A DNA stretch of 64,000 nt from Balanoglossus misakiensis (lineage: Eukaryota; Animalia; Hemichordata): contig CM082591.2 in the NCBI GenBank assembly GCA_040954595.2, forward strand, positions 4,697,957 through 4,761,956, given 5' to 3'. A program made the position numbers and the translations under genes. Under the pieces are notes generated by a model. It ran no database searches. It saw nothing but the letters and a program-made list of their open reading frames with translations, and was not told the origin of the DNA. Positions within the stretch are counted from its first letter, which is position 1; every line of letters begins with the position of its first letter. Positions 1 to 64,000 of this stretch are shown one piece after another.

Positions 1-269
1 GAAATTAAATTCAGTGATACCGATAGCACTGTCGAAGGAGAACTTCATAACAATAACATAGTATGATTATTTTTGTGTTATTATTTTATCATTCATTAAA
101 TTACTAGGATGACCAAATTGTGACTTGGTAAAATATGGCAGTGGGGTAAATGTAGGCAGGCTAGATAATACTGCCCTCTATCGCACCAAGTCTGGCATTG
201 CTTGTTGTATCACTGGCGTTGTTACGTATTACGTAATGGTACACAGTGTTGGTGGTGTCACTGTATTAG

Positions 270-355
270 GGCAGTCACCCCCTGGGCATTTTGCACCATC
301 CCAGTAACAGGATTACATGTGTAGGTGTGGGGGTTGGTCCAGGGGGGAACTGTCC
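270..355. mobile_element. Short inverted-repeat (MITE-like) remnant
   Basis: GGCAGTCACCCCCTGG ... CCAGGGGGGAACTGTCC imperfect inverted ends. Confidence 0.35.
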
Positions 356-3300
356 TATATAACCGATGTTGCTATTGTAGTTGAACTTCTTTCCCTGTGT
401 TTGCTCAGCAATTGTATCAATCCATTGTACTTGACAGTCCATTACTTTGCTACATGTACTTCTGGCAGTAAAATCAAATATTTGCATTTTAATGGTTAAT
501 TGTGAGTGCAGCTGTGCTTTCCCCAGTCGTTCCCGGCCGTGGCATTTGCTGTGAATTATATATTTTAAACCGTTTTTATTTTCGACCATGATTGTTGGGT
601 TGGTCAGTTCACATTATAACAAACAGCTGTGCGATGGGGAAATATCTCCACGGAAGTTTCGGAAGTAGGGACCGTTTATTGTACGGATTCAACATTTACA
701 CGGAATTGCCCGGGCTTCCAGCGGGGAGAAGTGAACGGGCTGATAAATATTTGAAACTCTTCCCGGAAGAGATTTTCCCCAGGTGATGAATGCATCATTA
801 ATAACGCAAAGGCAGGTGTGGTAAGGAGAAGACTCCTATTCAAGGAAGATTTTAAGGATGTACATAAATGTAATATATATGCACACTACCCATCTCGTGG
901 AATTTGTCTGATGAGAACATGTCTAGCAAATTGAACTCAGCTGCGAAGATCTGTTGTAGTGAGGATTTCTTCAGCGCAAAATTCATGTCTGTTTTTATTT
1001 GTCCGTAAACACACACCTGTTCACGTGCATTCACATGCAAAGTTATTCACTGTTGTCATTCCCTTGCATTCATTCCTGAAGACAATAGAATGTTTTACTG
1101 TTCCGCGTCCAAGTAAATCTCTGCAGTTAATCTTTTCAGCATTATGTGAAATATATTTGGTGAGAGACTCTCTACTACATGTGTAGGTGCAGTTATTATC
1201 GATCACTAATTCATGATGTACTTACTGGCCCGAGAGATTCCTAATTGAAACCAAATCTAAATTACTTGCTTCGAAATTCTGTTTTTGTCAGAAAATGGAT
1301 GTACAGTTGTCACAGAGGTGTCCAAAAGTGGGGTGTAAAACACCAATTTTTCTGAGATAGAGGTCTAAGATGCTATATTAGTTCCTCACAACTATCATAG
1401 AATGGAATGTCTTTTCAAGATTAATACCAGCATGGTATTTTAATATGTATAAAGGCCATTTAGCTAGTTGCATTGTACAGTGACTTAATTGGGTGACTAG
1501 TTTTAAATGATAGGAATTGTTGGTAATCAGAGCGTAGTTCCACAGGCTGGGTTTGACCTTTGGCAAGTCCAGTCTCTTGTGGATGTGAAATCATGACATT
1601 AGTGATGTCTCCCTCTACATAGCAACACCCCAACTGTACTACATGTACTGCACTGGTTGAATGGAGTTTGTGGCCAGGCCTGTCCAGCTTTCTAAACCCC
1701 TGTTTTCAGTGAAGATTATACAACAAAGAAAACATCTCTTCCAGCTGAATGACCGCCATGAAACAATAAGAGAAACATGCCACGTAGTACCCATTTCTTT
1801 CAGTGGCGTGGTTCACTCCTATTGTTTTGTATGTTGGATCATCCCAAGTCAACAAATCATAGCGGGGCGGGGGCCGATCCAGGCTCAGAAATGTCCCGTT
1901 TGCTCCTAAAGTAAGCCTACCCCTAAATTGTACCAGCCAGCTGATAAAGACTAAATCTATTTCTGTCGTTTGTAGAAAGTAACTGTCTGGCAGCATAGAT
2001 GATACTAATTTTTTTGATATACAAATATAGACATTCCTTAACATACAAGCAAAGTAATTGAATCATTGGTTTATGAACAAAAGTGTTTATAATCTCAGTG
2101 TCCAGTGTTGCTTGAAGATTGAATTGATTCTGAAAATAAAGTACCAGGGTCACTTTTCTTAAGTTCTGTTTACAAGATACATACACACTTGCATTTACCG
2201 GTAGTTCTCGATACCATCACACCAAAACACTGTCCTCACTGTCTGTAGTAAAAGTGAAACCTTCCATGGCAACTGTTGATATTATCATTCAGGGTGTATT
2301 TTAATGCAGTAGCCAAAATAAAATAATTTGATTAAGTGTTGTTGAAGGAAATGAAGCCAGGATTCAATACATTGGATGCCTTTTGTGATTTCTTTAGCTA
2401 TTTTATTGTGTTTTTGTGAAATTGTACAATTAAGGTTGTGGAAAATGATGTTATCAAATGCTTTATCTGACAAGTGACATCAGATGTTAGTTATCAGTTA
2501 TGGAAGTTGCGATCGTATTAGCGGATTCATCCACTACTGAATTCATTGTCGCATTCCACACACAGACGCGACTTTCCCAAATCTCTTCATGGAACGCAGA
2601 CACTGACCTGTCAAAGGACGTTACACGCTTTTAGTTCTATGCAATTTGGGATTGGCTCGCTAACGACACCGGCCATTGTCTCCCGTTCCGCGGTCAATTA
2701 AGCGGCGGAAGCTGGTCTCCGAAACAAAAGGGGCGAAGTTTGCTCGGAGAATAATACCCAGAGCCCTTTTGAAAAAAGACCCCCTAGGCACTTGTAGATT
2801 GCTTTGAGTTTTTAAGAACCACAAATGATTAAAGCTAGTTTTTTTCTCCCGAGGAGGAAAAAAAAACCCCCACTTAATTGTGTTTGTATGTTTTTAATGG
2901 ACTGGAGTTAGCTATTCATCTTAAAGGGGGTGAGGGCAGGTTGTGTTCGTTAATTTGATAGACAACAAGTGTGACTTTATATCTGATGGTGATAGTATCT
3001 TTAAATGTGGAAATATTTAAAATCTGTAGACACACAGCGTCGGGTGCTGTCAGCTGTAGGCTAAGATTGAATGTTTGAACTGTGGTGGCTTGTATTATAC
3101 CATCCCCGGCGCATATGCCTGCAGGCGGTTTGTTACATCGAAATCATTGTGTTCCGGTGTGGTTGTAACAAGCTTGGCATTGCCCAGAGGTACATTCCAG
3201 GTTAAATAATACAATTGGTACGAGTCCAACAATCTTGTTCACTGCAAATTGGACTCTTTCTCCCGAAAAGGAGAGGCTGGTTTATAATGGAGATGTAATT

Positions 3301-4982
3301 CTCTGTAAGAGAGTGCGTCGTGTGCATTGAACGTCACAATATAGGAGCCAGCCGAATGCTGGTACTGACATTCTGTGTGTCTGTGAATAAGACTTGCACT
3401 ACAATATTCAGCCGTGTCCATAGGCTCTTGCCTTCAGGGATGCAGGTCTTTGTAATGAGATATATTTTATGGGTGTGTGGCCACCAACCCCAAATCCCGT
3501 TTTAGACCAATTTTCACCCAAAAATATACCCCCGTTTTAATAGACCTTAGATGCTATTTCACTAAATACATTGTTGGGTGTTTAGGTTTAAACCTGTACG
3601 AAGTCGCATGAAAATTTATTCATCAATGCACAGACTAGAACTCCATCAGACAGAAATCCAGAGCAACCCTCAGCATGTTCCGGGAAAAAAATTCCCAGAC
3701 TTCTGACGGCACTTTGGGAGATGAAACCGGCAGAATCCGCAAATATTTCCGGGGGATGTTGGAGCATAATTAAGAACTGTGAACGTGTGTTATTGTCTTT
3801 TGAATTCCCTGCCGCTGTTTAGATGCCGTCTGGTAAATTAGAAGTCAGTGCAGGTGTTAGCTGGGGATATTTTGATTTCGCGTAATTTACACGTACGGTC
3901 AAGGTTGATGGAGTCTGTGGCTCAGTTTGATACTTGTTTTTATTGTAGAAGTACAAAAAATTATATTAAGTAATCATAAGGCCTTATTCATACATACAGA
4001 CTACAAGTGTCTTGCTGTTATATGAATATGTCTAGTCAGTATGTGTTTCGGAAAATGTCGTCTATGAACAAGATATGCTGCACGTGAAAGGAAATAGCCA
4101 AGCTAATTAAGTTCCTCGAATGACTTTTTGCTCAGCTAAGTTCTCTTGTCTGTGCCAGCCTTTACAAAGCACTGGTCTCACAAACTAAAACATTTGTGCA
4201 AGATTTTTCAGCCAGGGTTTGGATATTTAGCAGATCTTATCAATTGTCAGATAGCGTACATATAAAGAGCTACTTGTATCCTATAAAACCCACTCTAGTT
4301 GCTACTGACTGTCTTTCAACATATCTTGCAATTTTGGGATGTAAGTAATTATTTCCAGTGTTTACAGAAACATAGATGTCATCGGTGATCAGTGCTTGTA
4401 CTGACAGTCTGACCAACAGGGCCGATTGAAATGTGACTTCTATCATCTTGAAAATGCCATAAAAGCATCATCAGCAAACCTTTTGACCCCTGAGGGCATG
4501 CTAATACCATCAAATAATAGTCGTTATATTCAAATGCTTAGGACAAGCATACGACCAGATGGGTTTGATGAAATCTCTCCTAATGGATCAAATCATTGCT
4601 GACCACTGCGGGGTTGTTGAGCCATTCGGAACAATTTCATTTTGGAATTACCTCATCAGACTAGAAATGACAGTCGATCCAACAGACAAATCAAAAAGCC
4701 ATGTTCATTTTACGTTTTGTTTGTGGTCGCGCTGTCCGCCACTAACTCGACTGTCATTTTTTCTAAATCGATTTTTTCCTGAAACTGTGTTTACATGTAT
4801 GTTGTGTTGATTGGGTTAATATTAGACGGTCTCTGGAGAATTTTGGCCCATTTTGCTCTCGTTCGAACATCAAATCCAAGTAAGTGTGTAGACATAGCTG
4901 TGTGATTTCTGTGCAGGTGCCAAGGCTGGTGTTAATACCCCACAAGTACATGTGAACTGTGCATCTTAGACAGAAAGATGTA

Positions 4983-5148
4983 CAGTAAAAACCTGTCTAA
5001 ACTGAGCACCAAAGGGACTGAAAGAACTGTTCGATTTGCAGAGATGTCTGGTTCTTTTATTTTTAACAGGCTCTACGTCAAAGAGATAGGAAAAGTTTTC
5101 CAGATTTGACAGCTAGGACTAAGGGTTGGGTTTAGACAGGTTTTACTG
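4983..5148. mobile_element. Tc1/mariner-pogo-like MITE (CAGT...ACTG ends)
   Basis: TIRs CAGTAAAAACCTGTCTAAAC / GTTTAGACAGGTTTTACTG with TA on the left; shares internal sequence with 7982-8135. Confidence 0.7.
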
Positions 5149-6062
5149 GGCAATGAATCTTCCCTGTCTGTGTGGCATTCAATGGGAAAAGCAAGAGAAC
5201 ATTTCTACCGACTTGCAATTGAACTTGACATCCACGCAGATAATTGACATGATGGGTTGCCCTTGACAATTCCAATTTTGAAAATGAAATATGGCTGTCA
5301 TCACCATCTTTCAAATTCAATTCCTGCATGATTGTCATAAACAGGGACACACCTTCGGGGGAAAGAGGCATTCTTTATGTCCGTGATCTAGCGCGCAGTT
5401 TCTGCAGTTGCTCTATCAGGATGACATCTATTCAGTCGTTCTATAGAAGAGTTGTAATTTCTCACATTTGGTGGCCGCTGGGAGTTGTGAGATTGACGGC
5501 GTGAGATCAAATCAATCTCAGAAAGCATTTATATGACACAGGCACTGATTGGATAATAAACGTTCTTTGACGAACACGCTCAAAATGTTATCCAATAGCA
5601 TGATGTGTAATACTACGTTGACAGGGACTACATGTACAAGGTGAAGAACGACACTCATGCATGCAGTCATACTTGGTGTGAATTTGACTCATTTTGTTGC
5701 CATGTGACAGAAATAATCCCACACATCAAGGACTTGGGACTAGATTTCTCGTGCTCAGGGATGTTTTGTCTTACACGAGCCACAGGTGAATGCGAGACAG
5801 AATATCCCAAAACGATTTTTAAAAATCATGTTCCAAGTCCTTGTAGCTGTGAGATATCCTGTTTACGTGTACTTTCTCAGGGGATTACATGTGTACACAG
5901 GTTGGTTCAGAGTACTTTGCATCAAAGCAGGACACACTGCGTTTCAGAAGCTGGTAATATGTTCTGTGCCACACTGGCTTGACAATGCAATGCTATACAC
6001 AGAATTCTGGTTTCTAAGACTGCCAGTCTCCAACACCTATATTGTCAATAGTAGTGTTTATA

Positions 6063-6146
6063 CCCTGTCACACCCATTCCCTCTTTAAGAGGTCCACCTT
6101 AACATAGAAAACAACAGGTTTGGACTGAACCACGGTGGTGAAAGGG
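6063..6146. mobile_element. About 85-bp piggyBac-like MITE, copy 1
   Basis: CCCTGTCAC...GTGAAAGGG-TTAA; close match to the copy at 49931-50016. Confidence 0.75.
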
Positions 6147-6240
6147 TTAAAGGGACAAAGTTGCTAGCTTGTGACATTATTTTGGTCGTACGTGCAATAT
6201 CATTGACCCTTGTCTTGTTTGTCTTTGTATCTTCCTTCAG

Positions 6241-9200
6241 CCTCCAAAACAAAAGAGCGGGAAGAAAGGCAAGCTGTCGAAAGCCGAGAAGGAAAAGTTG
6301 AAGAAGGAGGAAGCAGAAAGAAAGGCCAAAGAAGAAGGTAGGGATTGTTGTCTGTCATGTCGTCTTTATAATGATTCCAGGGTTTGAAAATGGCCAGTTG
6401 CCGTTCGAAAATTTCCTGTTTTACATACCCACATCAACAAATATGAGCCTTTGGATGAGCTTGAGTTTGGTCACTCGCACTGGCCAATGAATGAGTCGCT
6501 GGATTTTCATTAAATCGTGCAATGAAGCTCTGATTTAATCAACTGGCAACATTGACTACGTTCATTGGAGTTACTGGCAAATGAATAGGGCAGTGCATGA
6601 ATCCTCCTTAGATTGTTAAATGGAGCCGGGAGATTGGATCATTTGAAAAGCGGCCGTCATCTTTTGAGGAGCGCATCCGCGCAGTTCCAGATTACTGTTG
6701 CGTTTATAGAAGCACGAATGACACGACCAGCCTTTGCTTGATTCTCTGCATCACAATGAAGTCTGCGAGTCGGGTTAACAGTGGGTACGGTTGTGTGTGC
6801 ATGTTTGAGGAGAACATGTTTTAGTGGCATTCAAGGCACATTTTCAATAGAGAATGTTTGATATGGTCATCGCTTGTGGGCTGGAGGGAAGTGTCAGTGC
6901 TTGTTAAAAAAATCTGTTTGTCATATTGTCAGTTTGTAAGGTCTGTACTGGAGTAGATGGTACAAAATGGTATCATTTAATATGGAACAACCGATTCATC
7001 ATATGTAAATTAATTTTGGCATGTTTGTAAATTAAGGTGATTGTAATCTTAATTATTCAGGTATTTGTTGCTCATATTTGCATACTTGTACCATTTATGT
7101 AAGCTTCCATCCCCATATATGGCATAACAACAAGATAGCTGTCAGTGACGTATACATGCAAATCACCAATTCAAAATGGCATTTTGCATTTTAATGAGAA
7201 ACTGTAGGAAGTGTTGTCGTAGTGTGAAACTGATACAGAAACAATTAGTCAAGTTGAAACAGGTGCAAGAATAAAAGCATCGCCAATTGGCAAGCCCCTG
7301 TAGTTGTTATTTTCCATTCCTGATGGATAGATTGTGGTAACTTCACAAAATGAATATTGTCAGTAATTTTGGAAATGACATCAGTATCGGCGATATATGC
7401 CTCAGAATTATTGAACAGAAGAGAATCAATCAAACCACATTGAAAAAATGATCTGATTGTCTTCCAATTTACCTGCGGTGATTGTCTTGCTAAATACCTT
7501 GTGTAAATAAAACGGAGACATTAATATAGTAATTGTAATTCTTGCCACCAGTCGGTTCATTTGTAAAAGCCGCAATGAATGAACCGGCCCATACAAGATG
7601 GACTAAAATCAATGGCAGATGTGAATCCTGAAGCAATTAGTGTAGTCTCTCAATCAATACAGATTCATATTTCAATGTCTTTATTTAACTTTGCTGGGGG
7701 AAGGATTTGAATTTACAAGTGGCAGAATTTTATCAATATCATCAATTAAACTTGGGGGCAGACTTTACTCTTGATAAAAACAAATGTTGCATTGTAAACA
7801 GATGCTGTTTCAAGTTGTCAGCAAATATACTGATATTGTTACTACAGAACTGGTTGATAAAACTTACGCCAGACAAATAAAACACCCACTAGATTCTCTT
7901 CATTTGCAAGAATTTCAACATCATGGCTATCAGTTCCATTTTGATGGGTTAGATGATTAAATACTGACACGCTTGTACATACAGTAAAATGGAAATCTGT
8001 CTATATTGAACACCTATTCCTGTCCCTGTGATATACGACCACATATTAAAAGAACCTCTGTAAAACAGACACCTCTGCAAAATTAACAGACAGTTTCTTC
8101 AGTCCCTTTGGTGTTTGGTTTAGACAGGAATACTGTAATATACAAGTATAGGTACATATACAATAAACAAATCTTGGCGTACATGAACATAAAAGTTTTT
8201 CTTTCAACCAGCCGCCTGATGTATTTTTACTCGCAAAAGACAATCTCTAATGTATCGCCAAGAGGTACCGGTGTCCCTTTGTGCGAATTGCGTTTTAGAT
8301 TCAAACGAGAGGAAGATGTTAACAACAAAAGCCCACGGGGGAAATCGAGAGTGTTTCTTGAATTAAAATCCTTGGTATGGTCATTGACACTTAATACACT
8401 AATAGGGGTATCCCACATTTATATTCTACATTTCGAGTTATTCGTAAACTTGCACATAATTATAATGCACAGGCCAATGGCATGGATTTTAATTGAGTTC
8501 TTAAAATTTCAAGTTCTTAAAAATGCAAGTTATTAAACATTCATGAAAAATTGACAAGTGATAAACAGCATATCTAGTTCAACAAGATATTAATATTTGA
8601 TGATGTTTCATTAATATTTTGTTATTTGAAATTTATGGCTTGACCAAAATATTTTTTTATTGCCATGTATTAAAGCTGCATCGTCATAAAAGAATATTGA
8701 ATTATTAAAGATGAATCCACCTTGATAGAGATTTGAGATAGGTGAACGGCCTTCAACTTTTTTCATTCTTTTGTTATGCTTGAGTTTAGTTTATGCAGTC
8801 ATAAATATAATATCAGATCTCTTCAGCAAAAAGTATAGTCAAATTTAAGTACTCATTTTCATAGACCATTTGGTTGAAATCGTAAATCTTCGTGTGCAAA
8901 AAAAGGTTGTTGGCTGACCAAAAGATTTTATTTCAGATACTAGTATACCAAACAGAGACTATTTACATGATAAAACACAATATATGATAGATATATTCTG
9001 ATTGAGCATAGGTCTGTATTATATAACCAGCAATTGACATGACAGTCGTATCTCAACATGTCACGCTGTTTGCACACGTTCACATCAAGTATTTACGATC
9101 CAGTCATTTTTATGCCAAGTCGATGTGTTGACATTACCCATCCATGTATAATTAGATGATAGTGTTTTATTGATAAAGACAGAAACATCCTGGGAATGAA

Positions 9201-12200
9201 GTCTTTTTATTTTAAGCAAACAATTAAAGCATATTTGTAGTCTATTCATAGAGCAGTAGTCCCATCTTTAATTAGCTTTGATAGAGAGCTTTGTATGCCT
9301 AGTATATGAATCGGTATTTCTTTCATATTCATCATGTCAATTACTGATTTTTCTCCAAAGACATTTTTAGCCTTCATTTAAAAACCTAATTCTCTTCACT
9401 ACTATATTACAACCCACCACTATTTTCTGACATGGTAATATTTTCTCTGAATTTTCAATCTTATAATTCCATGTCTTTGAATGTATTTATATTTCGAAAA
9501 AAAAAATTTAAAAAACGTTTTCTTTATTTTTAGCTGGTCTCCAGATGGGGTAAAAATATTTCTGAATATGAACATCTCGTTTAATGATTATATCAACATT
9601 TAGTCTGTGTGATATTAAAAGTTCTATAATATCTGATTGTTTTTTCACTCATCGTATTGTTAGACAGAATTTCTTTTTTTTATAATATCAGATAGCACAT
9701 CGTACTAGTTAATATAACTTATAAGGAAAAAAAATTGACTTAAAAAAATTAAAACCTTTAAAGTTTGGGAGGTAAATTTTATCGTGTATGCTTGGGATAA
9801 GTCTTAACTCACATTTGACATATTTTCAGTCGTTTCCGTGTTGTGTTAACATCAAGTAAGGACAAATTAAAGAATTGCCCGGGAAGGTCCTCTGTGTCGG
9901 TATGGCCTTAATTTAAATTTCAAGTCAGCTGTGCTGCATTATTTAGTAGAAGAAGGTGAATACAGGTAATTAACTTGAATTGCTATTCTGATTGCCGGCG
10001 TAATGAAATGAATGCAACAAGTCGGCAAATAGTAACCTGAGGTGCCTAGCGTAGTCCGTGGATGCTAAATCAATTTGCTGTCTAAATGACCCCCAGCCGC
10101 TCCGGCAGAAATTGTTTGTCGTTTATGAAGAATTGGACGTAACTTGCCAAGGTGACCTTGATATTTCACATGCTGGTAGGTTAATTAAATAGAATTAATG
10201 CAAAGGCACAGTTGCCGACAAAACCTGCAGGGCATCTGACGGTACTATAATCATCATACGTTTGTGCTCATGTTTTACAAATTTATAGTTTGGTCAAACA
10301 AGGAAAATGTCAAGAAGTTGACGGTGCATGCACAGACAACCTTGCCAGAATGGTGAAGGTTGGCCCTCACTTGTTTATCAGATTGAAATTTTGCATTGTA
10401 AGCAAATGGGAAAGACCAAAATTTTTCTAATTTGAAATTCAAAATGGCCGCCACTGCCGCCACTGTGGAGAAAAATTAAATTAGTGATTTTTTAAAATAA
10501 AAACAAGACGGTGTACATCAAATTTTCTTCTTTTGTGTGTGTTTCTTTTTCAAACTGACTCCTAACACATCTTTAATATTGCACAGAATTGAAAGGTTTG
10601 AAGAACTCTGTCATTTTTCTGAAAATTTGTCTCCTGGGCATGTATATGTACTACCTTAAAAACAGCAGCGACTATCCTTCAGGTTCACCCAACACACAAA
10701 TTTAGATAAAAACAGATGTTAAATCATCTTGGCGTACTATTAACCAGACTTAAAAATAGCAAAAAGCTTTGGAAGGCTGATAGGTATTATTTTTAAAGCC
10801 TAGATCATTAGCTCGGCACAAATTTCAACAACACTTAAAAAATAAATGCTTCATGAATTCTCAATAACTACTAAAAGGTCACAAGGTGCGTTTGCTCATT
10901 CAATTAGAGTGTAATTTGTCATTTGTATTCATCGCTATGGCAATCTTCATCCTCGAGGTCAAGGGTCACATCACAGGCGTGTAGAGTAGATGGTACTTAC
11001 GAAACGACACATACAATTTAGATTGACTTGTCGTTGATGTGGTAATCTCGTTAAAAATGACTGAATGGTCTATGTCGTCGTTTCCCTAACCCACATTTGC
11101 CTGTGAATCCCTTTCATCAGCATGGTTTGGCCCAAATCCATTGTTTTCTATGGTAAGGTTAGACCACTTTTGAGGGAAATGGGGGTGAAAGGGTTAAGAT
11201 TATGTGCACTAGTACTACTAAAGATGCAATTTCAAATGATTCCTGAAAACAAATGTCAAGTTTGACTGCGTTGTAGTTGTATAGTTTAGGGTGACCAAGA
11301 GAGGTTTGGCTTGGGGTCAGAGCTCCATAAATCAACCAGGTGAAATCGACTGCTACTTTGGACTAGATAAACAGGTACTAACGGTTATATAATTACACGA
11401 CAAAAGAAGACAAAGGCTTGCCGCTAATTGTTGATTCACGGGTACTCAGGTGGGTGCATCTTCACCAGACAAGAGAAGAAGAAGAAGAAAAAAAAAACCC
11501 CACCTGATGCGAGTCCGTGCACACTAATCATCTCACGCCTCAGTGGTGACACGGCGTCTGTCATTGTTTCAACACGCATGCTGGAATGTCGGCGTTCGAC
11601 ACCTCACAAAGACACCTCACTGCAGGTCAATATTTTTGGTACCCGAAATTTGGGAGAAAATTCATTTACTTTAACAGTTTCAGTATTAATTTAACATTTT
11701 GTGTAGAATGACTATGTCTGCCTCACCGACATGCCACTATTGCATCACCACTGAACAAATTCACAGTTGCCCAAAAACTCAATCAGGATGTATAGTTAGT
11801 TCAAAACTATGGAATGTGTACAAAAATGTTACGGATTTACTCTGGCAGTAAAGTAGTAGTCTATGAAATCTGGGTTTGTGGGCTGAACCCACGTGTAAAC
11901 ATCTACAGTACTACCAGCTTGATTCCTTTAAAATACCTACTGCCGTAACCGATATGAACGAAACATAGTGGGTGTTCCTAGGGAAATAATTCATGATGCG
12001 GAAATCACTGTGAATGACAAATGAAGGGGTTGAGAGCTTAATTGACTCTGTCATACAACGCATCATTGTCCTCTCGTTGAGTTTAATTAACAGAAACTTT
12101 TCGGATGCAAAGTATTGAGTTTACAGCTTCTGTTTAAACGGAAACCAGACCCATTCGTTGCCATGTTCCACCCCCCTGGGCCACCAAATTTAGTCTAAAC

Positions 12201-15200
12201 GTGTTGTTCACATAATGGTATTGCTGGGTCGTTCCACTGGAAAATAGGGATGAGAGTAGGAGGAAGTCAGACCAGGAGATGGGTTGTGTTCCATTTCTCT
12301 GCCAAGCCCTATTACATATGCTTGGACCTATTAACCCAAACCATTAGAAGACAATAGGACTTTACCAAATGCATCTAGCTGGAAGGGTTGACATACAGTA
12401 TACATGTATTGGGGTTATAAATATCAGGGAAAGTTTGAGCAACTTAATAGCAACAGGTTCACAGCTACAGTAGGCCAATAAATACTATACCTAATATACA
12501 GATGCAACTCAGGTAACTTAGTAAGTCAGTGACTTGTAGGTTAAATTGTAGGTCCAGGGTTACCTCCGACCAACAAATCATAGATGCTTGGCCAGAAAAC
12601 CATGAAATTTCAAACATGAAACGGTTTAATATGACATGTGCAAATAGCTGTATGTACAGTAGATGGATGGATGAAGTTGTCGGCTTATCTACACAGACCA
12701 GAAGTACTCTAAAAAAAAGCTGTGTGTCCCTTTAATATTCATAATAATGTTCAGTGGAAGAAGGCTATGGTGTCCACAATTTGTCACCAAATAACGGATT
12801 TGAGATTGATTCGATGTCGAGTGCAATATGCGAGCACCCAGTGCTTGATTGAACAGCATAAATGTGAAATCAAGCATATACAGATGCACGGTGCATGATT
12901 GATCTGACGATTACTACAGCTGTAATTACCGCCCATAATTGGTGCCCAATTAATGACAATAATGGCAGCATTGGCGACTGATCGACTGGTAGAGGCAACT
13001 TCGGATGCTTGGTCTGCTGATTACCATGGCAACGTTGGAGTTACGCGACACAAGAGTGTTGACTTAAGAGCGTGGTTTTTAGTGTTCTGTGGGTGTGATG
13101 TTGCTTGGTGATTTTTGCATATCTGTGCGTTTAATTGGGGCTGACATTTCATGAAGTGTTATTACACTGAGGTATTGTCAGAATCTTCAATGGTTCTTTT
13201 CTATAAAGAAAATTCAGTCGTGAAAATTTGGTATCTTTAATAGTCTTTGAAAAACGTGGCACTGAAAACCATAATTTTGTAAAATAAAATCTCTGCAATA
13301 CTAAGCATAGACAAGCATTTATTTTCTATGATAGCACTTTTGATTCTAAAGATTTTATATGATTTTGTGATTTTTGAGTTGTCGTGTAAACAAGGCCCAG
13401 ACACTCTGTAATAACAACTGTACCTGTGGCAGTTATCAATCCACCATTATTTTCACAAATCAATCGTTCAATCGATGGTATTATTTTAATTTATTCTCGC
13501 TTCATGCAACATTCAAAACAGTAGGCTGTGTTAATAATTAATGTTTGTTATTTTTTATGCCATGGTGCATTCACTCAATCTTCTTGATTAATACAAAGTT
13601 TCTTTAAACCAAATAAATAATATTAGTTAATTATTATTTCAGACATAAATTTCATTGAGATGAGAACTATCTGATATTGAAGGAACATGAAGGAAAACAA
13701 ATCAAGCCAAAATATTTATGTGTCATGTACAATTTTTTCTTACTTGAATTGAGATATATAAAAAGTAACTCTCTATTTATTTTGATCAACTATTAATTTT
13801 AAATTTACACACACTGGTTGATATCCAGGTTTCGTTGGTCGATAATAAACTTCTGAAGGGGAAGGAATGCCAACATTACTGAGGTTTCTTTTTAAAAGTA
13901 AAGAAAAAAATGCTTGTCTTTGCATATTATGACATGTATGGTCATCAGATGACAAAGGTTACAAATGAAGGGCTTGGGGCAGTCTGACCTGTTAAAACAT
14001 GCAACCACTCTTTAATTTATTCACTTCCCTGCACTGAATAAACAATCTTTTTATCTACCCCCTTTTTTTAAAATAATGAATCTGTTGGAATTTGAATTTG
14101 AATGAAAGGACAAAAAAATTCGGTTCCTGGGCTTATTACAATGAAGTTTTATTTGTCGGTTTTATGAAAAATTAATTTATGCGCGTCGAACAATTAAAAC
14201 AATACATTTCAACTAGGGTGTTGTTTATGAAGAGGATGTTGGGCCTAATTGTGATATTTTTAAATTCATGGTATGCAGACATGTTTTAGAGGGTGTTCAT
14301 GTTATTGGCACAGGAACTGGGTGGTCATGCAGCGGGGTGTGGCTGATCATTTCACTATCTGCTTAGGGGGGCTTTATCGAGGAGATTTTACCATGGAATT
14401 TGTTGTATTAAAGTCAAATAAAACTCAAGAATGTAGTACACATTTAAAGCGCCAGCCGGTATTTTATATTTCGAGTGATTATAATAAATTGTTATAAAAT
14501 AAGAGTGAATCGGTGAACACGAAGTCGGTTTGAGAAGATGACTGGATAATGAGCGTGCCAAGCTGGCATTATCATTATGCGCGAGTTTGACGGTATTAGC
14601 ATGTTACGTAACGTTGCATATGGATACCCAAGCCCTTTGACAATGGAGGGTATTTATTATGTATGTCAGTGACCGTTGGATTGACTGTCACTTGGCCACT
14701 CTCACTTACAGAGGAAGCACGACTGCGAGCTGAGGAAGAGGAGCGCGACCGACAGGAGAGGGAACGACAGGAGAGGGAAGAGAGAGACAGAATTGAAGCT
14801 GAGGTGAGAGAGAGAGAGGGGGAGGAGGAGGAGGAAAATGAAAGTGGGTTATAATTATATCAGTGAGAGGGGGTTTCTGCTTTTTGTGTATTTTTCGTGC
14901 GGTTTCTCCGTTGGTATGCTGGTGGACTGACCAGGAGCTTGTTGGCTGCCATGTTGGCAGACCATGACTCTTGCAAGTTGAGCCAATGTTTCTGTGAAAG
15001 TGAAACCCAACAATGCTTTATAAATCATTGGCATAATTTATGACTCCTGAAAATTCTTGTAAATTTCACCAGTTTTATTTTTTTTATAACGTATCATGTA
15101 TGTTCAGAAGCCAAAATTGGGGTGGATTTGGTGGTCGAATTGGGAGTGGCAGGGTAGTTTAAACAAAGTGACTCTGAATAATTTATGTCGACACAGGGAA

Positions 15201-18200
15201 GCCATTGAAGCCATGTGAAGCCCTTGGAATGGCTTTGGCCTTGTTAATATTTTTGAAGTCCTTCATGCTTGTGAACACGTCTGCCTTTAATATAGCGGAC
15301 AATTTACACGTCTGGGCTTCAAAAACTGCTTTAGAAATTGTACCGGCTGTTTTATGACGAAGCATACACCCAGAAGATCAACAGGACTCATTTTAATTTT
15401 AAACTCTTCTTCTTTTTTTAGGAGAGAAAAAGACATACGGCTGAAGTCAGCGAGTTGAACTCGATTCTTGACGGCAACTTGACCGCGCTAGAAAATCAAA
15501 ATGCAGAAAGACGAGCTAAAGCAAAGGTGAGATTTTTAGTTTTTTTCACAACAGTTTTTTTCCTGTTAATACATTGCATTTTTAAAAAGGGAATGTGTGT
15601 ATATTTTAGCAATAATTTTGGTTATTTGAATGGAGGAGTGCGTTTCGCTGCAGCTTGTAAAAAATGTACACAATTTAGCATTCTTAGGTCAGAGCAAATA
15701 TAATCGTGTAACTGGTCCATAAAGTTGCAAAGTGAAAGCGGGACTTTTGTTTGCTGTGGAACTGCGTCATTAAGAGAAAGTGGTTAAATATTGGGCATTG
15801 TGGAGAGGATTTGTAGAATTCCAGGGCTGGATATTGGAACAGGTGATATGGGTGTGTGTGTTGGGGGCCGGGGCCCCCCCAGCAACAGGTTTCCCCCCGT
15901 TGCTAAGCGTGCTCGCAGAGTTGTTGGATACAGTGGAAAGCTACATTTGAATTGGTGGATAAATATGGCGCAGTCATCTCATTAAAAGAGCGTGGCGTTA
16001 CAAGGAGGATGGCTGGGGCTGCTATTTAATGCCCTGAATGCAAACCTGTATGCTTGTCTTCCCCCCTCCCCCCTCTCGCAATTGTCTCAGCTCACAAAGC
16101 ACCTTGCATAACGATGTCAGCCGATGCACAATGCTGACACAAAGGAACGCCCTGTGTTTCAATTCAAAGGCGACAGAGAAAAAAAAATCCCCACTAAAGA
16201 ATTGAGAGCCTCCGGGGAATTGGGAGGAATTCAAAAAAGTCGGAAGCTGTGATTGAGACAATAATCAGCTGTCAATTGCCCGAATGCAAATTAACCTGAA
16301 TTAGTGAATACAATTAATCTGTTGGCACCGAATGAATTTTTCCGAACAGCGAAAAAAAAAAAAAATCTCACAGACTACACGGCAATCGAGCCGGGAATGT
16401 TGTTTTATTGGTTTAGCTGGAGTTTTTTGGAAGGGGTGTGAACTTGGATGGTTGAACTTCAAGCATCCTGTAGTTTGTGTGTCCACTGGTAACAAATTCC
16501 AGAATTTGCATTTTCTGTATGGTGGTGAATGTTGCGGTATCCGTTACGTAACGTTCCGCGTCAAAAGCAATTTGCCTTTTCTTGGAGGGAAGCACAAGCG
16601 TGGTAATTTATACATTGAGCTTGTTACGTATGCTTGCATACACACCAGTGTGCATGCCCACTTGAGTCTGAAATCGTTTGGTCCTTTTTCATTCATCGTC
16701 ACTTTTTTTGTTTGAATGGTACTGCTATTCAAATGCTAAGTCTGCTCTGTGGTAGGCAGCTCTCTGCTTTGCCAAAAAAAAACAAAAAAACGACAAGTTC
16801 AGAAAATGCAAGAGAGCTAATTGTCGTTCGTGTTGAAATTCCAACTGGACATGACTTCTGGCTACTTGTATTCTTGGTTGTTTTATTTGGAAAACTGCTC
16901 CAGGCGGTCCAGTCGGGTTGGCACAAATATTTGATGCAAGTTACGACCTGCTTTGCCCAATTAACACTTTTGAATGGAACAGCCGGGCATTGTTTTAAAA
17001 TTAAAACCAACGCTAATTAGGTTATTCTTCCGACTTCACCTCAGGTGAGAGTGGGGAGAGGTGTTGGTGGTCTTTTTATAAAGAGGTGAAATTTGGTCTG
17101 AATTTTGACCATGCTGGAAGGCATATATTTGCATATGCTTATTTGTGGCTTGATCATGTGACATTTGAATTAATTCATGATTGGTCGGATTTGCCAATGA
17201 GCAGTAGCCAAGTGTAAAATCACTGTCGTTCAAAGAGATGAGAAAAGTGGCCATAAATTTCATATTTTATGTCTATACCATTGCCTTGGAAATAAATTCT
17301 GAAATTTTGAATTTAAATACTCTCATTTAAACTGTGGTAAAAGAATTCACTGTTAAGAGTGCAAAAATTGTTTTGAGCATTGCATTTTAATATGTATACA
17401 GCCCTTTTTTCATTTCTACATATAATTTGTCCTCCAATAAATCGAGTCACAGAAAAAAGAACTTGATAGTTGTTGATTGTAGAATTCTTAAATCCTAACT
17501 GAAGTGTCTGAATGAAATTTCTTGTCTAATTTTCACCAACAGTGGGACAGGTACATGCTATGTGATGGGAGTCCGGACCCCACCATTCCGGGAGAGATCA
17601 ACACTTACATGAATCTGTGGAAGGAAGATGGAAGCAGAAATAACATAGAAGATGTTCTCAAGGAAAGCCAGCTGACACTCTCGGTAAGCGACAGAACTTG
17701 GTGACTAAGCGCTATTTGCAACACTATACATTTAATCTAATTTTGATAGCCAAAGTTATCCATAATTAGGTTGCCTACTTCAAGTAGTGATCAAACAGCT
17801 GACAAGGCATGTACGAAAGATGTTGATATTAATTGTATTCGACGTTTTGCTATTTTGCTTAAGTGATGAATTTGTGTGTGGACTTAGGCAGGAATTATCA
17901 TGTATAAAACACCCATAAGTATCAGTTGTATGATAAGTGCAGTGATAATATGGTTTGTCTCTCATTTGGTGCCAATGTTTGATTTTGGAATTTGTATCTT
18001 TGAGACGACAAGAAAATGCTTAGATTTTGTATGCACATCTAAAAGAAATGCAGATATATTTATTCAGTCTTCATTTCTTGCATAGAAAATATGTGTGATG
18101 AATGTCAGTTTCCTAATCTTGTGTGGTATAAATTTCGATAGCATAATACAAGAAAACTAAAAACCTGTCAGGGTCACATGGAAACACAAGTTCCTGATCA

Positions 18201-21200
18201 TTTAGTTTGTGTGTATAAACGTAACAAGATACACCTTCCCCATTCCCTTGCTTGCACAGGGAATCAGTAATCCTGATTCGACAAATATTTTCCCCATCAC
18301 TGGAACACGAAAACTGCATTTAATTTCCTCGAATGGAGGCAAGTCGGCGATCGCTGAACTGTGCTCGTTGAAAGAATCGTCCCGTTCTATTCAAGAAAAC
18401 CTGTTGGTTGGCTTCCTGTATTTCTCGTCGTATTTGAAAACCCCAGGATTTTTGTATTGGCGGATCAATAGTACACAATTTGTGACAATTGATCACTTTA
18501 CTGTGTAATTAAAGCCTGTTGAATGTACAGCTTCCCAATCTCCTGGCGGTTGGCCGTCATTTTTCGGGTGAATATCTGGCAAATATTGTAAATTGCTCGT
18601 ATTTCTGCGATGTACGTACAGTGTAGGCAAGAATCTGTTGATTGGAGTGACAATTTTCCTGTATTGGAAAATTTGATTTACTACACTATATCTATTTAAA
18701 TTCCACACCTCGTTTTCGTCGAATAATCTCAGAACGACACTCAGTCTTGATTTCATCTTTGCGATATTTACCACTTGGCGTTTTGATCGAGTAAATTTGG
18801 GGGGAGAATTTCTGAAGTGCAATTCTTAGCGGCTGAGGATGTGATTGGAAAGCGCGTAGCCAGATGGAACTTGTTCCCCTGGGTGGGTGTTTATCACATT
18901 AGCTTCAGTGGACCCCGATAATTCAATCTGTCAGCGACCAGGCAGAGTGTGAACGATGCGAAAATTGTATCGTACGACGCCACGCCACGCCAGGTTTCCG
19001 TACAATCATTATAGTATTCAGGGTCGCCATTATATTGAGTTCAAATACACTCCTCTGGCCAAACAGCCAATTTCACTGACATAAAAGATCATGTCCAACA
19101 AGTTCAAATCCACTTGAATGTAAAATGTACATTTAGGGGGATAGTAAATGCCATGGACGGCAACTGCAAATCCTACATTTTACAATTTTTAAAAACCTGA
19201 ATTTTCATGAAATTGGAAGACGTGCAACATTTCGATCGATCGTGTCATGTAAGCAAAAAATAACACATCTGAAGTATTTTTCCCCTGACCCTTGTGAGGT
19301 GTCAATTACTGTCACAAACAATGTCTATTGGTTGCCAGCACATGGTGCGCTGGGCAGAATTATTTTAATGATACCGAAATAGATTGAATCTGTGGCTGTT
19401 ACGTAATGCTTCTTTTATGCACGAATGGTTTCAGTGGTTAAGTGTCAGCCAGCGAGAGCTGTTTATAGTTACCCGTAGAATTTCTATCAAGCAGAGAGAG
19501 GTTTCATTTAAATTTAATTCCCAAAATCCCCACAGTCAGTATGTGTGTGTAAACTCCACATTGTAAATCAGTAATTTGATATTTAAAAAAAAAATATTCT
19601 GTAGCTTTTTCACATTATTTTGTATGTTTTTTTTTGTGGAAAATGATTAAATTGGGAATACAGAAATAATTTGCAATGACAGAAATATCCATATGTGTAT
19701 CATGTCAATGCCATCTGCTGTACGTGGTTAGGAAAGTATACAGAATAGCAAATCTGCCGTAGCCTGTCGCATCGCAAAAATACTGGTCTGCCACATATTG
19801 GGTATAGTCAACTGGGTTCCCAGCTGGGCATATGCTATTTGCTAAGATTCAGTACCCAGCCAGTTATCTAATATTTTGATTTTTTTTTATCTTTGAACAG
19901 TTGATTGAAGAGTTGGGATGCTTGCTGGACGACACGCCAGAGAAGGAGCTGGGTGAAAAAGATGTGGCCAATTACAAGCAGACGATTCTGGAAATGGAAA
20001 CGATACTGGCCGAGAAGTTGGATATTGCGACAGTCAGTCTACTGAAAGTAAGTTGAGACACTTGATTTAATTTCAAATAAAACCTATCTACAAGTGCAAG
20101 GACCCCTTCCATGTGTGAAGTATTAATTTTGCCGACCGACTGCTTTTATAGTCGCGTAATCACTTTTAACATCATGGGACCTTGCTTCTCTCCTCGGCTG
20201 CAACTGACATTCAGTCCACATTTCACGAAACTGCTTTGGAGTCGCTGAAACCGGTACAGGTTTTACACAGTTGTATCTACATGGATCGTGCAACCTTCAG
20301 TGTTCTTTGCGTGTTTGTTGTCCCTGATGGTGATGTCCTGAATTTGCAGACTGTCCATACCCCCATATCACTGCAACTTGGTTCCTACAGTGTTTTGAAC
20401 ATTGAAGTATTGCCTGCAGCATGTGTGCATGGAATAGCGTGAGAATGAAAGTAAGACTGCACCCACTACATACATGTAGAGGTCACTTGCTGTGAAACGA
20501 ATGGCATTGGAACTAAAGTTTTACCCTGGAGTGCCTTGCCTTGACCATTGTGACTGGTGATCCACAAACCTCCCAGTATCCCACTCTGACCCGTTTCACC
20601 ATGATTGCTTGTTCGAAATTCATCCTGTGGTGACTAGGCCCTCTCCACACAAGACCAGGTAAATGTGCTGTGCCCCCAAGTTGTGTGGTTGCTCAAAATC
20701 AGTCTTACAGTGGTCGTTCTTTTTTTTGTTGAATCGCGGAATTTTCTATCAGAAGGTACCTATTGGTGGCACGCCATCGCCAGCAGATGAAGAAGACATC
20801 ATGGATATTCTAATGGTATTTGCAATGTTCAGACTATTCCTTAATCTGAAAATTTCCTTTCCCATTCCACTGGAACATTCTCCTTGATCACTGCCTTGAG
20901 TTGACACTTGGTTTTCCAATGTCCAGATCATCCTGTCCAGAAGGTCCAGTTTGTCCTGCCCATATGGTTATCCTAGTGTTATCAACGCATGATGTTCTTG
21001 GCCACACTCTTTCTCAGTGTAAAGCAATGCACTGTTCCCCCACCTCTTCAGATACGCACACACACCATCTCATGGTGTGCAAATCTGTGATGGCTTGCTC
21101 GCAATTCAGAAAACTGAAAAGCAATATGGCAGTTTTGTCCCAACCGACTCCCAACTTGTCTAGTGTTCTAGACATCTCCTTGATCGGCATGTGATCCCAA

Positions 21201-24200
21201 ACCCAACAATCATGGCATTTGTGGTTCAGTTTATTCAAATGTGATTTTCCTATGGACCCCTTCTCCCCTGAACTTTTTGCCCATCCCCTACTTTTTCAAC
21301 CAGGTTTATTCCATTTACATTAAGATGCGGGTGAATCAGGGTAAGACTTGTACCATCTAATCGTATGGTGTGTTCAAGCATTGCTGCCTACCCATACAGT
21401 ACAGCTCATGTTTATATATTGACAACCACACATTTCAAAACTGTGAAATGATGGTACCACAGCTCTTTTCACAACTGTGGGATAATGTATAAGTAACTTC
21501 AAGTTTGCGAGGATTGGACTTGTTGTGTACACAGTGAAAGTGTTAACAGAGTTGTTCCACAAGCTTGCTTTGTGTCCATCACTGTTACAAAGATGTACCT
21601 CCAGTTGGAGAAATCAACCATGCAGCTAAAGAGCCTCAAGCCAGCTTTTTCACGGGCAAGAGATCAATGTATTTTACCTGGTAGTACTGGCATATGGACA
21701 TTGGTATGCGCAAAAACCCCAATGTTCATGTTCCCGTACACCCTGGTGAAATATATATAGCATAAACGCACATCCGCTGTTAACGGGCATTATCGAGTAT
21801 TGCGAAGCAGCTCATCAAGGCTTGTTGAAGACCAGACCTGCTTCATCGCTGTCATACATACTAGTTTGCTGTCAAATGGACAGTTCGTTCTTCGCTGTAT
21901 ATTTGAGTGATCTGCAAATTAATGGTTTACATGTACAATGTTAAGGATCTACATATTCAACTACAGTTGCCTTGTCATGAGATGCATTTGTCTTAAAAGA
22001 GTGTACATTTTTCACCTGTGAAGTTGCCACATAAAATATACAATAACTTTAAATTCATTGAACATTTCTTTTAACCTTTTCGAAGGAGAACTTTACACAT
22101 AACGTTTCTGAAAAAAACCACGACCACTTGTTCCTGAAAAATTAAAATTCTTACCAATGCCTTATAACTGCTTTAACATCTTAATGACTACAGTGTCCTA
22201 TAACTTTTCACTTTTCATTTATTGCTGGCCAACTTTAGAACCCAACACACGATGTAAGTTTTTTCAAATGGATTCCCCATGATGTGTGGTTTGCAGTGTT
22301 TTCGTATTGTCTGTATTATTAACAGGCTTTGTTTTATGTGATGTGATTTTGAAACCCACTTTGCAACGAGACTTGTGGGATTTCTCTAATAATGAAAACT
22401 TGTCTCGTGTGCGTTTATGTGCAACAGACAGGCTAGCCCCATGGCACTGCTGTGTGGAAATTGATTGAGAGTCGTGTGTTTTGGTTTGCCTAGTTAAAGG
22501 TATATGGTCACCTATGGATAATTAGTTATAGTTACCATGGTAACTTGAGATCTATGGAAAATTAGTTATAGTTACCATGGTAACTTGAAATCTAGCCAAT
22601 CGGGTATTTTCAGTGGGTGGCACACGCAAAAAAAACAGTGCCACCATACGTTCTTTAGAACTGTCAAATACGCCATTTCAGCTATGGGTGTATGTAAATT
22701 AGAGGTGACTGTATACCTTTAATCAAAAATGCAAATTTAGGGCATGGTGCAGTGTACCTGTTGCGTTACGTGTTCCAACAAGTGTTGTAATCTCTGTTGT
22801 GTTTTGCTTGTAGGATGCTGCTAGTATGGCTGATCAGGAGACGAGTAATCTTCAGTTGGTGAGGAGAAACGAGCAGATTCTGATGATGCTGTGGGGCAAT
22901 CTCAGCAAGAATCCCAGGTCAGTAGAGTTTCACTTGCATCATCACTTTCTCTCTAGAGTCCAAGCAACATCTGGGAAAAATCTTGCATGATCATTTGCGA
23001 CTGTGTCAAACAATACAGACAGACCAACTACCCCTTTCATCGTAATGATTTGGTCCAAATATATTGTGTTCTGTGTTAAAAAAAATTGGATCTCTGAAAA
23101 TTGGAGTGAAAGGCTTAAATAAGGCATTCCTATTTGACAAATGGTACATGTATCTTGTTGTAAAAACATGTCCAGACACCCCCTTTGCAATCATGGACCT
23201 TTTTAATTAAGAAAGGATTGTCAGATATATTTTTTAGTGAACCACCAGATATAACAATGTCCTTCCTTGTGTGCTCTACTTAACAGTCAATTGATAAAAC
23301 TCCAGCTGTGGAAGTTATTCGTTTAAAACTGAATATGTATTTTTTATTTTCTCAGATTCAAGACCTTTGAATTTGAAGATGAGAAGTTTGGCTTTGAACT
23401 GACCAAACAGCTGGCCTCTCTGGACATCGCCATTCGCATCATGCACACCAAGTACGATCATCTGTCGCATCACTGTCGCACGTTCTATCCAAAGAAGAAG
23501 AAGAAGAGGCCCCCTCCTCCACCCCCTGAGCCGGAACCGGTTCCAGAGGAGGAAACGGAGGAGGAAAAGAAGGAAGGGGAGGAGGAGAATGCCGAGGAGG
23601 AGGTTATTCCGGGAATGGAAGGTCTGACTTTGAAGCTGGAATCCGAGGTAAAGAAACAACATATGGATAAATTATTATGAATGAATCTTTGACGGGAAGA
23701 TTTTATGCACAGAGCAAATATCTATAGCACATTTGGATAACCAGAGGATTTACAAGTACTGAATGTTTTGTGTGTGTTTATTTTGCAACAGACTAATGTT
23801 GATGAGGAAGAGAAAAAAGAGGGAGAAGGTGAAAATGAAGAAAAGAAAGAGGAAGGAGATGAAGCCAAGAAAGAGGAGGAAACTGAACAAGGTACGAGAA
23901 GTTGATCTCTTGTGTTCAATCACTACTCGCGGAGAGAAAAAATCGAAAAGATGAAACTCGTAATTCAAACTCTCCATGGTACAGACTAAACCATGTGTGA
24001 GGAGTGTCTATAAGAAAGACGTGTATTCCTATGAACATGCTAACGCATGTGTATTTATTGGTACCGCTGTCACTTGACTTAATTATCATGCCACTATTCT
24101 CAATAGAATACTCTAGTTGTGCGCATGTGACAATTCATTCCAGAGTAGGCCTATTAGAGAGCTGCACAAAACGGTGACCTTGAACCTCAAGGACATTGTG

Positions 24201-27200
24201 GTGCTGTGTATTTGGTTTTCCACCCCAGCGAAATTGCTCGTACTTTTAGACGCTATTGAAATGCAGCAGCTGCAAATAAATGAAGTGACTTTGCGAGAGA
24301 ATAGAGCTCGGTTTATTAGAATCTATGAGCAGCAGTGATAGATGCCAGTGCTTTGACTCTTGACTGTGACATCAATATCTCTGCACCTGCCCTTCCCCTA
24401 AATAACTTGATTTATTTGACACACGTCCATCATTGGCTTTGACTCGATTCTTTGTGTCGTCAACAGCCCCAGTCGAGGAGGAGGAAGAAGAAGAAGAGGA
24501 AGAGATAGAAGAGGAGGAAGATGTTGTTGATCTTAGACAATATCAGCCACTTGGTGGCGTCGTCCACTTCGATCTGGTGCATCTGCCCCCACAGCCGAAA
24601 ACTGCCAAGGGTTGGTTGATGACACAAGGTATGTAGATGTAGATGTCATTAAAGTGAAACCTCTCTATTAGGGACACCTTCGGGAGCAGAAAAAAATATC
24701 CTTAATAGAGGTGTCCTGAATTGATGAATAAGTGATTCTAATCATAAATTGTCTTAAAAGATCTGTTCTTAATACGGCTGTGTCCTGATTAAGAGATTTT
24801 TTTTTTTTTTGCATTTTCATATAAGCTATTATCGAAATATTAGGAAGTATTCTCTTCTGATAAAAAGATCCAAGCATCTCTGAATCTGCAGTTAGACAAG
24901 TTTTGTAGATGTGGAGATTTTCTTTAATTCCACAAAAAGCAGTTTGGTTTCCTCAATGTAAAGTGTGTTGCCGTCGATTTCAATAGATGCTACTGTTGAG
25001 TATAGCCTGGTTCTAAGCAAGTGTGCTTGTATATTTTATCCAAACAGACGTTTCGGCTGAGCTGAAGAGAATGCCGTACCCGGGGAATGATGCCAAGCTT
25101 GGGCAGACGCTGTCGGGAACCCTACCCATGGGTCAGACTCTGGATCCCAAGGCCATTGCCAGCGCGGCTGCTGCTGCAGAGGCGTTGGGGGCGCCACCTG
25201 TAGGATTGAACTTCCGGTAAGTGTTTCATTAAAGGGACATTAGCTGTAAATTTTACCTGTATTTTCACTATCTCTGTGTATCAAATATAATTCTGTGCTT
25301 GACTCAAAACAGGATGATGCTCATACACCCAGTATCCTACTTGTCAACACAGCCTGTATGTGCGTAACAGACATTCAATCTTGCCCCCACCCCCACCTGT
25401 ATTGACACCCTTCCACCCCCACTCCCCTGTGGTATGGTCAGTCCTTGCTATTGAAAGCTAGTATGGTCAGTCCTTGGAATAGAAAGCTAGTGGGTCAAAC
25501 CACAAACTGGGGGACAGTCACCCTGGATTGAACTAAACATTTCACCGTCTTTTCACAGACTTCCAGATAATGTATTATTCAGTGAAGAACCCCAGATGGC
25601 TTACTGGTCGCCCGAGGGCAAACACTGGAGAATTGACGGATTTGCAGATATGAAATATGACGAAGGTAGGTTCCGCCCACACAGCCATGATCTTGCCACA
25701 TATATAGTCAGGAGAAATAAGCATCTCTTCAGGCTCATGTATCTTCTAATGAAACGGGAGCAACAGTGCCCTGTGGCGCTATTGTTATCTTGTGTTTTAA
25801 TACCCAGTTCTCTGAAGGTGAAACCAGTTTTAAGATAAAACAATGTATTGATAAATACAGAAACTGAGTTTGATGCTTGCTTCGTGTATGCACATGTTAT
25901 GAGGGGTATACAATCACCTAATTCAATGACCTGTGGGGGCACATTTTTTTTTCTAATGTGCCACGAGTGTTGTTCAACATGTTTGTATGATTGGCTTAGA
26001 GCAACTAACTTGTATGCAAAAAAAATCAGGCTCCAGAAATTTCTACAAACTTAAAATCTTAATTTTTTTTTTCTCGCAGAGAATCGCACAGTGGCCTTCA
26101 AGACCATCAACTTCGGGCCGCTGATCTGCACCCAGGACAGACACATCAACATGCCCTTCCAGAGCTGGGAGCTGAGACCCAAGCAGGCCAACCACGCCCT
26201 GCTGACCATCATCGCCGCCATTGTGGAGATCGAGATCGAGATCAAGGAGGGCCTGTGCTGCTTCCGACAACCGGAGGAGTCCGAGATCCGGCCGGAGTTG
26301 GAGAGCATCAAGGAAAAATGGGTGACTCCCAAAGAGCTTATCCAGGTATGTATAGTTTCCCCTTTCACCTCCATGGTTTGGTACAAGCACATTGTTTTCT
26401 GTGGTGAAGTTGGACCTCTATACGAAGTATGCTAACAACCTAAACTGGAAAAGACAACCACAACTTGCTAATACTTATAATACTGTAATTTATCAGTTTA
26501 ATTTGTCTGATATGACACGCAAAGCACGCAGAAATACCAAGTACACGATGGCTAAAATGCTTTTTAATCTTTTTTGTCCAGATGTTGTATTCTGCTGGAG
26601 TAAACTTGTTCCCAACAACTGAATCCAAGAAGTATGTCAGTATAAGTGAAAAGGTAAGTTTATCAATACTGTTCGAAATCTAGACGGTACCATGGCTGGC
26701 AGGTCATAACCTTTGACCCCTGACCCACTGGTGACCCATGTCGTTCAGTTTGCATCCAAGTCGTGTTCCAAAGGTTAAAATGATTGGACAATCCTACAAT
26801 CCTTAGTACTGTTTGCAGTGTGTTGGCCTGACAAGTGAAAATCTACAACTGACTAGAATATCAATGTGACAGTGGGGGTTTTCTTACATACAATTCTCGA
26901 TATTTTATTTTTTTAGGATGATGTGACTGAGGAAGGGGTGTACCAACAGATGGCCTTGACAGCGTCTCACTTCGCCTACTCTTGGAGTAAATGGAACGCT
27001 GAGTGTGGAAACGAGAAGATCGTAATCCAAGGGACAGAGTTGCTTCAAGACGAACCAGTCATTGAGGTGAGCACGACTATCCCCCAAATCGCTTATTTTA
27101 ACCCTAAATGTGCATTAATGTTTGTTTTATTAATTTGCTGAGTTGCAATAAAAAGCCGTAAAAAGTCCAGTAATTGTTAATTTCCCGTATTGCTGTAGTT

Positions 27201-29785
27201 TAATTTGATCAGCATACCGAGCATTTTTAATGCGTTTGCTTAAAATGCTTGTTTTGCTTTTTAGTGTTGCTTTTTTTTTAAGTTCAAACATTTTTGCATG
27301 CATTTTATTTCTGTACATGCAGCGGAGAAAGCAAAAACCAAAAGAAAAGGTATTCTTAATTTCAGTTCGATTTTTTTTTGCTATGATGCAAATTCTGAAT
27401 CTTTCATTTTAATTCTTAAATTTTAATTCTTTTTTTTTGGCGAATATTTTCATCTGTGCAAATTACCATCTTTCCATAAATAGAATCTTAACGTAGAACA
27501 TCCTCATACTTTCATGCATGTTCGTAGATTAAGCGAGAAATCTGCCGTCTTAATTTACTAACTGTTAAATACCATTAAGTCGGAGGACAAACTGTAACCA
27601 TGGTTACGGTGTAATGGCAACTTAAATCTTTCTCTTAATTCATTAAGTGATTTTAATATACTGTTTTGTCATGTGACGGTAATGCATTTGTCAATGTTAG
27701 GCCCGAGGGCATGGTTTGGGGATTACGTTAGTTTTTGATTAATCTCGTGGGGGAGGTTTTACCGTTTAGCTGTAGCATAGTCGTTGGGGAAAGAAGTTCA
27801 TGATTGCAACATCAATTATGGTTTTATAAATAACCAATTAACACTCGTCCGTAAATAAGTCACAGTTCAGGATTCGGTATCCCCAAATATGCCCTTTGTG
27901 AGAAATTTTAATTGACAAATGCTTACATACTGGTTCATAATTGACCCTTTCAGTCACCCCCAGTTCCCTGTGTAGAGGTCCTACAATATCACAGAATACA
28001 ATGGGTTTGGACTGGACCATTGGTGGTGAAAGGGTTGATGTTTTATAGAGATGAGGAAAAAAATTCCTACAAATAGTACACTTCATGTAAGGTTTCTTCA
28101 AGTCATTTAAATTGTAAAAGTTGTTGGAAGGGATTGATTATGAAATAAATTGTCATCCCATGTCTTGTTTACAATCAGCGTTGATATTTGTTACCGCACT
28201 TGAAAAGTCTCTCATTGCACTTTTATCTCGTATTTTGACCATTTGCAATTGTCGACTTTTGTTTTTTGCCATGTCAGGGTGAAGAGGTGGAGTAGTATTT
28301 TTGTGATTTTTTTTATCAATCTGTAGATGTGCTTTTTTCGTGTGTGTTTTTTTTTTTTGAGTATCTTTCACTTCCTCTAAAATGAAAAACCAAGTGAAAT
28401 GTCCTGACATCCTTCGGAACAGAAGTCGTGGATTGAATTTTTTTTATAGCTTTTTTGAGAAATTAAGGTAGTCCTCCCAAAAAAACTTGTCATTGTGATT
28501 CTAAAAATCTGGAAGAAATTTTGAGTCCCCGAGTTTTCCGTCTTATTTTCCTTTTTGTGTGTGAAAACATTTTTTGGTAGATTAGTTTTTGAGGTTTTGA
28601 CCATCTAAATATATCCTGGTTTTCAACAAGGTCCATTCCTTGTGTGGAATTCGAAAAGAAGCTGCTTATTTAAGTCTAACAATGTGTACATAATTTGTGT
28701 TTTCAGGATGAATGGTCACTGCTGTTGATATCAGCACAGAGAGCCATGAAGCTGAAAATGACAGAATTTGATGAAAACTTCAGCGAGGATTATGCTGAAG
28801 GAACAGAGGTGAGTGAATTCTTCTGATATCTCACTGCACATTAATGATAGTGATTCCTTTAATTCTCCCTACCTTAAATAGGTTTTAAGCTACCTAAGTG
28901 AGTGATGAAAATCTAATATGGTCAACACAATTTCAAGATGGCCGATTTTGCCATGTTTAAGAAATGGGAGTTCATAAGCTAAAGTGATGATGGGTCATTC
29001 TGAAACTTTTTAACAGAAAAAATAACAAAATGGGAAAAAAGTTTAATGAGTTTAATATGGTAACTACAAAGACAGACATGTTTGACGAAAGGAATTCATG
29101 AAATACAGTAAACATATCATTACTTCTATCTCTTAGTACAGTTGGTTGTCGACTTTTCGCCCAGAATGCAATGTGATTTGACCCCCTAGCGCAAAGTGAA
29201 ACCCTATTTAAGGCAGCCAGAATTCAGTCCCATATAGACCCATATCAAACACACAGGAAATAAATTGCATAACGTCTCATCTGGATATCATTTTTCTAAA
29301 AATTAATAACTAAAACGAGATGTTTATGCATGTATGGCCATTAAACTGAATATTTTCATTTGGTGGTGCATGACTCAGTTATGCCAAGGCATTAATTTTC
29401 AACGCAACTCAACACGCCCGTTTCATTAGTCTAGCGCCCTCAGGCGGCCATCATGAATTTCATCTCAAAGCGAGGCCAATTGGGAGACCAATCACATCAA
29501 AGGGATTTACTAATTGGCCTCGCTTTGAGTTCAAATTCAAGATGGCTGCATGAGAGAGCACTACATTTGTAGATTTATGAAAAGGGTGTTTTGTTCGCAA
29601 TTTTGCAACACAAATTCTGAAAAGTATTTATTTTTGATTTTTTTCAGTTCCATGCTGACCTTTACCACATGGTATGTGACCTGTCCACTGAGCAAGGCAT
29701 CGACCGAATGAAGATGTGCAGTTATCAATTTGTAGATGCTGTTTATCAACTCTTGTCTGCCACGAGGGTCATCACGTACTCCTAA
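6241..29785 (+). CDS. DNAI7: Dynein axonemal intermediate chain 7 (CASC1/Las1/IC97 family), multi-exon, about 748 aa; exon carrying the start ATG not located
   Basis: Phase-consistent GT-AG exons: 6241-6337, 14712-14803, 15422-15526, 17543-17683, 19901-20047, 22814-22917, 23356-23647, 23792-23891, 24467-24628, 25048-25216, 25559-25665, 26080-26345, 26582-26653, 26917-27066, 28707-28808, 29648-29785 (TAA). The joined frame is open (2244 nt). It carries CASC1 hallmarks: WDRYMLCDGSPDP..EINTYMNLWKE, LWGNLSKNPR, DIAIRIMHTKYDH, VVDLRQYQPLGGVVHFD..LPPQPK..KGW, EGKHWRIDG, QDRHINMPFQSWELRP, QMAL..S.FAYSWSKWN, FHADLYHMV..LSATRVITYS*. The first exon found opens in phase 0 with PPKQKSGKK, implying an upstream exon ending in ATG. 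Confidence 0.93.
7982..8135. mobile_element. Second copy of the pogo-like MITE, opposite orientation
   Basis: TA-CAGTAAAA...TTTAGACAGGAATACTG-TA; internal TTCAGTCCCTTTGGTG is the reverse complement of CACCAAAGGGACTGAA in the 4983 copy. Confidence 0.65.
10385..10658. mobile_element. Decayed non-autonomous DNA element ending CTACCT-TAA (Kolobok-like end)
   Basis: Ends GTACTACCTTAA and contains TTTGAAATTCAAAATGGCCGCC; a related fragment lies near 38570-38790. Confidence 0.4.
11109..11193. mobile_element. About 85-bp piggyBac-like MITE, copy 2 (reverse)
   Basis: CCCTTTCA...CATGGTTTGGCCCAAATCCATTGTTTTCTATGGTAAGG...GTGAAAGGG-TTAA. Confidence 0.75.
22498..22718. mobile_element. TTAA-flanked Kolobok/T2-type MITE with an internal 40-bp tandem duplication
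   Basis: TTAA-AGGTATATGGTCACCT ... AGGTGACTGTATACCT-TTAA (14/16 TIR match, TTAA on both flanks); 40-bp unit at 22512-22551 and 22552-22591. Confidence 0.8.
27945..28034. mobile_element. About 85-bp piggyBac-like MITE, copy 3
   Basis: TTGA-CCCTTTCA...GTGAAAGGG-TTGA (same 4-mer on both flanks). Confidence 0.75.
29432..29563. mobile_element. Hairpin (fold-back) MITE
   Basis: About 50-bp inverted arms TAGCGCCCTC..GCCATCATGAATTT..CTCAAAGCGAGGCCAATT / AATTGGCCTCGCTTTGAG..AAATTCAAGATGGC..GAGAGCACTA. Confidence 0.75.
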
Positions 29786-30395
29786 AAAACATCAGCTCGA
29801 TTTTAAGAAAAAAAAAGAATTTTTAGATGTTACAAAAATTGAACTTTCAGGAGCTTTTATACCCTCTAAATTATTGATGTTCTGGTAAAATGTAAACTGT
29901 ACATGTACTTCAATTTGGGGGTTGATGTTTACGTTTTTTCCATCCCTACATTTTTTTCCATCCCCTATACTTAATACCTGTGTAATAGACCATAACTACC
30001 ATTTTCATGAAAAGATCCTGGAAAATCACCGTTATGGAAAAAATACCTTGATAATTTTTCAAAAATTTGAAATGGTTTATATAATTGTTAGTGTTTCAAC
30101 CGTCCAACTTTTTCAGGAGTAATACATTGTACATACGACCAACACTTATATTTTCCTATCCAAGGCAAACCTGTGTGTATAAACTTCAAATGAAAATGAT
30201 AAATAATTCAGTTAGTGAATGGCGTATTTTGATACTTTTTGTATATAATGCCAGATTGATGTGTATTAAGCTGGGATGCTCACAGATTGTAAATTTTTTT
30301 GGTGTAAAAAAAATCGCACCAAAAATATAAATGAACTGTAATTTCTGAACAATTCCATCGACATACTGTCAAGCACAGTATAGTTTTAACCTATC

Positions 30396-30401
30396 AATAA
30401 A
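30396..30401 (+). terminator. Probable polyadenylation signal (AATAAA) of DNAI7
   Basis: AATAAA about 610 nt after the stop, followed by GT-rich sequence. Confidence 0.45.
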
Positions 30402-30474
30402 ATAGTTTGACTTTAAGAAAGGTTTTGTGCAGTGTATGTGAATGTGTACAAGAGGTGGGGGTGATATCTGTCAC

Positions 30475-30560
30475 CCCTTTCACCATCATGGTTTAGTCCA
30501 AATGCATTGTTTTCTTGGGTGGGGTCGGACCACAACCATTGAGAAATGGGGTGAAAATGA
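30475..30560. mobile_element. About 85-bp piggyBac-like MITE, copy 4 (reverse, decayed)
   Basis: CCCTTTCACCATCATGGTTTAGTCCAAATGCATTGTTTTC...GGGGTGAAA. Confidence 0.65.
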
Positions 30561-31719
30561 AATGTGTACAGTCCCATCTAATTTACATACTGGTATATAC
30601 ATGTACCTCTATGGTCAAAAGGACGCGTTATTCTAATGGTGGCTAACTTTTATGCGTATGTCACCCACTGAAAAATCTGTGATTGGCTGTGTTTCAATTT
30701 TCCATGGTAACGGTGACAAAAATGCAATGCTGACCGTATGCGCTTTAAATGACGAGACGCAATATTTCGGTGTTGTGCAGATTTCAATCGGGAACTGGCA
30801 TGATACCGCTTCAGAAATTGCTATAGAGGGCGCTGTGTTTGCGCAAAATGCATTGCATAGGTGGCTTTTAAGGGAGGATTCGTTTGAACTGCGCATGTGC
30901 AACTTCTGTGTATTTACATATATGTACCATCGCAACTATTCTTTTCGGGGGGAGGGGGCTGCCAGCCAATATATGTTACATCAAAGTAAATTGAAAATGT
31001 GACAAAATGTCAAAATGCACTATTTGCAATTAATTAACATTGGCCAAAAGCCAAGTTAAAATCTGAGTACCTTAGACGATCTCCCGGTTGATTATTTTTT
31101 GCTTTTTTTACAATTAATAAATGACTAACCACGGAGGGACAGTGGAGCTACAAAGCAATGTTACATACACCTGCGCCCCAACATTTGGATTTCATGACAG
31201 CTCGTTATGTTGAAGCAAATTTCTTTATCATTGTTGGAAGCCACATGCTTTTTACTCCATAGCAACTGCTTGGCAACGCTGTCATGCTGTGAAGTGTTTG
31301 TGTCAGCAAACTTTATTGCTGTGCCGGACTTTACACATGGTGCGATACAAAAATTCTGCGTATTTCGATGAGGTGGACCACTAGTGGCCCAAATATGGTC
31401 AGGCCACGCTCCCAGTTCGCGGAATTGGGGACAATAGTATGACGTCGAAATCGATTGAACCGATTTTACCTCAGACGGGTTTAGTCGCTTGTACAGTACT
31501 TGCCAGGTCGCCAAGAGAGTAACACCACAAGAAAAACGTTCCACAAAACAGGTAAAAATGATTTTATTCAACGATTTTTTTTTCACTCATTTAGGCCTAC
31601 AGATTCTGAAACTGTCTATCATTTTTCTCTCGATTCCTTTGTTTTTACACCATGGCGATTTTCCGTTTGTGTTGCAGAACACCACTTTGTTGTCTAGGGA
31701 ACTGCGCTGGTTTTATAAA

Positions 31720-33930
31720 ATGGCCTCCAAAGAGGTGAAGTTTTTGGAGAAAATCGACGACAACTTCCTCGTCTGTGGTATTTGCTCAGAGCGATACAAG
31801 AACGCTAAAAATCTGCCGTGTCTACACAGTTTCTGCGAGGAGTGTCTCAGTCAACTGGTCAAGAAAACTGGCAAGTTGGAGTGTCCGATATGTCGTCGTT
31901 TGCACAAAGTGCCCGCAGGGGGCGTGTCGGGTATACCGTCGAATTTCTTTGTCAATGAATTGGTTGAAGAATTCGGAAAACGAGACGAGAGTTCGGCTGC
32001 CGTTGGGAAATGCGAGGGCTGTGAGGAGGCAGAGAGCGTGAAACACTGTGTTGAGTGTGACATTGATTTTTGTAGAACATGTGCAAATTCTCACACCCGA
32101 ATTCGTGCTTTAAGATCACACCAATTGCTGACGATAGCCGAGTACCAGTCTGCAAAGTTCGCCAACCCCACTTCAGTCCAGGCGGCGACCTACTGTACCA
32201 GTCACGAAGACTACCAGATCGAGTTCTACTGCAATAGCTGTGACACGGCAATCTGTCTGAAATGTACCGCTCTCAGCCACCGATCACACGACTATCGCTG
32301 TGTGAAAGACGCTGCCAGAGATTACTGCAAAGAGTTGGCCAAGATGATCGAGAGAGTCAAAGTGAAAGAAGACGAGGCAAGTGTAAGCAAGAAGGGTGTG
32401 AAGTCGATGACAGAATCGCTGGACGACACTTCCAAGAAAGTTGAAACGAAAGTGAAAACGCACGCGCAAAAGACACGCGAGGATTTACTCCGCATGGTGC
32501 AGAACGATTGTGACAAACTCTTAACAGAATTGAAAGATGAATACGACACAAGAAGCATGAACTTGAACTCACAGTTGAAAGAACTCGAACTCACGGAGAA
32601 TGATCTTTCAAATGCGCGGGAATTCGCCGAAAACCTGATGCATTACGGGAATGCAGCGGAGGTGATGACGGCAAGAAAGAGAGTGTCCGCGCAACTTGAA
32701 GAACTTCTGAAGGTTGAAACTAAGGTGGAGCCGGTGGAGACCGACCACTTGGATTTTGATGCGTGCACTGACTTCTGTGCTGAGAAGAGGCTAGGAGTCA
32801 TTCAAAAAGAGTCTGGGAGATATAGAGTTACCCAGACACCAAAGTCAGTAAGAGTTGGTGATGATATCAATGTTACCATGGCAACAGAGGGCGTTCAGAG
32901 AATTCCTTTAAACAGCAGTGAGGTTGAAGCAACAATGAAGACACCCGAAGACAAGATAGAGAAAGTTGAAGTATCTGATAAAAGAGATGGAACAGTGACT
33001 TTGAAATCTCATGCAAGGACAAAGGGCAAACATGAACTGTCAGTGTCAGTACGTAAGAAACCAGTAGAGGGCTCACCAGTAAGAATTAAAGTTATCCCCA
33101 AGAAGGGGTTGGTGTGTAAATTTGGGGAGAAAGGTAATGGTGTTGGTCAGTATAATGACCCGTGGGGGGTAACAATGACAAGAACAGAGGGTGTGTTAGT
33201 TTGTGATTACAGTAATGGTAGATTACAGTCTTTCACTTTGGGTGGGAAACACAAGAATCTCTTCAATTTTACAAATCACCCCAATGCAGTGATTCCCTAT
33301 GATGCAGCTGTGTCAGTGGATGGTAAATTGATCATTACAGACTGTGGAAATGCGCAGGTAATTGTCTGTGATGAAAATGGCCAAATTATCCGCTTTTTTG
33401 GAAAGGGAAAGTTAAAACATCCTGTTGGTGTTGCCATTCATCCCTTGACTGACAGGGTTTATGTTGTGGATTTTTCAGGTCACTGTGTACATATCTTCAA
33501 CCAAGATGGCAGCTATGTTAAATCATTTGGTAGTCAGGGTAGTGGTGACGGCCAGTTTAACCATCCAGAACATGTAGCCATCGACCATACAGGCAAAGTG
33601 TATGTATCAGACCGTGACAATCATCGAATCCAAGTATTTGATGGTGATGGTCAGTTCTTGTATGACTTTGGCAGCGAGGGGAGTGGTGATGGTCAGTTAA
33701 ATTGCCCCTATGGAGTGGCTGTGGATAAGCACAGCAATGTGTATGTTGCTGATTGGGGTAACCATAGAATAGTCAAATTTGATTCAGGTGGTCGGTTTGT
33801 TTGTCGGATTGATAGTGTACGGGATGGGTTGAGTAGTTCCCGTGGTATCTGTGTTACGGATGATGAACCACTTTGTCAAGTCATAGTTGTTGACCGTGGA
33901 AATCACCGTGTCTGTGTTTTTGCACAATAA
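31720..33930 (+). CDS. TRIM-NHL E3 ubiquitin ligase (TRIM2/3/56/71-like; RING, B-box1, B-box2, coiled coil, filamin, NHL repeats), 736 aa, intron-free CDS
   Basis: Uninterrupted ORF. RING CGICSE..LPCLHSFCEECL..CPIC; B-boxes CEGC..CVEC..FCRTC..H and CTSH..YCNSC..ICLKC..H..H; filamin-like D..DGT..GKHELSVSV..GSP; NHL repeats FGS.GSGDGQFNHP..VA.D..VYVSD..NHRIQVFD. The likely start is aaaATGG at 31720. The 77 upstream codons of the tracked ORF span a probable 5'UTR intron at 31552-31677. Confidence 0.92.
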   Translation: MASKEVKFLEKIDDNFLVCGICSERYKNAKNLPCLHSFCEECLSQLVKKTGKLECPICRRLHKVPAGGVSGIPSNFFVNELVEEFGKRDESSAAVGKCEGCEEAESVKHCVECDIDFCRTCANSHTRIRALRSHQLLTIAEYQSAKFANPTSVQAATYCTSHEDYQIEFYCNSCDTAICLKCTALSHRSHDYRCVKDAARDYCKELAKMIERVKVKEDEASVSKKGVKSMTESLDDTSKKVETKVKTHAQKTREDLLRMVQNDCDKLLTELKDEYDTRSMNLNSQLKELELTENDLSNAREFAENLMHYGNAAEVMTARKRVSAQLEELLKVETKVEPVETDHLDFDACTDFCAEKRLGVIQKESGRYRVTQTPKSVRVGDDINVTMATEGVQRIPLNSSEVEATMKTPEDKIEKVEVSDKRDGTVTLKSHARTKGKHELSVSVRKKPVEGSPVRIKVIPKKGLVCKFGEKGNGVGQYNDPWGVTMTRTEGVLVCDYSNGRLQSFTLGGKHKNLFNFTNHPNAVIPYDAAVSVDGKLIITDCGNAQVIVCDENGQIIRFFGKGKLKHPVGVAIHPLTDRVYVVDFSGHCVHIFNQDGSYVKSFGSQGSGDGQFNHPEHVAIDHTGKVYVSDRDNHRIQVFDGDGQFLYDFGSEGSGDGQLNCPYGVAVDKHSNVYVADWGNHRIVKFDSGGRFVCRIDSVRDGLSSSRGICVTDDEPLCQVIVVDRGNHRVCVFAQ

Positions 33931-35338
33931 TCAAAACATACCACAACAGAAGACAAGACAGTTACTGCTAAACCATGAATACAGAAAGAGGACTGAGTTG
34001 AGTGGAAGAATTCAAAGTTTATCAGAAACACTGTATCTAATTCAAGTCATTGCTAAAATTGAAATTTATTTAGACAAAAATCTGAAAACGTTCTTGCCTG
34101 TGTTTTATATAGTATATATTTTTTTTTCATTCAAGTTCGGTGAGTTTTCTTGGTTATACCATTGTTAGGTTGTTCGAAAATATTTTAATGACATTTTATC
34201 TTCTGAAAGTGACTCTAAATGTTTGTAGAATTTTTCCCCAAAAACATTTCATCTGTTATGGTCATGTTATGTTAGTATGATTAGGTCCAAAATTAATGTA
34301 AAGATTGGGGATTTTCACGTCATTTTTCATATTTTCATTTTTTTTGTATTTTGAGATTTCAAAAACTTTTTTTTTAAAGAAACTTCAAACATAACCAGCT
34401 TTGAATATATGTTTTTATAGTTTGGTTCATAGAACTGTAAGCAGATTTTTTTGTAACCCTGGAACTACTGGCACATTTTGTCTCTGTGCATCATAAGATG
34501 TATGTGTGCAATGAATTTATACGATTTTCTGGGTTTTGTTATGATATATGTGAAAATGGGAATAAAATATAATCGCCAAAACAAAATAAGCGTGGAAGTG
34601 AAGTTTGCTTTTTCAAGATCAACCCTCTCCCCATACGTCAACTTGGAATATCGCAGTGTGTGAACTCGTGTACGTGACAGTTCACCCCCGCAAGGAGTAA
34701 TTGGCGGTCCCTGAACTCGTTTTCTCTCCCACACGCCTTATGCATGTTGATAAATTGACCCCATCAAATAGTGACCTGGGCCAGAGTAATGTATGTATGT
34801 ATGTATGTATGTGTGTTTGCATGCAGCATGTGAGAGCTTGATTTCATGAAGATTAGGGGAGAAACGTTTGAATTTTTCCCTTAAAAATTGTCCATTCACT
34901 CCCCTAAATATCAAATGATTCTACCCTTACGTGTTTGCCTCCTATGTACGTTCAGGATCGCATTACAAAACAAAAGTATTCGATATTTCTTGTATTGTGG
35001 GCGCTGTTCACAGTGGAGTAAATAACTACCAAACGCATAAACGGCGGTTTTATTCAAAAACGTGGAACAACAACACAAGTACGAACCCGACGAACTGATC
35101 GATCGATCTTTCTCTGCTGTAGCAACGCGATCTACTGTAAAATTGGTTGAAAGTTATTTCCGTGCATCTCCGAAGATTCAAACATATGTAAGTCGACGTT
35201 TTTTCCCCCAGCTCTCTGCAGGAAATTGGCAAATTACTACGTGTACCGGTGGCCAACGTCAAGACCTGGGTCCATTACCAAATCATGATGCATGACAATG
35301 TTTGTTTCTTCCTTAGATATAAATTTATTGAAGTCAAG

Positions 35339-35825
35339 ATGTCAACAACAAAAGAAGACAAGAATGCTAATTTCAAGAGTCATCCGGAGACACCGGCTGT
35401 GATTAAGAGGAAACAACTTGGTCCGATGTTTTTGAGTCCCACCGACAGTATGATGTCACCCTGTACTCAGAAATTATTAGTGGGCAAAGGTCATCCTGCT
35501 CAAAAGTAAGAAATGGAATTTTCACTTTTTCTAATGCTGCCAGTCCGAACAGATCATATATTAGTCAACTTGTCGGGGGGTCGCCATGTTGTTTGGAGTA
35601 AAACGAGTAATTGCATTTATACATAGAACAAAATTACTGGAAATAAAGCTAAAAGTTCCAGCTATAGAGCTTTAAAAAGACCTTCACAGATCAACAATTA
35701 ATGTGACTATTCTATTTTCTTGTTTGAATTTTCACAGTAAACTACACAGACAGATGTTACACGGAATGATACAGAGCAAGCAACCGATTCCAAAACTGGA
35801 ACTCGACAAAGAGAATCAACTCTAG
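35339..35825 (+). CDS. Small Spo12-family-like protein (84 aa) with C-terminal KEN box
   Basis: Coding exons 35339-35505 and 35738-35825 (phase-2 intron AA|gtaag...ttcacag|T), plus a probable 5'UTR intron at 35188-35316. Protein: MSTTKEDKNANFKSHPETPAVIKRKQLGPMFLSPTDSMMSPCTQKLLVGKGHPAQNKLHRQMLHGMIQSKQPIPKLELDKENQL*. FLSPTDSMMSPCTQKL matches the Spo12 core motif as I recall it. Confidence 0.78.
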
Positions 35826-36804
35826 AAACCGTCACAGTTCCTAAAAAAACTTCTCCATACAAAATCATCACTGCCAAGAAAAGACGACTCGGTTCTACTG
35901 TACAAACCTGAGTGAATGCATATCAAAGAATCGTGTTTACCAATAATATCTCAAGAGCATTGTTTGTTCTGAAAAATGCCTTGTGCTTACTTCTTTGTGT
36001 TTGTTTATGGAAATGTCATTTTTCTGTTTGATTTCAGAAACTTCTGTGTACAGGAAAATAAGTTGGATTTATTTGCTGAAAATACTAAAGTCTCTTATCT
36101 GCATTGTTGCGATACTTGAGATTGCTATTCGCCAATAACATTTTATTTGCACATTTCTCAGAATTTATTGCCTGCTTTCAGATATTAATTTTATTTTATA
36201 ATATAGCTTTATTAGTAAAATGAAAAGATAATACACATATATTGATTCTATAATTTTTATTAAGAGTCTGTTTTACGAGAATGTCCTACCATATAAACTG
36301 CGTAGTCACGCGGGATCTCGCAGGATTTCAGATAATGGTCTATTGCAACACCATTCATAGGAATGATATTGACATCACTGCCAAGTATTTTGTATGAATA
36401 TAGTTTTAGCATAGATCTTGAACCGTTTGTACTTTTGTTACTTTGTATTGCTAACACTATAATTGAGCGACTTCCAGATTTTCATGTCTGTAAGGGTGTT
36501 TTATTGTCAGATTATTGTGCAATAAATATGTACCGTTTTTAATTAAAAACTGGCTGGTACTTCATGTTATAGTAGTGTGCAAGACACGACTGCTTTCGAT
36601 AATTCCTGAGGCGTGGGGTTTGGACCGTTATTCGAGTCGACTGGCGGTCCCTAATGTCTACGGTCCGAGCTATTTTGTAGCTGGGGATATCCAAACATAA
36701 AGAAAACTCGACCAATTCGTAATTTTTACTTCCGAGCTCAGCCATACGACAATATAACCGAGGTTCTTTTGTTTTTTTTACAAGAATGCCTCATGGGAAG
36801 TTGC

Positions 36805-36862
36805 CCAATACGCATGCGTGAATCTACCTCTTACCTAGGCGCCGCCATTTTAGATTGGCAAG
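36805..36862 (+). promoter_or_regulatory. RPS10 promoter and non-coding first exon (pyrimidine-rich TCT-like start, YY1 site, NRF1-like site)
   Basis: CGCATGCG at 36811-36818; pyrimidine tract CCTCTT near 36827; GCCGCCATTTT (YY1) at 36841-36851; donor AAG|GTATGT at 36862/36863. This layout is typical of ribosomal protein gene promoters. Confidence 0.6.
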
Positions 36863-37345
36863 GTATGTGAAGAGAGGTTTAAAATCGGCGAAATTGTCCG
36901 TCATCCGCACTCACAACAATTAAAATAAATGAACACTAAAAGCTCAAGACATTAGGAATATCTGTGGTAACATTATTTCGTGCTCAGACGGTGAAGCAAT
37001 CGGTTAAAATTGCCTGTAAATGTCCGTAGGCACACACGTACATCCTTGATCAACATGAACGCACGGAGCAGAATGATGAAGTCGTTTCAGACAGTCGCCA
37101 AAGAATACACTTGCCGTATTGTCTAGTTTAATAAATGTCCATGTTTGAGACGTTTCTGTCGACAAGAATGTGGTCACGGGTATTATAATTCCGGTGAATA
37201 TCCCCGGTAAACTTTGTTTATCCCCCAAAACACGATCAGTTTGAGTTGAACTGTCGCTGTGTCCAAGCACCATGGCATACACATTACAGTACACAGTATT
37301 CAAGTGTAATCTTATTTTTTCCTTTCTGTGTTCCTTCCATACAAG

Positions 37346-39411
37346 ATGTTGATGCCAAAAAAGAACCGAGTCGCCATCTATGAACACCTCTTCAAGGAGG
37401 GTGTCATGGTAGCCAAGAAGGATTTCCACCTACCAAAACATCCCGAGGTTGACACAGTGCCCAACCTCCACGTTATCAAGGCGATGACGGTAGGTTGGTT
37501 TCCAGTAATGAACACAAGACCGTCCAGTCATGTGTTTACAACATATATTTGTAAATAAAAACAATGTGTAGTTTTCCATTCTTTTCATGATTCTTTGTTC
37601 TATTTCACTTGTTACCCAATGTTCATTTTGTCAACACCTACATACAATATTGCTTTTGATTCAATCGTTATCAATTTCATTGTCCAAAGCAGTCTGATAG
37701 TATGCTAAATGAAATGGTAGTAACATTACCCTTTTACCGCCATGGTTTGATCCAAATGTATTGTTTTTCTATGGTAACATTGGACTTCTATAAGAGGGAA
37801 CTGGGGGTGAAAGGGTTAAATCAGCTGATGTAATGTTTCCCTTTTTTCTGCAGTCACTGAAATCACGAGGCTACGTCAAGGAACAGTTTGCTTGGAGGCA
37901 CTACTACTGGTACCTCACAAACGAGGGAATCCAGTACCTCCGAGACTTCTTGCACCTGCCTCCAGAGATTGTGCCCGCCACTCTGCGCAGACAGACCAGA
38001 CCAGAAGCCGCGAGACCTAGGCCCAAAGGTGAGTGAAATGGACGAGTCTGTCAGTTTCCCGAAGTCAGGAAATTGTAAAATATGCAATCCACTGTGTTGT
38101 GTGCCTCACGTTCTTTCTGCGAAGATGCTGTGTATGCTTGTCTTGGTTTTGTATTCAATGAAAAACCTGTGTGCCATGTTCATCATGGTGTATGACAGGG
38201 TGTTCCATTTTATATATGGGGGATGGGGTGATTAACACCTTGTTGGCATGTTGTCATCCCCCAACAGTTTGCCATGGGGGGACTAGCACTTTCGAGATGT
38301 TACATTCCCATATACCGGAGTGGAATAACCCCAAATATTCTGGCAAAAGGAGAAACTCCCACCCCCTGTGTTGATAACATACTAGCTGGATAACTGACTA
38401 ACTTATTTTTTTCCCGAACCAGGATTTGAACCATCCAAAGGACCAGCAGCTCAATCAGAAGACAGACAAGCGTACAGGCGAGGACCACGTAAGTGAAAAT
38501 ATAGTCTCTATGTACCAATATGATTGGATGCAACTGACATTAATTGAATTTAGTGTGTGCCTTAAAAAATCTTAAACTTTTTCCTCATATTTTGCTCAAG
38601 GCAACTTGAGATTAGTTTCTCATAATATTAAGAATAAAAAATGGGGGTTACCATGCAAAATTTTGTATGAGAGAGCAAAATTGTCTCAAATTTACAATTA
38701 AAAATGGCGTTTCTGTGATTGTTTTTTCTAAAATAATTATCGGAAATTGATGCTTACATAAAAAAAAATTGTATATTTGTAAGGTTTTTGATAAGAGTTG
38801 TTCCTGACCCAGATCATGTCTTGTACCATTGATATTTACACTAACCGGCCAGGTTCAGGATGTGTGATTGATGAGTGGTTTCTCTTTTTGTTTATTCCAC
38901 CCACAGCTGGTGCCGGACCCGACAAGAAGGGAGATGCTGGCCCCGGTCCGAACCCAAGCTTTGAATTTGTAAGTTTATCGCGCTTCCTGTTTCATTATAA
39001 CCCCGACAAGTTTTGATGAAATGCTGAAATCGAGAATGTTGGTTTGAGGTTCCAGATCTGTACACTGCATTGCTGTGACCAGATGCTGGTCTGTTTGACA
39101 TGGGGGGGGGGGGGGGGGGGGTAGTGTTGACTGTAAAACAGGGAGAAAAAAAACGCTGAGGCCTTTTGTTTCACTTAGGCATTACCCGGTTGTAGACACT
39201 AAGCTGTCTTTGCTTGAAAAAATTTCATATGCAGTGAGAAGTCTTGCTATAACAGAACTTTTCATTCAAAATCTGCTAGATTGTTTATAAGACACATAGT
39301 CGTACATGTAGTAATTGTTCATTGTGTCAGAATGCTGAATTTTGTGTGTGTCTTTGTTTCTTTTTGCAGAGAGGTGGATTTGGACGAGGCAGAGGTGGAC
39401 CCCCTTCGTAA
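37346..39411 (+). CDS. RPS10: 40S ribosomal protein S10 (eS10), 162 aa
   Basis: Exons 37346-37489, 37854-38028, 38423-38488, 38907-38968, 39370-39411 (TAA). [114 protein letters not shown] at 39463-39468. Confidence 0.98.
37729..37815. mobile_element. About 85-bp piggyBac-like MITE, copy 5 (reverse), in an RPS10 intron
   Basis: CCCTTTTACCGCCATGGTTTG...GGGAACTGGGGGTGAAAGGG-TTAA. Confidence 0.75.
39102..39121. repeat. Poly-G tract (a second one at 43228-43247)
   Basis: About 20 consecutive G. Confidence 0.9.
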
Positions 39412-41161
39412 TCTGTTGGCTTTTCTGATGTACAGTGTCTTAACGAGAACTTAACGAAGGCAATTAAAAAAAATATTATTTGACACCAGCCGATGACGTG
39501 TGTTAGACTTGACTATGTTCCAGTGCCGATGCTGTTGTCATCGGTAAATAGGCAGAGAACCTTGACCGATGACGTAGCACCAGGCCACTGGAAGTTGAAG
39601 GGTGGGTGTTCTGTGTGGGGCTGCGGGTATGGGTCCCATAAAGACACAGTTGCAAGCAAGTCAAAGAAGGCACATGCATATACTCAGAAATAGAAAAAGG
39701 AATGTCTTGCCAACCACCATTGTATGGGCACAAGGCTAAAAAAGTATGTTTTACCCCACCTTGGATAAAAGAGATACCATTTTCATTTCCCCATTCAACT
39801 TTGATAAAAGATGGTTGTATCATTACATTGTCAAAATAACACTCTCCAATGATCTGTAATATGAGAAAGCTTTGTCCCTTTCATAGAATTGTTACCATGA
39901 CTTCAAGTAAGGTCAATCACACGCATATGGTGTGATCGGAAGCTTCCGGCTGCACTGAACTCTTTGTCCTTAAAAGTGGGTCAAGATCACCTGTGTGACA
40001 TAATTTACTGAGAGAAATTAAATTCATGTACATGTACAGCCATTGTGAATTTGGCAGTGTGGTATATTGAGTTATGGGTCTTGCATCAAAGATGGTTAAA
40101 ACAGTATTTCTTGTACACTTCAATAGAATCACTTCGGTGTGTTTACCTTTTAGTAATCTTCATTACTGCTGTGTGTTGCCCTTGAAATAATCATGCCTAA
40201 AATTTGGTTAGCAACGGAGAGGTCTTCCCTTCCCATCATGCACCTGGTGGATTTACCTCGGCGCCAAAATTCTTGGCCTGCATCATTTCCCAAAAGGAAA
40301 CAGTACATTGACGACGGAGGGGGCAGTGCCGTTTTCAAACCTTGATATATTCCATGACTTCCAAGGACAATGCTGAATGGAAGTCAATCGGATGGAACTG
40401 GAATGGTTTACGGAAGTTGGTCATTGAGAAGGTCGTCGTGAAGGTCGTTCCTTGGAAACAAGCGAGGTTGTTTTTTTGAGCTTCATCGTTTGTTGCCACG
40501 GATATTTCAAGCAGAGTTTGAACAGGCAACGCAATAGCAAGGCATTCGCAATAAACTCTAAATTTCGCTTCACGTAATATTGATTTTAATATCGATCCCA
40601 GCGTTTAATTTAATGCGAAATTATGCATGTTGCAATGTTTTAACAATTTCTTGTATTTATATGACAACGTTCAAAGTTCTACGTTGTGTTTAATATAAAA
40701 CGTCAATATAGGCCTTCCATATTACGCCTCCCTAATCGATAAAAAAAACTGATTGATTGAGCGAGCAACGTCCCATCGATCGCTAAATTCTATTTTGGTC
40801 TCTTATCTTCCTAAACGACCCTGATAAAAATGTAAATTCATCAGCATTTCTAAAATTAGGAAAGACGGATTTCACCCAGAAAAGACGAGGTCGCGGTCAG
40901 CAGTTCCGAGGAAACGCGTTGCGTGTATGTATTCTCGCAGTTTATCGCGAGACTTGGAATAGAAAGCGCACGTTCGAAATTCGCTTGTTCCAAAAGAACG
41001 CCGACATCGCAACTTTTTACATCGGAGTTTACGCCAACCGTTCTCTTGGATTTGCGACGTTTTATCGAAACGGATTTGAGACACCGAATTTCTGCCTCGC
41101 CTCCAGCGAATCGGATTTTTAGACTTGAACGCAGTATTTACAATTTTCAATGTTTGTGGCC

Positions 41162-44100
41162 ATGGCAGAGGAAAAACGTTCGCAAAGAGTTAGGAAGTCC
41201 TTCTGGGACGTCAACCAATACAAGAAGACAGTCAAACGGATTGAAAATGGACACAAGTAAGATATATTCTCATTGTTTTCTTCAGTTGTAATCAGAGAAT
41301 CTCGCTAATGAATATAATTATCGCTCTATTGTCATTCACAAGTGAATAACACCACGTTAGTTCTTGTAATTTTAAATTAACATATTCGTTTACTAAACAC
41401 CTGGTGTATAATGGCGACGATACAGGTGATTACTCAATAGCTGTGAAACTCGGCTGATAATGAACCAGTTGACTGTACACAACGGCCACCCCACGGTGTG
41501 GTGTTGAGTGACCGTACCGTGCCACGCACGCATATACGAGATGAATACCTGTGCATTGCAACGATGTCCATTCATAGATGTGCTAATATATTTAGACTTA
41601 TTATACAATGTGATATCGTATACCTCAGCTGTTTCCTGTCAAAGTTCAGATTTCTGTCGATCGTTTCATGTACAGAAGTTCTAAACAAATATGCTTCTTG
41701 AAAAATACTGAGTTGAGTTGACCGATATTACGAAGAAGTGTGTGTACGCGTGAACACAAAGTCGCGGATAGCACATACCCGGCTATATAGCTTCGTATAC
41801 GCGCCAGTTTTAGCTTCGACGGGTTATCTAATTTTTCCTGTCTAAACTTTTACTGTTATTTTCAAGATTCACCCATTGCGTAATGGTCAAATTTGTTTAC
41901 TTCCATATGTCATGTCATCTGTCATCTTTGTCAATTTGTATTTGAGAGTTTAAGAGAGGAGAGGAAAGGGGGAGAGACAGAGACATGGGGACGGAGAGAG
42001 ACATACTATTGGCCCGGCAGAAGTTTACACAATCAAACAAAAAAAGCCATCTTGCCCGATGCGATCACCTGACACCATAGTATCCTTCCGAAGGAAAAAG
42101 AATTGGATGTACTGTGGCGATAACATTAAATTTGATGCAAAGCGCATCCGCAGCAATCTATGAAATAGAATAGGGCTTCGCCAAACGAAAACTACCGGTC
42201 ATCTAGTTGTGTGAATACTAAAACGGAAAAATTACATTTTCCGCGACCTGTTGGCTAATGGGTTGGCCTCTCGTGTGCATACTAAGACCGGATATTTATT
42301 TTTACAATTAAACAACTTTGATGTCATGGCTGTTTTTCAGGTCATGCGACGAATTCATGGCGATGGTACAGGAGCGAGCCGAACTGGAGATGAAATACGC
42401 CAAAAGTCTGAAGGCGTGGGCGGAGAAATGGGAAGAAAAAGTTGTCAAAGGTATGATACCAAAGCCGTCATGTGTTGTGTTGTGTTGTGTTGTGTTGTGT
42501 TGTGTTGTGTTGTGTTGTGTTGTGTTGTGTTGTGTTGTGTTGTGTTGTGTTGTGTTGTGTTGGGTTGTGTTGTGTTGTGTTGTGTTGTGTTGTGTTGTGT
42601 TGTGTTGTGTTGTGTTGTGTTGTGTTGTGTGTGTTGTGTTGTGTTGTGTTGTGTTGTGTTGTGTTGTGTTGTGTTGTTGTGTTGTGTTGTGTTGTGTTGT
42701 GTTGTGTTGTGTTGTGTTGTGTTGTGTTGTGTTGTGTTGTGTTGTGTTGTCTTGTCTTGTCTTGTCTAATGTCTTGTCTTGTCTTGTCTAATGTCTTGTC
42801 TTGCCTTGTCTTATGTTGTGTCACAGCTATAGGCGATTAAACAAACGCGCATGTGAACTGAATCATTCCAGGTCCCGAGTACGGCTCCACTGCGTCGGCA
42901 TGGAAACACAGTCTCCAAGAATCTTTTCAAATCTCCAAAATACACGAAGAATGTAGGTTGAAGTTACTTGCTCCGGAAGGACCGTTACAGAATATGCAAA
43001 AGTGAGTTCGGTCTTTTCAATTTTTATTTCACGAACGCGTAGGTATAGTGCTAACCTTTCACTGTATCACCGAATATCCATTACGTTGACAATTAGTTGC
43101 GTGGACCGAACCACGGTGATCATGGGTTAGAATCAAACCGCATTTTTTTTTTCACTATGGCCATCCACTGGCAGTCGAGGAGAGACCCGACCTCGGTAAG
43201 ATCGCATTGTCTGCCGTTGTAAATTCCTGGGGGGGGGGGGGGGGGGGCTCGGCCATTTGACTGCTACCGTCGAAACCATGAATATGTACATCGGAATTTC
43301 CGACCAATAAACAAGTAGTTAAAACCACTGATTAGCATAATATTGTTCACAGGTGGAAGAAAGACAATTATCGCAAGCTGACATTCGGCGGTTACCAAGA
43401 GATTCGAGAAGCAGAGGAAGGATTCGCGGCTGCGCAGAAAGATTATGCAAAGCAATTGGTCAAGACAAAGAAAGCGAAAAAGGTAAATATTAAAGAGTCA
43501 CTTGTCAATGGAATTTCACACTTGCGGAAACAACTGTTGAGTGGAAAACATTGATGGATGCTGGTTCAGTGCGCGCGTTTCACGTCATCCTCAAATGGGC
43601 GAAATTTCAGGGTGTCTCAAGTTTTGTCCAAAAAATACAGTAATGGCCTTTAAACGGTTCCGTATCCAATGGCACTTCGGAATCCACAGTTTCCCCAAGA
43701 CACCGGTTTATGACTCAAGACGTGTTCGTTTGTCCACCAAACGTGACCCGTCAAACTCAAAGGCTCTATCAAACCGATGTTTTGTTTTGCCTGTCTCTCA
43801 GGATTACCACATAGCCTGCACCAACGTGGCCAAAGCGCAGGAAGAACTGGACACGCAGACTCTGTCGCCGTCATCGAACCCAGACTCGTTGCGGAAACTG
43901 CAACAGAGAGTGGAAAAATTGGTCAGCGAGCAGGAGAAACTGAAACAACAGTACCAGCGGCGACTTCTAGAATGCCACGGGGACTTGAAATCAAAATATG
44001 TACAGGTGAGCGTTTCTATCATCATCATGGTCATTGTGATCAACATCATTGTCGTCGTCGTCGCCACCACCACTACCACTATCGTCACCAGCGGTTGACA

Positions 44101-46302
44101 TACATTTTGTATATCATCATCTCTTGCAATAAAATGCTTTTCCTTAATTAAAATATATGTTGTGATATTTCTGGTCATATTTCTCATGTGGTATGGTCTT
44201 CCCCCTGTACCCTGAACATAATCAAACCTGATCGAACGGCCGAGTACTTGAGATCACTATTTTTACTTTCTCTTCTTTGCAGCACATGACAATTCAGTTT
44301 GACAAATGCCAGGACTTCGAGAAGAAAAGATTGGATCAGTTCAAGGAACAATTGAACCACGCCCTCAAATGCGTCGACGTCTCTCTGTCGCCTAAGTAAG
44401 TTTCACCATTTCACCCTATTTCACTGTGTAGAGGTCCACTATACCAAAGAAAACAATAGATTTGGACCAAACCATAGTGCAGAAAGGGTTGTGTATGTAG
44501 CTCCACATATTCAACACAATTATTGATCGAAAATTTCTGACATTGTCATTAGACGTTACATAAGTGAGGCCTGTGGACAAAACGTGTGTTAAGATTTATT
44601 TCCGTCACCTTCGGCCAATAATTCCTTGAAACTTAAGTTTTTCTTGTTTCTCGTTCAGCTTCCAGAGCACGTACAAGCAAGCGTATGGATCTATCCAATC
44701 GGCCGACGCAGGCAAAGATCTGGATTCGTGGAGAATTAAGTATGGCACGGGAATGGAGCCAAACTGGCCCAAATTTGAAGTACGTACGCTTTCCTGTATA
44801 TACCTAGACTAGCCCACTAGTCGCTTGGTGATTTTTTAATCTCAATACTTTTTGTGTTTTCGGTGTTTTTTGTCTAATTGCAATAGTTGTTGCGTGCATG
44901 CTTGCCTTGAGCGTGTTTTTGGTAGTGAGGTGAGTTTCGAATTTGGGACTGAGCTTGTGGTTTCGGGTTATGGGCCTATGCGTTCCCTTACGCGTTCCCT
45001 ACACATAATGAAGCCCATAGACTTGATACCACACGTTCAATCATTTGAAGAAATTGAACTCGTGTTGTACGTTAATCAACTTTTTATGTTACTCGACTTT
45101 CTCGTCCACAGGATTACGATGTTCAGGCTGACGGCAGGAAATTTAGCTTTGCCCCTCGAGCATCGAGACCATCACAGACATTTAGAGATGACGGGTACGT
45201 CCCTCTTTTGTATTTTGATCGGTTGTCGTGCACGTTTTGTCGCTTGTGGGACTAGGCTGGATATAGACCGGCCCATGCGTGTAGTCTCCCAATGATATTT
45301 TGGCACATTTTAAGTAACAGTTCCAATTTTGCTTTCACAGTCTTCTCGATGACGATTTCGATTCTGACGATTTTGACGACTATTCTGACGAAACAGACGC
45401 GGAGAGCAACACGAAAGAAGTGAATGGACACAAGGACGAAGGTGAGAGTATGTACCGTGACAATTTCATTTTTTTTGCGCCAATTAAATTTCTTGTATAC
45501 GTTCCACTTCGATGCCATAGTATATGTATTTGCCTGGTTATTTTCTAGACTCTCTCACAGCCCCTCTCGTCATCCACGCCGGCTTATGGACTGATTGCAT
45601 GTGTGCCCGGCGAGAGGTTCGCTACACAACACCAAACGGTGCTTCTCCCTTGCCAAACGGTTGAGGGCGCGTCAGTGAAGATCCTTATTGTAGCGAACCG
45701 TGGGCTGTGAGAGAGTCTAGTTATTTTCGTACCCAGCAATGCAATTTTTAAACAACACCGACAACGTTCAATTTGCAGATTCACACTCCCTGTACGACAA
45801 CATCCCGGCGCTGAGTCCGGCCAGTGAGGCCAGCAGCAGTCAACCCACGAGCGCCGGAGCACGCTCGCCATCAACGGCGGCAAGCAGTTTAGAAATGTTC
45901 GCCGTGAGGGCGTTGTATGATTTCGAACCGGCCTCCAGTGACGAATTGCAGCTGCGTGCGGGTAAAGTCTAACTTCTCCGAAAAATGTGAAATAACGCGT
46001 TTTTTTTAAACTGAAGAATTTTCTGCATGAAAAAAAAGTCGGTCGGAACATGATCAACTTGATGAAGGAAACCTCTCCATAACCTACCCGACTATTTCTA
46101 GTATCATCAACATTTTACAATGCAATTTTTGTGTAATTATTCTGTTCTTTTCGTAAATCTTCACTTCATAATATTACTGTGCTTTATTTTAGGTGACATC
46201 CTGACTCAAATCGGGAACGTGCACGACAATGGATGGGCCTATGGCAAGCTGCGAGACAAACTGGGGCTGTTTCCAGCCAATTATGTCGAAGCTCTCAGGT
46301 GA
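41162..46302 (+). CDS. PACSIN/syndapin-like F-BAR + SH3 protein, divergent paralogue (about 459-473 aa)
   Basis: Exons 41162-41256, 42341-42450, 42872-43001, 43353-43482, 43802-44005, 44283-44395, 44659-44779, 45112-45194, 45341-45441, 45779 (or 45737)-45961, 46193-46302 (TGA), all phase-consistent. Motifs: [66 protein letters not shown]...YGTGM..NWPKFE; SH3 VRALYDFE...DEL.LRAGD...GW..G...GLFPANYVE. Start context gccATGG (another in-frame ATG at 41150). Confidence 0.9.
42471..42822. repeat. (TTGTG)n microsatellite grading into (TTGTC)n
   Basis: Directly visible; produces the spurious CVVLC and HNTTQ ORFs. Confidence 0.97.
44404..44488. mobile_element. About 85-bp piggyBac-like MITE, copy 6
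   Basis: CACCATTTCACCC...AGAGGTCCA...AAACAATAGATTTGGACCAAACCAT...GAAAGGG-TT. Confidence 0.65.
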
Positions 46303-46929
46303 ATTCACAACTTCGATGAAAAATCTCGCGGTATCGGTTGCGTTACCATGGAAGCATTCTTTAGTGTTGGAATTGACTTTCCCACGCAGAACTAAGTCAG
46401 TTGCGCTATATCTTTGTGATCTTTCCGTAACTAGATGGGAAGAAATGCATTTGTCAACGAAATTTTAAAATTTAACGTATAATAAATACAAGTATTTAAC
46501 AAAATGTATGATTATGGTATTCGTAGGCATATATATATGCCTCAACATTTTAGTGAGTTTCCCATCGAAATTGTAAATGTCTGTAAATAAATTCTTCATT
46601 TAAACACATTTGATTGTCTGTAGTGATTTATATCACACTGTGTGTGCAAACGTCTCGAAAATTGTAGAACGGTTGTCAGTACGTGTAGTTTGCCAACTTT
46701 TGAGTTGTTGTACTAACTCTTGGATGAGTGTGACGGGGTTCTGTTCCTTCGAGTTTCATGAAATATAAATCGCTAAAATCCTAGAGAGGGCTTTAAAAAT
46801 TAAATCTCTATAAGCGAGAAAATTAGGCAGGTGAAAAGAATAAATTCGTTCGCCCTCAAAAGTAGTTTTTTTTTGTCGAAATGTGGGTCGGGGAAAAAAT
46901 GTTTCGCCGGGGCGCTGTGACCTCATCCA

Positions 46930-47102
46930 GAGGTAACCAATCATATGATTCGTTGTATAGCGATTAGCATCGTATGCAAATTTAGGCCACGACCCCACCC
47001 TGACCGCCATATTGGTTATCGTGGAGTTCCGGAAGGCAGCACGTTTAGTGGCAAAGTCGCAAGAAGGAACTGATATCGGCTAAAGAAAGCCAATTATTAA
47101 AG
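46930..47102 (+). promoter_or_regulatory. Probable promoter and non-coding first exon of the canonical PACSIN gene
   Basis: CpG-rich patch with CCAAT at 46937, ATGCAAAT at 46974, CCGCCAT (YY1-like) at 47004, ATTGG at 47011 and CCGGAAG (ETS) at 47029. Strong donor AAG|GTAAGT at 47102/47103; the matching acceptor is probably ttccag at 56391. Confidence 0.55.
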
Positions 47103-49930
47103 GTAAGTACTTGAAAATGAGTAGAACCTTGGCGCGGCTTTATCTGAATAACGACAGTTATTTCGGTAATGCTGCCATTCGCTCACAACTTCGGGTTGAA
47201 TACCGTGTGTCAAAGTTTGACCATGGCGTAACGACAAGCTTGCCTAATGTACACAGTGGCACTTCGACGGATCCGACACCCATACCGTGGTTTTATTCCG
47301 CTGAAATACAACACTTTTCTTAGACGTAGGCAGTTTATGTCTTATATACACAGTTATTTGTTCATATACTTCAATAATGTGAACTTGGACAGGAAGTTTT
47401 GGTCAACTTGTGAACGTGAGCGACTGTCGGCCACCGGCAAGAATTTTAAGGCAAGGGGGGTGTTACCACACAACCTGGGCGGTCACCTGGGACAATATTG
47501 ACCCTGGCCCCTTTTGGTGACTATTTGTCGAAAAATTGCCGAAAACCACTCCTTAAAAACAGCCTCGGTTGTGAATATATGGTCGGTTGCATCTGTGTCT
47601 GAAATGTTTGCGGAAGCAGGAAGTCTTTGACAGTCTACTTCACAGTCACACGTCCGCTTGGGACATCACGATGTGTTTAGGCCAGGGTTTATAAAATAGT
47701 CTAGATGCTGCTTTTAGATTATTATACATGCAAACACTAAACAAATATCTATTACGTGCCAACACTAAAATTAATCTTTTGTGCAAACACTTCGACCAGT
47801 GTAAATGTTGAAATAACGGTAGTAGTTCTGGGGTTGATAGAAGCAAAATTACTTATGGGTACCTGGTTTAATGTGTTTGAAATGTACATGCCCATGTCGA
47901 TTGTTGAAATATACATGTTCGCTCTAAAGTTTGTGATCTTTGCCTTGTTTCACCTGATGAAAAACCAGATAGCTACTGTAGTTTATGGCAAAACAAAATC
48001 TTCAATAAAAGAATAATCAGGGAAAAACGATGAAAACGTATGTTGTAATAAAAACTGTGCAAACCCATATAACAACTTGCAATAGTATATTCCACAAATT
48101 CATATACTTCTGAATATTACAGATTATTATATTATCATAAAAGACTTGAAACATCACCGTCCCAACATTCTTTAAATATTTTAACTCGGAAATGATTTAC
48201 ATTGCGATAAAAGTGTGGCACCTTTCTGGTATGTAAGGTGGGAAGGTCTTTGGGTTGTGGTTGCTCTTGAAAGGTGGAAGAAAGAAAAGAGGTCAAGGCC
48301 AGTGTGACCTCTGCTCGCCGTACATACCTGGCCTGCTGTGTATTTTCACCTGTGCCAGTCTTTAATTGGTGAGACTATTTTTAGTCAATCTGTACAGTAC
48401 ATGTATGTATTACGTAAGTGACATCAATGTGTTGGGTAAATGCTTTTGTGTGTGTGTAGACTTGGCAGAAGTCCGTGAAAATGCATTAGGGCTCTGAAGG
48501 CTAGTCTTGTACAGGTGACAAGTCAATGGACATAAAAAGGGCATGATTGATGATCAGAACTGGAGAATATATAGTGAGGCTGTGTTTAGTATTCTCAAGA
48601 ACAAGATTGGGGTGTAGTGAACGATACTCCCCATAGGTTTTCCTGTGTTCTGCATATATAGACGCAATCTTGTTCTTGCGAATACAAATCTGAACACAGT
48701 CTGAACAGAGCATAATCTGGCCCTTCTTTGTAGAAAAATAAGCTGTGATTTTGTGTTCAGTGGTAAAATGGAAATGACATTATCAGTGATTAATTTATAA
48801 TTTGGTTATAACTGTTAGTTATCCTGTGGATGTCTTGACCCATTAACAGTCACAACAAGCAGATATTTTAGTCTTGGTGTGAAATCAAACTACTGAAATG
48901 ATAAACTGGGCAAGACTGAAGTAAACATCTAAATTATAAATTGTACGGGAATACTTTTGTAAACTGAAAACCCAAAAGACTGATATTATTGTCTAGTGTG
49001 TAGTTTGGTTTACAATTCCACTGTATGTACACAGTACAAGGTTGACCAGATTCCCATCAATAGACATCTGGTGTAAAATTTCACTCAGTCCCCGAGGTAA
49101 TAAAACGTTTTCCATTGAAAGCTTGCTTGACATAAATGCTTGGCTGAATATACATGCGATTGTTTGTATGGGCTGTGTCCACAAAAGAAAGTTCAGTTGT
49201 TTTGATTTGTGAAAGGGAAAGGTGACCTCAAAATGGCTGACGGGGTCACGCGCTGCAGATGTTCATTTGTGATGATTTGTGATCATAACTTTGATATTTA
49301 AATTTATTGGCTGTTCTGAGTCATTTATGTGTGTTGGAAATTAAGGATTTTCGCAGAGGAATGTTCAGAGAGTGAAATGTACATAAATTTCCAGCATGGT
49401 TTTGTATGGAAATATGGCATTTGTAGTACAAAAAAAAATGTGTATGGTTTAAGAAAACACAACAAAAACCCTGAAAAAGGGCCAATAGATCTGTAACAGC
49501 TAATGGACTATTAACTGAGACATTCCAACTTGGAAAATGGTTTTTCCTTGGCCTATATTATATAATTTAGTGGACTGTTTCTTGCAGTATAAAGTGAGAA
49601 TTTTTGTTTCGTCACTGGTTTGCGTCTTATATCATGGGCTATATTTGAAATGTGACGCATACATGTAGCATTGTGTTGGTCCTGACCCAGTGTAAAGGGC
49701 ACAGCCTGTCTTTTGTTGTGTCATCTCTGGTAACCATTGAGGAAGTTAGAATCTGAGAACACGGAAGTTGATAACCTATGCATCATACCCCCTGTCTACC
49801 AACAGATTAATATTCATGGTTCAAGTCATTGTGTGGTCATTATGTGTTGTAATGTTGCATGCAGTAAATGTATATACAATCACAGAATTACACTAAAAAT
49901 TCCTGGTCTCATGTCACCAGACAGATATAA

Positions 49931-50016
49931 CCCTTTCACCCCCAGTTCCCTCTTTAAGAGGTCCAACCTTACCATAGAGAACAATTGGTTTGGACTGAAC
50001 CATGGTGGTGAAAGGG
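49931..50016. mobile_element. About 85-bp piggyBac-like MITE, copy 7
   Basis: TAA-CCCTTTCACCCCCAG...GGTGGTGAAAGGG-TT with perfect 10-bp TIR CCCTTTCACC. Confidence 0.8.
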
Positions 50017-52500
50017 TTTGTGTATAGTGACAAGGGGAATGTGGAAAAAAAATAATTGGAAAATCCAGGTAACACTAAACTGGCTTACTGCCCCTCATTA
50101 GAATAACAAAACCGCTAATGTGAGTGATTACATATAACTGTTTTAATTGCGTAACACTCGCGTCTTCCTTCACTGGGTGAATAGAATTCAACTGAACATT
50201 CATAATGTCTTCACACAACAGAAATATTTGATGTGTATCATTTTGCTGGAGTTTTGTATGAGAAGCTGGAAACCAAATTACTAGATGTAAAATCTTGATC
50301 GTTGGTATACTAGTAATTGAATTCTAGGATTTGAACTTACTGGTAGTGGTAGGTACTCCTTGATGCTGCAAATCAGCTGATAGTAGGTGATCGTGCGAGT
50401 ACAAAGTAATCAAAATTCGCGATTACGCGAATGCGCAACTTCACGCATCATAAAGTGGGGAGAATTTATACGTGCAGATATCTATGCTGAGATATCTCCG
50501 ATGCTTGGAGTTGCTACCCCCGTTTACAGCAGACGCCCAAACCAGCAGTTTTGAATGGGTGGTGAATCATTGCGGAAATGTGTTTGTCATTCCCTGGCCC
50601 GGTCAACCCATTAAAATCTACTCGAATTGAATTGCTGGTCTGATGCAAAGACGTTATCACAGTACCGTGCAGCAAGTTGAAAGAGAAGTATTCATATATC
50701 TGACTTCCACTGTGAGACTGACCCCAATACTTGCGTTTCTAGAGTCAATCTCGTGGGAAAATGCGTTTTCGATTTGAAATATTGTCAATTTAAATTTCTC
50801 TAAATCAGGTGAAACGGTGATTACTGATGAAAAGATGTTTAGAACTGCGACTGAGTTTTTAAATCAGGTTTAATTAATTAATTAAGGAACTGGGCGTTTA
50901 ATAATAAAATGGAGGCCTTGAAGTGAATGAAGCGTGGAATGGCCTTTTGAATAATTACCACTCACCCATGGCATGTAATACTAGTAATAATTTATTGGCT
51001 TCTGGTAGGAAAATATTCTGACATACATACATATGCCATGGTTAATTTAACAAAGAAGTCGTGTCCAGCACATTATTCATAGAAAATTAAAAACAACACT
51101 GAATTGTGACATTTTTAAATTAATATTAATAAGAAAACACTTTTTGACCAATAATGATAAATTCTGATATGCAAGGATTGATCATGATCATTCTAGACCG
51201 AACACTTCATGAAAATATCTGAGGGAAATGTCTCCCACAATCGGAAAGATCTTGTACAATATCTACAAATTATCATATGTCATGTGGCCAAAGATTAAAG
51301 TAGTCTAAGTCTGTAAACACTGGCTATCAGTCAGGGGTTGATGAGATGAAACTATCAGATGAGACCCAGTATATGATTAACAGTTCGGCACGAGTTCAGG
51401 ATACAGTGGTGAGTTTGTACACATGGTGAGATATCCTAAATGTATGTGATGTACATGTATATCTACATGTGCAGGTATGAGCTTAAATATAATTACATCT
51501 TACAAAGGTTACAGCATCTGGTTTGAAATCAGTGAATTTGTGTGATAATTGAGACAGCATTCCTGCACATCGACTAGCGTGCAGTGAGAGTCCCATAGTT
51601 CAGTGCACCGGGGCCGATAGGTGAACCCCGGAGATGCCAGAAGGGTGAGTCAATACGGCCGGAATTTCCATCACAATGGGTCCAAACTCGCCCGGAATGT
51701 TGGGCGATGAAAGGCTACCTGGTCAGACGTGATTGTCTGCCCGTGTTGACATACAGCAGGGTGTATTGTTTGCGAGGTTTTCTGTGTCACTTTGTTGATA
51801 ATCCTGGCGAATGTGGGGCCTGTAGTTAGTGCTTTGCAGGTGCGCCAGAGAAAGTAGGTGATGTGTGATGACCCAGTATTTCCTGTACATTGTCTTACAA
51901 ACTGTAAAAGACCTTGTAACTTGTCAAGCTAGCAGTGTTTACAAAGAATGCAAATTTCATCTAAAATAGTATGATTTTATGATTGATTATATTTGATTTG
52001 ATAGTGGAAGGACTGTGTTATAATGTAGGAAAGACACTTGTGTTTGAAAAGATCCTGGTCAGTGATCGTAAGCATTTATTATGTATCTGTGGTGAGTTTC
52101 ATAATCAATTTCGTGTTGTTACGTGGAATGTCTGGTTTCTACTACAGTAAGACCTCTCAAAAATCAACCTTCCTGGTTGATTGGTTGACGACGAATCCTT
52201 GGTCAAGTTCATGTACTTGCTTAAAATCAGAATATATACCTGAGCTGCCAAGTCTGTATATAGTTCACGGCCATTGCAGGGTTGACTAAACAGCTTCTTT
52301 TATGTAGTTATTGATCTGTTGGGACTAACTCCGATGGAACCCATTGTATGCTATTTTCACAGTGCAGTGAAGTAGCTGCCCCAGTTCTCTGTTGGCGAGT
52401 CACTTAAAATTATCTTATATCGTTAGTTAAAAAAAGCGTTCTATCTAAAATACATGTAGCAACGTGTTTTTTTATGTTTCTGTCTGTCTGTCTGTGTCTC

Positions 52501-52530
52501 TGTATGTATGTATGTATGTATGTATGTATG

Positions 52531-52561
<31 letters not shown>

Positions 52562-52714
52562 GTGTATGTGTGTACATGTATTTATATGTATATGTATGTG
52601 TGTATGTATGTATGTATGTATGTATGTATGTATGTATGTATGTATGTATGTATGTATGTATGTATGTATGTATGTATGTATGTATGTATGTATGTATGTA
52701 TGTATGTATGTATG
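52501..52714. repeat. (TATG)n microsatellite
   Basis: Directly visible, with one interrupted block. Confidence 0.97.
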
Positions 52715-55700
52715 TCTTTCGTGATTGACGTGAAATAAGAATGTGAGCTTGAAAAAAAATTGTCACATTGAGGTGGAATTCTTGAGGCACAAACCTTGCC
52801 TCAGGTGTAAAATAAAGATACAATGGGTGATCACATGACTGAAGTGCAGGGTCATGGGTCATCGGTTGACCTTTATTCACTCTGATTTATCGGCAACTCT
52901 TGTGTGCACAGAGATACAATGTAAATGGTGTTAGACAAAGCATAGCTGTATAACACCGCAACTCATGTATTTAGCACTCTGTACACAAACGCACTCATAC
53001 GTTGTACGTGAAGTGCTCTTCAGCAAACACTACATCGCAATTGACGTGCAAGCGACCATCCCAAATGCTTGCGTCGAGTCGAGTGGCTCCATCTGGGGCG
53101 AAATCTAGGTCAGAACGTATACAAACAATCAAATATGAAAAAGAACCACATGATTCTAACTCATAAGTTGTATGAAACGGGTCAAAGGTCAAATGATAAA
53201 AAAAACTTTATCTTCCAAATACGTAAAATGCTGTGCATATTTTGGCACATTTATGGAAGTCGTGGCAAATTTATGATTTTAATCGATTTTGCTAGAAGCG
53301 GTTTGATCCTATATAATTAAACTGCGTGAGTATAGATGATAAAGTGTCCAAGCGTTATCTCGGCCACACCTTCTGAAACAATATTTAATGTGTGTTCAGA
53401 TGATCCTGTCCGATTGGTTTGGGTCATGCTGCATTGCAGTGCGATGACGTTCACATTTAAATCAAATGCCTGATACAAGGATGTACGCCTGTGAAATATT
53501 TTCCTCATATTGTTCCTGTTCTTTTTGTGAGCGTTCATTGAAATTTTTATCAAGACGTACAAATATGTGCCGAGTGTACTCATGTCGTCATGGTGACATA
53601 TTTCTAGATATGACCAAAAAATCAGCCACAATTTGCTAAATTCACACTTTTGTTCATTCATTTTGTAAGAAATGTTGATGTTTACTATCCTAAAGAAATG
53701 ATGTCATAGGTCACCAGGGGGGTCAGAGTTCAAAGGGTTAAACTCACATTGTGTACATCATGTGTTTGGTATGTGTACAGGCCATTTAGTGTAAATAAAA
53801 TTCTGGATTGGTGGCTGTCACATTTTGTGATTAAACTTTTTATTGAAATGCTCTAAATCAAGTCATCGATGGCGATCGCCGATTGGCATTGGACCAAGGC
53901 TGTATTGAAATGTGATTATAGCCCAACTTAACTTTTAAACTGGGTCCAGTAACAAACCCTTTCATGTCCAGATAAATTAAAAGTAGATTAAATTTAATCA
54001 TCATATAAAACCTGTATGTACGGTACATATACACCTACTAGAAGCCAACATAAACTACATTGTATAAATCTATAAGTGGGCAACAAGAACAGCAAGTTGT
54101 ATTACATGATACGCAATAAATGAGATCAGCTACTTGACTGTATAGAGTTAAAACTGTAGGAGGCAGTTGGGAAATAGTAAATTGAGCTCTGATACTATGC
54201 ATGCGTATGGTCCAAGTGTGTAAATCTATACTTGCATAAAACTCAATATTGTCCCATTATGTTGCCTGTCATTACATTAATGCCATCGTTGGTAAGGTAC
54301 TTAAGGTTTTATTTCGATTGATTCATGCATGTGTCCGTTGAATGGAGCTTTGGGATTGAAGTGTTTGGGTCCAGTATGGATTCATTATCGATTGGCGCAA
54401 TTGTCATCAAGAGTGTGTAAATTTAATCTTCGGATGATTGTGTTGTTATAAAAGGGGGCTGGATTAACTTTGCGATGTGTATTGTGTGTGTGTGTGTGTG
54501 TGTGTGTATAGCCGAGGTATAGACATTTTTCTCCTTCACTACTCTGTGAGAAAAATAAATGGGAGTTTTACAGTAAGATTATTTCACTTTAGTTGTACGC
54601 AAGAATTGGCAACATCATATATCAGTGTTATCACAACATATTATCTCTGGCAAATGTGACATCATGCATATATCAATTTGTATGTTCAGTGTCCAATCTC
54701 CTACCATTACTACCACACATGGAGATCTCGTCAATATTTGTTTACTGTTACGGTGTCGATATAACTGTAATACGCCATTGATATGCGTCCTTATGGTGAT
54801 TGGTTGGTGTTGTTTACAATGATGATGTAATGTTGATCACAGGCACCTAAATGTATGTCAGTGCAGTGGTCCATTATTGTTGTCAGAAATGTCCAGTAGT
54901 ATTGTTGTAATTTGTAGTGCATCTATCACTGATAATAACATTCCATACAAGACAAAACTGGTTTCTGTAGCTTGAATCAAGGATTTTAGATTTGTGTCCA
55001 CGCCATTTTAAAGCCATTACTACATTTGGGCGAGATCTTTTCAGCCAACTGGGATAACCTTTGACCCTTGTTCAATTGATAATTTATCATTCCTCCAGTG
55101 CATTTGTACATGTAATGCCCTCTGCCTGTGTAAAAGGTCACACACGTTCTGTATTCCTGGTTTTATTTAAAGTCACAGCGATGCATTATTCTGTGTGAAT
55201 TTTTAATTTTTGAAGGTCACCTTCTACGTCAGTGGTTTAGTAATCATTGAATACGTTGGAAATTCTATGTGGTCTGTGTTGAAATCCACTAGTCTACATT
55301 TTAAGGTATTGTGTGGAGTGTGAAATTTTACTGTACGGTGAGTACGGTGCTTTTAGATTTTTTCTAAGGCGACTTGGGTCCTATTGGTTCTTGCGTGAAT
55401 GTGTCATTATTCCAGCAAAGTGCCATAAAGTGTTAACACTTACATAATTGGCAGTCGTTCATTTGTACAAGTGTACATTGTATTGTACATATGACCTGAA
55501 TCAGTGGTCGTCTTCCCATGGGGCCGTTTAGCAACCGTTCACTGTCGATACCAGTAATGGGAGATATCCGCCCACATCGTTTATCGCAAAGCTGCTGTGG
55601 TTAGCAGTTGAAAGATCTGTGTCAGTTGAAAAATTAAACAGCGGTATTTCGTGAGTGGTATTTTCAAGTACTGCACTTCTGGATAAACAGGGGACATAGC

Positions 55701-56435
55701 ACGTCTGTGAGATTCCCAACTAAAGGGTGTTTTACCATCAGCCATATACTCACACAGCCAAACAAATAGAACAGAATTTGTGCGTTTTTTGTGTGTGAAA
55801 CATCATAATGTACAATTGTTGCCTGAGCATTTTTGATGTTTGTCAGTTTCCATGGTGATGAATTACCAAGGAAACGCAGTCATTGGGTTTCTCTTGGACT
55901 ATAATTGCCACCACACGCAGCATGTCTAATTATTTCCTGTCGAAATGGGTGGGCATTGATGTACTGAAGCCTAGGATTGTTCGAATTGTACTGCATACCA
56001 CTAATTAACGTTAGACGGAAGAGTTGTTTACAAGTTTGGAGAGATTTTAACTGGCGTATTTTTCTTTAGAAATTTAGATCAAAATATGAGTAGAGCTTGA
56101 TGCCATTGTTAAAATAAAAATTGTTCTAAAAAAATTAAAATTAATTCATTCAATCAGCACTATGCAAAAACGACTTGGCCAAAAATTGCTTGATGATTTT
56201 TGTGCGTGATAATGGTCAGTTGTAAATATCTCAATCCCAAGTTTGAATTTTTCAAAATTTTACAAGATGACTGAAGCAGGTTACTAATCAAAATTAATAT
56301 TATACCATTGGACATAATTAATGAAATAGCAGGTAGGTTAAATGTTAAAAAAATAAATAATAAAGGAAATTATGTGTATGTTTTTTTCCAGGTTGAAATT
56401 TGACCATTTGATGGAGAGAACAGCATCGCACTAAG

Positions 56436-59400
56436 ATGTCACAGTACAGCGAAGACAACGTGGCCTCTCCCGGTACGGACTCCTTCTGGGAGATCGGAAA
56501 CTACAAGAAGACCGTCAAGAGGATCGACGACGGCAACAAATTATGCAACGATCTCATGGCTATGATCCAGGAGAGGAGTGAGATCGAAAAGGGCTACGCG
56601 AAACATTTGAAACAGTGGGCGAAGAAATGGAATGATCTTCTGGATAAAGGTGAGGAGAGAAAATGGTTGGAAATCTTGGTGCATTGCTTTGATTGACAAC
56701 AAGAGCCTGAATGTTTGAGGTTTGAAATGATCCCTTGACCATAGAGGGCGCTGTTTAGTCGAATCTATTTCCAGCAACCCCCCTAGTAAATACCCTGGAC
56801 AAATTTTCTAGTCCAAATTTTCATCGTCAGTGCATTACACAATGCTGGTATTACAAACCGCATCATTGTTGAACAGGAATGCATTTTAGTATATGAATTT
56901 TTGTGTCATTTATTTCACATGTATTTTCCTTTTATTATGTTATGGAGTCTAATATTTTCCTTGCACTCCCTCCTCCCAGGTCCAGAGTATGGAACCATGG
57001 CATCAGCCTGGAAAGCCGTGTTGACAGAAGCCGACAGAAAGTGCGACATCCATCTAGAAGTGAGAGAAAAACTGGTGACGGACGTCCACCAGAAGATCAA
57101 ACTCTGGCAGAAGGACAATTACCACAAGAAGATGCTCAGTTTTAAGGAAACTGTGGAAGCTGAAGAAGGATTCAAGAAGGTATTGATTTCATCATGTGAT
57201 TTGTTGAGTGTTTTTCAGCTAGTGTTTCCTCCAGGGGGCGATTTCCCCCTTTGATGACCTGATTGCACCCCTAGCAATCAGCCAAGGGGAGGGGGGGGGG
57301 GACCAGTGCCTCCTGAAAATGGTGCCAGTCATGGACCACTACGCAATGCATGATGGTATAATTTGCGTTCAACATAGCGTCTAGTACATGGCTAATTCAC
57401 GCGATCCAGATGCAAACTGTCCCACAACTCCCTGCGTTATTCTATCTGGGAAGTGGTCTATGGTAATACATAGTCCAAATGATATCAAATTTAGTACTCT
57501 TTAGTAAATAAATTATGTGAATGAATATTTTCTTTCGTGTATTCTTTGTAGGCACAAAAACCATGGACCAAGTTACTCGTCAAAGTGAATTCCACAAAAA
57601 AATCGTTTCATAACTCATGCAAGCTTGAGAAGTCGGCCATCAATGGAGAAAACAACGCCAAAGAAGACCCATCGTTATCACCGGACCATGTAAGTGCCAC
57701 CCTTTGACCCCCATTTCCCTGTGTAAGGGTCCAGTATTGCTATTGAAAACAATGGAGTTGGACCAAACCATTGCAGTGGGAGGGTAAACGATGTAATGTT
57801 CTCAGGGGTTTAACTGTACTGTTTTATTTGTCCCCCACTAACAGGTAAAGAAACTGCACGACAAGGTAGACAAATGCAAACACGACAAGATCAAAGCGAA
57901 AGAGAAATATGAGAAGGCACTGTCGGAACTTACAAACTACAATGCACGCTACATGGAAGACATGACGGCCCAGTTCAACAAGACGCAGGAATTTGAAGAG
58001 AAAAGACTCAGTTTCTTCAAGGAAGTGTTGTCAGATTTACACGCGCGGCTAGATCTATCGACTCAAGCAAAGTAAGTTATTAACCAAACCGAATTTTCCC
58101 TCCAAATTTTTTGTTCATCAGTAACATCTACCGTCAAGACAGAAAAAAATGAAGATAGGCAGGGTTCTGCCCAAGTTGACTTCAGTGCTGGCTACTCATT
58201 AATATTAATGCTCATGAATATTCATACTCATGAATATTCATGTTGTTGCAAGTTATACCCATTCATCAACGTATCAAGATGGGACAATAGACTGGATTTG
58301 TTTTTGCTAGCTTTTTCACTTGAGGGGGCCGGTCAGGCAGACCAGCATGGAGAGATCCCAGACTGTGTTCAATATGCAGACACAGAAAAGACACAGAGAG
58401 GGTGGATTTTGTCAATCATGGTGTTTTTTTTTCTACCAGTTTTACGCAGGTGTACCGCGACTTCATACAGACTGTCCAGAACGCAGACGCTGACAAAGAT
58501 TTGAAATGGTGGAAGAACACGCACGGCACTGGAATGGCGATGAATTGGCCGTCGTTTGAGGTAAGAGAGATTTCCTATACGATAGGCCGGCAAACTGTGT
58601 CACTAGTTTACTGTAAAACGGATTATTTTCGCGAGCAATAATTTTTCGCAAAATACGTGAAAATAAAAAGCCGTGTAAAAATGGTTTTCAGAGATAACGA
58701 TGCAGTGAAATACGAGAATTAATCCTCGCGTAACAGTTGGCTCTATCGCAATCGCAAAAATTTCCTGTTGCAAAAATAACCCGTTTTACAGTATCTATGC
58801 AATGATAAGAACAAATGCTGACAATGAGTTCAACATGATTCACACTTTGGAAATGAATTTGGCATGACTGATTTGGCCGTTATCCGTGAAAACTGTTTCA
58901 CAAATTCCTGACCTCTCAGGAACCTGTGACGCCAATGTTCTCCCCAGATAATCAGGAAGAAAACAATAGGAACTCATTATCATAACAATTATATGCATTG
59001 TTATGCAAATACTATATCTATTGTTGTCCAACCCACAGGAGTACTCTGAAGAGCTCCACTCGATCAGTTCCAAGAGGAGAGGCAAGGGCAACATCGGCGG
59101 CGGCGACGAAGTCATGCTGACCAACGCCTCGTTCAAGGGCAACTCGGAGTTCTCGGCGCACAGTGGCAGCGCGAACGATCCTGTTGTCCAACCAGTGGAC
59201 AGGTGAGTTGGTGGTGTGGAGTTATGGACTTTGCAGGAAAGCGATTGGCCGGGGAAAGTATGTTTGGAAAGGAGGATTGGACAACCTTCCATGTAGTGGA
59301 ATTTGAAAAGATGGATGGAGTTAATGATGGCTGCCTTATGCGCATCTTTCGGTGTTCAAAGCTTGGAATAGTTGTACGCTTCAATTCAAAACCAAAATAC

Positions 59401-61474
59401 GTAAATAAAAATAAAAATGCTTGTATACATGAATAAAAAATACATGCATTCCAAAATATGTATGTATAATATGAAAAAATGTACATGTATAATAAAATAT
59501 AATAAAAGTACTGTATTCCAAGCATTGATACACCCCTGATCTATCCCCTGCAGAACATTTTCTACAAACCACTGCTGGTAAATATTTTGATATTCCTACC
59601 TTTTGGCAGCTGCATTCCTTTCTATCTGTAACTGACCGTTCAACCTGGCTCCGGTCATAGGTCAGGTTGCAAAGGGCAGTGGCTTAAAGCAAAGTATAGT
59701 TCAATGCGTTTTGCGTTAAAAAAATTGACAAAGCCAGCTGTAGATGTCTGTTCTGGTAATTTCCGCGTCTTTCTCAATTTCTGACTTTGTGTGCAATTCT
59801 CCCTTCCAGTGAAAACATGCATGATATGAAATTTGTGAAAATCTACTAGTAGATTATTTTTTCTCCTGAGCAGCTGATGGTAGACATATCTTCTATTGTA
59901 CCAAGTACTTATTTTCAAAAGCATAAGAATTGGGTCATACGCAAACCGTATACGCATACAATATGTTATAACAGAGAGAGAGTTACTAAATTTCTTACAA
60001 ATCATACAATGAAAGGTCTCTGTTGCTTTGCACGGCGTCACAGTTTCATGTTAGCATGGGTTGGTGAAACACTCAATCTCACGGTCGCATTTTTCATTGT
60101 GTAACTATCGGGTTTCATTTCAGTTCAAGCATGTGTTCACGATATCTCACCTGCCACTTTTCTGTTCAATTTCCATTTTTCCATTAACACCCTCCATGCT
60201 GTGTATGTACATATGTGCGTGTGCGTCTGTACCTCCGTCGTCACAGCGGGTACCAGTCCTCGTCGCAAAGTCAGAGCCGCTTCAATGACTATATAGCCTA
60301 CACACAAACCTTCAGCCAGTCATCGCCCGAACCAGATAATGCTCCAAGGTCAGTTGTTATCTCCCTTGAAACAAGGTGCAAGTTTGCGTTGTGGCACTTG
60401 CATGCTAGCATGCGAGTAGCATTCCACTAGCATGCAAGTAGCATGCAGGTAGCTTGCTGTTAGCATTCGAGTAGCATTCGCTAGCATTCTGCTAGCATGC
60501 AAGTAGCATGCAGATAGCTTGCTGCTAGCATTCGAGTAGCATTCACTAGCATTCTGCTAGCATGCAAGTAGTATTCCACTAGCATGCTAGTAGCATTCTA
60601 CTAGCATTCAGATAGCTTGCTGCTAGCATGCAAGTATCTGACACTAATATGTAACCAACCAAACAACCAGCATGCACAGTCCTGTGCTGTGCTTGCCTGC
60701 AACATATCTTCCATGTAGTGTTTACTCAAGTGCGTATTGTGTGTATGGTGCTTGTCGTGTAGTCTGTCTGCATACATTGCTGATGTTATGTGTCAATATC
60801 AACATTTCCTTTATAAGGTGGTGGCCTAGTAAATTCATTGACATACCAAGACCAAAACATTCCCTATCCATCTTCTCTAAAGTCATGTAGATAATAACCG
60901 GTGTGGGGTAAAAATTACATGCTTGCTATCCGTGTGATTCTGTATTTTACATCAAGTTACTCTCAACAGTTCTGTCTGAAATTTATTATATCTACAACGT
61001 GTAATTAGATTAACGATGCAGTTAGTGAAATATGAGAACACCAAAATTAATCGTCGGGTAACAGTTGCCTCTTTTGATATCGCGAATATTTTGGTTTACA
61101 GTACTATTGTTTTCTCTGTGCCAATTTTCTTTTGTCGCAATGTAACTTGTTTTATGGTAGCCATGTTGTGTTGATCATGTGACTGTTTCTATGGCTCTGT
61201 ACTTTTCCAGGCTGTACAGCTGTTAGACCCAGCAATGGTCAATCAGTGTTTGTAGTATTAATGTTTGATCCTAATGTTTGTTTCTTCCTTTGCAGTAACA
61301 TGCAACACGAGGCGGAGTCCAATCCATTCAATGATGAGTGGGACGACCACGATGTCGTCGGTGTTCCTGTCAGAGCGCTGTACGATTACGAAGGCGCTGA
61401 AGAAGATGAACTCACTTTCAAAGCTGGTAAGATTTAGTGTGTGTTTGTGTTGTGTGTGCATGCTGGCATCATGC

Positions 61475-61518
<44 letters not shown>

Positions 61519-62045
61519 TCATGCATAGGGGGCTTCATGCATGTGTACTGTAAAACACTTTATTTTCGCGAGCAATTAATTTTTGCCAAATACGCGAGAG
61601 CCAAAATAGCGTGAATATAAAAAGTCACGTAAATTGTTTTTGAGAATAACAATGCAGTGAATGAAATAAGAGAACGCGAAAATTAATACTCGCGAGATGG
61701 TGGTCTCTCTCGATATCGCGAAAAATTTAACTCGCGAAAATAAAGTGTTGTACAGTATGTATGTATTATGTAAATTTTGTCTCTATAGCTGGCTATAAAG
61801 CTAAAGTCATGCAGGGTTTACAAAACTGGTCATCTCTAGTGAGAATTTACATGCGAAATGGATACAGGTAAATTCCAGAGAAGTCGACCAATGTTTTGAA
61901 AACTCTGACAAATTTTTGATTTCGTCCTTTCATTTCAGGTACTGTGTTCACAAAGCTGGAAGACGAAGATGAACAGGGCTGGTGTAAAGGCAGGATAAAC
62001 GGAAAAGAGGGCCTGTATCCGGCCAACTACGCGGAGGTCGTCTAG
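56436..62045 (+). CDS. PACSIN: PACSIN/syndapin (canonical F-BAR, NPF linker, SH3), 467 aa with or 433 aa without the cassette exon
   Basis: Exons 56436-56649, 56980-57179, 57552-57689, 57845-58071, 58440-58560, 59039-59202, 60247-60348 (cassette candidate), 61296-61426, 61939-62045 (TAG). [40 protein letters not shown]...AWKA, AEEGFKKAQKPW, YMEDM..F...[58 protein letters not shown]...[25 protein letters not shown]. Confidence 0.96.
57700..57784. mobile_element. About 85-bp piggyBac-like MITE, copy 8
   Basis: CCCTTTGACCCCCATTTCCCTGTGTAAGGGTCCA...AAACAATGG..TGGACCAAACCAT...GGG. Confidence 0.65.
58611..58791. mobile_element. TA-flanked MITE (CTGTAAAAC...TTTACAG), Tc1/mariner-type, copy A
   Basis: TA-CTGTAAAACGGATTATTTT ... 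AAAATAACCCGTTTTACAG-TA. Confidence 0.8.
60399..60635. repeat. Degenerate about 11-bp minisatellite (TAGCATGC / TAGCATTC units)
   Basis: Repeated CTAGCATGCAAG, GTAGCATTC and TAGCTTGCTG units with a higher-order period of about 65 bp. Confidence 0.85.
61477..61516. repeat. (GT)n microsatellite
   Basis: Directly visible; a shorter tract lies at 54483-54508. Confidence 0.95.
61548..61755. mobile_element. TA-flanked MITE, copy B (partial copy C at about 61008-61101)
   Basis: TA-CTGTAAAACACTTTATTTTCGCGAG ... CTCGCGAAAATAAAGTGTTGTACAG-TA; interior collinear with copy A. Confidence 0.8.
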
Positions 62046-62409
62046 TCTAGCGCCTGTCCCCTGTAGCACACTGCACCAGTCTGCACTCTCAAACGCCTAT
62101 GAACTTGTGTCAGGGTTTCTCACAAGATACACACCCTCCCCTTATAATCAGTGAAAGCAGCCCTTGTGTGTACATGACAATGAACAGGAATTTGATCAAT
62201 TGTATAATTATGATACACTTTATGCTTATGCTCTGCCGCAAGAATAAGACAATTACTGCTACCTCATCTTTATCCCACTTTGCACTCTTTGTCTGTCTGC
62301 CTGTCTCGCATACTAATACACCAACAAAATCTTGTACACAAAAATACATGCATGCATGCATACATATTATGTACATACGCATACATGCTCACACATGTAC
62401 ATGTGTAGT

Positions 62410-62478
62410 TACATACATACATACATACATACATACACACACACATACATACACACACACATACATACACACACACAT
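62410..62478. repeat. (CATA)n/(CA)n repeat in the PACSIN 3'UTR
   Basis: Directly visible. Confidence 0.9.
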
Positions 62479-64000
62479 AATGTAGATATGTACATTCACA
62501 TTTGCAAGGGTTGAACCCTCTGTCTTGTAATTTCCAAAACAAACAGAAGTGTCTTGGAAGAAACTCTGATCGCAGGGTTTTAGTGGCAGACCCAACATTT
62601 CAGACCACGATGGTTACTCATCAACAAATAATAGGGAAGTTTACTGGATGTGATTCTAGTTTTCATTATATTTTTTTTCTACCGTAAGTTCCCTTTTATG
62701 TGTGTCGATAACAATCATAGACCCAGCATAGATTGAAAATAATACTCTCACAATTTAACTCTTTCTATGTAATAATTCCTGAAAGATTCATATTTATTTT
62801 TGTGCTGCTGGTTTTGTTTTTTGTGAAATCATTGTTGTAAGATCAGAGAAGAAAACCCATTTACTTAAAAATATAAGGTACACAAATATTTTTTTTTAAT
62901 TGACGGAAAATTCTTTAATCAGGGGTTATTACAGATATTAGATAGAAAATAGAGTAGGATATTATGTTATTGAGATGTCTATATTAAATGACATCAAAGT
63001 GTAACAAATATTTTATTATGTTACTCTATACTTATGCAATAATTAATGATTGCCAATTTTTGGGTGAATTTATTGTCTTCTCTGTTGTCGGTAGCCCCCA
63101 CCCCTTTGTTGAAAATATTGTTTTACTCGCATAGAGTTTGATGGTGGACTATTCCATCTTAGGGGAGGAGAGGAGGGGTGTTTTTGCAGTTCTTTGAACA
63201 GGGGAGACGGGTGTTCCAGTATTTAATAAGACATGTATGTATATGTATGAAAATAGTATTTTGAAACTGAGGTGTGATAATAATAATGACGAAAAAGTAA
63301 TTTGGTGGAAGAATTTTTTTAGAGGAAAAGCAGAAAATTAAAAAAAATTAAAATGATGGACTGTCATTTATGCAAAGGTTACATTAACTTAAACAGTTGT
63401 CAAATTTGCTGTTTTAGTTGGTTCCAGAAACGTCGTGATAGGGAGTCTTATTCAAATCGTTGTCTGGAGGTACGTTTTGTATGTTGTGACCTAGGGGGAC
63501 AATATAGATTGGTTTCCATAGGAACCCTCAAGCAACAGTGAATTGATTAACATAACAAATTTAAATTGCCAACGTATGGAAAGATTTCTTGTAGTTTGAC
63601 AGAGTGCAAATTTTATTTGTTCAACAGAAACTCGCATTTCAAAATTATGTTATCCGATGCTCATGTTTTGTATCCCAAATATATCCAAGTTTTCCCAGTG
63701 GTCCTTATTTACATATCAGTGCTATTCTTGTGGAGTCCTGTAGTTTTCAGTCTAACCTGAGGGTCTTTATATCAGTGTACAAGCCTGAAGGAGTACGTGT
63801 ACTCCCCAAGTTTTCAGGAAAAAAGTTAAATCACTACATTGTATTGAGATGCTCTTTTTGACTGTCGCTTTGCATAGACATGAGTAGGTGAATTCAGAAA
63901 TAGTCTGCAACCAACGTAAGGAATGTTCACAGGACTCCAAGATGAAAGCCTGGTTGTATAGAGATGTATCTACAGTATTCTCATCTTGGTTTGTGGTTTC

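Follow-up and report, generated by a model that had tools for sequence, protein, structure and literature searches.

A Spo12-family gene in the hemichordate Balanoglossus misakiensis, a candidate Cdk1-switched inhibitor of PP2A-B55

A short gene in Balanoglossus misakiensis is predicted to encode a protein of 84 amino acids that, by profile score and motif, is a member of the Spo12 family. It lies on the forward strand of contig CM082591.2, in a stretch of 64,000 nucleotides that was analysed as a whole and is called the window below. By analogy with fission-yeast Spo12, the protein is on balance probably a Cdk1-switched inhibitor of PP2A-B55, primed through Cks1 and removed through its KEN box by APC/C-Cdh1. 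Inhibition of PP2A-B55 makes up half of the mitotic switch, and few inhibitors of this kind are known from animals.

Gene structure and splicing

The predicted product is put together from two coding exons with GT-AG intron ends, giving a CDS of 255 nt with no internal stops. The first-pass annotation had described a gene with canonical splice sites and a product of 84 amino acids, with SP sites at residues 33 and 40, an upstream TP and a KEN close to the end, and all of these were found again, the TP at residue 18 and the KEN at residue 80. The parts of the gene and the sites in its product are:

35050..35187, forward strand: likely non-coding first exon (predicted), with a donor GTAAGT at 35188 and no ATG; 35050 is the left edge of the stretch inspected and not the exon start
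35188..35316, forward strand: likely 5' UTR intron of 129 nt, with GT at 35188, a pyrimidine tract and AG at 35316
35317..35505, forward strand: exon with the start codon (ATG at 35339), holding codons 1-55 and two bases of codon 56
35390..35395, forward strand: Thr18-Pro19 with a basic patch after it, 15 residues ahead of S33 and 22 ahead of S40; candidate site for Cks1 priming
35429..35476, forward strand: Spo12 core, residues 31-46, with S33-P and S40-P (Pfam PF05032) and a predicted helix at 41-48
35506..35737, forward strand: phase-2 intron of 232 nt, with donor GTAAGA at 35506 and a pyrimidine-tract acceptor ending in CACAG at 35737
35738..35825, forward strand: last coding exon, with the end of codon 56, codons 57-84 and the stop ending at 35825
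35808..35816, forward strand: KEN box, residues 80-82, preceded by Asp and two residues from the C-terminus
35826..36547, forward strand: likely AU-rich 3' UTR, its end placed from AATAAA (36521) or ATTAAA (36542)

The acceptor before 35738 is the first past the donor among the eight that pass a filter of 60% pyrimidines. When 50 AG positions were tried, four led into the frame of the KEN box, with products of 100, 84, 80 and 71 amino acids, and because of this there is more support for the reading frame than for the exact acceptor. Acceptors farther downstream lead to products without KEN. These downstream acceptors, and the three other AG positions that reach the same frame, would be what one expects if the locus were a pseudogene or were spliced in another way, so that no 84-residue product ending in KEN is made. 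Such an outcome is highly improbable, since the frame is intact, the splice signals are strong, poly(A) signals follow the gene, and the upstream region is rich in CpG (observed/expected 1.52 at 34900-35099 and 1.15 at 35100-35299). The probability of a KEN arising by chance in the tail of the protein is also low (P = 0.013).

A further point against mis-splicing comes from a metagenome scan, in which 47 pattern matches came down to two loci, L001 and L002. Counted from the second serine, the intron of the gene modelled at L001 lies at codon +15 and that of the window gene at +16, both in phase 2; the KEN box is at +40 in both. In L001 a TP lies 15 residues before the first serine, and by eye the protein is sponge-like. 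L002, where the second proline is missing, was set aside as a likely chance match. Judged from these sequence features, the locus at 35339..35825 is almost certainly a real gene.

Promoter words were also counted in 500 nt, where CHR-like hexamers (3 vs 1.9 expected) and CCAAT (2 vs 1.1) do not rise above chance. In both the window (35043-35058) and L001 (about 2606-2622) a GC-rich E2F/CDE-like word is followed by TTCAAA, a reverse CHR, upstream of the gene. This is the arrangement of cell-cycle promoters, although the counts in the window are not above chance.

Neighbouring genes

Several other genes were seen on the forward strand of the window. An intronless TRIM-NHL gene of 737 codons (31717-33930; RING, B-box, filamin and NHL repeats) ends about 1.1 kb upstream of the Spo12-like gene. 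The first coding exon of ribosomal protein S10 (RPS10; Pfam S10_plectin) is at 37346-37489, with a CpG-rich region at 36500-37100 before it. At 56412-58641 there is an F-BAR (FCH) exon (56439-56651) with further exons that we take to be PACSIN-like, and ORFs near 42312 and 43541 (42312-44151) presumably belong to a second F-BAR gene, judged by eye. A multi-exon gene at 15422-26435 is, again by eye, presumably similar to the dynein-associated CASC1/IC97; three of its exons gave no Pfam match. Long arrays of pentanucleotide or tetranucleotide repeats at 42308-42840, 52408-52886 and 62051-62599 give rise to spurious ORFs.

The Spo12 core and family membership

The first-pass annotation had assigned the product to the Spo12 family and proposed the Pfam profile as a check, and the assignment held up. 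The 56 residues encoded by the exon, which were the sequence given to Pfam, match Spo12 (PF05032) over residues 33-46 and model positions 2-15 of 35; the score is 33.5 bits, where the cutoff is 20.5, with E 3.8e-8. A separate HMM, made from the 12 named fungal matches described below and nothing else, gives the product 37.6 bits, and the best of 2000 shuffles reaches 9.3. The core pattern occurs a single time in the six frames of the window. ESM Atlas likewise places the window protein (0.88-0.89, at the level of a lead) and one shark homologue (0.91) in Spo12 clusters.

The two SP sites at residues 33 and 40 lie within the domain and are 7 residues apart. S33-P, S40-P and T18-P are all minimal sites, in that none of them fits the full S/T-P-x-K/R or S/T-P-x-x-K/R consensus.

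The 84-residue product is predicted to be mostly disordered with short helices around the core. In AlphaFold2 models, both of low confidence, the 56 exon-encoded residues have a mean pLDDT of 64.9 and a pTM of 0.28 with helices at 19-27 and 41-48, and the sturgeon homologue has helices at 22-31 and 44-50 and is likewise predicted to be disordered. A sequence search of the PDB found no solved relative; the single match, a viral envelope glycoprotein (E 0.96), was taken as chance.

Homologues and their range

A full HMMER scan with the exon product, which does not contain the KEN box, gave 13 matches, 11 of them above the Pfam Spo12 cutoff. Two long proteins without a Spo12 match, P0002 and P0004, were removed ahead of all counts. 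A word-based search with the same 56 residues gave no match, where the HMMER scan did. Two profile searches enlarged the set to 137 homologues. Organism names are attached to 59 of these, which come from seven non-arthropod animals, eight mites, 12 fungi and 32 plants. The seven animals are three sponges (Ephydatia, Dysidea and Geodia), one brittle star (Amphiura), two sharks (Scyliorhinus and Chiloscyllium) and one sturgeon (Acipenser). The family had been thought in the first-pass annotation to be kept in invertebrate deuterostomes. With homologues in sponges, a brittle star, mites, sharks, a sturgeon, plants and fungi, it is not a relic of that group, and this part of the annotation has to be given up.

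The vertebrate records sit on contigs of 1.9-57 Mb, and in the tree the three vertebrates group together (91/53), as do the two sharks (98/89). The contig sizes and the grouping argue that these records are not contamination. No teleost, tetrapod, mammal, Drosophila or nematode is among the named matches, although the searches hinge on shared words and on length limits, so that absence from these groups is not implied.

Most of these animal proteins already carry PF05032, attached automatically by the databases. Their source labels are "hypothetical" or "uncharacterised", save for one plant protein called "Putative spo12" and two with unrelated automatic names, and no function is attached to any of them. 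In the literature, where coverage of subscription journals was thin, we found no account of an animal Spo12 member; "SPO12" in PMC5473564 and PMC9957857 denotes unrelated things. In the searched part of a sea-star oocyte proteomics data set (PMC8370769), where the visible headings are at protein level, neither five words of the motif nor the name Spo12 came up.

How far does the similarity to fungi reach? In reciprocal HMM comparisons, scores on the fungal HMM were 35.7-46.4 bits for the named non-arthropod animals, and scores on the animal HMM were 36.9-43.9 bits for the fungi. On the fungal HMM the alignment of the window protein spans the exon junction (residues 26-68), which adds 0.7 bit. 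Shuffled tails behind an unchanged core did as well as the real tail of the window protein in 89 of 300 cases; of 15 proteins compared in this way, only four had 10 or fewer such cases in 300. The fungal similarity is thus almost confined to about 16 residues. A tree was built from 40 of the 138 sequences; of its 37 inner branches 6 are starred, all of them shallow groups, and the window protein is in no starred set. Because the signal beyond the core is weak and the tree supports shallow groups only, family membership is a matter of score and motif, and orthology is less firm; strict orthology to yeast Spo12 is nevertheless likely from these comparisons.

The opposite case would be that animals and fungi came to share a short phospho-motif by convergence and that their proteins are not orthologues. 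The small amount of fungal-like signal beyond the core and the poorly resolved deep branches would fit this. It is very unlikely, however, given that about 10 positions are fixed in 16 residues and that size and architecture are similar across fungi, plants and animals, and given that the reciprocal HMM scores far exceed those of shuffles. Even a convergent motif would suggest the same target.

Conserved sites around the core

Of the 137 homologues, 131 have the strict core S-P-T-D-x-x-x-S-P, and in 132 the SP sites are 7 residues apart; in the five others, from mites or unnamed and arthropod-like, they are 6 apart rather than 7. The conservation of the motif expected in the first-pass annotation is therefore seen, as is that of the KEN box in the named non-arthropod animals. 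A phenylalanine stands two residues ahead of the first serine in all seven of these animals and in 9 of the 12 named fungi.

Upstream of the core, a proline-directed site 15-18 residues before the first serine is found in 7/7 non-arthropod animals, 7/8 mites and 0/12 fungi. Plants have it in 28 of the 31 proteins with enough sequence (25 with Thr and 3 with Ser). Among the 15 named animals, the 14 that have the site all have Thr there, and so do all 50 of the 71 unnamed matches in which it occurs.

For the KEN box, only those at least 25 residues past the core were counted as distal. A distal KEN is present in 7/7 named non-arthropod animals, where shuffled tails would lead one to expect 0.25, although these are not seven independent events, as the named species are few and, with two sharks and three sponges, partly close kin. 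It is found in none of the eight mites, 12 fungi or 32 plants (in one mite a KEN lies near the core) and in 8 of 78 unnamed matches. The later profiles included KEN-bearing tails and may have favoured KEN-bearing matches in these counts; the KEN-free exon query still gave four proteins with a distal KEN among its 11 true matches. KEN boxes have a preference for D, N or E at position -1, and one of these is there in 14 of the 15 homologues with a distal KEN, against a frequency of 0.17 in the tails. A KEN box only two residues from the C-terminus, as in the window protein, may work poorly. Neither the KEN box nor the upstream TP is needed throughout the family, because the distal KEN is missing in all eight mites and the TP in all 12 fungi.

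Two subfamilies stand out. Mite and unnamed arthropod-like members (P0005-P0010, P0014-P0037 and P0051-P0077) have lost the KEN box and have acidic tails or long acidic N-termini. The plant proteins (such as P0049, P0117 and P0131) form a distinct subfamily with Val or Ile in place of Cys after the second SP (32/32). In some Asteraceae there are several copies; the upstream TP is mostly kept, and many plant members are without a precomputed Pfam tag.

The modules that animal members bear and the fungal matches lack, namely the TP with its basic patch and the KEN box, could also mean that the animal protein is a Cdk-phosphorylated, APC/C-degraded cell-cycle protein with a partner other than PP2A-B55. 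Candidates are PP4, another PP2A holoenzyme, or the APC/C itself, for which the protein would be a KEN competitor. FxxP is a PP4 docking motif, and an F-x-x-P at residues 31-34 would open the route to PP4; the phenylalanine in all seven named non-arthropod animals fits this as well. Yet the same phenylalanine is found in the fungi, where B55 is the reported partner, and the 16-residue core is the best-conserved part of the protein from fungi to sharks, which indicates a conserved binding surface. We consider another partner rather unlikely.

A possible mechanism

PP2A-B55 inhibition as the preferred reading draws on work in fission yeast, where Spo12 is described in a preprint (bioRxiv 10.1101/2025.10.28.685054) as a Cdk1-phosphorylated PP2A-B55 inhibitor of 90 amino acids, disordered and with two helices. 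According to its main text, Cdc2 phosphorylates Spo12 at S54, with nuclear entry at G2/M. Pab1/B55 is the only TurboID neighbour that depends on S54, phosphorylation of S54 goes up when Pab1 is lost, and deletion of pab1 suppresses the phenotype of Spo12 overexpression. In an AlphaFold3 model, phosphorylated S54 rests on a basic patch where B55 meets the catalytic subunit, and the serine that precedes it by 7 residues lies in the active site; this spacing is singled out by the authors. The case is built on proximity labelling, genetics, phosphoproteomics and AlphaFold3, and the main text contains no inhibition assay with purified enzyme. The same text reports no major change in the Spo12 level through the cycle and almost no phenotype for loss of spo12 in wild-type fission yeast. 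Sequence homologues are described there as difficult to recognise, with none named outside yeasts, and FAM122A is put forward as a functional substitute; the words "metazoa", "human", "animal", "vertebrate" and "plant" are absent from the main text.

For the 84-residue protein, cyclin-Cdk1-Cks1 would first phosphorylate T18, dock there and then phosphorylate the weak sites S33 and S40. In the part of a review that deals with it (PMC12982290), Cks1 reads pThr-Pro 10-22 residues N-terminal of target sites. Priming by Cks1 is likely because the SP sites are minimal, because T18 lies 15 and 22 residues upstream of them, and because all animals with the upstream site have Thr there. As S40 and S33 match S54 and S47 of fission yeast by spacing, the same target, PP2A-B55, is suggested. 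Transferred from fission yeast, phosphorylated S40 would sit on this basic patch where the two subunits meet, with S33 in the active site, so that PP2A-B55 is kept off mitotic substrates and Cdk1 gains positive feedback without Greatwall. The predicted disorder and the two helices around the core, in the window protein as in the sturgeon homologue, fit the preprint's description of the fission-yeast protein. Excerpts of PMC11446282 describe B55 as binding short helices with hydrophobic and basic faces, and the predicted helix after S40 is a plausible candidate for a B55-binding helix.

At mitotic exit, PP2A-B55 would dephosphorylate the protein and APC/C-Cdh1 would destroy it, which would reset the switch for G1. 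Removal by APC/C-Cdh1 at exit is suggested by the conserved KEN box, which has the features of APC/C-Cdh1 substrates (predicted disorder, conservation, and D, N or E ahead of it). The first-pass annotation had connected the degradation of yeast Spo12 to a KEN box. Its statement that yeast Spo12 is degraded through APC/C-Cdh1 agrees with a published listing that has budding-yeast Spo12 among known APC substrates, while the connection to KEN is loose, as 0/12 named fungi have a KEN after the core.

The same annotation had proposed a FEAR-like or phosphatase-timing module, of which the timing half fits the preprint's account of PP2A-B55 and the FEAR/Cdc14 half is the weaker option. That the animal protein belongs to a FEAR-like pathway acting to release or activate Cdc14 is quite improbable. 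We know of no animal counterparts of the yeast proteins Fob1 and Net1, which speaks against it. What favours it is that budding-yeast Spo12, as stated in excerpts of PMC11641746 and PMC2876151, works in FEAR through exactly these two proteins and requires phosphorylation of S118. In fission yeast, however, Spo12 does not control the localisation of Clp1/Cdc14 according to the preprint's main text, which recasts the FEAR role as inhibition of PP2A (bioRxiv 10.1101/2025.10.28.685054).

A wider reading can be put forward tentatively, and we think it somewhat doubtful in its entirety: Spo12 would be an ancient, eukaryote-wide PP2A-B55 inhibitor and, in animals, a third class beside ENSA/ARPP19 and FAM122A, built as an 84-residue timer. 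In this timer a Cks1-primed cascade of three Cdk1 sites would set the threshold for switching on, and the KEN box would make switching off irreversible. If the wider reading is true, Spo12 has been kept in animals from sponges to sharks. There would then be a Greatwall-independent arm of M-phase entry in the eggs of marine animals and early-branching vertebrates, with a KEN-less remodelling in arthropods.

The preprint's open question of whether the Spo12 class extends beyond yeasts can now be tested in sea-star or frog egg systems, because sponges, an echinoderm, mites, sharks, a sturgeon and plants have direct sequence homologues. The TP and KEN modules offer two separable predictions of how animals rewired the switch. 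Some points temper this. The Pfam tags were there before, no mammalian member turned up in the searches described above, and the yeast phenotype is slight. A direct route from Cdk1 to B55 inhibition is also already known, as starfish Arpp19 can be phosphorylated directly by Cdk1 as well (PMC3998810, in the passages concerned). Because loss of spo12 has so little effect in fission yeast, by the preprint's main text, the role in animals may be a small one, or ENSA/ARPP19 and FAM122A may make it redundant.

Comparison with known systems

The closest described system is Spo12 of S. pombe. Compared by description, its 90 amino acids and the 84 of the window protein have in common the disorder, the Spo12 domain, the SP pair with its spacing of 7 and two helices near the core. 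The animal protein differs from the fungal ones in its TP with basic patch and in its C-terminal KEN, neither of which is in the 12 named fungal matches. The S. pombe protein is steady through the cycle in the preprint's main text, whereas the KEN box of the animal protein predicts that its level would oscillate.

Spo12 of S. cerevisiae has the same Pfam domain, and by spacing its S118 and S125 correspond to S33 and S40. It is listed as an APC substrate in the source cited for this above, and acts through Fob1/Net1/Cdc14 in the nucleolus according to excerpts of PMC11641746.

ENSA/ARPP19/Igo1 and FAM122A are likewise small, disordered blockers of PP2A-B55 and are likely the working analogy for the window protein. 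They have no sequence similarity to Spo12, as the main text of bioRxiv 10.1101/2025.10.28.685054 has it, and a Pfam scan of pieces of the window gave no endosulfine and no FAM122 match. ENSA and ARPP19 are switched by Greatwall, whereas the window protein is proposed to be switched by Cdk1.
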